Sequence record: KT454805
DNA: 64,000 bases
DNA from: Escherichia phage phiSUSP1
Reading direction: 5' to 3' (one strand)
Within the stretch, counting starts at the first letter, position 1, and each line of letters opens with the position of its first letter. The notes below the pieces were generated by a model. It was given only the letters and a program-made list of their open reading frames with translations. It searched no databases and was not told where the DNA came from. Shown here one piece after another: positions 1 through 64,000 of this stretch. Position numbers and translations under genes: made by a program.

Positions 1-170
1 AAATCTTTGCGACTTGTGCCTGAGAAAGTTTTCTTTTCTCAATTTCTTTTTCAAAACGGAATGCAACGAACTCTCTCATTTCGTCTACATCCATTGGACA
101 GATATAACTTGCCATCTCATACTCTCTATCAGCTTCCCACTTATCTTGTGGAGCATAAGGGTCAAAGACT

Positions 171-374
171 TCATTCATCTTTCTTCCTCCGTTTTCTGGA
201 AGTGTCAATCAATGAATCTATGTTTGTTGCTCTGACGTTTTCACGAGTACCATTGATATGGTCATCCAGTGCTTTATCTACCTCAGAGTCATCTGCACAG
301 TAAACTCGGAAGATAGCATAACCTTCATCGTCAAGCACTTCTCCATAGTTCTTCCTGCAATGATTCTTCTTCAT
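171..374 (-). CDS. hypothetical small protein
   Basis: 67-aa ORF co-oriented with the minus-strand block; no recognisable motif. Confidence 0.3.
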   Translation of the reverse strand: MKKNHCRKNYGEVLDDEGYAIFRVYCADDSEVDKALDDHINGTRENVRATNIDSLIDTSRKRRKKDE

Positions 375-375
375 A

Positions 376-756
376 TCATAGACCTACGCAGGTACGCTTT
401 TCAACAAAATAGTGAACACCTTTGAAAGTTTCATCCATCATTTCACTTTCAGTATCACTGACCTTCTCAATGCTCTTGGAATCAAGCAAGTCAACATCCT
501 GAGTGACCATAGCATCAGAAACAGCTTCGTAGTAGTCTGCCATCACACGATATTTGTAATCAGTAATACGGTCAGACATTTCTATGACAGTTGGAGAAGA
601 TAACGGCTTAGTTAACTCCCCAGCATCTGTTACGACTTTACGAACAATCTGACAAGCCTCCATAGAGACCTTGCTAAAGTCTGCTTCAGGCATCTTCATA
701 GCTGATGCACCAAAACTCAGAGTTGCCAGAATGACACCTACCATAAGCTTTTTCAT
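376..756 (-). CDS. small secreted protein (N-terminal signal peptide)
   Basis: MKKLMVGVILATLSFGASA hydrophobic leader; followed on the minus strand by a terminator. Confidence 0.45.
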   Translation of the reverse strand: MKKLMVGVILATLSFGASAMKMPEADFSKVSMEACQIVRKVVTDAGELTKPLSSPTVIEMSDRITDYKYRVMADYYEAVSDAMVTQDVDLLDSKSIEKVSDTESEMMDETFKGVHYFVEKRTCVGL

Positions 757-842
757 AACTCACCTCATATAAAATTTTGTATACATTCAAGTATAAAAAT
801 AAGCTATAACACCTGACTTGTCAACAGATTTTATAGCTTATT

Positions 843-966
843 TGGCAGATTTTTTATAAGGCTACTGCCATCCTTCCATACCTCACCACACAAGACCAGA
901 CCATGCCGTACTCCACTTCACAGGACCAAGCATCACTTAAAAACCCTCTTAGAAGACTCTTAAGTG
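843..966. repeat. regulatory block copy 1
   Basis: GGCTACTGCCATCC + CA-rich tract + 36-mer CATCACTTAAAAACCCTCTTAGAAGACTCTTAAGTG (931-966) identical to 2487-2522. Confidence 0.6.
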
Positions 967-971
967 GTGTA

Positions 972-1010
972 AGTCTCATTTTAATGTAGCTGAGACTAAC
1001 TACCCATACC
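972..1010. repeat. 39-bp hairpin element copy 1
   Basis: AGTCTCATTTTAATGTAGCTGAGACTAACTACCCATACC; AGTCTCA/TGAGACT inverted repeat; second copy at 1114-1152. Confidence 0.55.
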
Positions 1011-1113
1011 GAACCTTACTAAACCACACTTTACCTGACTGAACCCTACCAAACATCACCATGCCAGACCAAACCTTATTAAAAGACCCTCTTCAAAGAC
1101 CTTTTAAAAAGGT

Positions 1114-1152
1114 GAGTCTCATTTTAATGTAGCTGAGACTAACTACCCATAC
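1114..1152. repeat. 39-bp hairpin element copy 2
   Basis: identical to 972-1010. Confidence 0.55.
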
Positions 1153-1253
1153 CAAACCAGACCGCACCAGACAAAACCACGCCAAACCGCACCTTACCCA
1201 ACCTTAACACACCAGACCCAACCTTATTAAAAGACCCTGTTTAAAGACCTTTT

Positions 1254-1276
1254 AAAAAGGAGCCTCCGAAGAGGCT
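1254..1276 (-). terminator. rho-independent terminator
   Basis: minus-strand reading GTAGCCTC-TTCG-GAGGCTCC followed by TTTTT, just after stop of ORF 1288..1728. Confidence 0.55.
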
Positions 1277-1287
1277 ACCTAGTCAAC

Positions 1288-1728
1288 TTAGAAAGGCTTT
1301 CTACGTTGCTTGTTAATGTTAGCTTTCATAGCAGCTAAATGGTTTTGCTGTTCAATCAGTCGTGAACGTTCTTGATGACTAAGTGCCATAGTGTTCACAT
1401 TCTCAATTGCTTGGGTGGCTTGCTTTAAAGCTCGACCAATCTTACCAGACATTTTACGTTTTGCAATAGTTGCTTGATGTTTTGGTTCAACTACACGATA
1501 ACCCACACCCATTGAAGCAACCAGATAAATCTTTTCTTCTTTAAGAAGCTTTTCGATAAACTTCTCAAGTCGGTTTAATCGTGTCAGAGAATAAGCCTTC
1601 ATCTCATCTTCGTACTTAACAATATCACCCTGATAAGTTGGCTTCACAATACCTAAGAAGGTATCCATTTCAGAGTGTGATACAGTATCACCGTAACTAA
1701 ACTTTGCTGCTAATGCTTTTGTATTCAT
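1288..1728 (-). CDS. hypothetical protein
   Basis: 146-aa ORF, packed against upstream gene. Confidence 0.45.
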   Translation of the reverse strand: MNTKALAAKFSYGDTVSHSEMDTFLGIVKPTYQGDIVKYEDEMKAYSLTRLNRLEKFIEKLLKEEKIYLVASMGVGYRVVEPKHQATIAKRKMSGKIGRALKQATQAIENVNTMALSHQERSRLIEQQNHLAAMKANINKQRRKPF

Positions 1729-1730
1729 AA

Positions 1731-2336
<606 letters not shown>

Positions 2337-2392
2337 TTAGTTGATTGTTAAGTTGTTTGTAAAGAACCCTCAACAGAAGACTCTTTAGAAAC

Positions 2393-2522
2393 TTGGTAGA
2401 TTTTTAACGTGGCTACTACCATCCACCCACACCAGACCAAACCTAGCCTTACCCCACCGCACCTTACCGAACCACACCTTACCATACATCACTTAAAAAC
2501 CCTCTTAGAAGACTCTTAAGTG
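2393..2522. repeat. regulatory block copy 2
   Basis: GGCTACTACCATCC + ACCTTACC-type CA-rich repeats + identical 36-mer. Confidence 0.6.
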
Positions 2523-2579
2523 ATGCTGGTGAGTACCCGTTGGTTTATGCTGCTCAGTATACTCACCAAATTTTCTATG

Positions 2580-2768
2580 TCAACAACTTTCTAATAAAGT
2601 TTTATAAAGATTTTGCTTAACGACTCGCCTCACATGCCTATGCTCTTTCTTAATAAAGAGTGACCTCTTCTTGATAGAGCGCCTATTCTTGTAAGTGTTG
2701 CTAGGGTACTTATCGTGACCCGGACAACAACTGCCAGGATTTGTAAACTTGATAATCTCTCTTTTCAC
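2580..2768 (-). CDS. small basic protein
   Basis: 62-aa Lys/Arg-rich ORF, GTG start overlapping ligase stop. Confidence 0.3.
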   Translation of the reverse strand: MKREIIKFTNPGSCCPGHDKYPSNTYKNRRSIKKRSLFIKKEHRHVRRVVKQNLYKTLLESC

Positions 2769-3868
2769 TATTCATAATCCCTAATAACGAGACCAACAGG
2801 GAACTGTAAAGACCCCTTACGAGTCATCTTCTGGAACTGAACTGTCAAAGGTTTCCCGATAAACTCTTCAGGATGTTCAGCAAGATACTGTTTCTTCTCG
2901 TGTGTAGTCTTCCATGAAACATCTACAAAGACGTTAGGAAGAGTCTCTACAACGAACTTACCATGACCACGCTTATCGGTCTTCACACCAGTAATTTTAA
3001 ACTCTTCAGTGTGCATCTTCTTGTGCTTAATCAAGAAGTATGAACGGTGACCACACTCGTAGAAAGATTCTTCAGAGATTGAACGGTACATTGCACCTTC
3101 AAACTTAGCTTCAACCCACTTATCATGAGCTTCATCAAACTCTTCCCAAGAATTTACATGGATAGTCTGTACAGGAACAACTCTACAGGTATCCCCAAGC
3201 TGAACGAGAGGTGAACTGTCAATAACTTCACGACGCTCAGGCCAAGATTTTGAATTGTCACAGATATCATACCAGTAGAATTTAAGAAGGTGACGGTCTG
3301 GATTGTCAGCATTCTTAATCATAGAGACAATATCTTCTAAGTCCCAACCATGAGCATAAATCTCACCATCAAAGTCTTCAACTTGTGGATGTAATTTAAG
3401 CAACAAAAGCAAATCTGGGATTAGTTCTGTTGGAACGTTGTAAACAGTATTCTCACGAGAATAAGCCGTGAAACTAACTGAATCAGCATTCTTTGAAATC
3501 CTACAACGGACACCATCAAGTTTTGGTTGAGCATCAGCAGGGAACTTCAGATACTTTGCATGGCTAACCTTTGCAGCATCATGAGCAAGCTGTACACCAA
3601 CCTTCTCAACACACTCTGCTTCAGATTTTGTGTAAGCGTAACCTTTACGGTCAACCTGTTTCTTGTACTTAGCAGCAACTTCAAAGAGAGCTTGCTGTTC
3701 AGCATTACGCTCATTCTTTTTACCGATGTTTTTCGGTTCTGCTGTGTACTCTTCAAACATCATCTTGCCATTTTCTTTACCGTAAGTTGTGACAACTTTA
3801 TCACCTACGGCAACACATGACCAGACGTTGAAAGAACCATCTTTATTTTGTTTGTACAGGATTGTCAT
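2768..3868 (-). CDS. ATP-dependent DNA ligase
   Basis: adenylation motif KLDGVR, DGEIY, EGAMY, FLIKHK; 366 aa. Confidence 0.85.
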   Translation of the reverse strand: MTILYKQNKDGSFNVWSCVAVGDKVVTTYGKENGKMMFEEYTAEPKNIGKKNERNAEQQALFEVAAKYKKQVDRKGYAYTKSEAECVEKVGVQLAHDAAKVSHAKYLKFPADAQPKLDGVRCRISKNADSVSFTAYSRENTVYNVPTELIPDLLLLLKLHPQVEDFDGEIYAHGWDLEDIVSMIKNADNPDRHLLKFYWYDICDNSKSWPERREVIDSSPLVQLGDTCRVVPVQTIHVNSWEEFDEAHDKWVEAKFEGAMYRSISEESFYECGHRSYFLIKHKKMHTEEFKITGVKTDKRGHGKFVVETLPNVFVDVSWKTTHEKKQYLAEHPEEFIGKPLTVQFQKMTRKGSLQFPVGLVIRDYE

Positions 3869-4053
3869 TACATCTCCTTGCTCTTATCTAAGAATCTTGC
3901 ACCGCAGCTATTACATTCATATAAACCTAATTTTGTGTTGTCAGGTTTATGAAAGCAATTACACCCACATTTGCAAGAGAACTCACCACCAGCTACTGTG
4001 ATTATGAACGTCTCAATGTTTCCGTCTTCAGTTCTTACAGGTTCTGTTTTCAT
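3868..4053 (-). CDS. small Zn-ribbon protein
   Basis: CKCGCNC...CNSC cysteine clusters; 61 aa. Confidence 0.4.
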   Translation of the reverse strand: MKTEPVRTEDGNIETFIITVAGGEFSCKCGCNCFHKPDNTKLGLYECNSCGARFLDKSKEM

Positions 4054-4256
4054 TTTCTCTTACCACCAATTTCTACATCAATAACCTGAACATCACCAGC
4101 AACATCAAACTTGTGAATGACATTTTCTACAGTGTAAGTCCAACCTTCAATATGAACCCATTCACCTTCTCGTGGTACGATTGGATTACGTTGAGCCACC
4201 GTTGTAGTAGAATGAACAACATCATAACGGTAGATATAGTTTACTAAAACTTGCAT
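4050..4256 (-). CDS. hypothetical small protein
   Basis: 68-aa ORF, 4-nt overlap with neighbour. Confidence 0.35.
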   Translation of the reverse strand: MQVLVNYIYRYDVVHSTTTVAQRNPIVPREGEWVHIEGWTYTVENVIHKFDVAGDVQVIDVEIGGKRK

Positions 4257-4264
4257 AATTTTCC

Positions 4265-4492
4265 TTAAAAGAATAAGTCAGAGGCTTTTGGAGAATCTTG
4301 CACAAGACCCCACTCAGATTTCTGCCAATCAAGGCCACGATACCATGAAGCCATCGGGTAACCCATTTCACAGACAATCTTTCCATCTTTCATTTCAAAG
4401 AACTCATCAGATGTGAAGTTCTCATTACGTACTTTCTTACCTTGCTTCATTGCTTCAACAGCTTCTTCAAAAGTCATTTTTGGTTTCTCCAA
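4265..4492 (-). CDS. hypothetical small protein
   Basis: 75-aa ORF in co-oriented operon. Confidence 0.35.
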   Translation of the reverse strand: MEKPKMTFEEAVEAMKQGKKVRNENFTSDEFFEMKDGKIVCEMGYPMASWYRGLDWQKSEWGLVQDSPKASDLFF

Positions 4493-4495
4493 TAC

Positions 4496-4708
4496 TTAAA
4501 AGTTAATGTCGATGCGTTCACCCTTAAGGACTCCAGTGCGGTCTCTTGCAATCTTACCGTCAACAATAAGGATATGTGCAGCCCTTAAAGAGTCACGATT
4601 AAAACCTTTTACGAACTTACTAGGCATCACTACAATGAGCATCTCCTGAATCAACTCTGGAGTGTAGCAGTTGTCGTGAAGTTGTTGGATAACGTCTGAA
4701 AGTGTCAT
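4496..4708 (-). CDS. hypothetical small protein
   Basis: 70-aa ORF in co-oriented operon. Confidence 0.35.
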   Translation of the reverse strand: MTLSDVIQQLHDNCYTPELIQEMLIVVMPSKFVKGFNRDSLRAAHILIVDGKIARDRTGVLKGERIDINF

Positions 4709-4759
4709 AAACCCTCCTATACAAGATACAGTATAAGGTACTCTTCCATGAGCACCTTG

Positions 4760-5287
4760 TCAACTTAGTTTTGCAAACTCTCCGTGAAGTTTCATAGAAG
4801 CTTCACAGTAAGCTTTATGGGCTTCTTCAGGGGTGTCATAGTAGCCTAATGACATCTTTTTACCTTTATAGCTTATTTGCGCAACCCACCTACCAGACTT
4901 CTTCTTCAGGCTTACACCCTTATAGCCTGATTTATTGGTGGATAGTTTGCTTTTATTCCAAGCACTTTGGCAGTCGTCTGCTTCTCTTAAGTTTACAATC
5001 CTGTTATCAAGGGAGTCCCCATTACTATGGTCAATAACACCTTTAGGTAACCTACCATACACGTACAGCCATGCGAGTCTGTGCGCTTTATGTGCTTTCT
5101 TGTCAAAATAGATAGTAATCTGCTTATGACCAGTTGAGTCAATCTGGAGGCTTCCCGCTACCTGTCCTGCGTACTGGCTATTAAAAACTTTAACAGCCTT
5201 TGAGTCGCCCTCTCTACGAAGCCAAGTAAAGACCCCTATTTCGGGGTCATAGTGTAGTAGTTCCTTTAAACGTTCTTGTGTAATCAT
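4760..5287 (-). CDS. HNH homing endonuclease with AP2 DNA-binding domain
   Basis: HRLAWLYVYG...DHSNGDSLDNRIVNLR (HNH_3) plus YKGVS...GYYDTPEEAHKAY (AP2); inserted between ligase and polymerase. Confidence 0.8.
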   Translation of the reverse strand: MITQERLKELLHYDPEIGVFTWLRREGDSKAVKVFNSQYAGQVAGSLQIDSTGHKQITIYFDKKAHKAHRLAWLYVYGRLPKGVIDHSNGDSLDNRIVNLREADDCQSAWNKSKLSTNKSGYKGVSLKKKSGRWVAQISYKGKKMSLGYYDTPEEAHKAYCEASMKLHGEFAKLS

Positions 5288-5297
5288 TTTGTCACCA

Positions 5298-7997
5298 TTA
5301 ATGCACTTCCAACCACGATTTACCGACCTTACCAGTACCAGTTACCAGTGTTTTACTCTTTAGTCCTAAGTTCTTAGAGGCTTGCCCGTAATACCAATCA
5401 GTGACAGCCTTCACCTCTGCCGTCATACTTTCTGGACATTCCCAACTTGTCTCATCGTGATAGGAGCACAATAAACGAGCACCTATAGCTGGTTTACGAC
5501 CGTTCAACTTCATCAAACCTTCGTCAATCATACGACGGCAAGCAAGGTTAATTGCCTCGTTCTGAATCTGGCTTTCCGAACCCATGAGCAAGTAGTTCAA
5601 CAGTTTGTGTGGAGACTTACACCACAACCATGCTCCAGCAACCTTGACAAAACCACCTTTAGCAATTGCAGCAGTCTTACCAAATACCTCTTCAAGTGCT
5701 TTCTTAGTTGCTTTAAAGTCAGCTTCCAAGTCATCTAACAGTTTCTTAATCTTCGGCAAACGCACAAAGTAAGTCTGTTTAGTCAATGCACCTTCCTGAG
5801 TAGTCGCAGCTTTAATCGTCTTAGCAAACTTCTCATCACCAGCACCAAACAGCAACGCATAGATGCCATTCTTAGCTTTCTTACGACCTTTACTAATTTC
5901 GTGAAGAAGATTTTCATCCTGAGTCATACGACAAGTCAAGATGTCTTGTTCTTCGTTCAAACTGAAGTAGATACTGTTCAGTGTATGAGCATCAGTGCCT
6001 GAGTAAACTACGTACAAATCGTTTTCAGAGTCATAACGCAGATACTTATCAACTTCTGGATTCAGGTATTCGTCAAAGTGTTTGCAGTAATATCTGCCAT
6101 CTTCCTGACGGATAAACTCAATCTCTTCTTTACCTTGAGTTACCGCTTTGGTGAACTCTTTGTCACCCATAAAGTTACACAGCAAAACAAGCTGTGCAGA
6201 GTTCATGTCAACGGAAACTACGTTGGTTCCTTCTTCACAAATCCAGACTGCCCTCATTGGTTCACCGTAAACAGCAGCCCCAGAAGGTACGTTCACAATC
6301 CCGTATTGTGTCATACGTCCAGTTGAAGTACCAAACACCATTGCACCAGCACTCAAACGACCATCTGGACGAATCTGGTTTAACCAACCCTTTTCATCAT
6401 CCTTTGAGTTCTCAATAGTCCTGCGTCGGTGCATCAAAGTGTAGTACTTCGCAATCTTCTGTCCAAGTTCACCTTCAATCGTATCATAAGATGATTCAGT
6501 CAGTTTCGGTGAAGTACGAATCAAGCAAGGCTCAAGCAAATCTGTGTACTTCTTCACAGACCAGTTGTGTTCGATGTACTGTACACCTTCATGCTCAACA
6601 TAGTTCAACCCGCAACGGTCTACCATCTCTTGCCATTTCGGATGTTTACGAATCATCTTCTTGTTGTCTTTGAAGCGACAAACCTTCACCGGACGACCAT
6701 CAGAATCTTTCTTGTAGTTCCAGTCATCAGGAATCCAGCCAAGAGTTTTCAGATAATCCTTCACAACCGCAACCTGAGTCATGCGTGAAACTTCAAACTC
6801 AATTGGTGTATAAGGTGCATCAATCAAACCTGTGTAACGACTTGACTCAAGTTCGAAGTGGTTTACTACGTGATTGTTGTAGTACTTCACAGTCTTCACA
6901 GTCTTAACTGGTTTCCAGTCTTTGCACTTCTTATCAATCGCAGCATTCAACTCGTTACAAACTGCACGAGCATCTTTCATTGCCACGAAACCTTCTTTGT
7001 ACTCTTCTCCAGTAACCGTGTTAGTTGGAGTGTAGCAGTTACGCTTCTCAATGTTGAAAATCTTGGTAGTTGGTTTACCAAAAGGTTTGATAGCGTAAGT
7101 CTGCATCTCACCATTACGAACCTGCTGACGGAACTTAGTTTTTGGATACTTAGTGATGCGCTTCAGACCATCTGCTTCACCAAATGTCTCAACGTACTCG
7201 TTCCAAGCTTTTGCAAACTCTTCACCAGTGACTTTACCTTTCGTCTTAATAGTCGGTGGCAGATGAGGCTCAACTTCAGCAGCTAATTCATCAGTCATTC
7301 TGTCAAGTTCTTTGACATGGAACTGCATAAGTTCAATATCAGCTTTCCAACCGTTGATAGCTTGCTGACTCATCCAGAAAGATGTTTCTTTAGCTCGCAT
7401 GTAGGTTTCGTAAGTGTCTACACCACACTTCTTCAACTTCAGGTATTCATTATCAAGAGCACGTTTAGCTTTGGCGTTGATTCGAATATCCTCAACAACA
7501 CGGTTCAGAATGTCAGCATTCCAGACACCCCACTCTTCAATCTCTGGCTTACGAACACCAACACGAGCACCCCATGCAGCCAAACCATGAGCACCTTTGT
7601 AACCTTTCGGTGTAGGTCTATCCATCCACTGAACACGAGACTGGATAAGAGAATCCTGAAAGAAGTCTCCCCAAGGTTTACACTTCGGATTATCAAAGTT
7701 CCATAAGTCTGGTGCAATGTGGTTAAACACCCACCAGTCATAGCCAAGACCGTTATGAATGCAGAGACGTTTTGCCTTAAGAGCAAACTCCACACCTTCA
7801 CGAAGACCACCTTTGATGTACTTAGTACACTTGTGACCAAGGATAGGTTCATCGGTGAAGACCCACACAGCAGGTTCGTCACTGTCATCTTTGTAATCTG
7901 CAAATGCCATTACGTGTGCTTTTGTGAACTCAAGGAGTAACCCATCAGTTTCGGTATCACCTACCAAGTGCAAGTTTTCAAAATCTACGTTTTCCAT
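5298..7997 (-). CDS. DNA polymerase, family A (T7-like) with 3'-5' exonuclease domain
   Basis: 899 aa; N-terminal VGDTETDGL exo motif; YALLFGAGDEKFAKT resembles T7 gp5 FIYGFLYGAGDEKIGQ; SYHDETSWECP resembles T7 WVHDEIQVGC. Confidence 0.9.
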   Translation of the reverse strand: MENVDFENLHLVGDTETDGLLLEFTKAHVMAFADYKDDSDEPAVWVFTDEPILGHKCTKYIKGGLREGVEFALKAKRLCIHNGLGYDWWVFNHIAPDLWNFDNPKCKPWGDFFQDSLIQSRVQWMDRPTPKGYKGAHGLAAWGARVGVRKPEIEEWGVWNADILNRVVEDIRINAKAKRALDNEYLKLKKCGVDTYETYMRAKETSFWMSQQAINGWKADIELMQFHVKELDRMTDELAAEVEPHLPPTIKTKGKVTGEEFAKAWNEYVETFGEADGLKRITKYPKTKFRQQVRNGEMQTYAIKPFGKPTTKIFNIEKRNCYTPTNTVTGEEYKEGFVAMKDARAVCNELNAAIDKKCKDWKPVKTVKTVKYYNNHVVNHFELESSRYTGLIDAPYTPIEFEVSRMTQVAVVKDYLKTLGWIPDDWNYKKDSDGRPVKVCRFKDNKKMIRKHPKWQEMVDRCGLNYVEHEGVQYIEHNWSVKKYTDLLEPCLIRTSPKLTESSYDTIEGELGQKIAKYYTLMHRRRTIENSKDDEKGWLNQIRPDGRLSAGAMVFGTSTGRMTQYGIVNVPSGAAVYGEPMRAVWICEEGTNVVSVDMNSAQLVLLCNFMGDKEFTKAVTQGKEEIEFIRQEDGRYYCKHFDEYLNPEVDKYLRYDSENDLYVVYSGTDAHTLNSIYFSLNEEQDILTCRMTQDENLLHEISKGRKKAKNGIYALLFGAGDEKFAKTIKAATTQEGALTKQTYFVRLPKIKKLLDDLEADFKATKKALEEVFGKTAAIAKGGFVKVAGAWLWCKSPHKLLNYLLMGSESQIQNEAINLACRRMIDEGLMKLNGRKPAIGARLLCSYHDETSWECPESMTAEVKAVTDWYYGQASKNLGLKSKTLVTGTGKVGKSWLEVH

Positions 7998-8048
7998 TTT
8001 TACTCCCTCTCAAAATCATTGACTCAATACATTACTGCAAAAAGTTTC

Positions 8049-8078
8049 AAAAAGCAAGTTGACAATTCACTTGACAAG
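8049..8078 (+). promoter_or_regulatory. sigma70-like promoter (tandem TTGACA boxes, TGnTAATCT)
   Basis: TTGACA at 8049 and 8061; extended -10 TGtTAATCT; divergent control region between DNA pol and plus-strand block. Confidence 0.4.
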
Positions 8079-8194
8079 GTGTTAATCTTTGCGAAGTGGG
8101 TTTTAACTTAAAAGACTCCCTTTACAGATTAACTATACAGTTTCTTTAAAACCCTTAAAAGATTTTTAATAGCTTTTAAGAAGCTTTAAAGTTA

Positions 8195-8211
8195 TACGTA
8201 TAGAATACGTA
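8195..8211. promoter_or_regulatory. perfect inverted repeat TACGTAT-aga-ATACGTA (operator candidate)
   Basis: 7-bp arms with 3-bp spacer, 45 bp upstream of ORF 8255. Confidence 0.35.
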
Positions 8212-8254
8212 AAGAAAACAGATTAAGTTTAATAGGTACTTAAAAGAGGGCATT

Positions 8255-8677
8255 ATGCAGAGAATGTTTGTTCACCCAGACATAGCTGACTTCATGAGAG
8301 CTTTAAAAAAGTTGGAAGAACTTGACATTGCTGCTCAAAAGGAATACGCTTACCATCATCGTCGAATGGTTGATGTTCAACATGAGATTGAACTCTCCGA
8401 AGGCTACGATGAAAGAATGAAATGTTCAGTCTTTGAGCATATGAAGGAGATATCGGCTGAGAGGCGTAAAGCAAAAGATACACTCTTCTTGATAGATTCT
8501 TTAAAAAAGAAGTTGCAAAACGGAACAGACTTAGATAACCTAGCAACACTGATTAGCGATGTAGAAAGTTCATGGGATAGACATTACTTCCCAAGGTCTG
8601 AAAAAGTTCTTGACTTTTCCTCTACAGAGAGCTTAAAGTTATCACGACAAACACTTAACAAAATGAGAGAGAATTAA
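8255..8677 (+). CDS. hypothetical protein
   Basis: 140-aa ORF, first gene of plus-strand block. Confidence 0.4.
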   Translation: MQRMFVHPDIADFMRALKKLEELDIAAQKEYAYHHRRMVDVQHEIELSEGYDERMKCSVFEHMKEISAERRKAKDTLFLIDSLKKKLQNGTDLDNLATLISDVESSWDRHYFPRSEKVLDFSSTESLKLSRQTLNKMREN

Positions 8678-8678
8678 T

Positions 8679-9482
8679 ATGACTACTGTAAATGAAATGC
8701 TGGCCTCTAAAGGTATCGATAGCAACTTTATGCTGAACACTATTGAAAGCCTTGCTATCGTTATGCGTAGCAACACCTTCAGTTCACAAGTAATTCCTGA
8801 ATCTTATCAGGTTAACGCAGAGATTTCTGATGAGTCAGCATTTCGCTCACAGGTTGAACTGCTTCTGAATAACCGTCAACTGGCTCTGGCTTCAGTGGCT
8901 GTTGGTGTAGATGCCTTGGCTGGTTATGTCTTTGACAAGATGCAAACTGGCGACTACAAAGTTCTCTCTGAAGAAGAGAAAGAAGCACTGCTTGAGTTCA
9001 CTGAAGACGACACCTTCAACCTGATTATCAACTCAATTGCAAGCGTGATGGCTGTACTTGAGAAACGTGTTACAGAAAAACTCCCACACTATGAAAAACT
9101 TGATTGGGGTTTTGCAGATATCTTTGAGCGTTCACAGGAAATGGTGAAGCTGACTAAAGAGCAACTTCAAGAGGTTGTTGACAATGAAGCTGAACGTGGA
9201 ATTGATGAGATTCAGGTCAAACTGACCGCTCTGGTTCCTTCAATCATCACAGTGATGAGTATTCACGCTCTGTTCGAAGTTGCAGGTATGATTGATGCAC
9301 CTATTGAGTTTGTGGAGCAGATTGCTGGTAATGTAAGTGGTGAAGCACTGCGTGAAGTGATTATGCAAACTGGTGCGGCAGTTCTTCAAGACAAGATTGC
9401 CATCCACTTCGGTGATGAATTTGTAGCAACTATTCAGGCTCTGTCTGAAAAAGAAAAGCTTGATTCTACACAAATTCACTAA
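8679..9482 (+). CDS. hypothetical acidic protein
   Basis: 267-aa ORF, 1-nt gap to upstream gene. Confidence 0.4.
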   Translation: MTTVNEMLASKGIDSNFMLNTIESLAIVMRSNTFSSQVIPESYQVNAEISDESAFRSQVELLLNNRQLALASVAVGVDALAGYVFDKMQTGDYKVLSEEEKEALLEFTEDDTFNLIINSIASVMAVLEKRVTEKLPHYEKLDWGFADIFERSQEMVKLTKEQLQEVVDNEAERGIDEIQVKLTALVPSIITVMSIHALFEVAGMIDAPIEFVEQIAGNVSGEALREVIMQTGAAVLQDKIAIHFGDEFVATIQALSEKEKLDSTQIH

Positions 9483-9493
9483 TAGAATTGTTT

Positions 9494-9525
9494 TCCCAAA
9501 GCCTCCTTAATTGGGGGCTTTTTCG
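9494..9525 (+). terminator. rho-independent terminator (terminator-RBS cassette)
   Basis: hairpin ending GGGGGCTTTTT followed by CGTATGGAGATA RBS; near-identical cassette at 13815-13862. Confidence 0.45.
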
Positions 9526-9542
9526 TATGGAGATAAAGGTAT

Positions 9543-10286
9543 ATGAAAAGTATTATTGCATTTACTGGAAAGGCTCGTTCTGGTAAGGACACTTCCTGCA
9601 TGTTGACAAAGAACTTTCTTCAAGAAGAAGAAGGTTACAACGTTCACATCTTTGCTTTTGCAGACAGTTTAAAAGAATCTGCTGCATACATCTTTGGGCT
9701 TGACTGGAATGATTTGTATGGCGAAACTAAAGAGACACCTCAAAAGTTCAACTTGAGATTCTCTGACTTGTACTTTGCAGTTCAATGTTCACTTGAACAA
9801 GTATTCCCACACAAAAACTTACACCTTGACGTTAAGCTATGTGGTGAACTAACTGGACGATTAATCATGGAACTGAAGAAGGTTGCTAAACCGACTATCT
9901 TAACCAGAATGGGGCTTAGTAAAACTTATAAGTTCTCTTCACGTCAGATTCAACAAATCTGGGGGACTGAAGTTGTCAGGAAGGTTCTTGGAGAGAAGTT
10001 CTGGATTCGTGACCTTGCTGAAAGGATGGAAAGATTCTTTGAGTCGTGCTCAAGAAATAACCAGTATGGCATCGCATTGATTAGTGACTTGCGATTTGAC
10101 CATGAAGCAGAGTTCTTAAAGTCTTTTGACAGCCAAATCATTGAGGTAAAAAGAGACAATCAGGTTAAGGTTTCATCACATAAATCAGAAAATGGAATTT
10201 CTACCAAATTTGAACGTGACATTATTCAAAACAATGGTAGTCTTGAAGACCTCGAAAATAAGTTGAAAGCTATTATCATTAAATAA
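9543..10286 (+). CDS. deoxynucleoside monophosphate kinase (T4 gp1-like)
   Basis: P-loop GKARSGKDT like T4 gp1 GVKRSGKDT; C-terminal NNGSLEDLENKLKAII like T4 NDGSLEELFSKIKNTL. Confidence 0.8.
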   Translation: MKSIIAFTGKARSGKDTSCMLTKNFLQEEEGYNVHIFAFADSLKESAAYIFGLDWNDLYGETKETPQKFNLRFSDLYFAVQCSLEQVFPHKNLHLDVKLCGELTGRLIMELKKVAKPTILTRMGLSKTYKFSSRQIQQIWGTEVVRKVLGEKFWIRDLAERMERFFESCSRNNQYGIALISDLRFDHEAEFLKSFDSQIIEVKRDNQVKVSSHKSENGISTKFERDIIQNNGSLEDLENKLKAIIIK

Positions 10287-10291
10287 GAGAG

Positions 10292-10489
10292 ATGAAGATG
10301 AGAGTGAATAATTTAGAAGTTGTTGACCATCGTTCGGTGGAACTCTCATCTCTTTCCAAGGAAGTTATGATGGAGCGGCTTGAAAGGGTCGCTTCAAGAC
10401 GGAAAGAGATTGCAGAAGAGATTCACGAGCTAGACAAGATTGAAAATGGCTTGAAAGCAGAACTAAAACGCAGAGGTGCTAATGTCTAA
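10292..10489 (+). CDS. hypothetical small protein
   Basis: 65-aa coiled-coil-like ORF. Confidence 0.3.
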   Translation: MKMRVNNLEVVDHRSVELSSLSKEVMMERLERVASRRKEIAEEIHELDKIENGLKAELKRRGANV

Positions 10490-12473
10490 AGGTCGTAAAT
10501 TGAAGGAAGCTGGTAATTTTGTTGGTCATTGTGCTTGCCCTAGATGTGGTTCATCAGATGCTGGTTCAATCTATCATCACGACGATGATTCTTATTCGAT
10601 GACTTGCTTTAGTTGCAACAAAGGTTTTCCAGAGTGGGATTTTGATAAAGGGCAAATTGTGAGTACTTATTCTACTGGTTCAGACAATAAAAATCGTACT
10701 TTCCGTGGTATGGATTTAGATGATGTAAAAGACAACCTTGAAGCAATGGATTTAAAAGACCGTAAGATTCCTGCAAAGGTTCTTGACCGTCTTGGTATCA
10801 AGGTTGATGTAGATGGTGAAGGTGAGATTGATGCACACTTTTACCCAACTTACAAGAAAGATGAAAACGGAAAGCTTGAGCATGTGGGTTATCGTGTTCG
10901 TCACCGTTATCCAGAAGACCATCCGAAAGAGCATCTTCGTGGTAAGTTGAAAGACTTCTCCGGTGGCGTAGGGGATATCAAAGGTGAACTGGCAATGTTC
11001 GGTTCGTGGATTGCTCCAGAAGGTGGTAACCGTCTATTCATCTGGGAAGGTGAGATGGAATGCGCTACAGCAATCTACATGACTTCTCTGGCAATTAAAG
11101 ATAAGTCTCGTCGTAAGAATTACTGCCACGTATCTGTTCCATCAGGTGCAAACATCAAGTCTATCAAAGACAACTATCAGTACATCACGTCATTTGATGA
11201 GATTTACCTGTGCTTTGATAACGATGAAGCAGGTGCAAAAGCCACTAAAGAGGCTGCTGGTATCCTTCCGATTGAGAAGGTTCGCTTATTCCAGTATCCA
11301 GAAGGTGTCAAAGACCTTAACGAATGGTGGACTAAGTTTTATAAAGAGAAAGATACAGTACTGGAAGGATTTAAACAGCGTATCTATAATGCACCTCGTT
11401 ACTGCCCTGCTGGTATCAAGAACTTCGCAGATGGTTTTGAGGCAATGAAGAATCGTGGTCAGATTCCACTGATTCCATTCCCAGAATCTTTCGGAGACTT
11501 GAACAGGCTGACTTATGGCGGTTATGGTCTAGGTGAGATTACAACTCTGGCAGCACCATCTTCAGTAGGTAAATCAGCTTACACTCGTGAAATGATTTAT
11601 ACTGCTTGGAAGGAAACTGATTACAATATCGGTGTGATTCCTGTAGAAGATACTTATGAAGAGTTAATGGAGATGCTTTGTGCGATTCACCTTAGCAAGC
11701 AGATTTCAGAGATTCCTTACGATGAACGTAATTGGGATGAAATCAAGGTTGCACATGCTGAGTTGTCTGCTGGTCGTCGTATTCACATCGTTGACCACCA
11801 AGGGGCAATCGACCAAGATAACCTGTTAGAGTTTGTTGACTATCTGGTTAACAGCTTAGACTGTAAGATTATTATTCTTGACCCTATCACACTGGCTCTG
11901 TCACGTTCTGATACGGATGAAGAAGAAGTCTTATCTGAACTGCTGCGTCGTTGCAAGCGTTACCAATATGCACAGGTAAACGTCTGTCACGTTCGTAAGA
12001 GTGCAGGTGGTCAGAAAGCTAACTCTGAAGGTGGTGATATTTCTGAAGAGGATATCAAGGGTTCTGGAGCATACTTCCAGATTTCCATGAACAACATTCT
12101 GTTAATGCGTAACAAGGTTGACCCAGACCCTGTGAAGAAAAACTTGACCAAAATCAAGTTAACTAAATGTCGTCGTCATGGTAAGTCAACTGGTATTGCT
12201 GGTCACACTTGGTATAATCCAGATACAGGCCGTCTTATCAAGGCTGCTGGTAGTGGTGTTGATATTGATGGTGCAGCAGAGAATATTCGTCAGCAGTTTG
12301 GTATTGGTGAAGCTGATGACCACTATGATGATTCTATGCCGCATTATGATGATGAAGTCTTTGACCGTGAGACTGGAGAGGTTTACACTCAAGAGCAACG
12401 TCAAAGTTCTACTATTCCACCAGTATTAAACGAAGACGGAGAAGATGATGACTGCCCGTTTGAAACTGACTGA
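10482..12473 (+). CDS. DNA primase-helicase (T7 gp4-like)
   Basis: N-terminal Cys4 zinc finger (CACPRCGS...CFSCNKG), TOPRIM-like region, Walker A GKSAYT and Walker B IIILDPIT; ATG at 10482 downstream of listed GTG. Confidence 0.85.
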   Translation: MSKGRKLKEAGNFVGHCACPRCGSSDAGSIYHHDDDSYSMTCFSCNKGFPEWDFDKGQIVSTYSTGSDNKNRTFRGMDLDDVKDNLEAMDLKDRKIPAKVLDRLGIKVDVDGEGEIDAHFYPTYKKDENGKLEHVGYRVRHRYPEDHPKEHLRGKLKDFSGGVGDIKGELAMFGSWIAPEGGNRLFIWEGEMECATAIYMTSLAIKDKSRRKNYCHVSVPSGANIKSIKDNYQYITSFDEIYLCFDNDEAGAKATKEAAGILPIEKVRLFQYPEGVKDLNEWWTKFYKEKDTVLEGFKQRIYNAPRYCPAGIKNFADGFEAMKNRGQIPLIPFPESFGDLNRLTYGGYGLGEITTLAAPSSVGKSAYTREMIYTAWKETDYNIGVIPVEDTYEELMEMLCAIHLSKQISEIPYDERNWDEIKVAHAELSAGRRIHIVDHQGAIDQDNLLEFVDYLVNSLDCKIIILDPITLALSRSDTDEEEVLSELLRRCKRYQYAQVNVCHVRKSAGGQKANSEGGDISEEDIKGSGAYFQISMNNILLMRNKVDPDPVKKNLTKIKLTKCRRHGKSTGIAGHTWYNPDTGRLIKAAGSGVDIDGAAENIRQQFGIGEADDHYDDSMPHYDDEVFDRETGEVYTQEQRQSSTIPPVLNEDGEDDDCPFETD

Positions 12474-12726
12474 TGCGTATCTTAAGGAGGGCTTTACGCC
12501 CTTCTATGAAGAAACAAATTCAGTAAAATTTAAAAAAGAGTGCTTGACTCGTATAGACGATTTCTGTAAAGTACTCATCAACGAAGGACATACGGTTGAG
12601 TTAGAGCACAGAGAACTTGAGATTGGCCTTGATGGAATCTTAGTTTCTGTTGACAATGATACTGGATATATGTTTAAGTTGACTGACAAAACATTTGAAT
12701 ACGAAATTTATCGGAGAGTTGTATGA
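12445..12726 (+). CDS. hypothetical small protein
   Basis: 93-aa ORF overlapping primase-helicase 3' end. Confidence 0.3.
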   Translation: MMTARLKLTDAYLKEGFTPFYEETNSVKFKKECLTRIDDFCKVLINEGHTVELEHRELEIGLDGILVSVDNDTGYMFKLTDKTFEYEIYRRVV

Positions 12727-12866
12727 AACATTCTAAAGCGTTTGAAAAAGTATTTGGCGATTCACTGAAAGCAACTGCTGGTAAATCTGCTGCACACTAC
12801 GAAGCAAAACGTGTTCGCACTGGTAAGACAGCACGTAAAGCAGCTAAAAAATCTGCTTAAAAGTGT

Positions 12867-12895
12867 TTGACAAGGGAGTATGAAGTCTGTAAGAT
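12867..12895 (+). promoter_or_regulatory. sigma70-like promoter
   Basis: TTGACA-N17-TAAGAT upstream of ORF 12946. Confidence 0.55.
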
Positions 12896-12945
12896 TGTAC
12901 TCCTTCAAGTTTGAAAGAAATAATTTTGAGAAAGAGGATTTAAGA

Positions 12946-13797
12946 ATGTCTAAAGTTGTTAAAATGAAATCTCCGGTAGAAAAATACAATGGTACTGAAC
13001 GTCAGACTCTGCGTTACTTGCTGAAAGATGTTTGGTTCTACTACCTGAACACTATTCCACGTCCGGGAAAAGGCAAGTCAGTTGATAAGAAATTCCCAGG
13101 CAAAGATTGTAACTACAGCGTTTCGATTCTGGCAAAAGACGGTAACAAACTCTTCAAAGAGTTCACCAAGTCTAAAAAGAATCCTGATGGTTGGGATAAA
13201 GTTACAACTGAAGCAGTTGATGCAGATGACTTCGAAGAGAAGTTTGGTTGCAAACCACCATTTGAAGCAGACACTTATCACATTCTGAAAGTAAGTCGTG
13301 CTGCTGCTTATAAAGATGGTGCAGTCTGGACAGCGAAACAGTCATTCCCTGTTATGCTGATTGAAGAAGTTAACGGTAAGCGTGTTGCAGTTAAACAGCC
13401 GATGAAGAAAATCAAGGCTCAACATTCTGACAAACACGATGACGACAAAACTTATGATGTTATTCACCCAGATATCGCAGTCGGCAACGGTTCATTTGGT
13501 AGTGTGATTCTTGCAACTCACTTCTACACTTTTGAAAGCAACGTTCTGACGAAGCCGATTCAGGAACAGTTTATCATTGATACTCTGGTTCCGTACACTG
13601 GTGGTACAGGTGGTAACGGTGAGCCTGAACTGGATGAAGATGAACTGGCTCTGCTTGGTCTGGATGGCGTTGAAGATAACGGTGAAATCACCGAAGAAGA
13701 TGCGAAGGATTCTGAAGATACTAACTCTGACGATGACGACGATGATATGCCAGACCCAGATGACGACGACGAAGAAGATTTCGATACTGAAGATTAA
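12946..13797 (+). CDS. putative ssDNA-binding protein (acidic C-terminal tail)
   Basis: C-terminal DDDDDDMPDPDDDDEEDFDTED tail as in phage SSBs; located between primase-helicase and exonuclease; ATG 12946 with AAGAGGA RBS. Confidence 0.4.
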   Translation: MSKVVKMKSPVEKYNGTERQTLRYLLKDVWFYYLNTIPRPGKGKSVDKKFPGKDCNYSVSILAKDGNKLFKEFTKSKKNPDGWDKVTTEAVDADDFEEKFGCKPPFEADTYHILKVSRAAAYKDGAVWTAKQSFPVMLIEEVNGKRVAVKQPMKKIKAQHSDKHDDDKTYDVIHPDIAVGNGSFGSVILATHFYTFESNVLTKPIQEQFIIDTLVPYTGGTGGNGEPELDEDELALLGLDGVEDNGEITEEDAKDSEDTNSDDDDDDMPDPDDDDEEDFDTED

Positions 13798-13814
13798 TTC
13801 TCAGTAGTTACTAC

Positions 13815-13845
13815 AAAGCCCTGTACTTAGTATGGGGCTTTTTCG
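13815..13845 (+). terminator. rho-independent terminator (terminator-RBS cassette)
   Basis: AAAGCCC-loop-GGGGCTTTTT then CGTATTGGAGATA. Confidence 0.45.
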
Positions 13846-13859
13846 TATTGGAGATACAA

Positions 13860-14900
13860 ATGGAAAAGTACACGTTAACAAAACTCCCAGATACTGTGAC
13901 ACATGTCTTTATTGACTCTGACAGTATTGCTTACAAGGGAGCCTGTGTCGTTGAGAAAGCAAAGTACAAGTATGTGAATAAACTCACTGCTGAAGAGTCT
14001 GATGCCTTTGAAAGTGCTAAAGATGCTAATCAATGGCTATCTGACCAGAGAGTTCTGACAGAGGAACTTGGTCTTGCATTCGATGAAGATGAATGGGAAA
14101 GACAATCTTGGAAAGAAGCTAAGAGTGAAAAAGAAGCTATTATGGCAACTCAACAAGTTCTTCAGGAATGGTTGAAGGTTGTCGGGAAAGAGCGAACTTG
14201 GATGGGCTACCTTACTGAAAAAGGTGTTCACAAGCATAAAGATATCAAAGGTCTTGAACATCAGTATCAAGGTAATCGTAAAGACGCAGTAACACCTACG
14301 CATTTAGTTGCTTGTCGTGAGTATCTTCTGTCACGACCTGAGTTTAAGCTCTTACTTAATGGGTTTGAAGCTGACTCCATTGTTATTGCAAAAGCTGAGA
14401 AGATGGGTAAGAAGGCTGCTCTTATGAGTATTGATAAAGACCTTCGCCAAGCGGAAGGAACTTACTGTATTGATATGACTTACGAGAAAGCCCCTCTGAT
14501 TTTCATTGCAGATGGTAACGTAGGTGATATTTGGGATTGTCCTATCAAGTCTAAGCCGAAAGCTAAAAAGACTGTTGGTGTAGGCTTCAAATTCCTCTGC
14601 TATCAAGCTGTAGCAGGAGATAACGCAGATAACTACTTTGGCCTTAAGGGTGCAGGGAAAGTTGCTGTAATGAACGCTCTGGAAGGTAAAGAGACCTATA
14701 AAGAGTGTCTTGACGCTATCTATGAACTCTACGCTAAGAAAGAGTCATATACTTATGAATCGTGGGATGGTCAGGTGATTACAAAAACACCTCTTGAATT
14801 AATGCACCAGCACTTCTGGATTGCCTATCAAGAACGTAACCCTAAAGACGATTTCACCTTTGCTAAATATGGTTGGGAGCCTGTTATGAATGAAGATTAA
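13860..14900 (+). CDS. 5'-3' exonuclease / flap endonuclease (T7 gp6-like)
   Basis: VFIDSDSIAYK, SIDKDLRQ and AGDNADNYFGLKGAGK match T7 gp6 VMDGDWLVFQ, SCDKDFK and GDITDGYSGIAGWG. Confidence 0.75.
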   Translation: MEKYTLTKLPDTVTHVFIDSDSIAYKGACVVEKAKYKYVNKLTAEESDAFESAKDANQWLSDQRVLTEELGLAFDEDEWERQSWKEAKSEKEAIMATQQVLQEWLKVVGKERTWMGYLTEKGVHKHKDIKGLEHQYQGNRKDAVTPTHLVACREYLLSRPEFKLLLNGFEADSIVIAKAEKMGKKAALMSIDKDLRQAEGTYCIDMTYEKAPLIFIADGNVGDIWDCPIKSKPKAKKTVGVGFKFLCYQAVAGDNADNYFGLKGAGKVAVMNALEGKETYKECLDAIYELYAKKESYTYESWDGQVITKTPLELMHQHFWIAYQERNPKDDFTFAKYGWEPVMNED

Positions 14901-15390
14901 AGGTTTTGGCAATTGCCCTGAATATGGACATTGGATTTCACTGTGCGGGGAGATTGACCCCGCTAAGTATTTTGGTTTCGTTTACTTAGTGTACTGCAAA
15001 AAGACTGGACAGTATTACATCGGTAAGAAGCAGTTTAACAATGTCACCAAGAAGAAAGTAGCTGGAAAGACCAGACGTAAGATTGTGACAAAAGAGAGTG
15101 ACTGGATGGTTTACCAGACCTCTTCTGAGTACATTAAGAAAGATATTGAAACTTTCGGTGAAAAAGAGTTTGACTTCTATATTGTGCAAACTTATTATAC
15201 GCGAGGTGGGTTGGTCTACGGAGAAGCTAACCTTCAACATAAGTTTGACGTCATGACAAAAAGGATTGACTCCAAGCTTCGACTCTTCTACAATGCAAAC
15301 ATTGCAGCAATCAAGTTTCTTACTAAAGAGACTTATGAAGATGCTGAGAAGAGAATCCATAAAATCATGAAACTTAATGAGAGAGAATAA
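14890..15390 (+). CDS. GIY-YIG family endonuclease-like protein
   Basis: FVYLVYCKKTGQYYIGKK resembles GIY-(10)-YIG motif. Confidence 0.45.
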   Translation: MKIKGFGNCPEYGHWISLCGEIDPAKYFGFVYLVYCKKTGQYYIGKKQFNNVTKKKVAGKTRRKIVTKESDWMVYQTSSEYIKKDIETFGEKEFDFYIVQTYYTRGGLVYGEANLQHKFDVMTKRIDSKLRLFYNANIAAIKFLTKETYEDAEKRIHKIMKLNERE

Positions 15391-15604
15391 GATTATGTTT
15401 AACAAACTGAAGAATGACCACGTAGCTAAAATTGACAGCCACATTGCAGCACTGAAAGATGCAATCATCAAAGCTAAAGAAGCTACGGAGTCCGAAATGG
15501 AGGCTCTTGAGTCCCAGATTCAGCACCTGATTAACAAGCGTGTTGAACTGAAAGGCCGACTGGATTATATTGAGTCTCAGCAGAAACTGTTTCAGGAGGT
15601 TTAA
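15377..15604 (+). CDS. hypothetical small coiled-coil protein
   Basis: 75-aa ORF. Confidence 0.35.
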   Translation: MRENKIMFNKLKNDHVAKIDSHIAALKDAIIKAKEATESEMEALESQIQHLINKRVELKGRLDYIESQQKLFQEV

Positions 15605-16359
15605 TGTTTAATTCCAGAGAATCCGTTTTAACTTGGAACCAGCGTTGTGGTAAAACCCCGTTGACTCCGTATACACCTGAGTACTGGTCTTCGATGCGTA
15701 GTCAAGCACTTTGCATGTTAGAAGAAGCCAAAGAGCTTTTGAAAGCTGTTGATGAAAAAGACCCTATCGAGGCTCTTGATGCTCAGGCAGACTTACAGTA
15801 TGTTCTTGATGGACTGATTTACCTTTCACAGCATGACCATGACGGAGCTATGAAAGCAGTCTGTGAGAATAACAACCTGAAGTATACCGATAACTACGAA
15901 GAAGCTTTGAAGCGTCTTGCAGATATCGAGAAACGTACTGGTGATGAATGTCGTGTACGTGCTTCAATGATTGACGGCAAAGAGTGGTACGCCATTATCC
16001 GTGAGTCTGATAAGAAGGTTATGAAGCAATCTAATCTTCCTAAAGTACAGCTTGCAGAGTTCATCGCGGAACTTGAAAGCAGAGAATTGTTCGTGGTAAC
16101 ATCTGACACATGCGTTATCTGTAAAGGTCTTGTAGGAAGTTTGAAAGACCTTGGATTGAGTGACTTCACAGAAGTTCGACCAATCAGTTCGAAAGCAGAC
16201 AAAGACTTCTGCCGAGAAAACGGATTATGGCTTGCAGATATTGTTTACTATGACGGTGAGAAGTTCCATGTGACCTCATACCCGAAACTGAACTATGATG
16301 CAAATAACCTTAAGAATTGGTTAAAAGGGGTTGGTTATAATGGATTCACAGAACATTAA
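15604..16359 (+). CDS. protein with N-terminal MazG-like nucleotide pyrophosphohydrolase motif
   Basis: LEEAKELLKAVDEKDPIEALDAQADLQYVLDGL resembles MazG/HisE EExxE...D motif pattern; C-terminal half unknown. Confidence 0.35.
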   Translation: MFNSRESVLTWNQRCGKTPLTPYTPEYWSSMRSQALCMLEEAKELLKAVDEKDPIEALDAQADLQYVLDGLIYLSQHDHDGAMKAVCENNNLKYTDNYEEALKRLADIEKRTGDECRVRASMIDGKEWYAIIRESDKKVMKQSNLPKVQLAEFIAELESRELFVVTSDTCVICKGLVGSLKDLGLSDFTEVRPISSKADKDFCRENGLWLADIVYYDGEKFHVTSYPKLNYDANNLKNWLKGVGYNGFTEH

Positions 16360-16663
16360 TACTGAAGAGGTGGCTCCAAAGAGCCATTTCTCAAACTATA
16401 ATCTCTCTATGACAGTGTTTATGAATGATTCACTGTTAGTAAAATACGGAGAGACACCAGAAACTTTACTGGATAATGAACAGGTCTTGAAAGCAGTGCT
16501 TTTCAAATATGGCCTGAACATTGAGAAAACGTATTCTTATGAGATTTGTCAACATCGCAATACGTTTGGAAAGGTTGTAACGGCTCCACTATTCATGGGT
16601 GTTGAACGCACTGATGATGGGTGGCTTTACCTAAAACGAAACTTGGATAAATATCATGTCTAA
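16331..16663 (+). CDS. hypothetical protein
   Basis: 110-aa ORF. Confidence 0.35.
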   Translation: MVIMDSQNINTEEVAPKSHFSNYNLSMTVFMNDSLLVKYGETPETLLDNEQVLKAVLFKYGLNIEKTYSYEICQHRNTFGKVVTAPLFMGVERTDDGWLYLKRNLDKYHV

Positions 16664-16991
16664 AGCAAACAAGCTTACAATTGAAGATGTAAAAGCTGGC
16701 GTTGAACTTGGAGTAGATAAGTTTGACAACCCTTTACGATTCGGTGACATAGTGATGTACACAGAAGATTGTAAAGGGCGAAGTGATATCAAGTTTGGTC
16801 GTGTTTCTGGTAAGCATCGTGGTAATTTTGTTATATCACGCATGGAAGATGACCCTTACGAAAACCTTGCAAAACTTTTTGATGAGACTAAGAGTTATTG
16901 GTATCACAACGCAATGTCAAAAGGTTCACTGACCAAGGTTTCTCACAAGTTTTATGAACTTTGGCAAAATAAACAAATCTTTAGCATTTAA
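16656..16991 (+). CDS. hypothetical protein
   Basis: 111-aa ORF. Confidence 0.35.
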   Translation: MSKANKLTIEDVKAGVELGVDKFDNPLRFGDIVMYTEDCKGRSDIKFGRVSGKHRGNFVISRMEDDPYENLAKLFDETKSYWYHNAMSKGSLTKVSHKFYELWQNKQIFSI

Positions 16992-16996
16992 TCTCT

Positions 16997-17023
16997 AAGG
17001 GGTCTCTTCGGAGACCCTTTTTC
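16997..17023 (+). terminator. rho-independent terminator
   Basis: GGGGTCTC-TTCG-GAGACCC followed by TTTTT. Confidence 0.7.
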
Positions 17024-17043
17024 ACCTGTAGGACTCTAAAATA

Positions 17044-19278
17044 ATGATTAAGACCATTCGCAAATCTGACGGTACAATCGTACCATTCGAACCAGAACGT
17101 TTAAACAAATGGGCTTCATGGGCTGACAAACGAGGAATCATTTGGTCAGAGGTAACTATGGAAGCTATGAAGCGTGTCTATGAAGGTTGCTCTACCAAAG
17201 AGATGCACCAAGCTATGATTGACGTTTGTATTGATAAGCAGACTCAAGAATACTCTGATATGGCTGGTCGATTACTTCTTGGTATCATCTACAAAGAAGC
17301 CTTTGGTGGTTTCACAAAAGTTCCTCAACTGTTTAACTTCGTTATGAAGATGGAGCAAATGGGATTGTGGGAACACATGGATTACACTGAACAAGAGATT
17401 GACTATTTACAAGGTCACATTGTTCACTCAAAAGATATCTCTTACGGCTATGCAGTACTGAAACAGTTCCGTGACAAATACGGTATCCGAGATATCAAGT
17501 CAGGTCGTCTGTTTGAGTCTCCACAGTTTATGTTTATGGGTATGGCTATGAAAGCCTTTGAGAGACAACCTAAGCACCGTAGACTGGAAGATGTTATCAA
17601 GCTGTACACTTACCTGTCTGACCTGAAGATTAACGCCCCTACGCCTTATCTGAATGGTTTACGTGCTACTAAGTCAGGTTATGCGTCATGCTGCTTAATC
17701 AAGGCTAATGACACTGCTGAGTCTCTTGGCATTGCTACTAAGGTAGCTTATGATATGACCACGAAGCAAGCTGGTATTGGTATGCTGATGGAGACCCGTA
17801 CAATTGGTGACGGTATCCGACAAAACACTATTGAGCATATGGGAAAACTCCCTTATTACAAGCTTGTACGTGCTGCTGTAGAAGCTAATAAGCAGAAGAG
17901 TCGTGGTGGTTCAGCTAACAACTTCTTTACTGCATTAGACCCACAGATAGAAGATTTGCTACGCTTAAAGCACCCTACAACGGTTCCTGCAAAGCGTATT
18001 AATGAGATGGACTACTCATTTGGTGCAAACGACTATTTCTGGCAGTGTGTACAGTACGATACAGATTGGTTATTGTTCTCTTACAAGGACGCACCAAGGT
18101 TGTATGATATGTTCTACACGGCTAGTGCTGATGAGTTTGCTATGGCAGTCGGTCACGCAGTACATACAGGTGTTAAACATAAACGTGTAAAAGCTCGTGA
18201 AGTCGCTAAACTGTTTATCCAGCAACGTTATGCTACAGGACGTGTTTACCCGTTCTTTACTAACAATGCAAACTACCATACACCTTTCAAAGAGCCTTTG
18301 AAAATGTCTAACCTGTGTATGGAAATTGTATTGCCAGTACATGGTTTTGAAGATGAACGAGACCTATACAGCTACACAGCCAAGAAAGAAGATGGTGAAG
18401 TTGCTCTTTGCTTCCTAGCTAGTTTGGTTGCAGGGAGAATCTCAGAAGATGAATACGCTGACGTTGCTTATTATGCTCTGGCAATGGTTGACTCCGTTAT
18501 TGACCTTATGGATTATCCGTATCCGTCGATGCGTAACCATGTTCAGAAGCGTCGTTCTGTTGGTATTGGCCTTACTAATGTGGCTCATTACCTTGCGAAG
18601 AACTATGTGAACTATTCTTCAAGAGCAGGTAAAACTAAGCTTCATGAGTTGGCTGAGATGCACTCTTACTTCTTGCATGAGGCATCTTTAAGACTTGCAA
18701 AAGAACGTGGTGTACCAGAGTACATGCAGTTTACCAAGTACCCTGATGGTTGGGTTCCACCTAAGACTGCTAACAAGAAGATTGATGAGAAACACGATGC
18801 AAAACTTCGTTATGATTGGGATGACCTGTCACATCGAATTAAAGAAAATGGCGGTATCCGTAACTCTGTGTTAGAGGCTTACATGCCTAATGAGAGTTCT
18901 TCTCTGGCAACTAACACGACAAACGGTTTATACCCTATTCGTGACTTTATCTTAACCAAGAAGTCTGCAACTGGTAACGTGCTGTTTATTGTACCTGACT
19001 ATGAAGAATTGAAGTACGTCTATGAAATTGCTTGGGATATTGACACTTTTGATATGATTGATTGTTATGCAATTGTTCAAAAATTCACTGGTCAAGCTAT
19101 CTCTTCAGATTTCTATGTTGACTACTCAAAGTCTAAGAAGGTATCATTAGAACTAGCTTTGAAATACATGATTTATGCAAACCTTGTTGGTTTGAAAACT
19201 ATGTACTACCTGAACAGTCGTATTGGTGTTGGTAAATCAGCACTGCAAGATGCCTACTGTGAGGGTTGTGGTGTTTAG
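17044..19278 (+). CDS. nrdA: ribonucleotide reductase class Ia alpha subunit
   Basis: 744 aa; active-site NLCMEIVLP; N-terminal ATP-cone-like. Confidence 0.9.
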   Translation: MIKTIRKSDGTIVPFEPERLNKWASWADKRGIIWSEVTMEAMKRVYEGCSTKEMHQAMIDVCIDKQTQEYSDMAGRLLLGIIYKEAFGGFTKVPQLFNFVMKMEQMGLWEHMDYTEQEIDYLQGHIVHSKDISYGYAVLKQFRDKYGIRDIKSGRLFESPQFMFMGMAMKAFERQPKHRRLEDVIKLYTYLSDLKINAPTPYLNGLRATKSGYASCCLIKANDTAESLGIATKVAYDMTTKQAGIGMLMETRTIGDGIRQNTIEHMGKLPYYKLVRAAVEANKQKSRGGSANNFFTALDPQIEDLLRLKHPTTVPAKRINEMDYSFGANDYFWQCVQYDTDWLLFSYKDAPRLYDMFYTASADEFAMAVGHAVHTGVKHKRVKAREVAKLFIQQRYATGRVYPFFTNNANYHTPFKEPLKMSNLCMEIVLPVHGFEDERDLYSYTAKKEDGEVALCFLASLVAGRISEDEYADVAYYALAMVDSVIDLMDYPYPSMRNHVQKRRSVGIGLTNVAHYLAKNYVNYSSRAGKTKLHELAEMHSYFLHEASLRLAKERGVPEYMQFTKYPDGWVPPKTANKKIDEKHDAKLRYDWDDLSHRIKENGGIRNSVLEAYMPNESSSLATNTTNGLYPIRDFILTKKSATGNVLFIVPDYEELKYVYEIAWDIDTFDMIDCYAIVQKFTGQAISSDFYVDYSKSKKVSLELALKYMIYANLVGLKTMYYLNSRIGVGKSALQDAYCEGCGV

Positions 19279-19333
19279 TTTTAATAACTATGAGGGTCGT
19301 AAAAGACCCTCTAAAATTAACTTGGAGAAAGAT

Positions 19334-19609
19334 ATGCTAGATTTAATTCGTAATGCAAGAGTACGTAGCAAAGATAGCTCACTATACTTATTCTATATCC
19401 CAAGACGGTCTTTGTATTATATTGCAGATTTGGACTTAAAAGTTAAGATGCCAGATGATTCTTGGAAAGAGCATATACGTTATGTGGATTGCTTTAATCC
19501 AAAGCAAACATATGCAAGGCCACTAGATATGTTCAATAAGAACAATTGGGTTGTTTTGACGACAACCGAAGCCAGAAACTTTTTAGATACAGGAATCTTA
19601 CCGGAATGA
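19334..19609 (+). CDS. hypothetical small protein between nrdA and nrdB
   Basis: GGAGAAAG RBS then ATG 19334; 91 aa. Confidence 0.35.
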   Translation: MLDLIRNARVRSKDSSLYLFYIPRRSLYYIADLDLKVKMPDDSWKEHIRYVDCFNPKQTYARPLDMFNKNNWVVLTTTEARNFLDTGILPE

Positions 19610-20679
19610 TTAATCCACATCCAATTTTCTTAGGTGGTGAACGAAAGACTTTCGATTCACTAAATAAACACTATCCAAAAATCTTTGAACTGTATAAGCA
19701 GCAGAAAGCACAAGACTGGTCTGAAGATGAGTTCCCGTTTGAACAGTCACGACTAGATTTTGAAAGCGTTCCACAGTCAATGTCTGGTGTAATGCTTGAA
19801 ATTCTTAAGTGGCAATGGGAAGCAGATACACAGGTTGCTAAAAGTTTAGCTTTTGCATTTGCACCATTCATCTCTGATGATATCTATGCAACTGCTATTA
19901 TGAAGCAATCAGAAATTGAGAACCTTCATGCACTAACTTATTCAGAGATTGTACGTCAGTGTATTAAGAACCCTGAAACAATCCTTGATGAAATTAACCA
20001 GAACGCTGCTGTTCAGGACAGACTGAAAACTGTTAACAGAGCATTGGCAGAACTGCTTGACGAAGGTATTAACTATCGTCTAAACTACGTTCGACAAGAA
20101 TTGATTGAGAAAGACCCTTTACATTTCCATAAGGTAATTTTGAAAGGTCTTTTCGCAGTGACAGCACTTGAAGGAATTTCTTTCATGGCATCCTTTGCAT
20201 GTACCTTTGCACTTGATGCTCAAGATAAATTCCAAGGTATTGCTCAAGCAGTACAGAAAATTATGCTTGATGAAATCATTCACACAAAGATTGATATCGA
20301 AGCATTAAAAGAAACTTTGAAAGACGAAGAGTGGCAAGAAGCGTTCCGTCAAGTACTCCCAGAAATTAAAGTAATTCTGGATGAAGTAGTTGAAAGTGAA
20401 GAGAAATGGTCTTATTATATTTTCTCTGAAGGACGCGCTGTTGTAGGGTTAAATACAAAACTTCTTCACGAATGGGTTTACTACAACGCTGCTCCATTGT
20501 ATGATATGTTTGGTATTCCAAGAGACTTTGTAGCTCCTAAAGAACCACCTTTGAAATATATGATTAAGAAGATGGAAATTGATAAAGAGCAAAACGCTAA
20601 CCAAGAACAACAAAATGGTGCGTATCTTTTGAATACTGTTGTTGATGATTTAAATTCAGGATTTTTAGAGGTTCCTTAA
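19606..20679 (+). CDS. nrdB: ribonucleotide reductase class Ia beta subunit
   Basis: ferritin-like di-iron protein; listed ORF begins at an upstream TTG, ATG 19606 preferred. Confidence 0.85.
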   Translation: MINPHPIFLGGERKTFDSLNKHYPKIFELYKQQKAQDWSEDEFPFEQSRLDFESVPQSMSGVMLEILKWQWEADTQVAKSLAFAFAPFISDDIYATAIMKQSEIENLHALTYSEIVRQCIKNPETILDEINQNAAVQDRLKTVNRALAELLDEGINYRLNYVRQELIEKDPLHFHKVILKGLFAVTALEGISFMASFACTFALDAQDKFQGIAQAVQKIMLDEIIHTKIDIEALKETLKDEEWQEAFRQVLPEIKVILDEVVESEEKWSYYIFSEGRAVVGLNTKLLHEWVYYNAAPLYDMFGIPRDFVAPKEPPLKYMIKKMEIDKEQNANQEQQNGAYLLNTVVDDLNSGFLEVP

Positions 20680-20921
20680 TGACTTATGTAATTTACTCAA
20701 AAGATGGATGCCCACAATGTGTGACTGCTAAAAACTTTGCTCAGGCTCGTGGCCTAGACCACGTTGTAAGAATGCTTGGCAAAGATTATGAGCTAAGTGA
20801 CCTTATGGATATTTCAAAAGTTCCTGTTCGTCAGATGCCTTTCATTATGAAGGTTGAAGATAATGAAATGAAACCAGTTGGAACACTACAAAACTTTATG
20901 GCAGAGGTGAATAATGCTTAA
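20679..20921 (+). CDS. glutaredoxin/thioredoxin-like protein (NrdC/NrdH-like)
   Basis: CPQC redox motif; 80 aa; directly after nrdB. Confidence 0.7.
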   Translation: MTYVIYSKDGCPQCVTAKNFAQARGLDHVVRMLGKDYELSDLMDISKVPVRQMPFIMKVEDNEMKPVGTLQNFMAEVNNA

Positions 20922-21114
20922 ACGTTTATGGGATGGTTTTGTTGAAGATGCACCGATGATTGCTCTTGCATTCATGGTTATCAGTATGTTTACTGATTTA
21001 AAACAAGGTGTCCTCTTCGGAGCTATGCTAGTATGGGTTATCTTTGAGATACTGGATATTCAGCATGACTTAAGCGGAAAACTTAAAAAGCTTATTGAAA
21101 AGTTTTCTAAGTAG
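20914..21114 (+). CDS. small membrane protein
   Basis: hydrophobic segment IALAFMVISMF...LFGAMLVWVIF. Confidence 0.3.
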   Translation: MLKRLWDGFVEDAPMIALAFMVISMFTDLKQGVLFGAMLVWVIFEILDIQHDLSGKLKKLIEKFSK

Positions 21115-21123
21115 ATTTAATAT

Positions 21124-21150
21124 AAGGGTCTCTTCGGAGACCTTTTTTGC
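21124..21150 (+). terminator. rho-independent terminator
   Basis: GGGTCTC-TTCG-GAGACC followed by TTTTTT; lies inside the listed 5' extension of the nrdD ORF. Confidence 0.65.
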
Positions 21151-21163
21151 ATTAGGAGTTAGA

Positions 21164-23305
21164 ATGGTTAAAGTACAAGTTATTAAGAAAGATGGTTCAC
21201 TAGAAAAACCAAATGTAAATAAAATCGTTGAAGCAGTCACCAAGTCAGCTAATAGAGTTGGGTACAAAGAACTACCAATAGAAGTTATCCATGCTCTTGA
21301 GTCAGCTTTTAACAGACTGCTTGCCAGAGCAACTAATCAGAATGCAATGCTAATCTCTGTAGATGACATTCATAGCATCGTTGAAGGGACTCTGGCAGAG
21401 GTGAACCATGAAATCTATGAGTCATATTCAACATACAGAAACTACCGTAAAGAGGTGGCTCAGAATTGGGATGAACTATATCAGAAGACTAAAGACACAC
21501 TCTTCTTAGGTGACCGTGAGAATGCTAACTTTGACAGTAGCTTAATCTCCACAAAAGGCTCAATCATCCGTGGTTACCTGACAAAAGAAATCTTTAAGCA
21601 GTACCACTTAACACCAGAAGAAACAAGTGCTATTGAAGATGGATTCATTTATATCCATGACTTAAGAGATTTAATCTTCGGTGGTATTAACTGCTGCTTG
21701 TTTGACATTGGAAGTGTCCTGAAAGGTGGCTTTGAAATGTCCGGCATCGAATACTGTGAACCTAAGTCTGTGCTATCAGCTTTACAGGTTATCGGTGATG
21801 TTGTACTCTCAGCAACTGCACAGCAGTTTGGAGGGTTCACTATTCCAGAGATTGATAAGGTTCTTGTGCCATATGCTAAGAAGTCTTTTGAGTATCATCT
21901 GGAAAAAGCAAAGCAATATAATATCCCAGGCAAGGGAGCATACTACTACGCTAAAGAGCAACTCCAGATTGAACTAACTCAGGGATTCCAATCACTGGAA
22001 ATGAAGCTGAACACTGTTCCTTGTAGCCGTGGGGACTTTGCATTCACAACATTAACATTTGGTTTACTTGAACCAGATATGGCTAGTGAAGATAACCGTT
22101 TGCAATTTATGATTGCTAAGACTATCCTAGATGTTAGGATGAATGGTCAAGGTAAATCTAAGAAGCCTGTTGTGTTTCCTAAGCTGGTTTATATCTATGA
22201 TGAAACAAGACATATACTAGACCCTTGGCAGGGGCAGCTTTATGATAAAGCTATTGAGTGTTGTTCTAAAGCTATGTATCCAGACTTCTTAAGCGTGTCT
22301 GGTAGTGGTTCTGTTGCAGAGGCTTTTGAACGTTCAGGTGCAGTCATCTCTCCAATGGGTTGCAGGGCTTTCTTATCTCCTTATTACGATGATGAAGGTA
22401 AAGAGTTCTATACAGGTCGAGCAAACATTGGTGCAGTATCTCTTAATCTGCCGATGATTTACAAGTATTCTGAAGAGAATGACTTAGACTTTTGGAAAGA
22501 ACTTGACAAGTATCTTGAGATGATTAGAAGCTTCCACAAGAAGCGCTATGAGATGATTGCTAATATGCCAGCAAGTTCTAACCCTCTTGCATTCACTCAA
22601 GGTGGATTGTATAAAGGTCATAAGAAGCCAACTGATAAGATTGGTTGGGATACTGTGAAATCTTTTACAGCATCTTTTGGTGTAACTGCATTAGATGAGT
22701 TAACAGTGCTTGCCCAAGGTAAAAGGTTGCATGAATCTGATGGTGATATTGCAAGTAAGGTTTTAAGCTACCTGAATAGCAAGCTGGAGCAGTTTAAGCA
22801 GGAAGATGGTTTCTTGTATGCCCTCTATGGTACACCTGCTGAGAGCCTTTGTGGTACGCAATTGAAGCAGTTCAGAAATATGTTCGGAGTTGTTAAAGGT
22901 GTTTCTGATAAAGAATACTTTACAAATAGTTTTCACATGAATGTTGGTGCAGATATCACACCGTTTGAAAAGCAAGACTTAGAAGAACCTTTCTTCCATT
23001 CTTGTAATGGAGGCCATATCCAGTATGTTCGTATCGCTAACCCAGAGAACCACAAAGCCATTAGAGCTTGTGTAACAAGGGGTATGGGTAAAGGTTTCTA
23101 TCAAGGTGTTAACTTTGATTTAGCAATCTGTGAAAATTGTGGTCACCGTCCAAGTGCAGATGTTGAATTATGTCCTAAGTGCAACTCACACGATATCTCT
23201 GTGATTAATAGGGTGTGTGGTTATCTTTCGTTCACTAAGATTAAAGGACAGTCTCGAATGAACGATGCAAAAATTGCCGAGATTAAGGATAGAAAGTCTA
23301 TGTAA
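21164..23305 (+). CDS. nrdD: anaerobic ribonucleoside-triphosphate reductase
   Basis: C-terminal glycyl-radical motif RVCGYLS and Cys4 zinc site (CENCGH...CPKCNSH); start moved to ATG 21164 after terminator. Confidence 0.85.
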   Translation: MVKVQVIKKDGSLEKPNVNKIVEAVTKSANRVGYKELPIEVIHALESAFNRLLARATNQNAMLISVDDIHSIVEGTLAEVNHEIYESYSTYRNYRKEVAQNWDELYQKTKDTLFLGDRENANFDSSLISTKGSIIRGYLTKEIFKQYHLTPEETSAIEDGFIYIHDLRDLIFGGINCCLFDIGSVLKGGFEMSGIEYCEPKSVLSALQVIGDVVLSATAQQFGGFTIPEIDKVLVPYAKKSFEYHLEKAKQYNIPGKGAYYYAKEQLQIELTQGFQSLEMKLNTVPCSRGDFAFTTLTFGLLEPDMASEDNRLQFMIAKTILDVRMNGQGKSKKPVVFPKLVYIYDETRHILDPWQGQLYDKAIECCSKAMYPDFLSVSGSGSVAEAFERSGAVISPMGCRAFLSPYYDDEGKEFYTGRANIGAVSLNLPMIYKYSEENDLDFWKELDKYLEMIRSFHKKRYEMIANMPASSNPLAFTQGGLYKGHKKPTDKIGWDTVKSFTASFGVTALDELTVLAQGKRLHESDGDIASKVLSYLNSKLEQFKQEDGFLYALYGTPAESLCGTQLKQFRNMFGVVKGVSDKEYFTNSFHMNVGADITPFEKQDLEEPFFHSCNGGHIQYVRIANPENHKAIRACVTRGMGKGFYQGVNFDLAICENCGHRPSADVELCPKCNSHDISVINRVCGYLSFTKIKGQSRMNDAKIAEIKDRKSM

Positions 23306-23313
23306 GGTGGTGA

Positions 23314-23877
23314 ATGAACTATGAACTAATCTATGACAAGTTAATGAAGAAAGCACACTCTGAGAGGGGTGTGCCTTTAACATTTTACAAATGCCAAGGC
23401 TTAGGTTATGAGAGACACCATATCAAACCACTGTGTCTCGGAGGGGATAGATTTGACGGTAGCAATATAGCCTTATTAACACCAAGGGAACATTATATTG
23501 CACACAAGCTTTTGGTTAAGATGCATCCTGAAAAGTACAAACTCTGGATTGCTTGGCAAAGGCTGTCTACAGATGGACTAAATAGAAAGGTTTCATCAAG
23601 AGACCATGAACACGTCAAACGTTTAAACTCAAAAGCTATGTCTATAATCAATAAAGGTAGATTGTTTACAGATGAGCATAGGTTTAGATTGAGTCAATCC
23701 CAGATTGGTAATACCAAGCCCAAAGGGTGTAAGAGGTCTTTAGAAACAAGGCAACGAATGTCAGAATCTGCAAAGAAACCACAGGCGAAAAAGACGTGCC
23801 CATACTGCGGCATGACAGGTGGTGCAAGCAACATGACACGTTACCATTTTGAGAATTGTAAAAGTAAATCTATGTAA
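23314..23877 (+). CDS. HNH homing endonuclease
   Basis: HHIKPLCLGGD...NIALLTPREHYIAH HNH motif; NUMOD-like repeats; inserted between nrdD and nrdG. Confidence 0.8.
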   Translation: MNYELIYDKLMKKAHSERGVPLTFYKCQGLGYERHHIKPLCLGGDRFDGSNIALLTPREHYIAHKLLVKMHPEKYKLWIAWQRLSTDGLNRKVSSRDHEHVKRLNSKAMSIINKGRLFTDEHRFRLSQSQIGNTKPKGCKRSLETRQRMSESAKKPQAKKTCPYCGMTGGASNMTRYHFENCKSKSM

Positions 23878-23942
23878 GTAGTTGACAAGGTGGTGTAGGT
23901 CTTGATAGGCTTACATCACCTTTTTTTATTAGGAATCACAAC

Positions 23943-24044
23943 ATGATTAAGACATTCTTGTTAGTCACCTTAGTAGGCTCTGTTTTACTAGGTTTCTTGT
24001 TAGGGCTTTTATACAACACATTGAAAGGAAAGAAAGATGACTAA
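23943..24044 (+). CDS. possible 33-aa single-TM mini-protein
   Basis: AGGA RBS, ATG, hydrophobic core LLVTLVGSVLLGFLLGLL; below ORF-track size cut-off. Confidence 0.25.
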   Translation: MIKTFLLVTLVGSVLLGFLLGLLYNTLKGKKDD

Positions 24045-24429
24045 GTTAAATAAAAATCAAATAAATTGGCTTAAAGACTATGCTTTAGAGTGTGGCTCTT
24101 GTAAGAAAACTCACAGAAAATACTCAGAGTTTTACATCACTTGCACATTGATGATAGATGAAGAGGTTATTGGTGAATCTGAGGAAGAAGGTATTAGTAT
24201 CCCTCCATCACTATGTGGTAAAGTTTTGGTAGCAACTGGTACATGGTCAGACTCATATGGCACAGAGATTGGTGACCTATCCTTCTACAGCATTGAACAA
24301 ACGATGAATCCAAAATATGTTACTCTTATGACTCGTGCTCAGGAAGATGAACTCCTTCAGGAATTTATTAAAGAACACTGTGAAGAGTACGTCACAAAAC
24401 ATGTAAGGTTTGAAGTTGAGGTGATTTAA
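24037..24429 (+). CDS. hypothetical protein
   Basis: 130-aa ORF. Confidence 0.4.
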   Translation: MTKLNKNQINWLKDYALECGSCKKTHRKYSEFYITCTLMIDEEVIGESEEEGISIPPSLCGKVLVATGTWSDSYGTEIGDLSFYSIEQTMNPKYVTLMTRAQEDELLQEFIKEHCEEYVTKHVRFEVEVI

Positions 24430-24914
24430 TGAATTACATGGAAATACGAAAATTCGATACAGCAAACGGTGAAGGTGCTCGTGTTAGTCTTTTTGTAGCT
24501 GGCTGCAAACACCACTGTGAAGGATGCTTTAACAGGGAGTCTTGGAAGTTTAATGCTGGCAAGGAGTTTACTTATGCAAACCTTTATGGCATTATGCAAC
24601 TAATGAACGATGATGCTATCAGTGGATTCTCTATATTAGGTGGAGAACCTCTTGATGACCGAAACGTACAGGAAGTGACAAATATCTGTAAGCGGATTAA
24701 GACTGTCTATCCAGATAAAACTATATGGTTGTGGACAGGTTACCAGCTACATGAAAAAATTCACTTAGAAGTGATGAAATATGTTGACGTGGTAGTAGAT
24801 GGTAAGTATGATGCTTCTAAACCGACACACAAACCATATCGTGGGTCTGATAATCAAATACTTTGGAGAAAAGAATATGGCTGGCAAGGTGACTGTCAAT
24901 GGAGAGCAGAGTAG
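24429..24914 (+). CDS. nrdG: anaerobic RNR activating radical-SAM protein
   Basis: CKHHCEGC (CxxxCxxC) cluster; 161 aa. Confidence 0.8.
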   Translation: MNYMEIRKFDTANGEGARVSLFVAGCKHHCEGCFNRESWKFNAGKEFTYANLYGIMQLMNDDAISGFSILGGEPLDDRNVQEVTNICKRIKTVYPDKTIWLWTGYQLHEKIHLEVMKYVDVVVDGKYDASKPTHKPYRGSDNQILWRKEYGWQGDCQWRAE

Positions 24915-25170
24915 CTACTCTGGTAAGTGGATTTATAACATCAACAAGCTTGATGCTTGGATGGTTTATACTCAAGAAAAATTTGGTGAGAGTGGTTTAA
25001 CGGCTTTAGCTGCACTTGTTAAGCAGGTAACATTCACAGTTGAAGAAAAATCAACACTTGGGGATGGACTAATGCTTTTCACTGATGTAAGATACGGAAA
25101 CATACAAGTCTGTATTGAAAAAGAAGAACTAGACCAGTTCTGTATTAAACTTTAAAAGAGAGATATTAAA

Positions 25171-25428
25171 ATGGGTATTTTTTCAAACATGAAAGCAGGT
25201 TTATTAGCAGCTCTGGCAAAAGCAGCAGCTATCGTTTCAATGACTGGTAAGCAGGTTGGAGTAGATGCTTCAGCAGTTGCACAGGTTTTTGCAAGCCAGA
25301 TTGGACAGCAACCTTACATCCATGTTGGACGTGGTAAAGGTGGTAAGAAACAAGCTCATCGCCAAACTGGTGCAGCAGCAATTAAACGTGCAGCTAAAAA
25401 AGCTCGCAACCGTAAACGTAGCAAGTAA
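25171..25428 (+). CDS. hypothetical small protein with basic C-terminus
   Basis: 85-aa ORF; N-terminal hydrophobic segment. Confidence 0.35.
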   Translation: MGIFSNMKAGLLAALAKAAAIVSMTGKQVGVDASAVAQVFASQIGQQPYIHVGRGKGGKKQAHRQTGAAAIKRAAKKARNRKRSK

Positions 25429-25439
25429 GGATTACTAAA

Positions 25440-25751
25440 ATGGAAAAGATTTATAACACCCGTAAAATTCAGATTGCAATTCTGTGCCAATTCATGGCTG
25501 ATAAACATGATTCACACTATTGCGGTACAGGTTTTCTTACTCTAGGTGGTGGGTATGTCAGCTTCAAAGAGGCTGTGAAGATGTACAATGAACATCCTGA
25601 AGATGATAAAGAGTTGAAGCAACTGAAGCTTACCTATGATAAGAAACGTAAGAAAATTATATGCTTGAACAACCTTATCAAGCCAACTGAAAACGTTCAT
25701 GATTCAATTGGCGAAGAAGGTTTCTTCAAAGTCTTGAAATTGGCTCAGTAA
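25440..25751 (+). CDS. hypothetical protein
   Basis: 103-aa ORF. Confidence 0.35.
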   Translation: MEKIYNTRKIQIAILCQFMADKHDSHYCGTGFLTLGGGYVSFKEAVKMYNEHPEDDKELKQLKLTYDKKRKKIICLNNLIKPTENVHDSIGEEGFFKVLKLAQ

Positions 25752-25764
25752 GAGTATATGATTA

Positions 25765-25789
25765 GGGAACTGTAAAAGGTTCCCTTTTT
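25765..25789 (+). terminator. rho-independent terminator
   Basis: GGGAAC-loop-GTTCCC followed by TTTTT. Confidence 0.6.
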
Positions 25790-25803
25790 ATTTTGGAGAA
25801 ATC

Positions 25804-26319
25804 ATGTACTATTCAAATCTAAAACATGCTGCTGCAATGTCTGTTCTTCGTCTTGATTTCGATGAGCGTCAAGAGTTCATTGAATCCCACAAGTATAATC
25901 CTTCAAATTCTAATCACATGGTACTTTGGAACCGTGGTAAGTTCCGTGACAGTACCCTGTTTCAATACTATCCCCACTATACCATTGATAACCTCTATGA
26001 ATATTGTGTTGTCAAGAACACTATAGCAACTCTTAACAAGCTTTGTAGATACTCTGGGAAGAAAGCTTTCACATTAGGCCACCATAAGCCTGTGACAAAA
26101 GGTGGAGAACATCATTGCTCAAACTGGTTTATTCAGACACAAGAAGATAATCAGAAGCAAGGTGAGAAGCTTCCTGAGACTCCTAAGATGACTTGGGAAG
26201 AACAAAAAGCATATCTCAGAAATAATATGCCACCAATGCTTGACAAGGACTATTCAATTCTGGCAATATCTCTCTTGTTGAAGCTTGAGACAGTTTATGA
26301 GGCAACTTATCATGGCTAG
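25804..26319 (+). CDS. HNH-motif nuclease-like protein
   Basis: LGHHKPVTKGGEHHCSNWFIQTQEDNQKQG resembles HNH His-Me finger. Confidence 0.4.
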   Translation: MYYSNLKHAAAMSVLRLDFDERQEFIESHKYNPSNSNHMVLWNRGKFRDSTLFQYYPHYTIDNLYEYCVVKNTIATLNKLCRYSGKKAFTLGHHKPVTKGGEHHCSNWFIQTQEDNQKQGEKLPETPKMTWEEQKAYLRNNMPPMLDKDYSILAISLLLKLETVYEATYHG

Positions 26320-26600
26320 AGAACAATGGGAAATCAAAGAACTCATTAGTGAAGCTGGAAATGGTAGTGAGATGTATATGATACGTGGTCACGTCCCAGA
26401 TGCACTTGCTATTGAAATGATTGACCACTACTCCAACGGATTCTATAAAGAATTTGGAGAGCCAAATATTGAACGTACTTGGACAAAACCAGTACCAGAT
26501 GGAACAGGGAACTGTTCAGTTATCTATCACATTGTAGACCCAAAGAAATGTAAGTCAGCTATGGCTGTAACATTTGTAACTTTTGACTGAGAGAAATATT

Positions 26601-27482
26601 ATGAAAACTATTATTCAAGTCCTGATTAATTCAAACTCTAAAGGCACTCACCAAGAGAACTTCAACATTATCCAGTTCCCTTCAGGAGAAATTGGTGGTA
26701 ACTTCTCAGAAGATTTGGTAGACTTTGTTGAACATGCTGCTGGTAAGATTGATAACGTAATCTTCACGGTACAAGGCTATGATAAAGATACACTCTTTGC
26801 ATTAGCTCTGGCTAAAGAAGCAATTGACCGTATGATTCCTCAGAAAGCAGCTATGAAGACTGTTGTCTTTGGTTTCTTACCAAATGCTAGATATGACCGT
26901 CACATGTTTAAAGGTGATGCAGCAGCACTTAAAGCATTTGCAAATCTTGTAAACGCTATGGAGTTTGATGCAATTTGTGCTCTGGATGCTCATAGTAACG
27001 TGGCAGAGAATCTATTTAAGTGCTTCTACAACCTACCTCAAAAAGAGGCAGCAGTACACTTTGCAAGTGACCCACGAATTGATTACTTAGTGGCTCCAGA
27101 TGCAGGTGCAGCTAAGAAGACTGAAGAAGCTGCTAAGGATGTTGAGAAGCCTTATATCACAATGGCTAAGGTGCGTAACCTGAAAACTGGTGAAATCACT
27201 GGTATGCGAATCCTTGATGACGTAGATTTAACAGGCAAGACTGTCATGATTCTGGATGATATCTGTGACGGTGGTCGTACCTTCATTGAGGCTGCAAAGT
27301 ATCTTCGTGAAGCTGGTGCAGAACGTGTAGAACTGTATGTCACTCATGGGATTTTCTCTAAAGGTGTTGAAAATCTTCTTGACAACGGTATTGACCATAT
27401 CTACACTACAAACTCACTAGGCGATGTAGAAGACCGTGGACTTTCACACTTCTCACAAGTGACTGTAGCAAACATTGAATAG
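26601..27482 (+). CDS. ribose-phosphate pyrophosphokinase family protein (Prs-like; candidate ADP-ribose pyrophosphokinase)
   Basis: VVFGFLPNARYDR resembles Prs AVIPYFGYARQDR; PRPP-binding loop TVMILDDICDGGRT resembles CVLVDDMIDTGGT; THGIFS resembles THPIFS. Confidence 0.85.
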   Translation: MKTIIQVLINSNSKGTHQENFNIIQFPSGEIGGNFSEDLVDFVEHAAGKIDNVIFTVQGYDKDTLFALALAKEAIDRMIPQKAAMKTVVFGFLPNARYDRHMFKGDAAALKAFANLVNAMEFDAICALDAHSNVAENLFKCFYNLPQKEAAVHFASDPRIDYLVAPDAGAAKKTEEAAKDVEKPYITMAKVRNLKTGEITGMRILDDVDLTGKTVMILDDICDGGRTFIEAAKYLREAGAERVELYVTHGIFSKGVENLLDNGIDHIYTTNSLGDVEDRGLSHFSQVTVANIE

Positions 27483-27490
27483 GTAACAAG

Positions 27491-27982
27491 ATGGATAAGG
27501 GTTACTTTGAAAAATACCTAAGATACGAACCAGAGACAGGTTTGTTAATTTGGAAAGTAACCCTTTGTAGCACCGCTATTGCTGGTAATGTGGCTGGCAC
27601 AAGGTCTAAGAAGGGTTATATCCAAGTTCAGATAAACAAGAAGAGGTACTATGCACACAATATCGCATGGATTCTATCTGGAGGTGAGATACCAAGTGGA
27701 TATGAGATAGACCACATAGACCTTGACAAGACAAATAATAAGTTGGAAAACTTAAGACTGAGTACAAAGTCACAAAACCAAAGAAATAGAGGTATACAAA
27801 AGAACAACAAAACTGGCGTGAAGGGTGTAAGTGTATGTACACAGACAGGTCTTTATAAAGCAAGAGTGATGCTTTATCATAAAGAATACTTTTGCGGAAG
27901 ATTTAAAACGCTAGAAGAAGCGAAAGAAGCTGTAATTAAAAAACGATTAGAACTTCATGGTAAGTTTGCAAGACATAACTAA
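27491..27982 (+). CDS. HNH homing endonuclease with AP2 domain
   Basis: YYAHNIAWILSGG...IDHIDLDKTNNKLENLR HNH_3; GVKGVS...YKARV AP2; inserted between Prs-like and NAMPT-like genes. Confidence 0.8.
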   Translation: MDKGYFEKYLRYEPETGLLIWKVTLCSTAIAGNVAGTRSKKGYIQVQINKKRYYAHNIAWILSGGEIPSGYEIDHIDLDKTNNKLENLRLSTKSQNQRNRGIQKNNKTGVKGVSVCTQTGLYKARVMLYHKEYFCGRFKTLEEAKEAVIKKRLELHGKFARHN

Positions 27983-27998
27983 TAGAGAGATATAAAAT

Positions 27999-29816
27999 AT
28001 GAGTAAATCACTTTACGCAGTACCAGCAGGTCTTAATGCAGATGCTTACAAGTCATCACACATCTACCAGTATCCAGATGCTACTCAGTATCTTATGCTG
28101 AATTTAACGCCTCGTGGAGACAAATGGTTTAACTCTCCATTAGAAATTGATGGTGTTGTAGCATTTGGTATTCAGCGTTTTGTAAAAGACTATCTGGTAG
28201 ACCACTGGAATGCAACGTTCTTTGAACGTGATAAGAAAGAAGCCATTGACGAAATCTTGGAAATCATGAATGGTGTACTTGGTGCAGATGCCATTGGTCG
28301 TCAACATTGGGAAGAACTTCATGACTTAGGTTATCTGCCTGTTGAAGTCTACTCTGTAGAGGAAGGTACAATTGTCCCTATGCGTGTCCCGATGATTATA
28401 TTCAAAAACACTGTAGAGGGCTTCCATTGGGTAGCTGGTTATCTCGAAGATGCTTTCTCTGCTGAAATCTGGAAAGCTTGTACAATTGCAACTATTGCAC
28501 TACATTACAAACGTATTTGTAAGAAGTGGTCAGATTTGACCTGTGATAACGACTTCCATCTTCCTTGGCAGTGTCATGACTTTGCAATGCGTGGTATGTC
28601 TGGATTCACAGATGATGCGTTTAACGCAGTAGGTCACCTGACAAGTTTTAAAGGTACTGACAGCTTCCCTGCTGTATACACAGCTAAACGTGCATATGGT
28701 CAGTTTATGACTGTAAGTGATATCGGGAACTCTGTACCAGCAACTGAACACTCTGTGATGTGTGCAAACATCTCATGGAATAGTTGTGCCAAAGAAGTAA
28801 GTGATTGGCATCTGCTACAGTCTGACAACTTGTTAGATGCAATGCGTTGGCGTGGTGAGGTAGAAACTTTCCAACGTCTTCTGACAGAAGTCTACCCAAC
28901 TGGTATTGCAAGTGTTGTATCAGATACTTACAACTTCTGGAGAACTGTTACACAGATTTTACCAGAGCTACGTAATGTGATTCTGAATCGTGATGGTAAG
29001 TTGGTAATCCGTCCAGACTCTGGAGACCCTGTTCACATTGTCACTGGTTACAAAGTCATTGAATGGGAAACTGCTAAGTCAATGTTCTATAAGCACATGA
29101 AAGGTCTTGCACCAGATAACACCCACCTGCATGATGCAATCTTGAATTGTGAAATGGCTGATATTGGCTTTGGATTATCTGCTTGGCTAATCTCTGAAGG
29201 TTATGAGATGGTTGTTGAAAATGAAGATTTTGATTATATTGATACAATCAACCTGATTACTGCTCAGAAAACTGGACAGTTTACTGTGAAGCGTATGTTA
29301 ACAGCAGAAATTGATGGAGCTATCCACACGCTGTATAACATCTTTGGTGGTACTGTTAACTCCAAAGGGTACAAAGTACTGGATGAGCACATTGGACTAA
29401 TCTACGGTGATTCTATCACTTTGGAAAGGGCTAATGAGATTCTATCACGTCTTGCTGATAAAGGTTTTGCAAGTTCTAACGTAGTGTTTGGTGTAGGTTC
29501 ATACACCTATCAGTACCTGACTCGTGATACCTTTGCATTTGCTGTTAAAGCAACTCTTGCACAGATGGACGGTCAAGAAATCATGCTGGCTAAAGACCCT
29601 AAAACAGATAGTGGTCTGAAGAAATCTGCTTTTGGTGGAGTCATCCCTATGTGGGACGGTGATAAGCTGGAAGCTGTAGATGGTTTTGGTTTTGCAGAGT
29701 TTGAAGGTGCAATTGAGAATTGTCAGAGCGCTTTGAAACTGGTATTTAGCAACTCACAACCTTATGGTTATGTTAATCTACGTGATGTACGAAATACTAT
29801 TGACAAGCAACTTTAA
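27999..29816 (+). CDS. nicotinamide phosphoribosyltransferase family protein (NAMPT-like; candidate Namat)
   Basis: NADAYKSSHIYQYP, FKGTDS, SVPATEHS, VVSDTYNFW, IRPDSGDP match human NAMPT ATDSYKVTHYKQYP, FKGTDT, SVPAAEHS, VVSDSYDIY, IRPDSGNP; 605 aa, longer than canonical. Confidence 0.9.
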   Translation: MSKSLYAVPAGLNADAYKSSHIYQYPDATQYLMLNLTPRGDKWFNSPLEIDGVVAFGIQRFVKDYLVDHWNATFFERDKKEAIDEILEIMNGVLGADAIGRQHWEELHDLGYLPVEVYSVEEGTIVPMRVPMIIFKNTVEGFHWVAGYLEDAFSAEIWKACTIATIALHYKRICKKWSDLTCDNDFHLPWQCHDFAMRGMSGFTDDAFNAVGHLTSFKGTDSFPAVYTAKRAYGQFMTVSDIGNSVPATEHSVMCANISWNSCAKEVSDWHLLQSDNLLDAMRWRGEVETFQRLLTEVYPTGIASVVSDTYNFWRTVTQILPELRNVILNRDGKLVIRPDSGDPVHIVTGYKVIEWETAKSMFYKHMKGLAPDNTHLHDAILNCEMADIGFGLSAWLISEGYEMVVENEDFDYIDTINLITAQKTGQFTVKRMLTAEIDGAIHTLYNIFGGTVNSKGYKVLDEHIGLIYGDSITLERANEILSRLADKGFASSNVVFGVGSYTYQYLTRDTFAFAVKATLAQMDGQEIMLAKDPKTDSGLKKSAFGGVIPMWDGDKLEAVDGFGFAEFEGAIENCQSALKLVFSNSQPYGYVNLRDVRNTIDKQL

Positions 29817-29827
29817 AACAGTATGAT

Positions 29828-29852
29828 AAGAGGCTCCTACGGGAGCCTTTTT
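29828..29852 (+). terminator. rho-independent terminator
   Basis: AGAGGCTCC-TACG-GGAGCC followed by TTTTT. Confidence 0.65.
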
Positions 29853-29857
29853 AATTT

Positions 29858-30085
29858 GTGGAGAATGTTATGAGATTTAACACTGATTTATTTTATACAG
29901 ATAGTACTGGATTCTTTGGTGGATACTGTGTAGCATCTTGGCAGTTATGGTTCTCAGAAGACTACAGAGATGATATGCAGGTTTTTGTAGATGATTACAA
30001 GTTCCCTACAAAACCCACTAAACGTCAGATTAGAAAGCTTCGCAGAGAGTTTCGTAAAACTTGCAAAGGGATTAATAGACTATGA
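29858..30085 (+). CDS. hypothetical small protein
   Basis: 75-aa ORF. Confidence 0.3.
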   Translation: MENVMRFNTDLFYTDSTGFFGGYCVASWQLWFSEDYRDDMQVFVDDYKFPTKPTKRQIRKLRREFRKTCKGINRL

Positions 30086-30417
30086 AAATTAAACAGATGA
30101 ATGTCAATGTAATCATTGAAGAACGTTGGGAAAATATTCAGCGACCTGAAGATGGTCACAAGTTTATCAACGAACTGTTTCAAGCAGCACAGTCAGAGTT
30201 AGCTTCTGAGATTTATACAACGGTCACTTTGAAGGTTTACATCAAAGGTCTGCCACAAAATCACCAAGAGGCACTTGATTTGTTCCAAAAAGGATTCTAC
30301 AATCCAAATAAAGATATACTTGAGAACAGTTTTGCAGTATCTTCGAGTATTGTTCATGACAGAAGTTTTGTCCTATTCAGAACTGTAGGAGATAAGGTAT
30401 GCAAAGTTATTGGTTAG
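30082..30417 (+). CDS. hypothetical protein
   Basis: 111-aa ORF. Confidence 0.35.
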   Translation: MKIKQMNVNVIIEERWENIQRPEDGHKFINELFQAAQSELASEIYTTVTLKVYIKGLPQNHQEALDLFQKGFYNPNKDILENSFAVSSSIVHDRSFVLFRTVGDKVCKVIG

Positions 30418-30640
30418 AACTTGTACTGTCACTCGGTTGCATTGTTGCTATTGCAGTGATACTATGCAGATACTTCTCAGAGACAGAACCTTGTGATGAG
30501 TGTGAAGGCTCTGATATAGCTGGTATGGGGCATTGTTGCCCTTACTGTAACGGAACTGGAAAGAAATTTAAAAAGTAACTTGACAGTGGCATCTATAAAA
30601 TTATATAGTTTGCCACATCAACCACTAAGGAGATATTCTT

Positions 30641-33013
30641 ATGCGCATGGTAAATGACCACGCAACTGTAATTAAAAGCTCAAGTACACTGGAAACCTCT
30701 CAGGCTCAGATTAAGATGACACCTGAAATGTTCAGTCTCCTAAGCTCAGGTGTTTACACATACAAAGAACGTGCTGTTATTCGTGAGTTATCATGTAACG
30801 CAGTAGATGCTCACATTGATTCTGGTAATGTTGATAAACCTTTCTTGGTTCACTTACCAACTCGTTTTGAACCTTTCTTTGAAGTTCGTGATTTTGGTAC
30901 AGGTCTGACTCATGATAAAGTTATGAAGCTTTACATGACCTATGGAGAATCTACAAAGAATGATTCGAACGACTACATCGGTGCTATGGGTATCGGCTCA
31001 AAGTCACCATTTGCAATTGCTCAGTCATTTACTGTGTCAAGCTATGTTGATGGTGTAGTTAATAAATACTCAGTTTATCTTGAGAATGGTATTCCTCAAG
31101 TGACTAAGTTGACTACTAACCCAACTACCGAACCAAATGGTTTAGCTGTTCGCGTAGCAGTATCTGACAACCGTATTAATAAGTTCCATGAAGAAGCAAG
31201 TAATGTTTACTCATACTTCAAAGTGAAACCAGAATGCAACGTTGAGTACTACGACATTCTTGAAGCGATGACTTCCATCTCTCGTGAAGATGGTATCTAT
31301 GATGCAATGAAGTACAAAGAAAACTGGCGTTCAAATAGTAACAGTGTACATTTCAATGTAATCATGGGTAATATTGCTTATCCTGTTGAAATGGGTGAAC
31401 TGCTTGGTTCAGAGTTTACAAGTATTCTGCCTCAGTTCTTCCGTAGTGCTGTAGACCTTGTTAATATCTACATGCCAATCGGTTCAGTGGCTATCGCTGC
31501 ATCTCGTGAAGCATTGCAGATGAATGAGACCACTAAGACAAAGATTGTTGAAGCTGTGAAGAAAATCACTAAGACAATAGTTGAAGATGTGGTAAAAGAG
31601 ATTGCTAATAAGCCAACTCTGATTGATGCTGCACAAGCTTATGACACCATGAGGAAAGAGGCTCGTGAAATCTTTAATCACGTCCAAGATTCTCTGGAGT
31701 GGCAAGGTCAGAACTTGAAAAAGCTTGAACAAAAGCTGTTGGGTATTCGTCGTGGTCAGTTAACTGAAGCAGATGGTTCTCCATCATTCTTGAAAGATGA
31801 TGCAGGTAACTTAAGGCTTGACAAAGACGGTAATCCAGTTCCTAATATTGGTAATCTGTATGAACCTGTAGCGTATTACAAGTACAGCAGTCTGGAGAAT
31901 CGTATTCGAGCAACTTCAGCAACATATTCACAAGATGCTGCAATGTTCAGTATCTTTGGTGCAATGAGTAAAGATAAGTTGAGCAACTACTTGTTCCTTA
32001 TCAATGACCGTCGAAACAAGAACGGGTCTGAAAAGACGACTGGTAAAAATCAGATTATCCGTGGAGCTTGCCGTGACCGTGAACAGGAAGATTCTAACTT
32101 CCGTCGCTATAATGGTATTGCTTTCTTGTTCAGCAGTCAGCAGCAATTTGATGAGTTTGTAGCTTTGCATATGCTTGACAAGAATCTGTTAAGTGTGCAT
32201 ACAATGTCAGCTAAAGAGCACCACTATGAGAAACGTACCATTGTACGTGGTGTAGTGAAACTGTACAAAGCATACTTCAGCCCTGCAACTGGAAGGGTTC
32301 TTTATACGGAAGTTAAAGAAAACTTTGATGAGATTGAAGAACCACAACTATATATCAAAGCACAGAGTGATGAAGTTCTGGGTGGTATCTTCTCATGCTC
32401 ACCAGAACGTGCTGCAACGTTGATGACAGAACTAACTGGACAACCAGTTTATGTCTTCCGTAAAGCAAACTGGAAAAAGATTCCTGAAGATTGGGCTGAA
32501 GTCAATGCACAGGTGATGAAAGATTTTATTGAGAATACTCACTGGATTGAGTATCATCGATACTTGACGTATCAGTATATGACTGATAAGCATGATATTA
32601 CAGACTGTAATGTTGTTGCTCGTAACTTCAACTTTGCTGGTAAGAAGAAGTCAAGAGGTCATGTATATAACAAAGACTTTGATTCAACAATCCTGTTAGA
32701 AGGGAACGAAGACGCTGTAGAAGCAATGTTTGGTCGCTTGGCATACACTGCTGCACCGATTGCTTATAAAGAAGTCTACAGCACTCTTGACACTCTTCGC
32801 AGGAATATGAGAGGCTCTTGTAAGCCAAGAAAGATTCTGGACAATGCTAAGAAGCGTCTTGAAAGCAAGTTCAAAGATTACTTTGAGAAACGCCGTAAAG
32901 AAAACTTCTTGCTTTCTAATCTGGATTGGAATAAAGTGTCACCTGTTGAAGTTGGTAGGTTCTTAGGATTTGACGTTAGAGGTCTTCCAGAAGATACCAA
33001 CTGTTGGGAATAA
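30641..33013 (+). CDS. rIIA: rIIA protein (GHKL ATPase fold N-terminus)
   Basis: VIRELSCNAVDAH, RDFGTGLT, GAMGIGSKSP match T4 rIIA VRELISNSVDAN, SGNGHGMT, NAFGIGSKSP. Confidence 0.85.
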   Translation: MRMVNDHATVIKSSSTLETSQAQIKMTPEMFSLLSSGVYTYKERAVIRELSCNAVDAHIDSGNVDKPFLVHLPTRFEPFFEVRDFGTGLTHDKVMKLYMTYGESTKNDSNDYIGAMGIGSKSPFAIAQSFTVSSYVDGVVNKYSVYLENGIPQVTKLTTNPTTEPNGLAVRVAVSDNRINKFHEEASNVYSYFKVKPECNVEYYDILEAMTSISREDGIYDAMKYKENWRSNSNSVHFNVIMGNIAYPVEMGELLGSEFTSILPQFFRSAVDLVNIYMPIGSVAIAASREALQMNETTKTKIVEAVKKITKTIVEDVVKEIANKPTLIDAAQAYDTMRKEAREIFNHVQDSLEWQGQNLKKLEQKLLGIRRGQLTEADGSPSFLKDDAGNLRLDKDGNPVPNIGNLYEPVAYYKYSSLENRIRATSATYSQDAAMFSIFGAMSKDKLSNYLFLINDRRNKNGSEKTTGKNQIIRGACRDREQEDSNFRRYNGIAFLFSSQQQFDEFVALHMLDKNLLSVHTMSAKEHHYEKRTIVRGVVKLYKAYFSPATGRVLYTEVKENFDEIEEPQLYIKAQSDEVLGGIFSCSPERAATLMTELTGQPVYVFRKANWKKIPEDWAEVNAQVMKDFIENTHWIEYHRYLTYQYMTDKHDITDCNVVARNFNFAGKKKSRGHVYNKDFDSTILLEGNEDAVEAMFGRLAYTAAPIAYKEVYSTLDTLRRNMRGSCKPRKILDNAKKRLESKFKDYFEKRRKENFLLSNLDWNKVSPVEVGRFLGFDVRGLPEDTNCWE

Positions 33014-33019
33014 AATAGT

Positions 33020-33048
33020 TTGACAGGGGCTGAAAAGCCCCTTAGAAT
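33020..33048 (+). promoter_or_regulatory. sigma70-like promoter with hairpin in spacer
   Basis: TTGACA-GGGGCTGAAAAGCCCCT-TAGAAT. Confidence 0.5.
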
Positions 33049-33091
33049 ACGAACCACTAAGTAACTTTAAACAACAAAGAGAGATATTAAG

Positions 33092-34213
33092 ATGACTACT
33101 AAGACTAAAGCACAAATCGACGCAGAAATCTACGCACTGGTTAAAGAAGGTAAACTGACCAAAACTGCAATTGCTCTGAAGTACAATACTTCAACTCGTT
33201 CTGTAGGTCGTGCTGTAGAGCGTCATGAAGCAACTCTGCTGACAGGGAAAACCAAAGCAAAACCTGCAAAGACCCTGAAAGATATTGCAAAGGGTGCTAA
33301 GAAAGCTAAAGCAACTAAAAAGGTAGCTACCCAGAAACCTATTGCAAAAGCTGTTAAAGAGGCAGCCAAAGCAGAACCTGTAAATGCTCTGCACGAAGCG
33401 ATGCAGAATAACAGCCAGATTGAGTACATGATTACTGGTGACTCGGTTATCATGACTTTCGGTGCAGAGTCAGAGATTGTTGAGTCAACTCACCCTAACT
33501 ACACTGAAATTGTTATGGCTGTTGTATCAGGTGAGTACAAGAAAGCCTTTGAACTGATGAACATTCGCAAATCCATTGAGAACTTCACTCAGGGTGCTGT
33601 GACCATTAAAGGTGATAACCTGTACTACGGTGCTGTTCAAATGCGTTCAACTCTGGTAGACCGTATTCTGGACATGATGAAGAAAGGCGATGAAGGCTTT
33701 ACCCGTCTTATTGCATTCTTCGAAAAACTGATGGAAAACCCATCAAAAGATTCTGTAGAACAACTTTGGGGCTTTGTGTCACACCTCGATGTTGAAATTG
33801 ATGAAGAAGGTTATATCATCGGTTGGAAGAAAGTCACAACTCGTAGTGGTAAACTGTTTGACTCTCGTACCTGCAAAGTGCCAAACGATTTGGGTAACAT
33901 TGTTGAAATGCCACGTTGGATGGTTGATAATAACCGCCATGTAACATGCTCTCAAGGTCTACATGTTGGTGCTTGGGATTACGTAACTAGCTTCTCTGGT
34001 GACACTATCCTGAAAGTTCGTGTTCACCCTCGTGATGTTGTTTCAGTACCAACTGACTACAACGATATGAAGATGCGAGCCTCTCGTTATGAAGTTGCAG
34101 CGATTGTAAATAGTCGCCGTGAAGTCATCAAAGAGTGGGATGGTTCAGAAGCACTCCACGTAGTTGTAGGAACTGCTGGTGAACTGATTTCTCAGCGTAA
34201 ACGTGAAGTCTAA
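33092..34213 (+). CDS. rIIB: rIIB protein
   Basis: LVDRILDMMKKGDEGF...KVRVHPRDVVSVPTDYNDMKMRASRYEV matches T4 rIIB LVDRILDSMEKGENFE...KVKVHPRDVVSIPIDYNDAKMRTCQYEV. Confidence 0.85.
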   Translation: MTTKTKAQIDAEIYALVKEGKLTKTAIALKYNTSTRSVGRAVERHEATLLTGKTKAKPAKTLKDIAKGAKKAKATKKVATQKPIAKAVKEAAKAEPVNALHEAMQNNSQIEYMITGDSVIMTFGAESEIVESTHPNYTEIVMAVVSGEYKKAFELMNIRKSIENFTQGAVTIKGDNLYYGAVQMRSTLVDRILDMMKKGDEGFTRLIAFFEKLMENPSKDSVEQLWGFVSHLDVEIDEEGYIIGWKKVTTRSGKLFDSRTCKVPNDLGNIVEMPRWMVDNNRHVTCSQGLHVGAWDYVTSFSGDTILKVRVHPRDVVSVPTDYNDMKMRASRYEVAAIVNSRREVIKEWDGSEALHVVVGTAGELISQRKREV

Positions 34214-34230
34214 TAAGTAAATTCCTAAAT

Positions 34231-34255
34231 GGGCTGCTTCGGCAGCCTTTTTTAT
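34231..34255 (+). terminator. rho-independent terminator
   Basis: GGGCTGC-TTCG-GCAGCC followed by TTTTTT. Confidence 0.65.
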
Positions 34256-34283
34256 TTGAAAAATGTGCAGGATGATGTATAAT
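34256..34283 (+). promoter_or_regulatory. sigma70-like promoter with TGTGCAGG spacer motif
   Basis: TTGAAA-N16-TATAAT; spacer contains TGTGCAGG, also present in the 39015-39205 repeats. Confidence 0.5.
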
Positions 34284-34315
34284 TGTCTGCATGTTTAACA
34301 AAATAGGAGTGCAAA

Positions 34316-34863
34316 TGAAGAAATTTGTTTTAGGTTTGTGCTTATTCTTTACAGCACATTTAGCTACAGCATCTGACTGTCCAGAACTTACAATCAGCCA
34401 GAAAGTAAATATGTTAAAAGCATATAACTATGGCGAAGGACAGATGGGAAAAGGTTGGGGAATCCCTTTAGCAGCTATAGCCTTACAAGAGTCACAATTA
34501 GGTGTCATGTTAGAAAATAAAAGGACTCATGATTATGGTGTTTTCCAGAATCACTTGAAGACTGTTGTAAAGCGTAACAAAGTATCTCCAAAGGTTGCTA
34601 AGAAGAAGTTGGTAAGTGACTTCCATTACTCAGCAAAAGAGGCTCATAAAGAGTTGCTATTCTGGACAAAGGTTCACGGTAACCCAGATGGAAAGTACTC
34701 TATGAAGCGTGTCCTAGCTTCTTATAATGCTGGTTACAAATATAAGATTCCAAAGGCTAGACAATACTCTCAAGATGTGTACAATAACATGAAACTGCTT
34801 GCTCAATGTGAGTTTGCAACAAACATTAAAAAGGTAAAATATGAGCGAATCAAAACAATTTGA
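34316..34863 (+). CDS. secreted lytic transglycosylase-like protein
   Basis: signal peptide MKKFVLGLCLFFTAHLATA; AIALQESQLG...HDYGVFQ resembles SLT catalytic ES/Q motifs. Confidence 0.5.
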
Positions 34864-35536
34864 TACGGTTCTGTGTCATGCTTATGATATCAAACCACTT
34901 GATTTAGATATCAGTTCTGCAAGCTGGTCAGACGTTGCTAAAGCTGACTTTGCAGATACAGCAAGATATGTTGCGTGTAGCTTTGAAGACTTTCATTCAA
35001 CAAAGACACAGATTCCTTGTCAAGATTTGCTAACAGGTAAAACTGTGTATGTAGGTCGCAATAGTCTTATCTTGGTTGCAAAGAACTTGGAAGAAAAACG
35101 TAAGATGGTCTTAGCAGATATTGACGGTGTTCTTACAAGCTTTGATAAGAAACTTAACGCAACCTTGTTAGATGATGGTACTTACTCACAGTACACTAAC
35201 TTGGTAGACTCTCGCAGAGCTAAACCAACTTATGTTTTTAACATTCTGTGTGGTATATCACAAAATGCTGATATAGGATTCTTAACTGCTCGTGGTGAAT
35301 CTCAAAGAGTGGTCACTCACCTCTTCCTGAATGAAAATGTAGACAGTAACTTCTTACTGTTTATGCGTGGATTTGGTGACAATGAAATTAGTGCAGAAAG
35401 TTTGAAAGTTCGTATGCTTCAGTCTTGCATTCTACCTTACTATGATGTAGTATGCTTTATAGAAGATACAGTAAAGAACGTGGCAAAGGTTGAAAGAATC
35501 TTACCACACATCAAAACAATGCTTGTTAAAAACTGA
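34841..35536 (+). CDS. HAD-like hydrolase candidate
   Basis: MVLADIDGVL resembles HAD motif I DxDG; FLTARG and FIEDT as motifs II and IV; weak. Confidence 0.3.
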   Translation: MSESKQFDTVLCHAYDIKPLDLDISSASWSDVAKADFADTARYVACSFEDFHSTKTQIPCQDLLTGKTVYVGRNSLILVAKNLEEKRKMVLADIDGVLTSFDKKLNATLLDDGTYSQYTNLVDSRRAKPTYVFNILCGISQNADIGFLTARGESQRVVTHLFLNENVDSNFLLFMRGFGDNEISAESLKVRMLQSCILPYYDVVCFIEDTVKNVAKVERILPHIKTMLVKN

Positions 35537-35547
35537 GAGAGTAAATC

Positions 35548-36012
35548 ATGCAAAACATTATTACAGTAGCTATCGATGCTTCCGGTAACAAATCACAGGT
35601 AGTTCGTGAGATTATCAAGAATAACTTCGATGGTAAAATCTTTCGTGCAGTAAACGTGAAAGCTGATGGTAACATTCGTGAGTATCGTGCAATGTTGAAT
35701 GTAACAAAACACGTTAAAGGTGTTGGCTCAACAACTGCACATAAAGAAAATCTGATGACTATCTATGATATGGGTATGGCTTCAGAGTTAGGTGCAAAAG
35801 GTATTATACAATCCGGTGCTCCTTACCGTTCTTTCAATCTGGAAACTGCTCTTATGCTTTCCTTTACAAGTGGTTCTCAAACTACCACTTACCTCTTCAC
35901 AGACTCTGCAACGGTGTCTGCGATTAAGGATAATACCATTAAGGCTGGCGTAGCTGCTGCTTCAAAAGCCTCAACAATGGCAGCAAATGTCCTTGCGAAA
36001 GTTCTTGGTTAA
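35548..36012 (+). CDS. hypothetical protein
   Basis: 154-aa ORF. Confidence 0.4.
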   Translation: MQNIITVAIDASGNKSQVVREIIKNNFDGKIFRAVNVKADGNIREYRAMLNVTKHVKGVGSTTAHKENLMTIYDMGMASELGAKGIIQSGAPYRSFNLETALMLSFTSGSQTTTYLFTDSATVSAIKDNTIKAGVAAASKASTMAANVLAKVLG

Positions 36013-36021
36013 AGTTATTAT

Positions 36022-36047
36022 AGAGGCTCCTACGGGAGCCTTTTTCA
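36022..36047 (+). terminator. rho-independent terminator
   Basis: AGAGGCTCC-TACG-GGAGCC followed by TTTTT (same hairpin as at 29828). Confidence 0.65.
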
Positions 36048-36064
36048 TTTTTAGGAGAAGTTAA

Positions 36065-36412
36065 ATGACATTTAAAGAATTTTGTCAAGCAGCTTTTGTA
36101 ATCATTTTCTTAATAGGTGTTGGTGCTTGGGGAGGTTACACTTACAAGACCAGCCAAGTTAATGAAAAGGAGTTAACTAACCAGAGACTTGTAAGTGTTG
36201 CTAAAGATGCTTATCAAGAAGGTTTATCAAATCTTAGCTCCAATTACAAAAATGATTTGAAAGATGTGCTTGCTAAAAACAAACACACAAAAGAGGTATT
36301 GAATTATGAAAAAACTAAGACAGTCTTTATTAATGATTGTGCTACTGAGCCTTATGTCAGGGTGTTCAACGAACAAAGTGAACAGTACCTTCAAAAACTC
36401 CCAAGTAAGTGA
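36065..36412 (+). CDS. i-spanin-like protein (N-terminal TM)
   Basis: N-terminal TM FVIIFLIGVGAWGGY; gene overlaps lipoprotein ORF in another frame. Confidence 0.45.
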   Translation: MTFKEFCQAAFVIIFLIGVGAWGGYTYKTSQVNEKELTNQRLVSVAKDAYQEGLSNLSSNYKNDLKDVLAKNKHTKEVLNYEKTKTVFINDCATEPYVRVFNEQSEQYLQKLPSK

Positions 36413-36575
36413 GAGTGACAAGTATACTCAAGAGGAAGCACGATATGAAGTCAAAAGCACTAAAGGTAAAGATATTGCAAGTGCTCTTGAGTTTTATCGT
36501 GACGGCTACTATGAGTGTACTATCAAGGCAAACAACTTGATTGATATGATTTTGTTAGGGAATAAGCAGCAATGA
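36306..36575 (+). CDS. o-spanin-like lipoprotein
   Basis: lipobox LSLMSGC after signal peptide; start embedded in 3' end of upstream TM-protein gene. Confidence 0.5.
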   Translation: MKKLRQSLLMIVLLSLMSGCSTNKVNSTFKNSQVSESDKYTQEEARYEVKSTKGKDIASALEFYRDGYYECTIKANNLIDMILLGNKQQ

Positions 36576-36841
36576 CAGAAAAGAATGAAACTTTTTTCGT
36601 GGAAGGTTACCTTCTGTTACCAAGACCAAATAACACCTACATGAGATTTGACATTATGCCAACGGTTATGGATGATGTAACCTGTCACATCTTTATGCAA
36701 GGTGTTTCTGCACAACTTAAACATGTTGGAAGAGATTGCAAAATACGTGTTGACAACCACCCTGAAATCAACGAGAATCACTACACATGGTTCGGGGAAG
36801 ATTCTAAAGAAATCTACGCAGTTCTTAAAACGAGGAAATAA
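36572..36841 (+). CDS. hypothetical protein
   Basis: 89-aa ORF, ATGA overlap. Confidence 0.35.
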   Translation: MTEKNETFFVEGYLLLPRPNNTYMRFDIMPTVMDDVTCHIFMQGVSAQLKHVGRDCKIRVDNHPEINENHYTWFGEDSKEIYAVLKTRK

Positions 36842-36990
36842 CATGGATAAGCAAGAGTTGCTTAAACTGATTGAAGAGTATGGTGATTCCCGTTACAATG
36901 AAGCTGGAGAAAGCTGTGTAGGTTCTATAGAGGCATTAACACTCTGGGAAGAATCCTCAGCAGCTTTACTTCAGCAGATTAAAGAGGTTA

Positions 36991-37401
36991 TTGCAAATGG
37001 GTGACTGTGCAGATGATGCAGACCGTTGGGCTGAACTCCAAGATTTAAGAGCAGAGTTTAGAGACCTCTTAGTGAGGTCTTCTAAAACAAATGTAGAGTA
37101 TACACAAAAGGATTTTCCAAAGGCTCCTTTGTATGTTATACATCAAAACAATCTAATGAACTCTGGATTAAGTTTGCAACAAAGGATGGACATTTGCCTA
37201 GCAAGGTATTACATTAATGTTGATGCCAAAGTTGGTGACTTGATTAAGTGTCCATGTTGTAACCTTGAATTTAAAAAGAAGTCATACCAACAAAAGTTTT
37301 GTGGAGTTAAGAAGAAAGGTCGCTCTAACTGTAAAGACTTCTTCTTTAATTTCACCGACTTAAAGAGAAACAGCAGAGTTAAGTTCTTCACTGGAGAGTG
37401 A
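36991..37401 (+). CDS. hypothetical protein with Cys cluster
   Basis: CPCCNLEF...CGVKKKGRSNC. Confidence 0.35.
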   Translation: MQMGDCADDADRWAELQDLRAEFRDLLVRSSKTNVEYTQKDFPKAPLYVIHQNNLMNSGLSLQQRMDICLARYYINVDAKVGDLIKCPCCNLEFKKKSYQQKFCGVKKKGRSNCKDFFFNFTDLKRNSRVKFFTGE

Positions 37402-37730
37402 TTATGCAGTTAGATGGTAAGAATTATGTAGCCGTCTTTTCAGATGGTGAAAAAGAAATTGGTACAGCCCAAGTTTGTCACAGTGGGAAAGAGTTCCTCT
37501 ACGGAGTTATCGCATTTATCGGTACTCGTGGAGATATGAAAACTTTCAAAGATTGTGTTGACAAGCTGGAAGAATCAATAGAAAATCATTGGTGTCTGAT
37601 ATGGCTTAATGATGAGAGCCTTAAAGAACGCTATGCAAAAGTTGGCATACATGTTGAAAGCATTGAGCATGTTGACCTGTTCGAACTAACTGAAAGGGTG
37701 ATGTATGAAAGCAATAATCACACGCTGTAA
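37398..37730 (+). CDS. hypothetical protein
   Basis: 110-aa ORF, ATGA overlap. Confidence 0.35.
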   Translation: MIMQLDGKNYVAVFSDGEKEIGTAQVCHSGKEFLYGVIAFIGTRGDMKTFKDCVDKLEESIENHWCLIWLNDESLKERYAKVGIHVESIEHVDLFELTERVMYESNNHTL

Positions 37731-37962
37731 AAAGACCAGAAAAGCCCTTAGTGGGGCAATCTTTGTAGGTCGCCAAGAAGTAATTCCTTTTGGTGCAAAG
37801 ATTTATGAAGGTTCTGTATTAGCACATAGTCATTTCAAAAATGACAATTTGAAACATTATGTATATGGGATTTACCGAAGTGAGACATTGGAAGAGTACA
37901 AACAACGCCAATATCAAGCTTACAAAGATGTATTCTTCCAAGAGGTAATCTCAAATGGCTGA
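37705..37962 (+). CDS. hypothetical small protein
   Basis: 85-aa ORF. Confidence 0.3.
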   Translation: MKAIITRCKKTRKALSGAIFVGRQEVIPFGAKIYEGSVLAHSHFKNDNLKHYVYGIYRSETLEEYKQRQYQAYKDVFFQEVISNG

Positions 37963-38155
37963 TTTCTGCACTAAGTGTTCTATTGAGATGTTTGGTAAAG
38001 ATACAGGAGACTTAAAAGGTCTCTTTACAAAAGCAGAGTTTGAGGCTGGTTCAGCAATGCCAGTAATCTGTGAAGGTTGTGGTGCTTCATGGGTAGACCA
38101 TGAAGGTAACCGAGTTAAACCCTCTGAAGACAACGAACGTTGGGAGCATTATTAA
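37955..38155 (+). CDS. small Zn-ribbon protein
   Basis: CTKCS...CEGCG. Confidence 0.35.
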   Translation: MADFCTKCSIEMFGKDTGDLKGLFTKAEFEAGSAMPVICEGCGASWVDHEGNRVKPSEDNERWEHY

Positions 38156-38156
38156 T

Positions 38157-38951
38157 ATGGGTATCGTAAAGATTATTAAAGGTGATATCTTTAAAGACTT
38201 TGATAATAAGAAGTTTGATATTATTGGTCACGGTTGTAACTGTATGAACTTAATGGGTGCAGGTATTGCAGCAACAATTGCTAAACGCTACCCAAAAGTT
38301 TATGAGACTGATGCTGAAGTTTATACCACAGTAGGTGGTCAAGACCATAAACCTAAGCATATAATGCTTGGCAATATCTCTGTAGCACGTTTTAAGCAGG
38401 GTCGAATTGCTAACCTTTACACTCAGATTATCACTGGTAAAGATGCACGATACAATGCTTTAGAAGCAGCTTTGCAGCGTCTTAACAATTACTGCAAAGT
38501 AAACCAGCTTAAGAAAGTTGGACTTCCTATGATTGGTGCAGGGATTGGTGGTCTTGACAGCATGGCTGTGCTGTCTATCATCAATCAGACCATGAAAGAT
38601 GTTGACGTTTATATGTATGTCTATGAAGATAAGATGTACAGTCAGTTGACTAGTCCGGTTACTGGTTGGGAAAACTTTAGTGAACCTCAATACTTTGATG
38701 GTGTTGCCGTGGTAGGCAAGGATAAAGTTACCCTCAAGGTGAAGCGTAATGGCAAGGTACACACTAGTTACCCTCCGGTTGAGAAGTACAATCGAAGTAA
38801 CGCTCAAGTTACCCACCCGTTACAAGGCCATTGTCACAGAGCCGTAACATTTGGTGATGATGCAAGTGTGTATATCTGTGCTGCTACAGAAGAGTTTGCA
38901 GAGGATTATACCACACATGAAAACGTTAACTATGTTGAAGCACATAACTAA
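38157..38951 (+). CDS. macrodomain protein (ADP-ribose binding/processing) with C-terminal extension
   Basis: IIKGDIF...DIIGHGCNCMNLMGAGIAATIAKRYP and GLPMIGAGIGGL resemble macro-domain Gly-rich ADPR-binding loops; GGGAG RBS before ATG 38157. Confidence 0.6.
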   Translation: MGIVKIIKGDIFKDFDNKKFDIIGHGCNCMNLMGAGIAATIAKRYPKVYETDAEVYTTVGGQDHKPKHIMLGNISVARFKQGRIANLYTQIITGKDARYNALEAALQRLNNYCKVNQLKKVGLPMIGAGIGGLDSMAVLSIINQTMKDVDVYMYVYEDKMYSQLTSPVTGWENFSEPQYFDGVAVVGKDKVTLKVKRNGKVHTSYPPVEKYNRSNAQVTHPLQGHCHRAVTFGDDASVYICAATEEFAEDYTTHENVNYVEAHN

Positions 38952-38975
38952 TAAGTTACCTAAATAGACATAGAC

Positions 38976-39023
38976 AAGCCCTCCAAAGTTTGAGTTTAAA
39001 ATCTCAGGTAAGGAGGGCTTTTT
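38976..39023 (+). terminator. rho-independent terminator (long hairpin)
   Basis: AGCCCTCC...GGAGGGCT followed by TTTTT after the macrodomain gene. Confidence 0.5.
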
Positions 39024-39205
39024 CATTTCAAATTTGTGCAGGTGAAATTGCATAGAACTCTGGACAGATTTCTTTAGCTGAACTCCAAAGAGAAAATTCA
39101 TTTCCAATTTGTGCAGGTCTAGACTCCAAAGGGCTTTTTCATTTTCAATCTGTGCAGATGCAGTTGGACTCCAAAGGGAAAATTCATTTTCAATTTGTGC
39201 AGGTA
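39015..39205 (+). repeat. four tandem degenerate ~45-bp repeats (promoter-like)
   Basis: 4 copies of ACTCCAAAGGG-(A/T)4-TTCATTTYCAATYTGTGCAGRT. Confidence 0.6.
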
Positions 39206-39375
39206 GGTAGCTATAGGAAGCAAGACCCACCACCCTCTTACTCCCCCTCCTCCCAAAAGTCAAGAGAAAAATTTGTAGAGAACTAAAAAATAATTCTTGA
39301 CTAGTTTTATGTTTTCTGTTAGTTGCGTACACGCGTTTCATTCACAACTTGCCAAAAATATTTTTAAAAATCTTG

Positions 39376-39404
39376 TTGACTCTATGAATCCAGTTTTGTA
39401 GTAT
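39376..39404 (+). promoter_or_regulatory. sigma70-like promoter
   Basis: TTGACT-N17-TAGTAT upstream of first array gene. Confidence 0.55.
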
Positions 39405-39455
39405 TTGCATCAACGGGCAAGCAAGCCCCAACAATCCTAAACTGGAGAATCTAAG

Positions 39456-39662
39456 ATGTTATATCAACGTGAATTAATGATTGTTGACAACAACAAAACA
39501 AAGAAACGCCGTTTTTATATGCTAATCTGCGACGTTTGGCAACGTATCTCAGAAAAGGATTTTGATAAATATGTTGATACGTCAATCAGGTCTGATTGTT
39601 ACTTGACAAATCACACAAGACAATTTACAAGACATACGGCAATTTATTACTATAACGTTTAA
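39456..39662 (+). CDS. small early-array protein
   Basis: preceded by conserved CAATCCTAAACTGGAGAATCTAAgATG cassette. Confidence 0.55.
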   Translation: MLYQRELMIVDNNKTKKRRFYMLICDVWQRISEKDFDKYVDTSIRSDCYLTNHTRQFTRHTAIYYYNV

Positions 39663-39674
39663 AAGGGCTTGACA

Positions 39675-39836
39675 ATGATTAAAGAAGGTTATGTAATAAA
39701 GTACAAAGGGCAAGACGGATACACAAAGTTGGGACGTGTTTTCTATCTCTATACTTCAGCGATGGGCAATGAGTGTATAGCCCTTACAAATGGCGACAAA
39801 ATAACCATGAAAGATTTTATAAAAATTATTTCATAA
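39675..39836 (+). CDS. possible 53-aa array protein
   Basis: ATG 39675 to TAA 39836 fills the gap between array genes; no conserved cassette. Confidence 0.3.
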   Translation: MIKEGYVIKYKGQDGYTKLGRVFYLYTSAMGNECIALTNGDKITMKDFIKIIS

Positions 39837-39841
39837 AGTGC

Positions 39842-39877
39842 TTTACATGGGGTTTAAAAGGTAGTATCTTAAGCCCC
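39842..39877 (+). promoter_or_regulatory. promoter-hairpin cassette (class A)
   Basis: TTTACA-N17-TATCTT with GGGG...CCCC stem. Confidence 0.5.
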
Positions 39878-39924
39878 AGATAAAGAGCTTTGCTAACCAA
39901 TAGTCCTAAACTGGAGAATCTAAA

Positions 39925-40305
39925 ATGAAATATCGTGCGCCTAAATTTATCAACAAAGAAAACTTTCGTGATGCTCTGGAAAAATCCATGAATGAGCAGT
40001 TCAAAGGTAAAATCATTGTTGTTCACGCTTACAATTTTAAGTATGATGTAAATGGTAACAAGATAAACCACTACACCGCTACAATGTTAGATGGTACACT
40101 CTCAGGAGAAAAGGCTATTATAAATGCACTGGCTGGACGTGGTAAAACGTTAATCCGTTGCGATAAGCGCCGCTATCAAGGAAGTGCTTATGGTTATGAG
40201 GATGCAATCTATCATCTTGATAACATGGGTTACAACGTGGTAAAAGCTGGAGTATCTCAAATGATTGGTAGTGATGGCTACGTAACAATCTTTGAAATTA
40301 ACTAA
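39925..40305 (+). CDS. small early-array protein
   Basis: conserved CCTAAACTGGAGAATCTAAAATG initiation cassette. Confidence 0.6.
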   Translation: MKYRAPKFINKENFRDALEKSMNEQFKGKIIVVHAYNFKYDVNGNKINHYTATMLDGTLSGEKAIINALAGRGKTLIRCDKRRYQGSAYGYEDAIYHLDNMGYNVVKAGVSQMIGSDGYVTIFEIN

Positions 40306-40313
40306 TAAAGTGC

Positions 40314-40349
40314 TTTACATGGGGTTTATAGTTCGATAGGATAAGCCCC
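40314..40349 (+). promoter_or_regulatory. promoter-hairpin cassette (class A)
   Basis: TTTACA-N17-TAGGAT with GGGG...CCCC stem. Confidence 0.5.
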
Positions 40350-40391
40350 AGATAAAGAACTTTATCACTAACCTAAACTGGAGTTTTAAAA

Positions 40392-40649
40392 ATGGCTACT
40401 ATCAAAAATATTGTAATTACTGCAAAGTCCCGTGATGACGCTCGCGCAACTGCTAAAAAATTAAATGGCAAAGTGGTTGACAACGGAAAAGAATCTGCTG
40501 TAAGATGGGGTGTAAAGACAGACAAGAAATTAACCCTTAAACATAGTTCTTACAACATGTTTAAAGGTGTGAAAACTATCGGTAACACTAATGTATTCAC
40601 AAAGCAAGGTTACAAAATGCACTTATCATTAACTGACAATTTAATCTGA
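40392..40649 (+). CDS. small early-array protein
   Basis: cassette variant CTAAACTGGAGTTTTAAAAATG. Confidence 0.55.
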   Translation: MATIKNIVITAKSRDDARATAKKLNGKVVDNGKESAVRWGVKTDKKLTLKHSSYNMFKGVKTIGNTNVFTKQGYKMHLSLTDNLI

Positions 40650-40657
40650 TAAAGTAC

Positions 40658-40693
40658 TTTACATGGGGTTTATAAGTTGTTAGTATAAGCCCC
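40658..40693 (+). promoter_or_regulatory. promoter-hairpin cassette (class A)
   Basis: TTTACA-N17-TAGTAT with GGGG...CCCC stem. Confidence 0.5.
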
Positions 40694-40740
40694 AGATAAA
40701 GAGCTATATTAACCAATAGTCCTAAACTGGAGATTCTAAA

Positions 40741-41253
40741 ATGAAAACCACTGATGCTATTTTTGAAGTTGTAAAAGAAAAATATACCATTATTTATGCA
40801 GCAGTTAATTTCTATGAGCCTTCCCATTGTGTGGATAACTGGCAATTTACTGATGAGCATAAAGGAGGGATTACAATCAAAGTTAAGAATGCAGAACGTA
40901 ACAGCTACAAATATGCAATCCCTACGCATTACCCACTTTCACAGCTTGCCAGTGACTACGCAAAACAGGGAAGGGATAACCCATCATTGGAAGCTTACAA
41001 GAGCTTACAGGATGAGCTAGAAAGGGATTTAGAAGCTAATAGTTATCTCTTGTATGCCTCAGTAATTGACGCTGAAGGGAACACGGTTTTAAATAGTTTT
41101 TCTCTTGCGTACTCTTTTGATTGGTGCTATCTTGACGGGGAAGATTTAGAGACACGTTTAGAAGAGGAAGTGTCGAACTCTGACGGGGAGACTGAAGTGA
41201 TGGAACGTTTAGAAGCCTTGAAAGATTCAGTTATGAATATCTTTAATATCTAA
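40741..41253 (+). CDS. small early-array protein (acidic)
   Basis: conserved initiation cassette. Confidence 0.6.
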   Translation: MKTTDAIFEVVKEKYTIIYAAVNFYEPSHCVDNWQFTDEHKGGITIKVKNAERNSYKYAIPTHYPLSQLASDYAKQGRDNPSLEAYKSLQDELERDLEANSYLLYASVIDAEGNTVLNSFSLAYSFDWCYLDGEDLETRLEEEVSNSDGETEVMERLEALKDSVMNIFNI

Positions 41254-41259
41254 AAGTGC

Positions 41260-41294
41260 TTTACATGGGGTTATCAAGTTGATAAGATAGCCCC
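41260..41294 (+). promoter_or_regulatory. promoter-hairpin cassette (class A)
   Basis: TTTACA-N17-TAAGAT with GGGG...CCCC stem. Confidence 0.5.
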
Positions 41295-41336
41295 AGATAA
41301 AGAGCTTTACCAACAATCCTAAACTGGAGAATCAAA

Positions 41337-41633
41337 ATGTTTATTTCCGCAAACGTTAGAACTAAATTAAGCCAACTATTAAACAACATTCAATTCATTG
41401 AATCTATGCGCCGTCAATCTGAAGCTGTAGAGTGGTATCATGGAAAGATTAACAAAAAAGAAGTAATAGTTTGTGTATGGAACTTTTGTAAAGAATACAA
41501 AAAGCCGTTGCTTCAGGTTGATATCTATGATAACACTAACAAATCATCAATTAAAACCACTAGAGATATGATTGATTCATACGAAATTAGTCACACTGGG
41601 AAACTATTTCACAAAGGTGTAAACAAATGTTAA
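41337..41633 (+). CDS. small early-array protein
   Basis: conserved initiation cassette. Confidence 0.6.
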   Translation: MFISANVRTKLSQLLNNIQFIESMRRQSEAVEWYHGKINKKEVIVCVWNFCKEYKKPLLQVDIYDNTNKSSIKTTRDMIDSYEISHTGKLFHKGVNKC

Positions 41634-41974
41634 TCACATATACAGCTATTTTTATCTCTATTGTGGCGCTCTATAAAGCCTTTAAAGCGCATCAGTTAGC
41701 TAATAAGGCAATCACAAGGGATTTAAAAATAAACCTTGTAAGGGGCTTTATAGAGCGTTTAAGCTTGGAACAATTGAAACGTTTAGAGATGAGCTTTCGA
41801 TTTAAAGCGGAGACATACAGAATTGACAACATTCTAGCAGGTGATTTTAAGCTAATTAGTGATTATGACATACTGTTAGAAGCAATTCAAGACATAAATT
41901 TAAAAGATTATTACATCGTAATAGCTCAAGAAATTAATAAAAAAGAGCTTGCAATGAAAAACCAAAACAAGTAA
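41627..41974 (+). CDS. small membrane protein
   Basis: N-terminal TM ITYTAIFISIVALY; start overlaps upstream stop. Confidence 0.45.
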   Translation: MLITYTAIFISIVALYKAFKAHQLANKAITRDLKINLVRGFIERLSLEQLKRLEMSFRFKAETYRIDNILAGDFKLISDYDILLEAIQDINLKDYYIVIAQEINKKELAMKNQNK

Positions 41975-42040
41975 AGTATTTATCAACGGGGAGGGAAAAC
42001 TCCCCCCACTAAGCAAAATTCCTAAACTGGAGAATCTAAA

Positions 42041-42313
42041 ATGTATACAACTAACAATGGTAATACCCTTAATGTAACTCTAAAGCACTATGTAGACGGT
42101 GTATTAAACTTTGAAGACTTGCAAGCGGAGCAACATTTATTAGATTGGCAAGTAGCAGGACTGCAAAAAACTGCTACGGGGTACGGTACAAAAATTCCTA
42201 CATCTTGGAAAGTACGCTATTTAGGAAAGTTACGAAGAATTTATCAAGATGTTTATAGCAATAGTGGTGTAAGTTACATTATTGTTAACGGTAAAAAGTT
42301 GTATTTAGTCTAA
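42041..42313 (+). CDS. small early-array protein
   Basis: conserved initiation cassette after GGGGAGGG...CCCCCC hairpin. Confidence 0.6.
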   Translation: MYTTNNGNTLNVTLKHYVDGVLNFEDLQAEQHLLDWQVAGLQKTATGYGTKIPTSWKVRYLGKLRRIYQDVYSNSGVSYIIVNGKKLYLV

Positions 42314-42321
42314 TAAATTGC

Positions 42322-42356
42322 TTTACATGGGGTTATCAGGTTGATAAGATAGCCCC
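42322..42356 (+). promoter_or_regulatory. promoter-hairpin cassette (class A)
   Basis: TTTACA-N17-TAAGAT with GGGG...CCCC stem. Confidence 0.5.
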
Positions 42357-42401
42357 AGATAAAGAGATTCATCTGACACTAACCTAAACTGGAGAATCAA
42401 A

Positions 42402-42809
42402 ATGACTACTATTAATCATAAAGAAGTTGCAATTCTGAAAGCACGTTTGACTATTAACCGTATCAACATTGTCACATCAGCAGCACCAGATGAAACATTG
42501 CATAATATTATTGGTAAAATTCAGGGTGTAGTAGTAGATGTAAAACAGATTAAAGAAGCTTTACAAGACGTAGCAGCGGGGGCTATAATTGACGGCGCAC
42601 AATATGAAATGCAGGAAATGCTTTCAAAATCTAGAGTAATGAATAAAGAATTAGACTTGAAAATGTTTCGATTTGCTGTTAAAGTATGGCTATGTGTTGA
42701 TTTTGATGCTAACTTTGCAATAGCTGATTTCTTTGCTACATGGTTACAGCGTAATTTACCATCAGAAAAATTTCGTGAAATTTGCGATGCAATTTATTCA
42801 GAAATTTGA
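42402..42809 (+). CDS. small early-array protein
   Basis: conserved initiation cassette. Confidence 0.6.
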   Translation: MTTINHKEVAILKARLTINRINIVTSAAPDETLHNIIGKIQGVVVDVKQIKEALQDVAAGAIIDGAQYEMQEMLSKSRVMNKELDLKMFRFAVKVWLCVDFDANFAIADFFATWLQRNLPSEKFREICDAIYSEI

Positions 42810-42893
42810 TTGACACTGCAAAAACATAGTAGTAAAGTACTCATCAACGGGGCAAGATAAAGCCCCAACAATCCTAAACTGGAGAATCTAAAA

Positions 42894-43142
42894 ATGTTTA
42901 ATATGCTGAATATCCCTGATACCTGCCGACTGTTAACACAACTTGAAAATCTTGGCAAGCCCTTTTTATATCATATGCCAGATAACACGGCAAAAACTTA
43001 CAGCTATATTGTGAATCGTTTCACGGCTTATGGTTCAAAATATGGTTACAATGTCAAGACTCAAAAAGTGACTTTGTTCACAAGTATTGAAGAGTTGCCG
43101 ACTGTTGCAGTTAAACTAATCTTTACAAAGAAAACTAAATAA
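42894..43142 (+). CDS. small early-array protein
   Basis: conserved initiation cassette (class B upstream hairpin). Confidence 0.6.
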   Translation: MFNMLNIPDTCRLLTQLENLGKPFLYHMPDNTAKTYSYIVNRFTAYGSKYGYNVKTQKVTLFTSIEELPTVAVKLIFTKKTK

Positions 43143-43147
43143 AGTCC

Positions 43148-43184
43148 TTTACATGGGGTTTATAGTTAGATAAGATAAGCCCCA
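43148..43184 (+). promoter_or_regulatory. promoter-hairpin cassette (class A)
   Basis: TTTACA-N17-TAAGAT with GGGG...CCCC stem. Confidence 0.5.
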
Positions 43185-43226
43185 GATAAAGAGCTTTACC
43201 AACAATCCTAAACTGGAGAATCTAAA

Positions 43227-43784
43227 ATGAAATGCTTTCATGGTACTACTCAAGAAAACTTTTTAAACCTTATCAATGGCGGTGAAAAACCATCAGGAGC
43301 TTGGAATTGCTCTGATATGGATGGATGTTTTTACGTGTATCCGGTTAATAAGTTCTATGATGTAGAAGACTTAGACGACGAACAAATCACTAGCGAGGGT
43401 ATTAGAAATGCACTTGATAGTGCAAGCATTACAGCAGCATATCAAATGAAATCACAAAAAATTGTCATCTTGGAACTTGACATTCCAGAGGAAGATTTAC
43501 AAGATGACTGGAGTTGTGAAAATATGAGCGACGTTGCAAGCTTTACAGAATACTTTGATAAAGAATGGATTAAAAAGATTTACACAACTGAATTTAACGG
43601 GATGTATGCACCTTTCTTTGTGCCTAACCTGAATAACAGGAATTTAGGATACATACCGGATGAGTTACGCAACATTGCAGCAATGATACAGCGTAGCGAT
43701 GAAATGAATAATGTGTATATTGATATCTTTGAAACTATGCAGACATACGTTTCAGAAACGTCTATAAGCGATTTAACAGCATAA
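43227..43784 (+). CDS. small early-array protein
   Basis: conserved initiation cassette. Confidence 0.6.
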   Translation: MKCFHGTTQENFLNLINGGEKPSGAWNCSDMDGCFYVYPVNKFYDVEDLDDEQITSEGIRNALDSASITAAYQMKSQKIVILELDIPEEDLQDDWSCENMSDVASFTEYFDKEWIKKIYTTEFNGMYAPFFVPNLNNRNLGYIPDELRNIAAMIQRSDEMNNVYIDIFETMQTYVSETSISDLTA

Positions 43785-43847
43785 ACTATAGAATCATACC
43801 AGATAACCATAAAAGCCCCGCATAGGGGCTTACAGGAGCTTTAAAAG

Positions 43848-44078
43848 ATGCTTACAACAATCTATCTTATCCTTTCCTTGTCTAATGGTGCTGAATGGAA
43901 CTTCAAAGGGCTTGAAGAGTTCACAGGAAGCAAGGAAAACGCCATTGCAGCTTGTCAGATAGCAAGACTTGACTATCCTGCCAGCGATGATATACAATGC
44001 TACTTCAAGACAGAAGATGAGGAATCAATCTATTTTGATAGTATAGATGGTCAATATGAGATTCTTATAGAAAAATAG
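43848..44078 (+). CDS. small early-array protein
   Basis: own AGGAG RBS after AGCCCCGCATAGGGGCT hairpin. Confidence 0.5.
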   Translation: MLTTIYLILSLSNGAEWNFKGLEEFTGSKENAIAACQIARLDYPASDDIQCYFKTEDEESIYFDSIDGQYEILIEK

Positions 44079-44088
44079 TTGACACTGA

Positions 44089-44117
44089 AAAACAAAACAA
44101 GTAAAGTACTCATCAAC
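44089..44117 (+). promoter_or_regulatory. sigma70-like promoter (class B cassette)
   Basis: TTGACA-N17-TAAAGT followed by CATCAACGGG...CCC hairpin and conserved initiation cassette. Confidence 0.45.
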
Positions 44118-44155
44118 GGGAAGCAATCCCACAATCCTAAACTGGAGAATCTAAA

Positions 44156-44377
44156 ATGTTGCAAATCTTGAATGTAAAAACCATTGATTTTAAAGCCTTA
44201 AATGTTCGCCGTACCTATTTACAACCATTCAATAATCCTGTTAGAATATCCAACGATGACGCTAAAAAGTTAATTGATGAGATTCTAGCTAATGGCGGTT
44301 ATCTGGCAAGCCATAACCAATATGATGATGAGGATGGAAGCCTGATAAATGAATTTACATATTATTACTACAAATAA
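44156..44377 (+). CDS. small early-array protein
   Basis: conserved initiation cassette. Confidence 0.6.
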   Translation: MLQILNVKTIDFKALNVRRTYLQPFNNPVRISNDDAKKLIDEILANGGYLASHNQYDDEDGSLINEFTYYYYK

Positions 44378-44389
44378 CTAATAAAGTGC

Positions 44390-44425
44390 TTTACATGGGG
44401 TTTAAAAGGTAGTATCTTAAGCCCC
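44390..44425 (+). promoter_or_regulatory. promoter-hairpin cassette (class A)
   Basis: TTTACA-N17-TATCTT; identical to the copy at 39842. Confidence 0.5.
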
Positions 44426-44469
44426 AGATAAAGAGCTTTACCAACAATCCTAAACTGGAGAATCTAAAA

Positions 44470-44811
44470 ATGGCATATGTAACAATTATCACTGATAAAG
44501 AAAATTCGTCTTGGTCAACTCAGGTTAGCGACAAAATGACTCCTATGCAGTGTCTCAAGTACTTTGAACAGTGGAATCGTGGAGAGGATGTTAGCCCCTT
44601 TCAAGTGATGCAAGTTGTACACGTTGACAATGACGGCAACAAAACAACCCTTAACACTGAATACTATGCAAGCCGTTTTGAAACTAGAGCGGAGACAATG
44701 AAGCAATTACGTGAGAAGGGTTATAGTCACATAGCGGGATTAATCTGGAATGACTTACTAAAACAGCAGCGTATGACATATGTTAAGCCAGAAAAAATCT
44801 TTATAAGCTAA
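44470..44811 (+). CDS. small early-array protein
   Basis: conserved initiation cassette. Confidence 0.6.
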   Translation: MAYVTIITDKENSSWSTQVSDKMTPMQCLKYFEQWNRGEDVSPFQVMQVVHVDNDGNKTTLNTEYYASRFETRAETMKQLREKGYSHIAGLIWNDLLKQQRMTYVKPEKIFIS

Positions 44812-44843
44812 TCAACAACTTATAAAATTCTTTGAAAAAACTG

Positions 44844-44872
44844 TTGACATTGCCCCTTGACAATAGTACATT
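44844..44872 (+). promoter_or_regulatory. sigma70-like promoter
   Basis: TTGACA-N17-TACATT (second TTGACA in spacer). Confidence 0.5.
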
Positions 44873-45008
44873 TGTTCGAGGGGGTTTATCTAAAAGGATT
44901 CACTTAAAAGATTCTTTATAGATAAGCCAAAAATTACTTGCAAGACTCTAAGCAATTCTGTATAGTTCTATTCAAGCGATAAAACAATCCTAAACTGGAG
45001 AATATAAG

Positions 45009-45536
45009 ATGAATAAGTTCAATGCAATTAACGCTATCCGCTCAAAAGATGTAATGAAAAAACCTGTAAAAGACACTTTCGAATTTACCCTTAAAAACAA
45101 GTTGTTTGCAGTTATCACAAAAGGGGAAGATAAAAAGTATTACATTCATCGCCCCAATCAGAAAACGGTAACCACTAACAACTTTATGCAAGCCGTGGCG
45201 GTCATTCTGCCAGATTATATGGCTATTGTCGCAGAGATTCACGAAATGGCTATAAAAGCAACTAAAAACGAGTTAAATCGTTACAAAATGGCTTATGAGC
45301 GCTCTATTAAGTCTCACAATCTTTTTATTGCAATTCATCATACAGGGATGTATGCTATGGGAACGGGTAACCAACAATCCCCGCTCTATGATGTAGAAAA
45401 CATCTTTACAAGTGACTACCCGACAACTAAATTTAAAATTACGTTAGGGGAAGCATTAACTAGAGGGATTAAGCTGTACGAACAATCTTTAAAAAACTTA
45501 GAAAATTCACTTGACGAAATCATCAGAACTCTATAA
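45009..45536 (+). CDS. small early-array protein
   Basis: cassette variant CAATCCTAAACTGGAGAATATAAGATG. Confidence 0.6.
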   Translation: MNKFNAINAIRSKDVMKKPVKDTFEFTLKNKLFAVITKGEDKKYYIHRPNQKTVTTNNFMQAVAVILPDYMAIVAEIHEMAIKATKNELNRYKMAYERSIKSHNLFIAIHHTGMYAMGTGNQQSPLYDVENIFTSDYPTTKFKITLGEALTRGIKLYEQSLKNLENSLDEIIRTL

Positions 45537-45597
45537 AGTACTCATCAACGGGGAGGGAATGACCTTCCCCCAACAATCCTAAACTGGAGACTAGAAA

Positions 45598-45861
45598 ATG
45601 AATAATCAAGAAATCACTATCATGTTACAGATTGGTACTGACAAAGAAGATATCCAACTTTGCAAACGTATCGAAAGTGATTGGTTTAATGGTGAAATCA
45701 TCGCGGAGTCTTATGAGGTAGTTGGATTCATGAATGGTGAAATCGTAAGCCATTTTGGTTTAACTAAATCTGAAGCAATTGTAAAGTATGACGTTTTATC
45801 TTGTGAGATTCTTACAAAATACAACGAAAAAAGACTTGCAACATACGCCGCAATGAATTAA
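45598..45861 (+). CDS. small early-array protein
   Basis: conserved cassette after GGGGAGGGAATGACCTTCCCCC hairpin. Confidence 0.6.
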   Translation: MNNQEITIMLQIGTDKEDIQLCKRIESDWFNGEIIAESYEVVGFMNGEIVSHFGLTKSEAIVKYDVLSCEILTKYNEKRLATYAAMN

Positions 45862-45924
45862 TATTACTTTCAACGGGGAGGGAGACTTCCCCACTAACCC
45901 AAAATCCTAAACTGGAGATTCAAA

Positions 45925-46176
45925 ATGGCTACTATCCGCGCAACTGTTAACAACTTCGGCTTCAACGTACTAGATGTTAAATTTGATATGGTTGGCACTG
46001 GTGATGCTTTCGGTATGGTTGAAATGTGTCTGAAGGCAACTATTCAGGACTATAACCCATCAGAACCATTCTGGAAGGAAACTAAACAGGAAGTCTTAAA
46101 AGATGGGGTAACGTCCTACTATTGGGGTGATTCTCTTATCACACTTTACTACCAAAAATTCGGTGTGATTAACTAA
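45925..46176 (+). CDS. small early-array protein
   Basis: conserved cassette after GGGGAGGGAGACTTCCCC hairpin. Confidence 0.6.
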   Translation: MATIRATVNNFGFNVLDVKFDMVGTGDAFGMVEMCLKATIQDYNPSEPFWKETKQEVLKDGVTSYYWGDSLITLYYQKFGVIN

Positions 46177-46217
46177 CAGGACGCCGCAACGGGGCAAATA
46201 GCCCCAGACACCTTTAC

Positions 46218-46240
46218 AGCCCCTTAAATGGGGCTTTTCT
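46218..46240 (+). terminator. rho-independent terminator
   Basis: AGCCCC-TTAAAT-GGGGCT followed by TTTTCT; ends plus-strand array. Confidence 0.6.
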
Positions 46241-47830
46241 ACGTCTATGAGATAGAACTCTATCGAATCCTATATACAGAACCCTTCCTAGAATCTTAGA
46301 GATTCATCTAACAAGTTAGACTCATACCAGACATTTAGAACAATAACTCTATAGCTTACTCTATATCTTCTTATCAAGTCAACTACAATATAAGCCCATA
46401 ACCCGAAAGGGAAGGGCAATCTCTAAAACGCTCTATAACGCTCTATACGGGCTTATCATCTCATCTTAAGCAATCATATTAATCCATTCTTAAAAGCCCT
46501 TTATAGAGCTTCCTAGAGCCTTAAAAGAATCTTATAAGGGAGTAAGCTTATAGGCTGGATAGAATCTTGTGAATAATTAAAAAGGGGCTTGATAGTTACT
46601 TAAAAGTATGTTATGGAGGTTTAAAAGAGCCTTAAAAGTAACGTAAAAGTTAGCCCCCTTTACATTCTCTTAACAAAATCTTAACAAATGCTACATAGTT
46701 ATGCTTATTAGAGACTTGTTAGGGTCTTGTTAAATCCTTGTTAGAGGTATGTTAAAAGCTTGTTAGACTCTTTGAAGTCCCTGTATAAGCCCCTAGAAAG
46801 GGCTATAAAGAGCTGTACAGGTAGTTGGGGTGTAGTTACTAGGGAGAAGCTTAGAAGAGGCTATATAGAGCTATACAGAGCTTTTAAGAGGGCTTTTAAG
46901 AGAATCACTAAGAAGGGGAAGGGAACTATAGACCAGAGATAGTGACCATGTTAATAGCTTGTTAAAAAGGTTTAGAACTTATTAGAGCCTTGTTAATTAT
47001 CTTAACAAAATAACTCTTAAGATTTAACTATTTAGCAACTTATAAGCAACTTGTTAGACTCTTGTAAGCAATGTTACAGACTTGTTAAACCCTTGTTAGT
47101 TATGTTAAGGGTCTGTTAAGAACTTTGAAGAGATGTTAAGAGCTTGAGAGAGTTGTTAAGTGATTGTTAATGATATTTTAAGATTTTGCAAAGGGGATGT
47201 TACAGGGCTGTTTAGGGCTACCAAGCAGATATACATCCTATGTAGATATTTTTGAGTTACTCTCAAGACCCTAAAAAATGACTTGACAGTTCTATTTTAT
47301 AAAAATTTATGAGTTTAGATATTTCTAAACGAAATACTAAAGAATTGCATAAATATCTATATAGTATTCTGTATAAAACAGGTAAATACAGGCTTATAAG
47401 ATACCTTGTTAACACCGTGTTAGACCTTGTAGGATAAGCCTTAGAAGGTGATACCTGTTTAGTTAGTTAAAACAGTCTATATAGAGGATTAGTAGAACCT
47501 AGTGAATACCCTATAGAGAGTCATATCGTTAACATAGAGATTAAGATGGGTATAGGGGCTTCTAAGGGGATAGGAAGAGATGGTTAAGGTGATTGTATAG
47601 GTTTAGAAGAGAGATGCTTAGAGGGCTATTTAGAAGGGTTATACAGAGAGCTATAGAGACTCACTGTTAAGGGACTAAGAGACTATATAGCACTATATAA
47701 CACTATATAACTATATAGAGAGTAAGATTAAGTAGGCTGTTAAGAAGGGTAGATATTTTATCACATGATATGGTGACCCAAGATGAACGGAGTGAATCTA
47801 AATTTTATAAAAATTATAAATTTCGTAAAT
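46241..47830. repeat. non-coding iteron-rich region
   Basis: no credible ORF; more than ten TTGTTA(A/G) copies plus ATGTTA/CTGTTA variants, often ~11 bp apart, and repeated CTATAnAGAG motifs. Confidence 0.7.
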
Positions 47831-47840
47831 TTTACTCAAT

Positions 47841-47862
47841 AAAAAGCCCCATTGAAGGGGCT
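47841..47862 (-). terminator. rho-independent terminator
   Basis: minus-strand reading AGCCCC-TTCAAT-GGGGC followed by TTTTT, just after stop of ORF 47871..48485. Confidence 0.6.
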
Positions 47863-47870
47863 GTATAGTT

Positions 47871-48485
47871 TTACATCACTTCTTTGAGCATTGCATTCAA
47901 TGAGGTCTTAGTCGTTTGGAAGAAGTGTGTGAACCCATTGTGACGTTCTCTTACCTGAAGCATTATCTGGTCACCCTTAATTGGATGTGAACTGATATGG
48001 TATTCATTCAGGTTCAAAACTGCACTTCCACCTTCAAAGATGTGTCTCAGGTATGTAGCATCAATAAATTCTTCTTTACCTGTGACCTTGATGCAAACAC
48101 CCTTATTAACTCGTTTAGGATTAATATCTTCCATCACAAGCATTTGTTGTCCACCAAGTGAAACCATAGAGAACTCTTGACGGTTCTGCTGCTTAACATA
48201 CATCTCAAGTTTCTGCAAAGTGTCTTTATAGAACGGATAAGAATCTTTAACAAAGATACCTTTTAGCTGCTCTTTACCATCTACAAACTCTCTTGAATGC
48301 CTTAGTGACATTACAATTTGTTGAAGCTGGTCTCTGCACTCAGGTGATAAGTAGTTATCAATATCTTCCAAACTTAGTACCAAGTACTTTCTCTCTAACT
48401 CAAATTCTCTTTTTCTCATCTCAAAACCCTTCAAAGTGTTTACAGTGAACTTAACCATTTCCCAATACTGTTCAGTAACTATCAA
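47871..48485 (-). CDS. hypothetical protein
   Basis: 204-aa ORF, last gene of minus-strand block. Confidence 0.45.
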   Translation of the reverse strand: MIVTEQYWEMVKFTVNTLKGFEMRKREFELERKYLVLSLEDIDNYLSPECRDQLQQIVMSLRHSREFVDGKEQLKGIFVKDSYPFYKDTLQKLEMYVKQQNRQEFSMVSLGGQQMLVMEDINPKRVNKGVCIKVTGKEEFIDATYLRHIFEGGSAVLNLNEYHISSHPIKGDQIMLQVRERHNGFTHFFQTTKTSLNAMLKEVM

Positions 48486-48952
48486 CGAATCACCTCGTAA
48501 CGTGGTACAGCAAATTTGTTATCACCTGCATCAAGTATTAAGTCTTCTTTAGAGACGATAAGACGATACCCACAAAGATGTGCATAAGGTTTAGCATATT
48601 CAAAGATGCTTATAATGTATGTACCATCACTGTAGACCTGCTCTACTTCACCCTTAGCAATCACCTGCTGAGTCTGGAAGTCTTTAATTTGATATAGATT
48701 ACCTACTTTCACTGGAGGTTTCATTTCAGGTTCTTTAAACTCTTTACCAACCTTGATATCACCTATCAAATTAGAACTGTCAAAAGCTGCATGAATCATG
48801 TAGGCTTCTGAGCATTCCCAAATAAAGCTATGGAGCAGAACCTTTGCAGCATGTCTTGAGCAGTTCAGTTTGTCGCAGATATCTTTGTACATCTCGTCTT
48901 TGGTGGAGTTGTCAAGCATTGACTTACGTACAATCTCTTTAACATTCTTCAT
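48482..48952 (-). CDS. hypothetical protein
   Basis: 156-aa ORF, ATGA-type overlap. Confidence 0.45.
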   Translation of the reverse strand: MKNVKEIVRKSMLDNSTKDEMYKDICDKLNCSRHAAKVLLHSFIWECSEAYMIHAAFDSSNLIGDIKVGKEFKEPEMKPPVKVGNLYQIKDFQTQQVIAKGEVEQVYSDGTYIISIFEYAKPYAHLCGYRLIVSKEDLILDAGDNKFAVPRYEVIR

Positions 48953-48994
48953 TTTCGCTACCTTTTAAAGAGGGGCTGTTACACCCCTTTGAAA

Positions 48995-49231
48995 TTACTC
49001 TTCAGTCTTATTCTCATCAGACTTTTTAGTTTTCTTCTCAGCTTTCTTAGGCTTCTCTTCAGCCTTAGCTTCTGTCTCATTTTGAGTTGCCTGAATAGCA
49101 ATGTCAACAAGTTTTGCCAAGTCTGATTTAATCACCGTAACAGGTTGCTCGTTGTAGTAGCTTTTGTCAAGGTGCTCTTTCAGTTCGTTAAGAGAGCTAA
49201 AACCAAATGGTTGAATAGGTGTCTTAATCAT
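48995..49231 (-). CDS. hypothetical small Lys/Glu-rich protein
   Basis: 78-aa ORF. Confidence 0.4.
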   Translation of the reverse strand: MIKTPIQPFGFSSLNELKEHLDKSYYNEQPVTVIKSDLAKLVDIAIQATQNETEAKAEEKPKKAEKKTKKSDENKTEE

Positions 49232-49305
49232 TTATCACTCCTTATAGGCATCTTTCAGGATTGCTTGGTTAATCATATCAGCAATTGCATAACGGACACA
49301 TACAG

Positions 49306-49842
49306 CTAAAATCTTAGGTTGCATTCTTTACTTACCTCTTCAAATTTATTCTCAGCGTCCACAAGTCGTTTCTTATGAACCTTCATTCTCCAATAGGCAG
49401 CAATCATACCAGCAATTGGAAGTACATACAAGAACCAGAGTTCACCAAGTTTCTTCTCGGTCTGATTCAGTGTTAAATCTTGGTTGTAAAAACCCATAAA
49501 GGAGATTACACAAATCATCACAAGGAAGATTCCAAGCATCAGGATAGTTCCAGCCCAACCTCTGGCTTTATACTCACTGCTTGTGCAGTCATTCTTTGCT
49601 TGAACAAGTTCGTTGTAGTCATTAATAAAATCTCGGTAGAATGCTTTCAGATATTCTTTGCTGTAACCTTCAAAGCACCCTGTACCAAACCAATTATCAC
49701 CTCCGAAGTGGGAGATAACACCTGCTTCACCATTTGGCTTAGTAATCTTCAGAGATACATGATGGTTAGACTGCTGAAAAGAAATCACATCACGGCTATC
49801 TTCGTAAATCATTTTGCTACCCTCTCTAAACGAGCATTCCAC
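49306..49842 (-). CDS. membrane protein (two predicted TM helices)
   Basis: GTILMLGIFLVMICVISFMGF and LYVLPIAGMIAAYW hydrophobic helices. Confidence 0.4.
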   Translation of the reverse strand: MECSFREGSKMIYEDSRDVISFQQSNHHVSLKITKPNGEAGVISHFGGDNWFGTGCFEGYSKEYLKAFYRDFINDYNELVQAKNDCTSSEYKARGWAGTILMLGIFLVMICVISFMGFYNQDLTLNQTEKKLGELWFLYVLPIAGMIAAYWRMKVHKKRLVDAENKFEEVSKECNLRF

Positions 49843-50030
49843 TCAATATCCATCAGACGTTTGAAAGTTTTACCTCTTGGTGTAACATGAGGCATCCCAT
49901 CATGCACTGTGCAATACAGAATATCACCTTCAGATTTCTTACCGTAACACTGCTTAGTCTTTTTGGCTTTCCTGTAGGATTCTGTAGCAGCAAGCATCCA
50001 GTACTCACCAAGTGTTGTAAATTTTTTCAT
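49809..50030 (-). CDS. hypothetical small protein
   Basis: 73-aa ORF. Confidence 0.3.
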   Translation of the reverse strand: MKKFTTLGEYWMLAATESYRKAKKTKQCYGKKSEGDILYCTVHDGMPHVTPRGKTFKRLMDIEWNARLERVAK

Positions 50031-50764
50031 TCGTTCACCATAGCGTTGTAGAACTGACGTTGAATTTCTTCAGCAATCTGATGAGGTGTTAAACCAGCTT
50101 TCATCATCATCCTCACGGTGTACTCAATATCTCCGTGTTTTACTACTCTCTCCGTGATAAACGCTGCTTCTCTCACCTCTTCAGCAGATTTTACATCCTC
50201 TTCACATTTACTTGTCAACATTGAATCAAGTTTTGTTTGAGGTGTGAAGTAGTGGTGATGTTGACTGCCTGAAGAGAAAGCTTTGAAGAAGTCTTGGGCT
50301 TTGTCAACAACTACTGAAGCTGCGCCATTAGCATCTGCCTTAGTTGTGAAACGTGCTGTACCATAGTCATGTTTAGGCAGGTCTTCTGCTTTTAGGGCAG
50401 GTGCTTCACATGTATCCTTCGAGATTTCACTTTTATTATCTTGTACAACACTCAGGCTTAACATGAGGGCATCCTTCCATGTACCAGTAAACATGCCTCT
50501 GTGAAAATCATCAGTTGAGTAAACTTGACCAGCATAAATCCTCTGCTCAACATTGTTGACCATGAATGTCATATTTGCTATTGGTTTAAAGTAAACTCTT
50601 CCAGTGTCTGATACAAATGTCACATCTGCATAAACTGTATCAGCACCAGCTATTGAAAATCGAGATGTGTTAGCAACATTGATAGTTATTACATCACCTT
50701 TTTGTACTTTCATTTTACTTTCCTCGCATATGAAAAAGGGACTACCCTTAAGTAGCCCCATCAT
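50027..50764 (-). CDS. hypothetical protein
   Basis: 245-aa ORF; true start may be internal (MKVQKGD). Confidence 0.4.
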   Translation of the reverse strand: MMGLLKGSPFFICEESKMKVQKGDVITINVANTSRFSIAGADTVYADVTFVSDTGRVYFKPIANMTFMVNNVEQRIYAGQVYSTDDFHRGMFTGTWKDALMLSLSVVQDNKSEISKDTCEAPALKAEDLPKHDYGTARFTTKADANGAASVVVDKAQDFFKAFSSGSQHHHYFTPQTKLDSMLTSKCEEDVKSAEEVREAAFITERVVKHGDIEYTVRMMMKAGLTPHQIAEEIQRQFYNAMVNE

Positions 50765-50791
50765 ATAGAAATCTGTATACTGCTGTCAAGA

Positions 50792-51382
50792 TTATTTTTT
50801 AGGCAGTAATGCACTACGCCTGTTTCGTTCGTTCTCAAGCATAGAGATAAAGTCATCTTTAGCACCACGCCAAGGGCTAAACCCAGGAATATGCTCACGA
50901 ATAGCTTCAACTACAGTCTTCAGTGCATTGTTTTTCATCCACCAATCAGGGCTTGAAGCAGCAGTCACGTAGAACTGTGCATCATCTGTCAAAACTGGTT
51001 CAGTAATGCAAGGAGAGGTGTACGTAGTGATAATTGCACCACTATTCATGTAGTATGTACGCTTCAGAACCTTTTCAAGCAGCTTGTGCAGGTCACCAAA
51101 CAGTGAAACTACGTCACGATGGTTAATATCTTTGTCAAGGGTTGCACGATACTTCAAAAGTGCTGCATCAACCTCTTTGTCGTTATACTTGAAGTACTGA
51201 ACTTCTTCGATAACACATGCAGAGATGTTGTTAACGTTCATCGTCACTGTACAAACCTTTGCAGGTGAGTTAACAGTTGGTTGGAATGCTGCAAGAATAC
51301 CTTCAATGTTACCAAAGTGTTGTACAAGGGTAACTTGTGGCATAAACTCTTCTTGATTCTCTGGCTTTACTTCTTCAGACAT
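50792..51382 (-). CDS. hypothetical protein
   Basis: 196-aa ORF. Confidence 0.4.
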   Translation of the reverse strand: MSEEVKPENQEEFMPQVTLVQHFGNIEGILAAFQPTVNSPAKVCTVTMNVNNISACVIEEVQYFKYNDKEVDAALLKYRATLDKDINHRDVVSLFGDLHKLLEKVLKRTYYMNSGAIITTYTSPCITEPVLTDDAQFYVTAASSPDWWMKNNALKTVVEAIREHIPGFSPWRGAKDDFISMLENERNRRSALLPKK

Positions 51383-51819
51383 TATAGTTTCCTCACTAAA
51401 TATTTTTTAAGTTGTGTGTTAGGAGTTTCAAAGACCTCTAAAGAAGAAATCTTGATGTTATCACCACGCATGTTTGTATGGCGGTAAATGTAGTACTCCA
51501 ACATGCCTATGTGTTTTGCTGGAAGGTCATGCTTGACGAAAACTGTTACGCTATCCTCAAACTGTAAGACTCTGACACCATCTTTGTATTTAAACTCTTT
51601 AGGATGCTGGTAATCTCCTAAATCACACATGATAAAGAGCCTTGAACGGTGCTTGTCAACTTGTGAAGTCAAAGCATTCTGCATATCCGCAAAGCTCTTG
51701 TAAACAACAACGTGTAACTTAGTCATCACGGTATTCCCTGACGAAGAAATAGTTAACTTTGTTGCCACCAATAAGTAACTCGAAGCAGGTGTTCTCAAAA
51801 GGTGTCTTTGAGGCATCAT
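51382..51819 (-). CDS. hypothetical protein
   Basis: 145-aa ORF, start uncertain. Confidence 0.35.
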   Translation of the reverse strand: MMPQRHLLRTPASSYLLVATKLTISSSGNTVMTKLHVVVYKSFADMQNALTSQVDKHRSRLFIMCDLGDYQHPKEFKYKDGVRVLQFEDSVTVFVKHDLPAKHIGMLEYYIYRHTNMRGDNIKISSLEVFETPNTQLKKYLVRKL

Positions 51820-52012
51820 ACGTAGTGTACGGTTCAGACACCTGCTTAGTGGTGAGTTTCTTGTTGGCTGGATTTAAGAGGCCACCATAAAGTTTCTTGA
51901 TAGCCTCTTCAACGACACTCCAAGTCATGTCGTCGGTTATTTCTTCGTACAGGTCGAACTCTCGTTCAAGAACAAAGTCACAAATCGGAAAGACAACCTG
52001 TAAACGACTCAT
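51719..52012 (-). CDS. hypothetical protein
   Basis: 97-aa ORF overlapping neighbour; uncertain. Confidence 0.3.
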   Translation of the reverse strand: MSRLQVVFPICDFVLEREFDLYEEITDDMTWSVVEEAIKKLYGGLLNPANKKLTTKQVSEPYTTYDASKTPFENTCFELLIGGNKVNYFFVREYRDD

Positions 52013-52500
52013 TAGCGAATTACCTGTGTGACCTGAATAGCTTCGGTAACAGAAATGTCACCAACTTTTTCTTCAGTGACAAAAGTGAAGGTTAGCTCTA
52101 CAGGCTCCTTCTCAACTTCCAGTTCTACAGGAACACCGTTCAGTTCATCAAAGATTGATTGGGTAGTCCAATCCTCCTGACCATCTGGGTAGTGGATAGC
52201 ATAGAACGGGAACTCTACATCATACCAACCAAATACAGGACATCCATCTGCATCATTGTATCTGTGTTTCAGTACGTTTCCAGTTCTTACAAAACGCAGT
52301 CTCAGACTATTGTCTTGCATAAAAATAACAGCATCTGAGTAACGCTCACCAAAGTCACTGTGTGGTGTTACGTCAACTTTTACAGAAATCTCTTTACTCA
52401 TAATAACCTCTCTCAGCTTTTTCAATCTTGTCCAGAAGCTTGATGCACTGGTTGTTGTGGTAGTTAGCCTCACCCTGATGCAAAGCTTTCTGCTTCTCAA
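52012..52500 (-). CDS. hypothetical protein
   Basis: 162-aa ORF, start uncertain. Confidence 0.35.
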   Translation of the reverse strand: MRSRKLCIRVRLTTTTTSASSFWTRLKKLREVIMSKEISVKVDVTPHSDFGERYSDAVIFMQDNSLRLRFVRTGNVLKHRYNDADGCPVFGWYDVEFPFYAIHYPDGQEDWTTQSIFDELNGVPVELEVEKEPVELTFTFVTEEKVGDISVTEAIQVTQVIR

Positions 52501-52792
52501 GTAGGCTTTTATAGTAACCGGAAAGCTGCTCTCTTGTCAAGGGGTGTTCTGAAATAATGTCTAAACCATTCTCACCAAGTGGACTGAACATACCTTCACC
52601 ATCCACGTTGTACATACTTCCTACATAGAAAGCGTTGTTAGCAATCGTGATAGGCGAACGTTCAATCACTTCTATGATAAACTTTGTATAAACCTTCTCA
52701 CCCAACGTTACAATCTTGCTTCCACTGATACGAACCTTCATACCACTACGGGTGTATTTGAAAGTCCCAACATCACTAGCCCAAATCTTCAT
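52394..52792 (-). CDS. hypothetical protein
   Basis: start moved to MKIW ATG with GGAG RBS, downstream of terminator 52810-52832. Confidence 0.35.
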   Translation of the reverse strand: MKIWASDVGTFKYTRSGMKVRISGSKIVTLGEKVYTKFIIEVIERSPITIANNAFYVGSMYNVDGEGMFSPLGENGLDIISEHPLTREQLSGYYKSLLEKQKALHQGEANYHNNQCIKLLDKIEKAERGYYE

Positions 52793-52809
52793 AGTTTTCT
52801 CCATAGAAA

Positions 52810-52832
52810 TAAAAAGGCTCCCGAAGGAGCCT
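52810..52832 (-). terminator. rho-independent terminator
   Basis: minus-strand reading GGCTCC-TTCG-GGAGCC followed by TTTTT, after endolysin stop. Confidence 0.6.
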
Positions 52833-52841
52833 CTAAATCTA

Positions 52842-53306
52842 CTATTTCGGATAAACAGCGTCAAGGTAAATTTTTGCTTCTAAACTACGTCTATTTTTCA
52901 GACCCTTAGAAACTTCTTTCTTACCGTTGACTGTTACCTTGTTCCACCACTGCATAGCTTCAGCACAACCAGCCTTATTACCAGCATTGTGACGCTTGAT
53001 GAAAGTGGAATCTCTCATAGCTGTGATGCCAATGTTGTAAGTTTCTACAACGAGAGCATCAAACTCATTTTGGGAAGTTGGAACCTTGATAGCTTTGTTC
53101 ACCGCACCAACATAGCTTTCAACATCTGCAAGCAGATACTGTTCAGCTTGTTCAGAAGTAATCTTCATACCCATCGTAACAGGTTTACCACCAATACGGA
53201 TTGTCCCGTACCCAATTGTTGGGATTCCAGCAGAGTCTTTATAGGCTTCTAGACGAAGCCCTTCAAAAAACTTAATTGCTGCAAGCCCCTTATCAGAGAG
53301 TTGCAT
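52842..53306 (-). CDS. endolysin (GH24 phage lysozyme)
   Basis: FEGLRLEAYKDSAGIPTIGYG matches T4-type lysozyme [20 protein letters not shown]. Confidence 0.85.
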   Translation of the reverse strand: MQLSDKGLAAIKFFEGLRLEAYKDSAGIPTIGYGTIRIGGKPVTMGMKITSEQAEQYLLADVESYVGAVNKAIKVPTSQNEFDALVVETYNIGITAMRDSTFIKRHNAGNKAGCAEAMQWWNKVTVNGKKEVSKGLKNRRSLEAKIYLDAVYPK

Positions 53307-53308
53307 TA

Positions 53309-54193
53309 TTAACCTCCTACTTCGTTAACCACAACAGTAGCTGCATTAGAAGTCACAGAACCACCTGCACCAGTAACTACACAAGTGTATGTTCCGGCAT
53401 CATCAGCAGTTGTTGCATCCTCTTTTGTGTAAGTCGCTGAAGTTGCTCCAGAGATGTTATCAGCACCTTTCTTCCACTGGTAACCAGTTGCTCCAGTAGC
53501 CACGATGCTCAACTCAAGAGTGTCACCTTCAGTGATTTCAACGTTTTGCGGCTGCGTAGTGATTACTGGCAAAGCATTCACTGTCACAGTTGCAGCATTT
53601 GACGTTACAGTTGCACCACCTTCACCAGTTACTACGCAGGTGTAAGAACCAGCATCAGCAGGTACTACATTTGATTTGGTGTAAGTTGCAGATATTGCAC
53701 CGGAGATGTTACTTGCGCCTTTCTTCCACTGATAACCCGTAGCACCAGTTGCAACAATACTCAGAGTCAGCGTTCCACCCTCATTAACGGTCTGGTTAGT
53801 TGGCTGTGTAGTAATCACTGGAGGAACTACAGAATCTTTCAGTTTTGCGTTGAGCATTGAGAAAGGTTTAACTCTTGCAAGCCATTCACAGTAAACGGTG
53901 TCAACATCTTTACCGTTGATGATTGCATACTGCAAATCCATGAAGAAATCAGCAGTTCTCATTTGAGCACCAACGCTGTAAAGAAGTTCTGAACTGAATG
54001 GGACTGTGTAGGCTGGCTCATAAGCAAAGTTGGTAACCTCTGCAATATCTGCTTCAGGCCAAGGTGAACTGTAAGTCAGTGGGAGAATAGCTTCCTGATA
54101 TGTTCTGAAGTCATATCTTTTACCAGCTTTAACGTTCGCAATAAAACCTTTAACGAACTCTTTAAAATCTGGATATGTTTTTGCCTTAATCAT
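53309..54193 (-). CDS. Ig-like domain protein (possible virion decoration/adhesion)
   Basis: two tandem ~80-aa repeats (VITTQP...GATGYQWKKGA...YTCVVTG...VTSNAATVTVN); N-domain paralogous to ORF 54186..54560. Confidence 0.55.
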   Translation of the reverse strand: MIKAKTYPDFKEFVKGFIANVKAGKRYDFRTYQEAILPLTYSSPWPEADIAEVTNFAYEPAYTVPFSSELLYSVGAQMRTADFFMDLQYAIINGKDVDTVYCEWLARVKPFSMLNAKLKDSVVPPVITTQPTNQTVNEGGTLTLSIVATGATGYQWKKGASNISGAISATYTKSNVVPADAGSYTCVVTGEGGATVTSNAATVTVNALPVITTQPQNVEITEGDTLELSIVATGATGYQWKKGADNISGATSATYTKEDATTADDAGTYTCVVTGAGGSVTSNAATVVVNEVGG

Positions 54194-54560
54194 TTTTATT
54201 AGCCTCTAATCTTGCATTTAATCTAAAGTAGCCTTTGTGTTGCGGAGAAACATCACCAAGAACTACACCTTCAATTTTATATCCCTTACCCATCACATAC
54301 TGAATATCCATCAGGAAAGTACCCAGACCAACAATGTGAAACATTGGGTAGAGTAATTCTTCAGAATCTGGTAGGTCAATTTTAGGAGTGTATTTGAAGG
54401 TTGCAGTGGTTGGTGGGATATCCGTTTCAGGCCATTGACTAGTACGCCACGTTAAAGGAGTTGGGAGAACATCATCAAGATTATATCTCTCACCTTCTTC
54501 AATTGTTTGTACATAGGATTGTAGGAAGCAGTAAAAGTCTTTTCCACTCTTCGCCTTCAT
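54186..54560 (-). CDS. paralog of Ig-like protein N-terminal domain
   Basis: FLMDIQYVMGKG and ELLYPMF align with FFMDLQYAIINGK and ELLYSV of neighbour. Confidence 0.45.
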   Translation of the reverse strand: MKAKSGKDFYCFLQSYVQTIEEGERYNLDDVLPTPLTWRTSQWPETDIPPTTATFKYTPKIDLPDSEELLYPMFHIVGLGTFLMDIQYVMGKGYKIEGVVLGDVSPQHKGYFRLNARLEANKND

Positions 54561-54579
54561 TATCTATCCTTAAATAATT

Positions 54580-54598
54580 AAAAAGGGGCTTTCGCCCC
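54580..54598 (-). terminator. rho-independent terminator
   Basis: minus-strand reading GGGGCG-AAAG-CCCC followed by TTTTT. Confidence 0.55.
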
Positions 54599-54605
54599 GA
54601 AGTAC

Positions 54606-55196
54606 TTAAGCTTTAGTCTTAAGCAGGTTTTTAAGCTTTTTGAGATTCATAGTCTCATCAAACTTAAAGCCGAATCCATTGACGTATTCAATGAACTCAG
54701 ATTTCTTACTCAAAGCAAGTGCGTAATCCATGTCGAAATCATTGCTTGGAGTTGCGTCTGGTGTAGTGTTCACATCAAACGAGATATCTGTAGGTGTCAG
54801 GTCACCACTTCTCATGTTGTCCACAAGAACGCATGTGTAGTTTGCTGGATAGAATGATACAGAGCCATCAACATAAGTGTACTTGTCATTGTGGATAAGA
54901 TTTGAGAAGACCTTCAGGAAGGTTTCAGCGTCGTGACAGACAAGTTTAAACTTACTTTCTGCACCAAGAGCCATTAAGGAGTATGGACATTCTTCGCTTA
55001 GGTCGTATGAAGGGTTCACATTACATACCGTCACACGCATCAGGTTATTTGCAATTGTCTTCTGTTTAAAAGTGTCAGGTACGTAGTGCATACCTCTTCC
55101 ACACTGATTAACCAACTCTTTTAAGAGGTCATTTGCATAAGGTGAAGTGACGGATACAGAACCATCACTATTATAATTAAAACTTACGGTTAACAT
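54606..55196 (-). CDS. hypothetical protein
   Basis: 196-aa ORF. Confidence 0.4.
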   Translation of the reverse strand: MLTVSFNYNSDGSVSVTSPYANDLLKELVNQCGRGMHYVPDTFKQKTIANNLMRVTVCNVNPSYDLSEECPYSLMALGAESKFKLVCHDAETFLKVFSNLIHNDKYTYVDGSVSFYPANYTCVLVDNMRSGDLTPTDISFDVNTTPDATPSNDFDMDYALALSKKSEFIEYVNGFGFKFDETMNLKKLKNLLKTKA

Positions 55197-55423
55197 TTAT
55201 CAGTTCTCCTACGATTTATAATTTTGCTGCAATAGAGAAACGAAGCAAACTCACTGGAAGAAACCATTAAATGCTGTTCACTAGATTGAGCTACAGCCCT
55301 GAAATACATTCCAGTTAGAGCATCATAGTGACTATTCTTCCCAATAGAAGTTATATAGCCATGATTCTTTGCAGTCTGATACAACTCAATAATATCTGTG
55401 ATTTCTAATTGTGAACTACACAT
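55190..55423 (-). CDS. hypothetical small protein
   Basis: 77-aa ORF, first gene of minus-strand block. Confidence 0.35.
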   Translation of the reverse strand: MCSSQLEITDIIELYQTAKNHGYITSIGKNSHYDALTGMYFRAVAQSSEQHLMVSSSEFASFLYCSKIINRRRTDKC

Positions 55424-55814
55424 AAATAATCCTCTTGTCTTCTGTAATTTTGAAAGAACAGGTACAGACCAATTTCAGAGGACGAATAGTAGATTGATTC
55501 TACCCTTTTTGATTCCTTACAGTGATTGGTATTATTACCTTTCTTCGGTTTATTAGATTTTCTCATTAAGTCTCCTTTGTAGATAAAGGCAGACCTACAG
55601 CTTTAAGTAAGATGGTACAGTAATCCATACAACAAGTCAAGAACTATTGCAACTGAAAAAAGTTGTTGACAAATGACTTGACAAGCTGTAGCCTAATAAA
55701 ACACTTAGAAGATTACTTAAAAGACTCTTCTAAAAAGGCTATTTAAACAGATATCTTTCTGGATATCTATCTCTTATCTTAAAAGCCTTTTAAGAAGTCT
55801 TAGAAGGAGACTGA

Positions 55815-56186
55815 ATGACAAAACGTACAAACAAAGGCCAATTCAAGAAAGGCCAGTCTGGTAACCCATCTGGAAGACCAAAAGGTTCACGTAACAAGAG
55901 TTCTCTTGTAAAAGCCCAATTAACCATTGACAACTCAGCAGAGTATGCTGCAAAGTTGTTTGAGGCAATTGTTACCAGAGACCCTGTAAAACTTGCAGAG
56001 TTTGGACTTTCACCAAATGATGTTCAGATTAAATCCATGATGGAAGCTGGTAAGGTCATCATGACCCACTCAGCAGGTGAGATGAAAGCCATCGCTGGAG
56101 ACACTAAGAAGGGTGATGATAAGGGTGGAGACAAACCACAAGAGAACAAACCAACGTTCTCTGCTGTAGCGGCTCTGAAAAAATAA
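55815..56186 (+). CDS. hypothetical protein with GNPSGRPKG motif
   Basis: KKGQSGNPSGRPKGSRNK basic Gly-rich N-terminus. Confidence 0.4.
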   Translation: MTKRTNKGQFKKGQSGNPSGRPKGSRNKSSLVKAQLTIDNSAEYAAKLFEAIVTRDPVKLAEFGLSPNDVQIKSMMEAGKVIMTHSAGEMKAIAGDTKKGDDKGGDKPQENKPTFSAVAALKK

Positions 56187-56266
56187 TTTAAAAGATGTTG
56201 ACAGGCTCTACGAAGATGTTCTAAAGTCTGTCACATCAAACAACAAATGAGAGAAGAGAGTAAAAT

Positions 56267-57682
56267 ATGAGCGATTTATTTAAACATTCGCACCTCCATG
56301 CAGGGCGAACTGAAAATGGTGCTGTTAACCATACATCATCAATGTCTGCCTTGGTAGACTTCTATAAAGCTGCTGGCTCAAGCCGTGGCAATGTAGAGAT
56401 TCTCCCAGACTTGTTCTACAAAGCTTTGCGTGAGGATGTTGATGTAGCAGTTCGTATTTTACTGCATATGCGAGATGTACGAGAAGGTATGGGTGAGCGT
56501 AAAGCTTTCCGAACTGTCCTCTTACAAGCAATCGAAGATAACATTCTGGATTCTTTCCAAGTTCTTCGTATCATGGATAAGATTTCTGAATTAGGTCGTT
56601 TCGATGACTTCAAAATCTTCGTAGGTACTCGTTATGAGACAGATGCTTTCAAGCATTTAGAAGCAGCCTTGTTAGACCCTGATACAGCAGGTTTAGCAGC
56701 TAAGTGGTTACCACGAGTAAAACCACGCCACAAAAAGTTTGTAAAACGTTTCTGTAAGTTTGCAAACTTGAGTGAGAAAGAATACCGTACACTGTTATCA
56801 GCTTTGTCTGATACCGTTGAACAGAAAATCTCTACAAATAACTTTGGTGAGATTGACTACAGCAAGATTCCTTCACTGGCTGCTGCACGTTACCAAAAAC
56901 TGTTCAGCAAGAAAGACGGTGAACGTTATACAGCTTACGTTGAAGCTTTATCCAAAGGTGAGGCCAAGATTAATGCTGGTGCTGTGTACCCATACGATAT
57001 TCTGAAGTCCGTTAATCATGGTAAAGCAAGTGTTGCAAACGAACAGTGGAAAGCATTACCAAACTGGATGGCAGAAGGTGAAAACATTCTGTGCATGTCA
57101 GATGTATCAGCGTCTATGACTTGGCAGACATTTGGTTCTGTAACTGCTCTTGATATTGGCCTGTCTTTGGCGTTATATGTCTCAGAACGCAATACAGGGT
57201 GCTTTAAAGATGAGTTAATGGTTTACTCCACAAGACCTCACTTTATCACTCTGAGTGGTGATTTACAGACTCGTATGCGTCAAGTAATGAGTCATGTTGA
57301 GTATGGTTCAACAAACCTGCAAGCAGCATTTGACCGTATTCTTGAAATTGGTGTAAGAAATGGCTTGACTCAGGTAGCAATGCCAAGTAAGCTTATTATC
57401 TTCTCTGATATGGAGTTCAATCAGGTTGACGGTGCAAATGGTTGTACAAACTTCGAAGCAATTCGTAGTAAGTACGAAAAAGCTGGATACGAAATGCCAC
57501 AACTGGTATTCTGGTACTTAGCAAACCGTAATGGTACTTGCGAAGTGTCTGTTAAGGATAATGGTGTAGCAATGGTATCAGGTTTCTCTCCAGCCACTTT
57601 AAAAGCTCTGCTTGGTGGTGAGAAGTTTGACCCAATCAGCGTAATGCTCAAAGCAGTAATGATTGACCGTTACATCTGGTAA
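56267..57682 (+). CDS. Ro60-like protein (TROVE-like N-domain plus vWA domain with MIDAS)
   Basis: AVYPYDILKSVNHG, CMSDVSASM, LIIFSDMEFN, VSGFSPATLKAL align with human Ro60 RIHPFHILIALETY, AVDVSASM, FIVFTDNETF, MCGFDTGALDVI. Confidence 0.7.
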   Translation: MSDLFKHSHLHAGRTENGAVNHTSSMSALVDFYKAAGSSRGNVEILPDLFYKALREDVDVAVRILLHMRDVREGMGERKAFRTVLLQAIEDNILDSFQVLRIMDKISELGRFDDFKIFVGTRYETDAFKHLEAALLDPDTAGLAAKWLPRVKPRHKKFVKRFCKFANLSEKEYRTLLSALSDTVEQKISTNNFGEIDYSKIPSLAAARYQKLFSKKDGERYTAYVEALSKGEAKINAGAVYPYDILKSVNHGKASVANEQWKALPNWMAEGENILCMSDVSASMTWQTFGSVTALDIGLSLALYVSERNTGCFKDELMVYSTRPHFITLSGDLQTRMRQVMSHVEYGSTNLQAAFDRILEIGVRNGLTQVAMPSKLIIFSDMEFNQVDGANGCTNFEAIRSKYEKAGYEMPQLVFWYLANRNGTCEVSVKDNGVAMVSGFSPATLKALLGGEKFDPISVMLKAVMIDRYIW

Positions 57683-57699
57683 AAAGTTTTAAAAAGGGT

Positions 57700-57728
57700 A
57701 TTGACAATCTGCTCGATACCCTTTAATA
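57700..57728 (+). promoter_or_regulatory. sigma70-like promoter for tRNA cluster
   Basis: TTGACA-N17-TAATAT; -35 flanked by inverted repeat AAGGGTAT...ATACCCTT. Confidence 0.6.
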
Positions 57729-57848
57729 TGTTCTACATAGAAACGAAATCGAGAGTTTTTCTAAGATACTGAAAAATATTTTAAAAAAGTTCTTGACAAC
57801 CACTAAAAAATAATGTTAAAGTGGTTACATAGAGTTTGAAAAGATTAT

Positions 57849-57925
57849 CTCCGTTTAGCTCAGTTTGGTAGAGTGCGCCGTTTGGGGCGGTGAGGTCGAA
57901 GGTTCAATCCCTTCAACGGAGACCA
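57849..57925 (+). tRNA. tRNA-Pro (anticodon TGG)
   Basis: acceptor CTCCGTT/AACGGAG, T-arm GGTTCAATCC, loop TTTGGGG; CCA encoded. Confidence 0.75.
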
Positions 57926-57932
57926 AATTAAT

Positions 57933-58010
57933 GTTCCAGTAGACAAATTGGTAAAGTCACCACACTTTCAATGTGGAGTTTTGAGGGTTCAAGTCCCTTC
58001 TGGAACGCCA
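57933..58010 (+). tRNA. tRNA-Glu (anticodon TTC)
   Basis: acceptor GTTCCAG/CTGGAAC, T-arm GAGGGTTCAAGTCCCTT, loop CTTTCAA. Confidence 0.75.
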
Positions 58011-58017
58011 AATTTGA

Positions 58018-58082
58018 CAGAAGACCAAGTACAGCAAATAACTTTACTTTTCGCGCATAGAAAACTTAAAAGTTTGGTCTGG
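58018..58082 (+). ncRNA. inverted-repeat-bounded inter-tRNA element E1
   Basis: CAGAAGACCAA...TTGGTCTGG, 7-bp closing stem AGACCAA/TTGGTCT. Confidence 0.4.
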
Positions 58083-58093
58083 TCATAAAAGTT

Positions 58094-58170
58094 CGCGGGT
58101 ATAGAGAAAGGGCGTCTCACATGTCTCATTAGCATGGTATCGGCAGGTTCGACTCCTGCACCCGCCTCCA
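58094..58170 (+). tRNA. tRNA-Met/Ile2 (anticodon CAT)
   Basis: T-arm GCAGGTTCGACTCCTGC, loop CTCATTA, 3' ACCCGCC-T-CCA; 5' boundary uncertain. Confidence 0.6.
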
Positions 58171-58176
58171 AATTTG

Positions 58177-58239
58177 CAGAAGACCGTTTACAGCAATCTC
58201 AAAAATTTTTATCGGAAAAAATGAAAAGATACGGTCTGG
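58177..58239 (+). ncRNA. inverted-repeat-bounded inter-tRNA element E2
   Basis: CAGAAGACCGT...ACGGTCTGG, 7-bp closing stem. Confidence 0.4.
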
Positions 58240-58252
58240 CAATACTAAACAT

Positions 58253-58329
58253 GGTGAGGAAGCACATAAGGCATGTGCGGTCGGCTGTTAACCGAATGGT
58301 ATAGGGTTCGAATCCCTAACTCACCGCCA
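58253..58329 (+). tRNA. tRNA-Asn (anticodon GTT)
   Basis: D-arm GCAC-ATAAGGCAT-GTGC, loop CTGTTAA, T-arm TAGGGTTCGAATCCCTA, CCA encoded. Confidence 0.75.
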
Positions 58330-58399
58330 AGATTTGGGAGAGAAGCGTAATGCTCACCGATTTGTAAGGTGTAAGTCCTTAGCCTGAATAGAATAAAAT

Positions 58400-58487
58400 G
58401 CGTCGTTATCCCGTAGATGGAAGCGGTGGTGACTGTAAATCACTTGTCATTATGACTCGGTAGGTTCGACTCCTTCACGGCGCACCA
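58400..58487 (+). tRNA. tRNA-Tyr (anticodon GTA), class II
   Basis: 88 nt with long variable arm; loop CTGTAAA; acceptor GCGTCGT/ACGGCGC. Confidence 0.7.
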
Positions 58488-58493
58488 AATAAA

Positions 58494-58571
58494 GGTTATG
58501 TAGTTTAATCTGGTTAAAATACCTCACTGTCACTGAGGAAGATGAGGGTTCAAATCCCTTCGTAACCGCCA
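58494..58571 (+). tRNA. tRNA-Asp (anticodon GTC)
   Basis: anticodon arm CCTCA-CTGTCAC-TGAGG; T-arm GAGGGTTCAAATCCCTT. Confidence 0.75.
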
Positions 58572-58632
58572 ATTTTGAGAGGGCTTTCTAGCCCCTCCCT
58601 TAAAGAGTTCTTACGAGTATTCTTTAAAGGAG

Positions 58633-58709
58633 CAGAAGACCAAATTCAGCAAGCCAACTTAAAAAATTTCAAGCCAATTTAATTTTGAAAAATTTAAAAC
58701 TTGGTCTGG
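58633..58709 (+). ncRNA. inverted-repeat-bounded inter-tRNA element E3
   Basis: CAGAAGACCAA...TTGGTCTGG closing stem. Confidence 0.4.
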
Positions 58710-58722
58710 CTCAACAAATTTA

Positions 58723-58849
58723 CAGAAGACCGTTTACAGCAAGTATAAAACAATCTATTTCTCTGGTAAAGAAAAGGAGAAGGTTCGATTCCTTCACACG
58801 TTACGGCGTGTTGGTGTAATGGTAGCACTTAAGATAAACAACGGTCTGG
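58723..58849 (+). ncRNA. structured element E4 with tRNA-like T-arm (Y-RNA-like candidate)
   Basis: closing stem AGACCGT/ACGGTCT; internal hairpins GAAGG-TTCGATT-CCTTC (T-arm-like), ACACG-TTACGG-CGTGT, GTGT-AATGGTA-GCAC (D-arm-like); no anticodon arm. Confidence 0.4.
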
Positions 58850-58998
58850 TAATCCTCTTTGCAGTGACTTATGGAGCTAAATGTCGTCCCATGAGTGCCG
58901 ATGAATTTCCTTAGCATGATTCTAGATTAGCTTAATAGGAAATGACTCTACAAACCCTTTAGCAAGGTTTGCGTAGGTTACTGCAAAGATGATTTAAT

Positions 58999-59074
58999 GG
59001 GGGTGTAGCAGAAAGGTGATGCGGCAGACTTTTAATCTGACAGGCGACGGGTTCGAATCCCTCCACTCCCACCA
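58999..59074 (+). tRNA. tRNA-Lys (anticodon TTT)
   Basis: acceptor GGGGGTG/CACTCCC, loop CTTTTAA, T-arm GACGGGTTCGAATCCC. Confidence 0.7.
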
Positions 59075-59078
59075 ATAT

Positions 59079-59155
59079 GGTTCAGTCGCAGATAAGGTAA
59101 TGCAAGGGTTTCATAAGCCCTATGAATGTGGGTTCGAATCCCATCTGAACCTCCA
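59079..59155 (+). tRNA. tRNA-Met/Ile2 (anticodon CAT), second copy
   Basis: acceptor GGTTCAG/CTGAACC, loop TTCATAA, T-arm GTGGGTTCGAATCCCAT. Confidence 0.7.
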
Positions 59156-59156
59156 A

Positions 59157-59232
59157 GCTGGTATAGTTAAGAAGGTTATAACACTCCCCTGATAAGGGAA
59201 CATCGGTGGTTCGATTCCACCTACCAGTACCA
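59157..59232 (+). tRNA. tRNA-Ile (anticodon GAT)
   Basis: loop CTGATAA, T-arm GGTGGTTCGATTCCACC, acceptor GCTGGTA/TACCAGT. Confidence 0.7.
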
Positions 59233-59247
59233 ATTTCAATAAAGTTG

Positions 59248-59276
59248 TTGACATGGAGATGTGACTACTTTATAGT
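59248..59276 (+). promoter_or_regulatory. sigma70-like promoter inside tRNA cluster
   Basis: TTGACA-N17-TATAGT. Confidence 0.6.
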
Positions 59277-59509
59277 AGCCTTAGTTTTCGTTAGCGTAGC
59301 GTCTATTTTGCAAACTTAAAAATAAATGCAAACGATAATGCTTTTCTGGCAGTAGCTTAATAGGCTAAACACCAGTGAGGTCTTCCAATTCCTCATCAAA
59401 GAATTTGGCGTACTCGCCCACGGTATGATTAATAAGGTGGGCAACATTCTAAAGGGTATCCCGTATGGGGCTTGGCTTAAATGCAATGAGTACCCTTTAA
59501 AATGTTAAT

Positions 59510-59586
59510 GCACCCTTAGTTCAATTGGATAGAGCAAGTGCCTTCTAAGCACTGAGTTACAGGTTCGAGTCCTGTAGGGTGTGCCA
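59510..59586 (+). tRNA. tRNA-Arg (anticodon TCT)
   Basis: anticodon arm AGTGC-CTTCTAA-GCACT, T-arm ACAGGTTCGAGTCCTGT. Confidence 0.75.
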
Positions 59587-59593
59587 GTTTAAT

Positions 59594-59715
59594 GGTCAAG
59601 ACAACACTAGTAAGCCATCTGGATACATGTTAACAGATGTACGAAAGTCGGAAAGTTGCTGAAGGTTAGCTACCTTCGAGAGTAAGTAGGTTCGACTCCT
59701 ACCTTGACTGCCAAA
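59594..59715 (+). ncRNA. atypical tRNA-like element (possible pseudogene or insertion-containing tRNA)
   Basis: perfect T-arm GTAGG-TTCGACT-CCTAC and 3' CTTGACT-G-CCA pairing with GGTCAAG ~120 nt upstream; no canonical D-arm. Confidence 0.3.
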
Positions 59716-59849
59716 TAGTTAGCAGATTACTTAGACGACCTTAGCGGGTCTCCGTGTTGATTCAGATGAGTCAACTTCATAAGGAGGTGGTCTGTATCTC
59801 ATGTTTTCCAGAACATGTAAATAATCTGAGAAGAGGCTTGACAGTGTTG

Positions 59850-59878
59850 TGACAATACGGTAAGCTTCGAATTATAGT
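59850..59878 (+). promoter_or_regulatory. sigma70-like promoter
   Basis: TGACAA-N17-TATAGT upstream of tRNA-Trp and HNH gene. Confidence 0.5.
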
Positions 59879-59884
59879 GTTAAT

Positions 59885-59955
59885 AGGGGTGAGCTAAGGC
59901 AGCAATAGAGTCTCCAAAATTCTTGATTAGAGTTCGAATCTCTACACCCCTGCCA
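59885..59955 (+). tRNA. tRNA-Trp (anticodon CCA), short D-arm
   Basis: acceptor AGGGGTG/CACCCCT, loop CTCCAAA, T-arm TAGAGTTCGAATCTCTA; 71 nt. Confidence 0.6.
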
Positions 59956-59969
59956 GAATAGGTACTTGT

Positions 59970-60374
59970 ATGAAACTTTGTAGAAAATGCTCACAAGAAA
60001 AACCTTTAAGTTGTTTTCATAAGCGTGGTAATGGATACCAGTCAGTATGCAAAGATTGCAAATCCAAATACTCTTCTAAGAAGTATCAAGAAGACCCAAC
60101 TTATAAAGCTAAAAGGAAAATTAGGGCGGTAGCTGACAGAAAAAGAAACAGAGAGTTTCTTAACCGATACAAAAGAATCTGCAAATGCAGAGTTTGTGGT
60201 GAATCTGAACCAGTAGCATTAGACTTCCACCATTTAGACCCAAATGAAAAAGACTTTGAACCTAGCAATTTAAAGACTTACTCTAGAGGGACTATTAAGA
60301 GAGAAGTTAGAAAATGTGTTGTACTGTGTTCTAACTGTCATAGGAAAGTTCATGCAGGACTGTTAGAGGTTTAA
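59970..60374 (+). CDS. HNH endonuclease inside tRNA cluster
   Basis: Cys pairs CRKC...CKDC...CRVC and DFHHLDPN...LCSNCHRKVH HNH motif. Confidence 0.7.
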   Translation: MKLCRKCSQEKPLSCFHKRGNGYQSVCKDCKSKYSSKKYQEDPTYKAKRKIRAVADRKRNREFLNRYKRICKCRVCGESEPVALDFHHLDPNEKDFEPSNLKTYSRGTIKREVRKCVVLCSNCHRKVHAGLLEV

Positions 60375-60388
60375 CAGTCTTATTAGGG

Positions 60389-60475
60389 GTAGATAGCGGC
60401 TAATGGAAGCCAAATTGTCTTGAAAACAATTGCCATTGTAGTGATACGGTGAGGGTTCGACTCCTTTATCTACCG
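60389..60475 (+). tRNA. tRNA-Ser (anticodon TGA), class II
   Basis: 87 nt with long variable arm; anticodon arm ATTGT-CTTGAAA-ACAAT; CCA not encoded. Confidence 0.65.
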
Positions 60476-60628
60476 CCTAATGAGATTTAAGCCCACGCTC
60501 TGGTACAGCGTTCGGTTTCCCTCGTGTATTGTCGTACACGCACAACAAAGCACCTAGTAGGTGTCACGGAGAAGAGATAATATCAAGCTCTCCAAAGGTT
60601 CTAGTCACCGGATTAAACAAGACTATGC

Positions 60629-60648
60629 AAAGACCAGTTAGGTCTTTT
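60629..60648 (+). terminator. rho-independent terminator
   Basis: AAGACC-AGTTA-GGTCTT followed by TTT; ends a ~150-nt structured non-tRNA segment. Confidence 0.5.
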
Positions 60649-60718
60649 TAGAGAATTGTTAAGGCATTTGATACCATTGTTGCTTTGGCGTCTTAGCAGT
60701 TCTCTACAAAGATTTAAT

Positions 60719-60796
60719 GGGAGATTGACGGTAATTGGTAAACCTACCATCCTTAGAAGTTGGTGTTTGAGGGTTCGAATCCCTTGTCTCCTACCA
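60719..60796 (+). tRNA. tRNA with anticodon read as TAG, class I
   Basis: acceptor GGGAGAT/GTCTCCT-A-CCA, T-arm GAGGGTTCGAATCCCTT; anticodon arm CCATC-CTTAGAA-GTTGG is a 1-nt variant of the Val tRNA arm. Confidence 0.5.
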
Positions 60797-60803
60797 AATT
60801 AAT

Positions 60804-60879
60804 GCAGGTGTAGCAAAATGGTTATGCGGCTGACTCTTAATCAGTAAGACGATGGGTTCAATTCCCTCCACCTGTACCA
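60804..60879 (+). tRNA. tRNA-Lys (anticodon CTT)
   Basis: paralog of tRNA-Lys(TTT); loop CTCTTAA with compensatory stem change. Confidence 0.6.
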
Positions 60880-60885
60880 AATATT

Positions 60886-60961
60886 GGGGTTGTAGTTTAA
60901 ATGGTTAAAACATAAGTTTTGCAAACTTAAGTACAGGGTTCGATTCCCTGCTTCTCCACCA
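60886..60961 (+). tRNA. tRNA-Cys-like (anticodon GCA), imperfect acceptor stem
   Basis: anticodon arm AAGTT-TTGCAAA-AACTT, T-arm CAGGGTTCGATTCCCTG; two U-U mismatches in acceptor; possible pseudogene. Confidence 0.4.
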
Positions 60962-60967
60962 ATTAGT

Positions 60968-61042
60968 GCATCCATAGTTTAAACGGGAAAATTACAGTCT
61001 TCCAAACTGAGGTTGAGGGTTCGATTCCCTCTGGATGCTCCA
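60968..61042 (+). tRNA. tRNA-Gly (anticodon TCC)
   Basis: acceptor GCATCCA/TGGATGC perfect; loop CTTCCAA. Confidence 0.75.
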
Positions 61043-61049
61043 AATTAAT

Positions 61050-61125
61050 GCTCCTATCGTATAATTGGCTATTACGGTTGCCTTGTAAGCAACTTATCAG
61101 GGTTCGAATCCTTGTGGGAGCACCA
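61050..61125 (+). tRNA. tRNA-Thr (anticodon TGT)
   Basis: anticodon arm GTTGC-CTTGTAA-GCAAC; acceptor GCTCCTA/TGGGAGC. Confidence 0.75.
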
Positions 61126-61221
61126 ATTCAGAGGTCGAGTGAAAGACCGCTTGAGTCAACTGAAGACCGTAACAAATTCCACGGAGTTGAGTTAGCGGCA
61201 CAACTTCAGACCTCTTTTCAT

Positions 61222-61296
61222 ACTCGCTTAGTTTATACGGTAAAGCCCCATCCTTACAAGTTGGTGAAGAAGGTTCAAGTCCTTCAGCGAGTACCA
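61222..61296 (+). tRNA. tRNA-Val (anticodon TAC)
   Basis: loop CTTACAA as in E. coli tRNA-Val; acceptor ACTCGCT/AGCGAGT; T-arm GAAGGTTCAAGTCCTTC. Confidence 0.7.
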
Positions 61297-61298
61297 AT

Positions 61299-61376
61299 GT
61301 TCCAGTATCCCAATTGGCAGAGGATGCAAGCTCAAACCTTGTATTAGTGACGGTTCGAATCCGTCTTGGAACACCA
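61299..61376 (+). tRNA. tRNA with anticodon read as CAA, class I
   Basis: acceptor GTTCCAG/TTGGAAC-A-CCA; anticodon arm GCAAG-CTCAAAC-CTTGT; T-arm GACGGTTCGAATCCGTC. Confidence 0.5.
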
Positions 61377-61392
61377 ATTTTAGGAGATTCCT

Positions 61393-61605
61393 ATGAAGCC
61401 TTATGGTAGACACGGTAAAGTTGAAATTGCAAGTTGTGGTTGCTGTGCTTCTCACGATGGTGAAGAAGATTACTACAAGTGGCGTACAGACCATCGTAGA
61501 CGCTTTCTCAGAAGAGATAAGAAGAGAGCTAGACAGGAATCTCAAAAGAACATTGCAGAATTAGTTCAAATGGATAGAGCAGCAGCCTACGAAGTTGCTT
61601 GTTAG
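61393..61605 (+). CDS. small basic Cys-containing protein; 3' end overlaps tRNA-Arg
   Basis: AGGAG RBS 7 nt before ATG; 70 aa; last ~50 nt overlap tRNA 61555-61631. Confidence 0.25.
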   Translation: MKPYGRHGKVEIASCGCCASHDGEEDYYKWRTDHRRRFLRRDKKRARQESQKNIAELVQMDRAAAYEVAC

Positions 61606-61631
61606 GGGTTCGAATCCCTTATTCTGCACCA
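61555..61631 (+). tRNA. tRNA-Arg (anticodon ACG)
   Basis: acceptor GCAGAAT/ATTCTGC perfect; anticodon arm GCAGC-CTACGAA-GTTGC. Confidence 0.7.
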
Positions 61632-61650
61632 ATTTAAAGAGGCTATTTAA

Positions 61651-62208
61651 ATGAGATATTTGAAGTATGCTTCATGGATTTTCCTAGCTTTGCTAGAGCC
61701 ATTTGCAGCAATCTTAGCAGTAATCTTAGCACCCTTTGTGGTTCCATTCTACAGTGAGAGGAAAGGTCACTTACCTTTTGGATTCAGATGGATGGAAACT
61801 TATGATAACCCGATTGACGGTGACAAAGGTCACGTTGAGCGATGGGCTAAGATTCGAAAGATTGGTAAGCTCGGTGTTTATATGCAGAGAGTTGGATGGC
61901 TCTGGAGAAACAAAGCTTATAACTTCTCTTACCATGTATTAGGAAGAGATGTAAAAGATGTTACTAAGTGGAAAGGTAATATCAACGTAAGTTCTAACCC
62001 TGAAGATAAACAGACAGGTTATCTCCTGATGTGGAACAGTAATGCTTGGGGTTTATTCGCTTTTATCCCGTCAATTAAAATCTTTGGTAAACAATTTTAC
62101 TGGAGAATTTATGTTGGTTGGAAACTTAAAAGTGTTGTCCCAGAAGAAAGAGCATTTTCAAGGGAAAGAATTATGTTGGCATTCTTTATTCATCCACTAA
62201 GAAAGTAA
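61651..62208 (+). CDS. hypothetical protein with N-terminal hydrophobic helix
   Basis: AAGAGG RBS; WIFLALLEPFAAILAVILAPFVV; 185 aa inside tRNA cluster. Confidence 0.4.
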   Translation: MRYLKYASWIFLALLEPFAAILAVILAPFVVPFYSERKGHLPFGFRWMETYDNPIDGDKGHVERWAKIRKIGKLGVYMQRVGWLWRNKAYNFSYHVLGRDVKDVTKWKGNINVSSNPEDKQTGYLLMWNSNAWGLFAFIPSIKIFGKQFYWRIYVGWKLKSVVPEERAFSRERIMLAFFIHPLRK

Positions 62209-62216
62209 AGATTTAA

Positions 62217-62292
62217 AGGGGATTAGTTTACAAGGTTAAAACCTCGGTCTTTGAAATCGAAGAAGTTGGTTCAATTCCAACATCCCCCGCCA
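62217..62292 (+). tRNA. tRNA-Gln (anticodon TTG)
   Basis: anticodon arm TCGGT-CTTTGAA-ATCGA; T-arm GTTGGTTCAATTCCAAC; A1-C72 mismatch. Confidence 0.65.
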
Positions 62293-62294
62293 AT

Positions 62295-62373
62295 GCTCCA
62301 TTACTCCAATTGGCAGAGAGGCCAGACTTAAAATCTGTGTTATGTATCGGTTCGAATCCGATATGGAGTACCA
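62295..62373 (+). tRNA. tRNA with anticodon read as TAA
   Basis: acceptor GCTCCAT/ATGGAGT-A-CCA; loop CTTAAAA in a Lys-tRNA-like arm; 7-nt variable loop. Confidence 0.5.
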
Positions 62374-62380
62374 AATTAAT

Positions 62381-62456
62381 AGCAGTGTAGCATAACTGGC
62401 AATGCTCCAGCCTCTGAAGCTGAAAGATTAAGGTTCAAATCCTTACGCTGCTGCCA
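62381..62456 (+). tRNA. tRNA-Gln (anticodon CTG)
   Basis: anticodon arm CAGC-CTCTGAA-GCTG; T-arm TAAGGTTCAAATCCTTA. Confidence 0.65.
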
Positions 62457-62487
62457 CTTCTAAGGGTTCTTACGAGAGTCCTTACAT

Positions 62488-62564
62488 GTGTCCTTATCAT
62501 AAATGGATAATGACCCATGCTGTGAACATGGTCTATACGGGTTCGATTCCCGTAGGTCACCCCA
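62488..62564 (+). tRNA. tRNA-His (anticodon GTG)
   Basis: D-arm TCAT-AAATGGATA-ATGA, anticodon arm CCATG-CTGTGAA-CATGG, discriminator C73. Confidence 0.7.
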
Positions 62565-62572
62565 AATTTAAT

Positions 62573-62648
62573 GGGTTAAGTAGCTTATATGGTTAAAGCG
62601 CGTGTCTGAAAAACATGAGAAGAGGGTTCAAATCCCACTAACCCGCCA
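62573..62648 (+). tRNA. tRNA-Phe (anticodon GAA)
   Basis: anticodon arm CGTGT-CTGAAAA-ACATG; acceptor GGGTTAA/CTAACCC. Confidence 0.6.
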
Positions 62649-62665
62649 ATTTCAAAAGGTGCTTA

Positions 62666-63400
62666 ATGAAAGAGATGACAGAACAAGGTAAAGAGATTTT
62701 TAATCTCCTGAAATCCGGTAACGGGTTTTCTAACCCTCTTATTACTGGTGCAGCAATCCTTGGTGGCACAATTGCCGCTTCTACTTCATTAGTAAGCTCT
62801 ATTAGCTCGGTATCAGACCCTACAGTAAAAGATAAACTTATTGCTGCTGGTTTGACTACAGCCTTGTTAAGTAGCTTCTCAACGAGCCTTGGAAGCACTA
62901 CAACGACAACTAACACTTTGACTCAATACGGGCAGAAGTCTGTAGATGAGTTCTCATCACGTATGCAGGTAGCTAAAGGTTACTCTAACGTTATGGGTGC
63001 AGCAGGAGAACAAGTTGGTTGTACACCGTTTAGTGGAATCATGGGAGTAGCTACAGAGTACGGTCAAAAAGCTATGGATTTGATTAACACCTCCATAGAC
63101 ACTGTGAATGGCGTTCTAAGTGATTTGCAAGATGCAATCAACAAAGGACTAGATACTATATCTCCCTTAGCCTCACAAGCCGTTACAGCGATTAATCAGG
63201 GCATTGCTAAGATTACTGCATATGCTAATGAGGTCACTCAGATGATTGCAGATGAAGCAGCGTTAATTGCTGATTACTTGAAAACGAATATCAATGGTTT
63301 CCTTGCAGGTATCTTACCAGACTGGTTTGATGATGCTTGTAAAACTGGCGTGATTGATTCAATCGCAACTCCAGAGATGAAGGATGCCTTGAATAAATAA
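62666..63400 (+). CDS. hypothetical Ser/Thr/Ala-rich protein
   Basis: 244-aa ORF between tRNA-Phe and tRNA-Ser. Confidence 0.4.
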   Translation: MKEMTEQGKEIFNLLKSGNGFSNPLITGAAILGGTIAASTSLVSSISSVSDPTVKDKLIAAGLTTALLSSFSTSLGSTTTTTNTLTQYGQKSVDEFSSRMQVAKGYSNVMGAAGEQVGCTPFSGIMGVATEYGQKAMDLINTSIDTVNGVLSDLQDAINKGLDTISPLASQAVTAINQGIAKITAYANEVTQMIADEAALIADYLKTNINGFLAGILPDWFDDACKTGVIDSIATPEMKDALNK

Positions 63401-63402
63401 TT

Positions 63403-63495
63403 GGAAGATTAACCCTAAAAGGTAAGGGAACAGTTTGCTAAACTGTCAGTAACCGAGAAATCGGCGTACCAGTTCAAGTCTGGTATCTTCCTCCA
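63403..63495 (+). tRNA. tRNA-Ser (anticodon GCT), class II
   Basis: 93 nt; acceptor GGAAGAT/ATCTTCC perfect; anticodon arm ACAGT-TTGCTAA-ACTGT; long variable arm. Confidence 0.75.
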
Positions 63496-63503
63496 ATTTA
63501 ATG

Positions 63504-63578
63504 CGTCGATGACAGAAATGGCTATGTGCCTGTCTGCAAAACAGGATTATGAGGGTTCGACTCCCTTTCGACGCTCCA
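63504..63578 (+). tRNA. tRNA-Cys (anticodon GCA)
   Basis: acceptor GCGTCGA/TCGACGC perfect; anticodon arm CCTGT-CTGCAAA-ACAGG. Confidence 0.75.
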
Positions 63579-63612
63579 AATTATTTTACTCTCTCTCAAA
63601 ATAAAATAATAA

Positions 63613-63673
63613 CGCCCTGCTACGAGTATTCTTCCTTTCGCTACCGAAGAGTATTTTTAGACAGGGCTTTTTT
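63613..63673 (+). terminator. rho-independent terminator closing the tRNA operon
   Basis: CGCCCTG...CAGGGC followed by TTTTTT. Confidence 0.55.
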
Positions 63674-63738
63674 ACAGATGTATACTTTATAAGAAGACTT
63701 ATACAGTATGTCTCTGGCATACATTGTGGTTTCTCCTT

Positions 63739-63766
63739 GACGGTCTCTGCGCCGTCTTTTTTCAGG
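63739..63766 (+). terminator. second rho-independent terminator
   Basis: GACGG-TCTCTGCG-CCGTC followed by TTTTTT. Confidence 0.55.
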
Positions 63767-63799
63767 AGAACCATTCACTTATTATTTTGGAGAAATACA

Positions 63800-64000
63800 A
63801 TGAACGAGACTAATGTTTACAAAGAACTTTATGAAGCAAACAAAAGAGCCGAACTGTTGCAGAACACTATTATCAGTGTTGCTCACCGTCTGGCTAATGC
63901 AACTGGTAAGGACATTAAAGAAACCAATATGGATGAACTGTTAGACGCAGTTGATGCAAAGTTTGGTGTTAAGGCTGCCGAAGAAGTTGCTGCTGAATAA
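63800..64000 (+). CDS. hypothetical small protein
   Basis: GGAGAAA RBS then ATG 63800; 66 aa; stop at window end. Confidence 0.4.
   Translation: MNETNVYKELYEANKRAELLQNTIISVAHRLANATGKDIKETNMDELLDAVDAKFGVKAAEEVAAE

What the first reader, a model, noticed from the sequence alone, without database searches (positions are those of the whole stretch)
56267..57682. Ro60-like (TROVE + vWA) protein encoded at the head of the tRNA / structured-RNA cluster
Seen: the 471-aa protein has a C-terminal vWA-like domain with MIDAS motif DVSASM and several blocks that align by eye with human Ro60 (YPYDILKSVNHG ~ HPFHILIALETY; CMSDVSASM ~ AVDVSASM; LIIFSDMEFN ~ FIVFTDNETF; VSGFSPATLKAL ~ MCGFDTGALDVI), preceded by a ~270-aa helical N-domain. 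It sits ~170 bp upstream of a tRNA cluster that also contains tRNA-like non-tRNA elements. Established: Ro60/Rsr proteins bind Y RNAs, bacterial Y RNAs carry tRNA-like modules, and Y RNA genes are typically adjacent to rsr. Inference: this phage may encode its own Ro60/Y-RNA ribonucleoprotein, with the Y-RNA partner among the structured elements at 58.0-59.0 kb or the leaders at 59.3-59.5, 60.5-60.65 and 61.1-61.2 kb.
Basis: partly seen in the sequence, partly recalled or inferred. Interest (0 to 1): 0.8.

Follow-up and report, generated by a model that had tools for sequence, protein, structure and literature searches.

The report
Phage Ro60-like protein with partner RNAs
A Felix-O1-like phage encodes a protein with the predicted fold of the Ro60 autoantigen, followed by four small structured RNAs of an apparently undescribed family. 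This family sits beside the same gene in phages of three bacterial phyla and closely resembles the orphan 'Class I' RNAs of Dictyostelium.

Summary

No canonical Y RNA is present. Four elements lie just downstream at 58015-58852. Each has a terminal helix closed by G-C, a single-stranded U(A/U)CAGCAA motif, a variable interior and a CUG 3' end. The fourth carries a circularly permuted tRNA-like module, in the arm order reported for YrlA Y RNAs.

The same signature abuts the gene in distant phages:
- 74 hits on the gene strand against 2 on the other, with 1-9 in shuffles.
- 45 of 60 hits lie within 500 nt of the gene.
- It occurs in Listeria, Staphylococcus, Campylobacter and Mycobacterium phages, and in loci without tRNAs.
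- A T4 control gave nothing.

The elements also match Rfam's Dictyostelium Class I RNA model below its threshold. A model built only from Dictyostelium RNAs picks them out.

The best reading is a Ro60/Y-RNA-like ribonucleoprotein built from a different protein family and a different RNA family. Binding is untested.

The parts
56198..56227 (+). sigma-70-like promoter ahead of the gene (TTGACA-18-TAAAGT)
   Evidence: Consensus scan, 10 of 12 matches. This is a pattern match only.
56267..57682 (+). Ro60-like protein gene, 471 aa. DUF2828 helical N-domain (~1-265) plus DUF7788 vWA/MIDAS domain (~270-455).
   Evidence: ORF. Pfam DUF2828 E 5e-29 and DUF7788 E 3e-41. PHROG 850 'RNA-binding protein' E 3e-178. 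AF2 model pLDDT 89.7. Ro60 is the best structural match. hhalign to Ro60 gives E 5.5e-6.
57701..57822 (+). two sigma-70-like promoters (57701-57729, 57793-57822) between the gene and the RNA/tRNA array
   Evidence: Consensus scan, 10 of 12 matches each. Pattern match only.
58015..58085 (+). E1, short CAGCAA RNA. Outer helix UGAC/GUCA, AGA/G internal loop, inner helix AGACCAA/UUGGUCU, motif GUACAGCAA. Lies between tRNA-Glu and tRNA-Met.
   Evidence: Sequence. Fold. Pattern found 4 times against 0.14 expected. CM R1 43.4 bits, but this is a seed sequence. Rfam RF01414 17 bits.
58174..58242 (+). E2, short CAGCAA RNA. Outer helix UUGC/GCAA, inner helix AGACCGU/ACGGUCU, motif UUACAGCAA. Lies between tRNA-Met and tRNA-Asn.
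   Evidence: Fold z-score -2.5. Rfam RF01414 26.9 bits with alignment. R1 46.2 bits, seed sequence.
58630..58712 (+). E3, short CAGCAA RNA. Outer helix GAGC/GCUC, inner helix AGACCAA/UUGGUCU, motif AUUCAGCAA.
   Evidence: R1 44.3 bits, seed sequence.
58720..58852 (+). E4, long CAGCAA RNA. Outer helix UUAC/GUAA, inner helix AGACCGUU/AACGGUCU, motif UUACAGCAA. The interior is a circularly permuted tRNA-like module.
   Evidence: Seven orthologs in Felix-like phages show compensatory changes in the acceptor-like hairpin (ACACG/CGUGU, ACUCG/CGAGU, ACCCUUC/GAAGGGU) and in the anticodon-like arm. R1 gives a partial hit of 20 bits.
58754..58829 (+). Permuted tRNA-like module inside E4: anticodon-like arm 58754-58778 (7-nt loop CUGGUAA), T arm 58779-58795, acceptor-like hairpin 58796-58811, D-like arm 58813-58829.
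   Evidence: MFE fold. Rfam tRNA model positions 9-63 match 58742-58795 at 28.8 bits. ARAGORN calls no tRNA here.

Best explanation
The gene encodes a ring-shaped Ro60-like RNA-binding protein. It has an alpha-helical solenoid closed by a vWA/MIDAS domain and belongs to the DUF2828/DUF7788 family. The four small RNAs just downstream (E1-E4) are its dedicated noncoding partners and play the role that Y RNAs play for Ro60.

Inferred mechanism:
- The RNAs are transcribed with the tRNA array and released by the tRNA-processing enzymes, since they sit 4-10 nt from flanking tRNAs.
- The invariant module is the protein-binding site. It comprises the terminal helix closed by G-C, the 3' CUG, and the single-stranded U(A/U)CAGCAA beside the 5' strand.
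- The variable interior is the effector end. In E4-type members it is a permuted tRNA mimic that recruits or decoys tRNA-recognising enzymes.
- The particle acts on tRNA or other noncoding RNA during infection, in quality control, repair, or protection from host nucleases.

Shown: the fold, the RNA family, and its gene linkage. Inferred: binding, biogenesis and function.
For: Protein:
- hhalign to Ro60/Rsr gives E 5.5e-6.
- The MIDAS residues are invariant.
- Homologs are already annotated 'Ro-like RNA binding protein' in mycobacteriophages.

RNA:
- Four copies share one architecture, and their outer and inner helices differ by compensatory changes.
- In 65 loci around 38-47%-identical homologs, a strict signature occurs 74 times on the gene strand, 2 times on the other, and 1-9 times in shuffles.
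- 45 of 60 hits lie within 500 nt of the gene.
- Model R1 gives 83 of 85 hits on the gene strand. In the 64-kb window it hits only E1-E4.
- The elements abut the gene in Listeria, Staphylococcus, Campylobacter and Mycobacterium phages (24-35 bits). In Faith1 the layout is gene, three RNAs, then a terminator-like hairpin with a T run, as read from the sequence.
- The same layout occurs in an independent contig.
- Six loci have the RNA beside the gene but no tRNA within 5 kb.
- A T4 control with a tRNA cluster and no such gene gave at most 14.6 bits.

Precedent:
- Ro60 genes have Y RNAs within 2 kb, including one tRNA-like and one simple RNA (PMC4201824).
- Phage phiLo Ro60 binds two adjacent Yrl RNAs (PMC12135203).
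- RNA-repair genes lie nearby in some phages: RtcB, an RNA ligase and an Appr-1-p enzyme.
Against: - No binding or expression data exist.
- Pfam TROVE is not hit, and the N-domain aligns to Ro60 only by predicted structure.
- The RNAs show no Y-RNA CGAA run on reading the sequences (no pattern search was run) and hit no Rfam Y RNA model.
- About a third of the distant loci have no R1 hit at E<=0.01. Phages phiM19 and 7t3 have none.
- Single-sequence fold z-scores are modest, -1.2 to -2.5.
- The seed alignment was chosen with a stem filter, so its covariation figures are circular.
- Linkage could reflect co-transcription or cis-regulation rather than a stable particle.
Confidence: 0.6

Rival explanations
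1. The elements are cis-acting signals rather than trans-acting partner RNAs. They could be processing sites, stabilisers or autoregulatory operators of the transcript that carries the gene and the tRNAs. The protein or a host RNase would recognise them, and no stable particle would form.
For: They lie in the same transcription unit and on the same strand as the gene, either upstream (16) or downstream (29) within 500 nt. In Campylobacter and Listeria phages they sit in what would be the 5' leader of the gene.
Against: - They occur in tandem arrays of up to five with very different interiors.
- Many carry complete tRNA-like modules, some with an encoded CCA.
- In the window they are separated from the gene by two promoter-like sites and two tRNAs.
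- The look-alike Dictyostelium Class I RNAs are abundant free small RNAs (PMC7919456).
Confidence: 0.17
2. The RNAs are real and gene-linked, but the protein does not bind them. It would be a vWA/MIDAS protein-interaction module working with something else, and the RNAs would work on their own, for example as tRNA decoys against host anticodon nucleases.
Against: The linkage survives across Proteobacteria, Firmicutes and Actinobacteria phages, whatever the gene order and even without tRNAs. The only full-length structural relatives are RNA-binding Ro60 proteins with adjacent partner RNAs.
Confidence: 0.13
3. The elements are decayed tRNA genes and spacer repeats of the tRNA cluster, or DNA-level repeats such as promoters, terminators or homing-endonuclease sites. 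They would have no function as RNA.
For: E4 contains tRNA arms, and some records annotate 'tRNA-OTHER' or pseudo-tRNAs in this region. An HNH endonuclease gene lies in the cluster.
Against: - The strand bias is 74:2.
- Helices are kept by compensatory and G-U changes while the interiors diverge.
- The elements are present where no tRNA is near and absent from the T4 tRNA cluster.
- The same 9-nt motif is kept from mycobacteriophages to Felix-like phages.
Confidence: 0.04

Closest known systems
Bacterial and phage Ro60 (Rsr) with Y RNAs (YrlA/YrlB, Yrn1/2; phiLo Ro60 with Yrl1/2)
   Same: - The protein has the same predicted ring of helical repeats plus a vWA/MIDAS domain.
- One to several small RNA genes lie within 2 kb of the protein gene.
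- In each RNA the 5' and 3' ends pair.
- One RNA has a tRNA-like module ordered T arm, acceptor hairpin, D arm, and the others are simple hairpins.
- RNA ligase or RtcB genes are sometimes nearby.
   Different: - The protein belongs to different Pfam families (DUF2828+DUF7788 rather than TROVE+PF25045) and is ~60 residues shorter, with ~13% identity.
- The RNA shows no GNCGAAN0-1G/CGAA motif or bulged Ro-binding helix on reading the sequences. It has a G-C-closed helix plus single-stranded UUACAGCAA.
- The tRNA-like module keeps its own anticodon-like arm.
- There are no Rfam Y RNA hits.
Dictyostelium Class I RNAs (Rfam RF01414)
   Same: - Both have a terminal ~6-bp helix starting with G and ending C-U-G, preceded by A.
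- UUACAGCAA directly follows the 5' strand.
- The interior is variable (20-100 nt) and the RNAs are multi-copy.
- 25 of 34 D. discoideum RNAs pass the signature derived from phages.
- Models of each family find the other.
   Different: - Scores stay below Rfam's gathering score (17-29 against 41.5 bits).
- The phage RNAs have one nucleotide fewer between helix and motif.
- The phage RNAs have no DUSE promoter, and many carry tRNA-like interiors.
- The known Dictyostelium partner is the RRM protein Rnp1A.
- Whether dictyostelids have a DUF2828 protein could not be checked.
Phage T4 stable RNAs C and D (species 1 and 2) in the tRNA cluster
   Same: They are small stable RNAs of unknown function encoded among phage tRNA genes and processed with them.
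   Different: T4 has no DUF2828 homolog among the hits. The T4 region gives no R1 match (best 14.6 bits).
Circularly permuted tRNA genes and other tRNA mimics (two-piece tmRNA, M. smegmatis YrlA)
   Same: The interior of E4-type members has the T arm and acceptor 3' strand ahead of the acceptor 5' strand and D arm. Some members encode CCA after the acceptor strand (L017 4378-4509).
   Different: The module is embedded in a conserved stem-plus-motif carrier. No evidence was found for aminoacylation or for a tag reading frame in these elements.

Membership tests
Ro60 / TROVE protein family | Sequence match to the Pfam TROVE domain (PF05731) | tested here: not met
   hmmscan at E<=1 gives only DUF2828 and DUF7788. 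True Rsr proteins carry PF05731+PF25045. phmmer and hmmsearch against PDB find no Ro60.
Ro60 / TROVE protein family | Remote sequence homology to Ro60 by profile-profile comparison | tested here: inconclusive
   hhalign gives Prob 85.6%, E 5.5e-6, but only for residues 233-451 against Ro60 306-531, which is the last TROVE helix plus the vWA domain. The N-terminal 230 residues are not aligned.
Ro60 / TROVE protein family | Helical-repeat domain plus vWA domain with the overall Ro60 fold | tested here: met
Ro60 / TROVE protein family | MIDAS motif (DxSxS...T...D) in the vWA domain | tested here: met
   D279, S281, S283, T349 and D381 are invariant in 40 homologs. DVSASM aligns to Ro60 DVSASM.
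Ro60 / TROVE protein family | Binds Y RNA and misfolded RNA | not testable with these tools
   This needs immunoprecipitation or gel shift.
YrlA-type bacterial Y RNA | Encoded within ~2 kb of the Ro60 gene, same strand | tested here: met
   E1-E4 start 333-1038 nt after the stop codon. The same adjacency holds in distant phages.
YrlA-type bacterial Y RNA | 5' and 3' ends pair into a stem, and the upper domain has T arm, acceptor-like hairpin and D arm in that order | tested here: met
   Met for E4 and for long members in L017, L037, L068, L082 and L085. E1-E3 lack the module, as YrlB does.
YrlA-type bacterial Y RNA | Conserved GNCGAAN0-1G motif and Ro-binding bulged helix; match to Rfam Y RNA models | tested here: not met
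   There is no Rfam Y_RNA or YrlA hit at E<=10. No CGAA was seen on reading the E1-E4 sequences; no dedicated pattern search was run.
Dictyostelium Class I RNA (RF01414) | Short terminal stem with 5' G paired to the C of a 3' CUG(U), preceded by A | tested here: met
   All four elements read AAG-helix...helix-CUGG. The features are as listed in PMC7919456.
Dictyostelium Class I RNA (RF01414) | Conserved 11-nt motif (CCUUACAGCAA-like) next to the 5' strand of the stem | tested here: met
   UUACAGCAA is identical in E2 and E4, and CAGCAA is invariant. The motif sits one nucleotide closer to the helix than in Dictyostelium.
Dictyostelium Class I RNA (RF01414) | Score at or above Rfam's gathering threshold (41.5 bits) | tested here: not met
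   Scores are 17-28.8 bits. My Dictyostelium-only model gives 15-22.5 bits, though 10 of 11 hits are these elements.
Dictyostelium Class I RNA (RF01414) | DUSE promoter ~60 nt upstream; dictyostelid genome | tested here: not met
   This is a phage of enterobacteria. Its promoters are bacterial-type.
Canonical tRNA | Cloverleaf in normal order, recognised by tRNA finders | tested here: not met
   ARAGORN calls nothing in 58572-58998. Rfam tRNA gives only a partial match of 28.8 bits, below the 29-bit threshold. The arm order is permuted.

The most novel reading that the evidence does not exclude
The phage CAGCAA RNAs and the Dictyostelium Class I RNAs are one RNA family, or two convergent ligands of one protein family. 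Their shared module (G-C-closed helix, UUACAGCAA, CUG) would be the recognition site of DUF2828 Ro60-like proteins. These proteins occur in phages and giant viruses of protists, and the literature reports them in eukaryotes. Class I RNAs, thought unique to dictyostelids and of unknown mechanism, would then be the Y-RNA-like partners of a second, unrecognised Ro60-like ribonucleoprotein lineage spanning viruses and eukaryotes.
Probability: 0.2. Interest if true: 0.92.

Novelty: new variant of a known kind. Interest (0 to 1): 0.8.

Why it matters
- It would add a second protein lineage and a new RNA family to the Ro60/Y-RNA type of particle. The gene is present in about 1.4% of sequenced phages (702 of 50,697 records), infecting Proteobacteria, Firmicutes and Actinobacteria.
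- It gives a concrete and easily tested ligand for a large 'domain of unknown function' family.
- It explains unannotated gaps, and some spurious ORFs, in phage tRNA clusters.
- It ties phage tRNA clusters to RNA surveillance or repair.
- It offers the first lead outside dictyostelids for Class I RNAs, whose mechanism has been open since 2004.

Tried and rejected
- Canonical Y RNA: Rfam scans of 54-64 kb and of 57990-58900 at permissive E-values gave no Y_RNA or YrlA hit.
The first looks tmRNA-like instead.
- Direct sequence searches of PDB with the protein or its profile: no Ro60 hit.
- Simple k-mer enrichment across distant loci: dominated by A/T runs and coding words, so uninformative.
- Rfam at gathering threshold on 13 distant loci: only tRNAs and tmRNAs.
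- A conserved protein neighbour: none is consistent. Neighbours include NAD-salvage genes, an RNase H-like gene, DUFs and an HNH endonuclease.
- Whether dictyostelids encode DUF2828: the afdb50 fold library was unavailable. Supplements of three Dictyostelium papers gave nothing usable. The paper listing the four Class I-binding proteins is not held.
- Covariation statistics on the seed alignment are not used as independent evidence, because the seeds were picked with a stem filter.
Full report
WHERE WE ARE. The window is from a Felix-O1-like myovirus (Ounavirinae, Suspvirus). Region 55.5-60 kb is 96.5% identical to Escherichia phage SUSP2, and 280 phage records match at 80% identity or more. 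The ORF at 56267-57682(+) encodes 471 aa. It ends 167 nt before the first of 25 same-strand tRNA genes. RefSeq calls the SUSP2 ortholog 'RNA-binding protein'.

THE PROTEIN: SEQUENCE. Pfam assigns DUF2828 (E 5e-29) and DUF7788 (E 3e-41), with no TROVE hit at E<=1. PHROG 850 'RNA-binding protein' matches end to end. Sequence searches of PDB with the protein or with a 40-member profile find no Ro60.

THE PROTEIN: STRUCTURE. An AlphaFold2 model built on that alignment is confident (pLDDT 89.7, pTM 0.89). It has a helical N-terminal ~265 residues and an alpha/beta C-terminal domain.
- Foldseek against PDB returns Ro60/TROVE chains as the top 12 hits (human, Xenopus, Deinococcus Rsr, Thermus phage phiLo). 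Each aligns over ~520-550 columns with E 4e-9 to 3e-7 and TM up to 0.66. After them comes a four-log gap to vWA-only hits.

THE PROTEIN: PROFILE COMPARISON. I validated a human Ro60 sequence against PDB 9nen_A. I then built a 16-member Ro60/Rsr alignment and ran hhalign. It gave Prob 85.6% and E 5.5e-6, aligning residues 233-451 to Ro60 306-531. The five MIDAS positions are invariant in the family. The protein is Ro60-like in predicted fold and homologous in its C-terminal half, but it is not a Pfam TROVE member.

DISTRIBUTION OF THE PROTEIN. The family is in 702 of 50,697 phage records, including Escherichia, Salmonella, Mycobacterium, Vibrio, Listeria, Staphylococcus, Campylobacter, Enterococcus, Bacillus and Aeromonas phages. 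Mycobacteriophage records already label it 'Ro-like RNA binding protein'. It also occurs in giant viruses of protists: Pithovirus, CroV, ChoanoV1, Marseillevirus, Mimivirus and Bodo saltans virus.

THE RNAS IN THE WINDOW. No Rfam Y RNA or YrlA model matches anywhere in 54-64 kb. Reading 57.6-60 kb showed four copies of AGAAGACC-NNN-U-N-CAGCAA followed by ...GGUCUGG. That is 4 matches in the window against 0.14 expected.

All four fold the same way:
- an outer 4-bp helix that differs in every copy but always pairs (UGAC/GUCA, UUGC/GCAA, GAGC/GCUC, UUAC/GUAA);
- an AGA/G internal loop;
- an inner helix AGACCnn/nnGGUCU, whose variable pairs also switch (AA/UU against GU/AC);
- single-stranded U(A/U)CAGCAA;
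- a variable interior.

E1 and E2 are wedged between tRNAs with 4-10 nt to spare. This suggests release by the tRNA-processing enzymes, which is an inference.

E4 (58720-58852) holds a complete tRNA-like set of arms in circularly permuted order: anticodon-like arm, T arm, acceptor-like hairpin, D-like arm. Felix-like orthologs keep these helices through compensatory changes while the loops drift. This is the arm order described for YrlA Y RNAs, in which M. smegmatis YrlA is even cut by RNase P (PMC4201824).

IS THE RNA TIED TO THE GENE? I fetched 80 loci around homologs from IMG/VR. Of these, 65 are distant, at 38-47% protein identity. I then scanned them with a strict signature: N, then G, then 5-7 further paired bases, then 1-4 nt, then CAGCAA, then the complementary strand, then C, then N', then G.
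- The signature occurs 74 times on the gene strand and 2 times on the opposite strand. Ten dinucleotide shuffles gave 1-9 hits for both strands together. 42 of the 65 loci have at least one hit.
- Of 60 hits outside the gene, 45 lie within 500 nt of it, 29 downstream and 16 upstream.
- A covariance model (R1) built from 35 short members finds 85 matches at E<=1 in 739 kb. 83 of them are on the gene strand. In the whole 64-kb window it finds only E1-E4.
- The seed set was chosen with a stem filter, so its covariation score is not independent evidence. The strand bias, the shuffles, the clustering and the controls are.

INDEPENDENT TESTS.
- A Logan contig carrying another homolog has five tandem elements between the gene and its tRNA cluster. 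Three of them have tRNA-like interiors.
- Listeria phage LMTA-94 has three elements just upstream of the gene. Staphylococcus phage 6ec has three just downstream. Campylobacter phage Los1 has one just upstream. Scores are 24-35 bits.
- Mycobacterium phage Faith1 has the layout gene, short RNA, tRNA-like RNA, short RNA, then a terminator-like hairpin with a T run, as read from the sequence.
- Bacillus and Enterococcus phages give weaker hits in the right gap. Phages phiM19 and 7t3 give none.
- Six loci have the RNA beside the gene and no tRNA within 5 kb. The RNA therefore follows the gene, not the tRNA cluster.
- Fifty kilobases of T4, which has a tRNA cluster and the stable RNAs C and D but no such gene, give nothing above 14.6 bits with filters off.

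THE CLASS I RESEMBLANCE. The only non-tRNA Rfam family that keeps hitting these elements is RF01414, the Class I RNA of Dictyostelium.
- Scores are 26.9 and 17 bits for E2 and E1, and 28.8, 28.2 and 24.7 bits for elements in L034, L021 and L038. All are full-length matches and all are below the 41.5-bit threshold.
- Kjellin et al. define Class I RNAs by an AAG start, a ~6-bp terminal stem whose 5' G pairs with the C of a 3' CUGU, and an 11-nt motif next to the 5' strand. They report the class as unique to dictyostelids (PMC7919456).
- Their D. discoideum sequences read GUUGAC-CUUACAGCAA...GUCAAC-UG. A typical phage element reads (A)G-GAUGC-UUACAGCAA...GCAUC-C-UG.
- 25 of 34 D. discoideum RNAs pass the signature I had derived from phages, with one extra nucleotide between helix and motif.
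- A model built only from 23 Dictyostelium RNAs (R2), run on 879 kb of phage DNA, gave 11 hits at E<=1. Ten of them are the gene-strand elements already defined.
- Individually weak, the resemblance is reproducible in both directions.

I could not establish whether dictyostelids encode a DUF2828 protein. The AlphaFold-database library was unavailable, and the supplements I searched held nothing usable. The known Class I partner is the RRM protein Rnp1A. Three other pulled-down proteins are not named in any text I could read.

HOW IT MOST LIKELY WORKS. I commit, at about 0.6, to a Ro60/Y-RNA-like particle. The DUF2828 protein binds the invariant helix-plus-UUACAGCAA module, and the variable or tRNA-like end engages other factors.

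The fold, the RNA family and the linkage are shown. Binding, biogenesis by tRNA-processing enzymes, and function are inferred. Possible functions are tRNA or noncoding-RNA surveillance, repair, or shielding from host nucleases such as PNPase, as reported for phiLo Ro60 (PMC12135203).

Occasional neighbours fit this picture and echo the bacterial rsr-yrlBA-rtcBA operon, but they are not universal. They are RtcB in Listeria phage, an RNA ligase in 7t3, an Appr-1-p processing enzyme in phiM19, and tmRNA genes in three metagenomic loci.

The rivals are a cis-acting processing or regulatory element, an RNA that works without the protein, and tRNA debris or DNA repeats. The last is essentially excluded by strand bias and compensatory changes.

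NOVELTY. The Ro-like nature of the protein is already hinted at in database annotations, so that part is not new. I found no description of the RNA family. It is absent from Rfam 15. It is also absent from the papers I could search, including the Felix O1 genome paper and the reports on bacterial and phage Y RNAs.

I rate the finding a new variant of a known kind. It works like Ro60/Y RNA but uses a different protein family and a different RNA recognition module. It also has an unexpected look-alike in an orphan eukaryotic RNA class.

Noticed in passing
window 59248-59509: Between tRNA-Ile and tRNA-Arg lies a strong sigma-70-like promoter (TTGACA-17-TATAGT, 59248-59276). It is followed by a tmRNA-like resume and tag region, AAAUAAAU-GCAAACGAUAAUGCUUUUCUGGCAGUAGCUUAA (59328-59360), encoding ANDNAFLAVA*. 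Rfam tmRNA_permuted gives 30.6 bits (threshold 47) and ARAGORN calls no tmRNA. The tag is conserved as ANDN[A/V]FLAVA* in all Felix-like loci, with synonymous GAT/GAC and TAA/TGA changes. This may be an unrecognised tmRNA-like gene.
   Followed up: partly
window 58857-58987: A ~130-nt element between E4 and tRNA-Lys is closed by CUUUGCAGU/ACUGCAAAG. It contains UAGCUUAAUAGG, the same 12-mer that ends the tmRNA-like tag region at 59.35 kb. It was not analysed.
   Followed up: no
window 59594-59713: A 120-nt tRNA-like sequence has acceptor strands GGUCAAG/CUUGACU, an encoded GCCA end and a T arm (GUAGGUUCGACUCCUAC). Its interior is far too long for a normal tRNA. Neither ARAGORN nor Rfam reports it.
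   Followed up: no
window 59885-59952: Rfam tRNA matches here above threshold (32.6 against 29 bits), but ARAGORN does not call it. It lies just upstream of an HNH homing-endonuclease gene (59970-60374, PHROG 2255). The SUSP2 alignment ends at about 59873, so this segment differs between the two phages.
   Followed up: no
window 58402-58482: A weak tRNA-like sequence (22.8 bits) with anticodon GUA and a long extra arm. Related records annotate it as tRNA-Tyr or pseudo-tRNA(GTA), and the Felix O1 paper lists a 'Pseudo (Tyr)' tRNA at the equivalent position.
   Followed up: no
window 58134-58304 (SUSP2 gp132, L001 7135-7305): RefSeq annotates a 56-aa 'hypothetical protein' that overlaps tRNA-Met, element E2 and tRNA-Asn. 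It is almost certainly a spurious ORF laid over RNA genes.
   Followed up: partly
L086 5807-7018; L093 920-2128; L092 1154-1717; L057, L058, L069: RNA-repair or ribosome-rescue genes lie near the DUF2828 gene in other phages. They are RtcB ('tRNA-splicing ligase') in Listeria phage LMTA-94, an RNA ligase in Salmonella phage 7t3, an Appr-1-p processing enzyme in Sinorhizobium phage phiM19, and tmRNA genes in three metagenomic loci.
   Followed up: partly
L017 4378-4509 and 4752-4881: Some long members encode CCA right after the acceptor 3' strand of the permuted tRNA-like module (for example ...ACUCCCCGCCA). They might be cut and matured like M. smegmatis YrlA or like permuted tRNA genes.
   Followed up: no
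window 53309-54193 (-): A 294-aa protein has two near-identical ~90-aa Ig-like repeats (PVITTQP.N..V.EG.TL.LSIVATGATGYQWKKG...). It is annotated 'tail protein' in SUSP2.
   Followed up: no

What the first reader, a model, noticed from the sequence alone, without database searches (positions are those of the whole stretch)
58018..58983. Family of inverted-repeat-bounded structured elements between tRNAs, one carrying tRNA-like T- and D-arm hairpins
Seen: four inter-tRNA segments begin CAGAAGACC(G/A)(T/A) and end (A/T)(C/T)GGTCTGG, so each closes with a 7-bp helix AGACCGT/ACGGTCT or AGACCAA/TTGGTCT (58018-58082, 58177-58239, 58633-58709, 58723-58849). The fourth encloses a perfect T-arm-like hairpin GAAGG-TTCGATT-CCTTC, a hairpin ACACG-TTACGG-CGTGT and a D-arm-like hairpin GTGT-AATGGTA-GCAC, but no anticodon arm. 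It is followed by a further ~125-nt segment closed by CTTTGCAGT...ACTGCAAAG (58856-58983). A hairpin with loop GTTCTTACGAG recurs at 58597-58630 and 62462-62485. These are not tRNAs and not ORFs. Inference: processed small RNAs (Y-RNA-like given the neighbouring Ro60-like gene), RNA processing/endonuclease recognition sites, or remnants of a small mobile element that duplicated through the tRNA array.
Basis: seen in the sequence. Interest (0 to 1): 0.7.

Follow-up and report, generated by a model that had tools for sequence, protein, structure and literature searches.

The report
Partner RNAs of phage Ro60-like protein
Four small structured RNA genes hidden between this phage's tRNA genes share a short conserved "handle" that also sits beside a Ro60-shaped protein gene in many unrelated phages, so they are most likely that protein's partner RNAs, a new branch of the Y RNA family, and the handle closely resembles the one that defines the unexplained Class I RNAs of social amoebae.

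Summary
Four elements (58018-58082, 58177-58239, 58633-58709, 58723-58849) start with CAGAAGACCnnnUnCAGCAA and end with GGUCUGG (4 matches against 0.07 expected by chance).

They lie downstream of a DUF2828/DUF7788 gene whose AlphaFold model matches only Ro60 structures. The window is a Felixounavirus relative, and all 25 related loci plus phage Bas63 keep exactly four copies.

The core signature is AG, six nt, U-N-C-(A/C)-GCAA, a variable interior, the complement, then CUG. It recurs on the gene's strand beside 30-48%-identical DUF2828 genes in other phages: 95 signatures against 9 on the opposite strand, and 55 of 75 elements within 600 nt of the gene. The five variable helix pairs covary, and many of these loci have no tRNAs.

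Interiors are modular. Short forms are about 60 nt. Long forms carry a YrlA-type T arm, acceptor-like hairpin and D arm. E4 is a circularly permuted tRNA-like body with an anticodon-like arm.

Best reading: these are Y-RNA-like ligands of the Ro60-fold protein with a new handle. Binding is inferred, not shown.

The handle and architecture closely resemble those of Dictyostelium Class I RNAs; the only differences seen are one extra linker nucleotide and sub-threshold Rfam scores. No paper found in the searched library makes that link.

The parts
56267..57682 (+). Gene for a 471-aa protein with Pfam DUF2828 + DUF7788 domains, a Ro60 fold (HEAT-repeat ring plus vWA domain) and an intact MIDAS motif. 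It is the proposed protein partner.
   Evidence: Pfam hits. PHROG 850 'RNA-binding protein'. AlphaFold2 model with pLDDT 88 and pTM 0.88. The Foldseek top 10 PDB hits are all Ro60/Rsr/phage phiLo Ro60, with TM up to 0.66. D279, S281, S283, T349 and D381 are invariant in 38 homologues. The protein is 89% identical to Bas63 gp130.
57701..57729 (+). Sigma-70-like promoter candidate (TTGACA-17-TAATAT) upstream of the tRNA/RNA array.
   Evidence: This is a consensus match only.
57793..57822 (+). Second sigma-70-like promoter candidate (TTGACA-18-TAAAGT with TG). No + strand terminator-like site follows before 59248.
   Evidence: This is a consensus match only.
58018..58082 (+). E1, a short-form handle RNA: cagAAG-ACCAAG-UACAGCAA ... 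interior ... UUUGGU-CUGG.
   Evidence: Weak full-length Rfam Dicty_Class_I_RNA alignment of 17 bits. The orthologue is present in all 25 related loci, with a variable interior and G-U-compatible stem changes.
58177..58239 (+). E2, a short-form handle RNA: cagAAG-ACCGUU-UACAGCAA ... UACGGU-CUGG.
   Evidence: Full-length alignment to Rfam Dicty_Class_I_RNA at 26.9 bits, E = 0.0032 in a 241-nt search.
58633..58709 (+). E3, a short-form handle RNA with an AU-rich interior hairpin.
58723..58849 (+). E4, a long-form handle RNA enclosing a circularly permuted tRNA-like body.
   Evidence: Homologous long forms in other phages score 25-40 bits against Rfam YrlA. 16 of 20 consensus pairs are kept through changes on both sides.
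58727..58742 (+). E4 handle: 5' strand AGACCGUU followed by the single-stranded motif UACAGCAA.
58758..58774 (+). E4 anticodon-arm-like hairpin UUUCU-CUGGUAA-AGAAA.
   Evidence: The Rfam tRNA model aligns positions 9-63 to 58742-58795 at 28.8 bits. ARAGORN gives a cloverleaf after in-silico un-permutation. The stem is conserved in relatives.
58779..58795 (+). E4 T-arm-like hairpin GAAGG-UUCGAUU-CCUUC.
58796..58811 (+). E4 acceptor-stem-like hairpin ACACG-UUACGG-CGUGU.
   Evidence: A compensatory change to ACUCG...CGAGU is seen in relatives. Covariation across phages.
58814..58828 (+). E4 D-arm-like hairpin GUGU-AAUGGUA-GCAC, with the GG of a D loop.
58840..58849 (+). E4 handle: 3' strand AACGGUCU plus the GG tail.

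Best explanation
E1-E4 are genes for small non-coding RNAs that act as the Y-RNA-like partners of the Ro60-fold protein encoded just upstream (56267-57682).

Each RNA is built from two modules. The first is a constant handle: a 7-bp helix joining the two ends. Its base pairs are A-U, then G-C, then five pairs of free sequence. The 5' strand is followed, after one nucleotide, by the single-stranded motif U-(A/U)-C-(A/C)-G-C-A-A. The 3' strand is followed by a G(N) tail. The second module is a variable interior. In E1-E3 it is a short AU-rich hairpin. In E4 it is a circularly permuted tRNA-like body made of an anticodon-like arm, a T arm, an acceptor stem closed by a loop, and a D arm.

I infer that the handle is the docking site for the Ro60-like ring and that the fixed helix length acts as a ruler between two recognised single-stranded segments. 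I also infer that the interior is an effector or decoy module. By analogy with Ro60/Y RNA particles, it could gate the protein or tether it to other factors such as tRNA-recognising enzymes or nucleases. The RNAs are probably cut out of the polycistronic tRNA transcript that starts at the promoter-like sites at 57701 and 57793.

Shown here: the anatomy, the conservation, the covariation, the genomic linkage to the protein gene, and the protein's fold. Inferred: direct binding, processing, and the biological role in RNA surveillance, repair or anti-defence during infection.
For: (1) Protein. The AlphaFold2 model (pLDDT 88) matches only Ro60 structures full-length in the PDB (E 5e-9 to 6e-7). 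The MIDAS residues are invariant.

(2) Conservation in relatives. All 25 related Felixounavirus-type loci and Bas63 have exactly four elements at orthologous positions. Handles are conserved and interiors diverge.

(3) Linkage in distant phages. In 75 IMG/VR loci whose DUF2828 protein is 38-48% identical, the 5' signature alone occurs 95 times on the gene's strand. It occurs 9 times on the opposite strand and 9.05 times on average in shuffles. 79% of the 95 have a partner with at least 6 of 7 pairs plus CUG, against 8.8% in controls. 55 of 75 elements lie within 600 nt of the gene. The spacing is fixed at six nucleotides. In GTDB contigs the count is 32 on the gene's strand against 4 on the other.

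(4) Covariation. On 108 distinct handles, the five variable pairs are 95-100% paired using all four Watson-Crick types. There are 281 cells changed on both sides against 93.5 in shuffles. Sliding the partner by one column drops pairing from 92.6% to about 40%. Mycobacteriophage Faith1 flips the otherwise invariant first pair from A-U to U-A (UG...CAG).

(5) The link is to the protein gene, not to tRNAs. Loci such as L036, L045, L053, L057, L063, L075 and L083 have elements but no tRNA gene.

(6) Modularity like Y RNAs. Long forms in the same frame match the tRNA-like core of Rfam YrlA (39.2, 38.9 and 39.7 bits, E about 2e-5 to 5e-5). 16 of 20 pairs are compensatory.

(7) Cultured phages show the same layout: Klebsiella KP13-16, Listeria P100-like phages, Campylobacter Los1 and Mycobacterium Faith1.

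(8) Literature. Bas63 gp130, 89% identical to the window protein, was reported as a Ro60 structural homologue that counters the Ppl defence, and its authors guessed that Y RNAs hide among the tRNAs (10.1101/2024.10.10.617714). In Listeria phage CKA15, three extremely abundant non-coding transcripts map within 2 kb upstream, on the same strand, of the homologous gene (PMC12282133). I find three handle elements directly upstream of that gene.
Against: No binding, expression or end-mapping data exist for these elements, so the protein-RNA contact rests on linkage and analogy.

Bas63 gp130 alone, expressed from a plasmid or inserted into T7, restores plaquing on a Ppl host. The RNAs are therefore not required for that phenotype.

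The protein is not recognisable as Ro60/TROVE by sequence: Pfam gives only DUF2828 and DUF7788, and a profile search of PDB sequences finds no Ro60.

The handle does not contain the GNCGAA-type motif of canonical YrlA RNAs, and the elements score far below the Rfam thresholds (20.6 against 69; 26.9 against 41.5).

33 of 75 distant loci, and most Clostridia-type loci, have no strict match. The partnership is therefore not universal, or the handle varies further.

For CKA15, the one transcript region whose coordinates are published (26,236-26,727) does not contain a handle.
Confidence: 0.65

Rival explanations
1. The handle is a maturation or stability signal read by a host factor such as an RNase or RNA chaperone. 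It releases or protects assorted small RNAs from long transcripts. The DUF2828 protein is only a co-regulated neighbour and does not bind the handle.
For: The elements sit in polycistronic contexts next to tRNAs or behind strong promoter-like sites. The conserved nucleotides lie exactly at the predicted RNA ends (AAG ... CUG). gp130 works without the RNAs against Ppl.
Against: The hosts range from Mycobacterium and Listeria to Escherichia, Campylobacter and Vibrio, so one conserved host factor is unlikely. The DUF2828 gene is the only constant neighbour seen in the annotated loci. 55 of 75 elements lie within 600 nt of it on the same strand.
Confidence: 0.15
2. The elements are cis-acting operators in the untranslated parts of the DUF2828 or tRNA transcripts. 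The protein, or a ribosome or RNase, controls expression of the operon through them, and they are not free-standing RNAs.
For: Many copies lie immediately upstream (35) or downstream (39) of the gene. Some are within 20-60 nt of the start codon (L033, L039, L046).
Against: Several tandem copies occur per locus, with different interiors. They occur on either side of the gene. In the window they are separated from the gene by tRNAs. Long forms carry complete tRNA-like bodies. Faith1 has a terminator-like hairpin between the gene and the elements, and another after them.
Confidence: 0.08
3. They are simply divergent members of the known YrlA family (Rfam RF02553), that is, ordinary bacterial Y RNAs.
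For: E4 and other long forms align to the YrlA tRNA-like core. Like YrlA, they lie near a Ro60-like gene and on its strand (PMC4201824).
Against: All scores are far below the gathering score of 69 (20.6-39.7 bits). The outer YrlA stems are marked as non-pairing in the alignments. The handle motif differs from the YrlA GNCGAA motif. Three of the four window elements have no tRNA-like module at all.
Confidence: 0.05
4. They are punctuation for tRNA processing, or decayed tRNA genes with no function of their own.
For: They lie between tRNA genes. E4 contains tRNA-like arms, and its un-permuted form is read as tRNA-Thr(GGU). One relative (L011) has lost the 3' half of E4 by recombination between T arms.
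Against: The same elements occur beside DUF2828 genes in loci without any tRNA. The handle is conserved while interiors drift. Decay would not preserve a helix by compensatory change across phages of distant hosts.
Confidence: 0.03
5. They are remnants of a miniature inverted-repeat mobile element that spread through the tRNA array.
For: There are four copies with short inverted termini in 850 bp.
Against: The 'inverted repeat' is only 7-8 bp and differs between copies (ACCAA against ACCGU). The interiors are unrelated. The orientation is strictly the same as the gene's (95 against 9). The copy number and positions are fixed in 26 related genomes. There are no copies elsewhere in the 64-kb window.
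Confidence: 0.01

Closest known systems
YrlA, the bacterial and phage Y RNA with a tRNA-like domain (Rfam RF02553; Chen et al. 2014, PMC4201824)
   Same: Both are encoded next to a Ro60-type gene and on its strand. Both are modular, with a terminal stem that is the presumed protein-binding site plus a T arm, an acceptor stem closed by a loop, and a D arm. E4 and long forms elsewhere align to that core.
   Different: The terminal module differs: an AG-helix-UWCMGCAA ... CUG handle instead of the GNCGAA-containing stem. Scores are 20-40 bits against a gathering score of 69. The partner protein is Pfam DUF2828/DUF7788, not TROVE. E4 keeps an anticodon-like arm that YrlA lacks. Most family members (E1-E3 and the other short forms) have no tRNA-like part.
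Class I RNAs of Dictyostelia (Rfam RF01414; Kjellin et al. 2021, PMC7919456)
   Same: Both are about 60 nt. Both start AAG and end CUG(U). Both have a short terminal stem of free sequence kept by compensatory changes, with the G of AAG pairing with the C of CUG. Both have the motif (U)UACAGCAA directly after the 5' strand and an AU-rich variable interior. All seven sub-threshold RF01414 hits in about 120 kb searched fall exactly on predicted short forms.
   Different: Class I RNAs are eukaryotic nuclear genes with a DUSE promoter and have one more nucleotide between stem and motif. Their known direct binder is the RRM protein CIBP/Rnp1A. They were reported as unique to Dictyostelia and have never been linked to a Ro60-like protein. 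The phage scores (17-27 bits) are below the gathering score of 41.5.
Metazoan and Deinococcus Y RNAs bound by Ro60/Rsr
   Same: All are small RNAs whose paired ends carry the protein-binding site and whose variable loop recruits other factors. The partner is a HEAT-repeat ring with a vWA domain.
   Different: There is no sequence similarity to the conserved bulged helix of Y RNAs. Binding has not been shown here.
Yrl1/Yrl2 of Thermus phage phiLo with phiRo60 (PMC12135203)
   Same: This is a phage-encoded Ro60-fold protein with adjacent small RNAs shown to bind it. The phiLo protein is among the top structural matches (9kop and 9l5y).
   Different: The phiLo RNAs were picked by a CGAA motif in an internal bulge, and phiRo60 is a recognisable Ro60 homologue. 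The handle described here is different.
Stable RNAs of unknown function in the T4 tRNA cluster (species 1 and 2; from my own knowledge, not checked here)
   Same: These are small stable non-tRNA RNAs co-transcribed with phage tRNAs.
   Different: I know of no link to a Ro60-like gene, and I did not compare the sequences.

Membership tests
YrlA (Rfam RF02553) | Reaches the family's curated covariance-model score (69 bits) | tested here: not met
   E4 scores 20.6 bits and only over model positions 25-83. The best relatives score 39.7, 39.2 and 38.9 bits. Nothing reaches the gathering score.
YrlA (Rfam RF02553) | tRNA-like module in the order T arm, acceptor-like stem-loop, D arm | tested here: met
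   Met for E4 only: 58779-58828 aligns without non-canonical pairs. Covariation in homologous long forms. E1-E3 lack this module.
YrlA (Rfam RF02553) | Ro60-binding stem with the GNCGAAN(0-1)G motif (Chen et al. 2014) | tested here: not met
   Reading E1-E4 finds no such motif in the terminal stems. UWCMGCAA stands in its place. The outer YrlA stems are flagged as unpaired in the alignments.
YrlA (Rfam RF02553) | Encoded within about 4 kb of a Ro60 orthologue, on the same strand | tested here: inconclusive
   The position and strand fit: the elements are 336-1167 nt downstream of the gene on the + strand. However, the protein is Ro60-like only by predicted fold, not by Pfam or profile sequence search.
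Dictyostelium Class I RNA (Rfam RF01414) | Reaches the curated score (41.5 bits) | tested here: not met
   E2 scores 26.9 bits and E1 17 bits. Relatives score 19.7-24.4 bits.
Dictyostelium Class I RNA (Rfam RF01414) | Short terminal stem of variable sequence with compensatory changes, closed by a conserved G-C pair, flanked by AAG and CUGU | tested here: met
   for the phage family. The window has AAG ... CUGG. The true RNA ends are not known.
Dictyostelium Class I RNA (Rfam RF01414) | Conserved 11-nt motif (consensus CCUUACAGCAA) next to the 5' strand of the stem | tested here: inconclusive
   The 8-9 3'-terminal nucleotides are shared (UUACAGCAA in E2 and E4, U-W-C-M-G-C-A-A in the family). 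The linker is one nucleotide shorter.
Dictyostelium Class I RNA (Rfam RF01414) | DUSE promoter element about 60 nt upstream; dictyostelid nuclear gene | tested here: not met
   This is a phage sequence with bacterial sigma-70-like promoter candidates.
Y RNA in the functional sense | Bound by a Ro60-family protein in vivo | not testable with these tools
   This needs immunoprecipitation or an in-vitro binding assay.
tRNA | Cloverleaf with paired 5' and 3' acceptor ends, detected by ARAGORN or Rfam RF00005 at threshold | tested here: not met
   There are no ARAGORN calls on E1-E4. The Rfam tRNA model covers only positions 9-63 on E4, at 28.8 against 29 bits. A cloverleaf is recovered only after artificial un-permutation.
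Miniature inverted-repeat transposable element | Conserved terminal inverted repeats and interior, target-site duplications, copies dispersed in both orientations | tested here: not met
   the interiors are unrelated, only one orientation occurs, the positions are fixed and orthologous, and there are no other copies in the window.
Ro60/TROVE protein family (for the neighbouring gene) | HEAT-repeat ring plus a C-terminal vWA domain with a MIDAS motif | tested here: met
   The predicted structure matches Ro60 full-length. The DxSxS...T...D residues are invariant.
Ro60/TROVE protein family (for the neighbouring gene) | Recognised by the Pfam TROVE model or by sequence-profile similarity to Ro60 | tested here: not met
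   Pfam gives DUF2828 and DUF7788 only. Searches of PDB sequences with the single protein and with a 38-sequence profile find no Ro60.

The most novel reading that the evidence does not exclude
The AAG-stem-(U)UACAGCAA ... CUG handle is the recognition element of DUF2828-type Ro60 paralogues in both viruses and eukaryotes, and the Dictyostelium Class I RNAs are eukaryotic members of this RNA family. These abundant, developmentally regulated RNAs were thought unique to social amoebae and have no known mechanism. On this reading they would be the Y RNAs of a DUF2828-family protein. One candidate is DDB_G0281243, the protein of unknown function pulled down with DdR-21. DUF2828 proteins do exist in eukaryote-associated settings, namely mimivirus-like and plant proteins. 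I could not check the Dictyostelium proteome.
Probability: 0.3. Interest if true: 0.9.

Novelty: new variant of a known kind. Interest (0 to 1): 0.72.

Why it matters
Ro60 and its Y RNAs are a conserved but poorly understood RNA-surveillance system. A second, much larger phage branch seems to have gone unnoticed because its protein is filed under 'domain of unknown function'. The DUF2828 gene is found in 702 of 50,697 phage records searched, and its RNAs are not in Rfam.

Two recent experimental papers guessed that such RNAs should exist but did not find them. One concerns Bas63 gp130, which counters the Ppl defence. The other concerns Listeria phage CKA15, which makes hyper-abundant non-coding transcripts. 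In Bas63 the elements lie in unannotated gaps or under spurious minus-strand ORFs.

A simple handle descriptor now pinpoints the RNAs. It shows they are modular: plain forms, tRNA mimics, whole tRNA-like inserts and 150-250-nt forms. It also gives mutational targets for testing how a phage Ro60-like particle works in anti-defence or tRNA quality control.

If the match to the Dictyostelium Class I RNAs reflects common ancestry or a common protein partner, a 20-year-old open question about those RNAs becomes directly testable.

Tried and rejected
(1) Rfam at gathering thresholds on the window and on 11 distant loci found only tRNAs and one group I intron. No curated family covers the elements.

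(2) Sequence searches of the protein against PDB chains, with the single sequence and with a 38-sequence profile, found no Ro60. Only the fold comparison did.

(3) A fold search against AFDB50 was meant to show whether Dictyostelium has a DUF2828 protein. That library was not available.

(4) The paper on Class I RNA pull-downs (Avesson 2011) and the supplement of Chen 2014 are not held. I therefore could not establish the identity of DDB_G0281243 or the list of 22 phages with YrlA. A full-text search for DDB_G0281243 found only the preprint that calls it 'unknown'.

(5) A MAFFT alignment of full-length short forms misplaced several 3' strands. I replaced it with fixed-length 5'+3' end fragments for pair counting. 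Those fragments were selected for at least 6 of 7 pairs, so the percentage paired is inflated by construction. The selection-free test is.

(6) I did not build a covariance model. The explicit descriptor, with strand, shuffle and swapped-window controls, was more transparent.

(7) A guessed accession for Bas63 was wrong. The right one, MZ501086, came from the paper.

(8) I considered and rejected the tRNA-processing, mobile-element and cis-regulatory readings (see the rival explanations).

(9) I could not confirm that the handle-bearing gap of Listeria phage cka15 is one of the three highly transcribed regions. The only published coordinates (26,236-26,727) map to a different, handle-free stretch.
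Full report
CONTEXT. The window belongs to a Felixounavirus-type myophage. Its closest record is Escherichia phage SUSP2, 96.7% identical over 57600-59300. Positions 57849-63578 hold a + strand array of 25 tRNA genes by ARAGORN. Directly upstream lies a 471-aa ORF (56267-57682).

OBSERVATION. The 20-nt start CAGAAGACCNNNTNCAGCAA matches four times and nowhere else in 64 kb, against 0.07 expected. Each has a downstream complement giving 6-7 of 7 pairs, followed by CUGG. They are not tRNAs and reach no Rfam threshold.

E4 contains the T-arm-like, second and D-arm-like hairpins as described. These align to the T arm, acceptor-like stem-loop and D arm of the Rfam YrlA model (positions 25-83, 20.6 bits). 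A hairpin UUUCU-CUGGUAA-AGAAA (58758-58774) precedes the T arm, and the Rfam tRNA model treats it as an anticodon arm (28.8 bits). I cut the interior at the loop of the acceptor-like hairpin, re-joined it at the D-arm/anticodon-arm junction, and added two artificial base pairs. ARAGORN then calls a tRNA-Thr(GGU) cloverleaf. E4 is therefore a circularly permuted, complete tRNA-like body held in the handle.

THE NEIGHBOURING PROTEIN. Pfam sees only DUF2828 and DUF7788, and PHROGs calls it 'RNA-binding protein'. An AlphaFold2 model built on 38 homologues is confident (pLDDT 88, pTM 0.88). Its ten best PDB matches are all Ro60 proteins, matched over their full length: Xenopus and human Ro60, Thermus phage phiLo Ro60, and Deinococcus Rsr (E 5e-9 to 6e-7, TM up to 0.66). 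Isolated vWA domains follow far behind. The MIDAS residues D279-x-S281-x-S283, T349 and D381 are invariant in the family. Sequence methods do not connect it to Ro60. The 'Ro60-like gene' of the finding is thus right at the level of fold.

The protein is 89% identical to Bas63 gp130. A 2024 preprint reports gp130 as a Ro60 structural homologue that counters the Ppl defence system. [quoted passage not shown] Bas63 carries the same four elements. They are not among its annotated tRNAs. They lie in unannotated gaps or under two small minus-strand ORFs, bas63_0137 and bas63_0138.

CONSERVATION IN CLOSE RELATIVES. All 25 IMG/VR loci with an 86-98% identical protein have exactly four elements at the same places. 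The handle is nearly invariant, while interiors differ. E1 has two unrelated interior types. Stem changes stay compatible with pairing: AGGCC with GGUCU, and AGACCGA with UUGGUCU. The acceptor-like hairpin of E4 changes ACACG/CGUGU to ACUCG/CGAGU. Between the four paralogues the inner helix pairs switch between AA/UU and GU/AC.

THE SAME SIGNATURE IN DISTANT PHAGES. I used an alignment of homologues to fetch 75 viral loci whose protein is 38-48% identical. A fuzzy search already showed recurrent '...AAG......U.CAGCAA' next to the gene.

I then reduced the signature to AG, six nt, U-N-C-(A/C/U)-GCAA. The 5' half alone occurs 95 times on the gene's strand, 9 times on the other strand and 9.05 times on average in dinucleotide shuffles (868 kb). 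Of the 95, 79% have a partner with at least 6 of 7 pairs ending C-UG within 30-270 nt. The figure is 8.8% when the same stems are tried on random windows. 24% are perfect, against 0.8% in controls.

55 of the 75 paired elements lie within 600 nt of the gene, on either side, and 42 of 75 loci have at least one. The spacing is fixed: six nucleotides gives 95 signatures and 75 partners, while five or seven give 20-29 signatures and 1-2 partners. In GTDB genome contigs the count is 32 on the gene's strand against 4 on the other. Hits are concentrated in the loci with 38-42% identity and are rare in Clostridia-type loci.

On 108 distinct handles, the helix is A-U, G-C, then five pairs that are 95-100% paired with all four Watson-Crick types. 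The eighth position is mostly unpaired. 281 cells are changed on both sides, against 93.5 in shuffles. Sliding the partner by one column drops pairing from 92.6% to about 40%. These handles were pre-selected for pairing. One search is the selection-free test.

NOT A tRNA-ARRAY FEATURE. Many loci with elements have no tRNA gene in 7-13 kb, for example L036, L040, L045, L047, L053, L057, L058, L063, L070, L075, L077, L081, L083 and L086. The DUF2828 gene is the constant neighbour.

MODULAR INTERIORS. The interiors fall into four groups.
- Lengths cluster at 47-70 nt for the short forms.
- A second group of 95-130 nt encloses a T arm, an acceptor-like hairpin and a D arm. These score 39.2, 38.9, 28.7, 25.2 and 39.7 bits against Rfam YrlA, with E down to 2e-5, but only in the tRNA-like core. 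The outer YrlA stems do not fit. An alignment of 13 long forms gives 20 consensus pairs, 16 of them kept through changes on both sides.
- Some frames enclose a tRNA in normal order that ARAGORN or Rfam calls as a tRNA (L048, L054 and L078).
- Others enclose 150-250-nt structured inserts (L033, L050, L063, L081, L086, L096, L098 and L104).

A constant end module with exchangeable interiors is the architecture of Y RNAs.

CULTURED PHAGES. The protein is encoded in 702 of 50,697 phage records, including Mycobacterium, Vibrio, Listeria, Staphylococcus, Campylobacter, Enterococcus and Bacillus phages.
- Klebsiella phage KP13-16 has a promoter-like site, two short forms, three long forms and then tRNAs, just downstream of the gene.
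- Mycobacterium phage Faith1 ('Ro-like RNA binding protein') has a short, a tRNA-like and a short element between two terminator-like hairpins. Its first pair is flipped to U-A, giving UG...CAG.
- Listeria P100-like phages have three elements directly upstream of the gene.
- Campylobacter phage Los1 has one element.

A 2025 multi-omics study of Listeria phage CKA15 found three non-coding regions with the highest read coverage of the whole genome. They lie within 2 kb upstream, on the same strand, of CKA15_055 (best HHpred match Rsr). The study proposed that they may be Y RNAs, and it also detected the protein in virions. The only region with published coordinates maps to a handle-free stretch. 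The handle elements lie in the unannotated gap next to the gene, behind a TTGACA...TATCAT promoter-like site. Whether that gap is one of the other two regions is not stated.

RESEMBLANCE TO DICTYOSTELIUM CLASS I RNAs. The only non-tRNA Rfam family that repeatedly touches the short forms is RF01414. Its consensus, GaUcuC-CUUACAGCAA ... GagAuC-UG, aligns end to end with these elements:
- E2 at 26.9 bits, E = 0.0032 in a 241-nt search;
- E1 at 17 bits;
- L088 7937-7991 and 7387-7445, and L083 3960-4017;
- KP13-16 4032-4094 and 4121-4171.

Every one of these seven hits falls on an element predicted independently. No such hit occurred elsewhere in the roughly 120 kb searched.

Kjellin et al. describe Class I RNAs as about 60 nt long, starting AAG and ending CUGU. 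They have a 6-bp terminal stem whose sequence varies but is kept by compensatory mutations. The 5' G is invariant and pairs with the C of CUGU. An 11-nt motif lies next to the 5' strand, and the interior is variable. The RNAs were reported as unique to Dictyostelia. The phage family fits each point except one extra nucleotide in the amoebal linker.

No paper found in the searched library mentions Class I RNAs together with Y RNAs or Ro60. [quoted passage not shown] DUF2828 proteins occur in mimivirus-like and plant sequences. I could not test whether Dictyostelium encodes one.

MECHANISM. Shown here:
- a conserved, covarying RNA module;
- its tight, oriented linkage to a Ro60-fold gene across very different phages;
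- exchangeable interiors, including tRNA mimics.

Inferred: the protein binds the handle, with the helix acting as a ruler between the AAG/CUG end and the UWCMGCAA segment. The RNAs would then gate or tether the protein as Y RNAs do for Ro60, and in this phage they would be excised from the tRNA precursor. In support of a single precursor, promoter-like sites lie at 57701 and 57793, and no + strand terminator-like site follows before the next promoter-like site at 59248.

A caution: gp130 alone protects T7 from Ppl. The RNAs are therefore not needed for that activity. They may regulate the protein or serve a different task, such as tRNA surveillance or acting as a decoy.

VERDICT. The finding is real and its first interpretation is essentially right. 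It is a new variant of a known kind: Y-RNA-like RNAs with a new handle that partner a divergent Ro60-fold protein family. No Rfam family reached threshold on these elements, and the papers I found do not describe them. The open link to Dictyostelium Class I RNAs is potentially important.

Noticed in passing
window 58856-58990 (+): A fifth structured RNA candidate without the handle. The spacer is conserved at 147-151 nt in relatives and comes in two sequence types. Both keep a 19-bp closing stem, with 3-4 compensatory pairs, and an inner hairpin with a UUAGCAAG/UAAGCAAG loop. It folds with z = -3.99, and no Rfam hit appeared on it in the E <= 10 scan of 57600-64000.
   Followed up: partly
window 58597-58630 and 62462-62485 (+): Two hairpins share the loop GUUCUUACGAG. 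The first is present in all 25 related loci and the second in most. The first has a compensatory stem pair (AAAGA...UCUUU against AAAGG...CCUUU). Their function is unknown.
   Followed up: partly
window 58402-58482 and 59885-59952 (+): Two tRNA-like genes are missed by ARAGORN. The first is a tRNA-Tyr-like sequence (Rfam 22.8 bits; annotated tRNA-Tyr or pseudo-tRNA in relatives). The second is a tRNA at 32.6 bits.
   Followed up: no
window 59233-59509 and 59587-59710 (+): These are unannotated spacers. The first begins with the best promoter-like site of the region (59248-59276, 11 of 12 matches). It gives weak hits to permuted tmRNA (59174-59360, 30.8 bits, E = 0.002) and to tmRNA (59317-59369). 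The second ends in a T-arm and acceptor-like sequence ...GGUUCGACUCCUACCUUGACUGCCA, as if it were a tRNA with a long insertion.
   Followed up: no
window 61126-61221 (+): The spacer between tRNA-Thr and tRNA-Val contains CUGAAGACCGUAACAAAUUCC. This resembles the E2/E4 start but lacks the ACAGCAA motif and a partner. It may be a decayed fifth copy.
   Followed up: no
window 59970-60374 (+) and 60480-60718: An HNH endonuclease ORF (PHROG 2255) sits inside the tRNA array. It is followed, after tRNA-Ser, by a 240-nt unannotated spacer.
   Followed up: no
L011 7457-7620: One relative has lost the 3' half of E4, all of E5 and the 5' part of tRNA-Lys. The deletion apparently arose by recombination between the T arm of E4 and the T arm of the tRNA. 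These parts are therefore dispensable, at least in that metagenome-assembled contig.
   Followed up: no
L187 22749-23023 (Bas63 MZ501086 82748-83022): The small minus-strand ORFs bas63_0137 and bas63_0138 overlap E3/E4 and E5. They are probably mis-annotations. Any knockout data for them would really report on the RNAs.
   Followed up: partly
L048 5734-5834, L054 5764-5860, L078 8520-8616: Handle frames here enclose a tRNA in normal order, which ARAGORN or Rfam calls as tRNA-Thr, tRNA-Asn(AUU) or tRNA. These look like tRNAs tethered to the presumed protein-binding module.
   Followed up: no
L063 5652-5898, L081 5653-5900, L086 1891-2142, L096 5625-5869, L098 5435-5674, L104 1069-1299; also L033 2843-3061, L037 628-834, L050 5409-5660, L060 5066-5319: Two recurrent classes of 210-250-nt structured inserts occur in the same handle. 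No Rfam family reached threshold in the subset of these loci that was searched at gathering score.
   Followed up: no
L196 1446-1937 (Listeria phage cka15 26,236-26,727): This is the most abundant transcript of phage CKA15 according to PMC12282133. It is a ~490-nt non-coding region behind a TTGACA...TATAGT site and has no handle. It is therefore a different, unexplained RNA next to the same gene cluster.
   Followed up: no
L192 5307-6455 (Listeria phage LMTA-94): A tRNA-splicing (RtcB-type) ligase gene lies 1.3 kb downstream of the DUF2828 gene. This recalls the rsr-yrlA-rtcBA RNA-repair operon of Salmonella. The Listeria homologue CKA15_055 was found in purified virions.
   Followed up: no
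L046 11696-11922: A group I intron (71.5 bits) occurs in a distant DUF2828-bearing phage contig.
   Followed up: no
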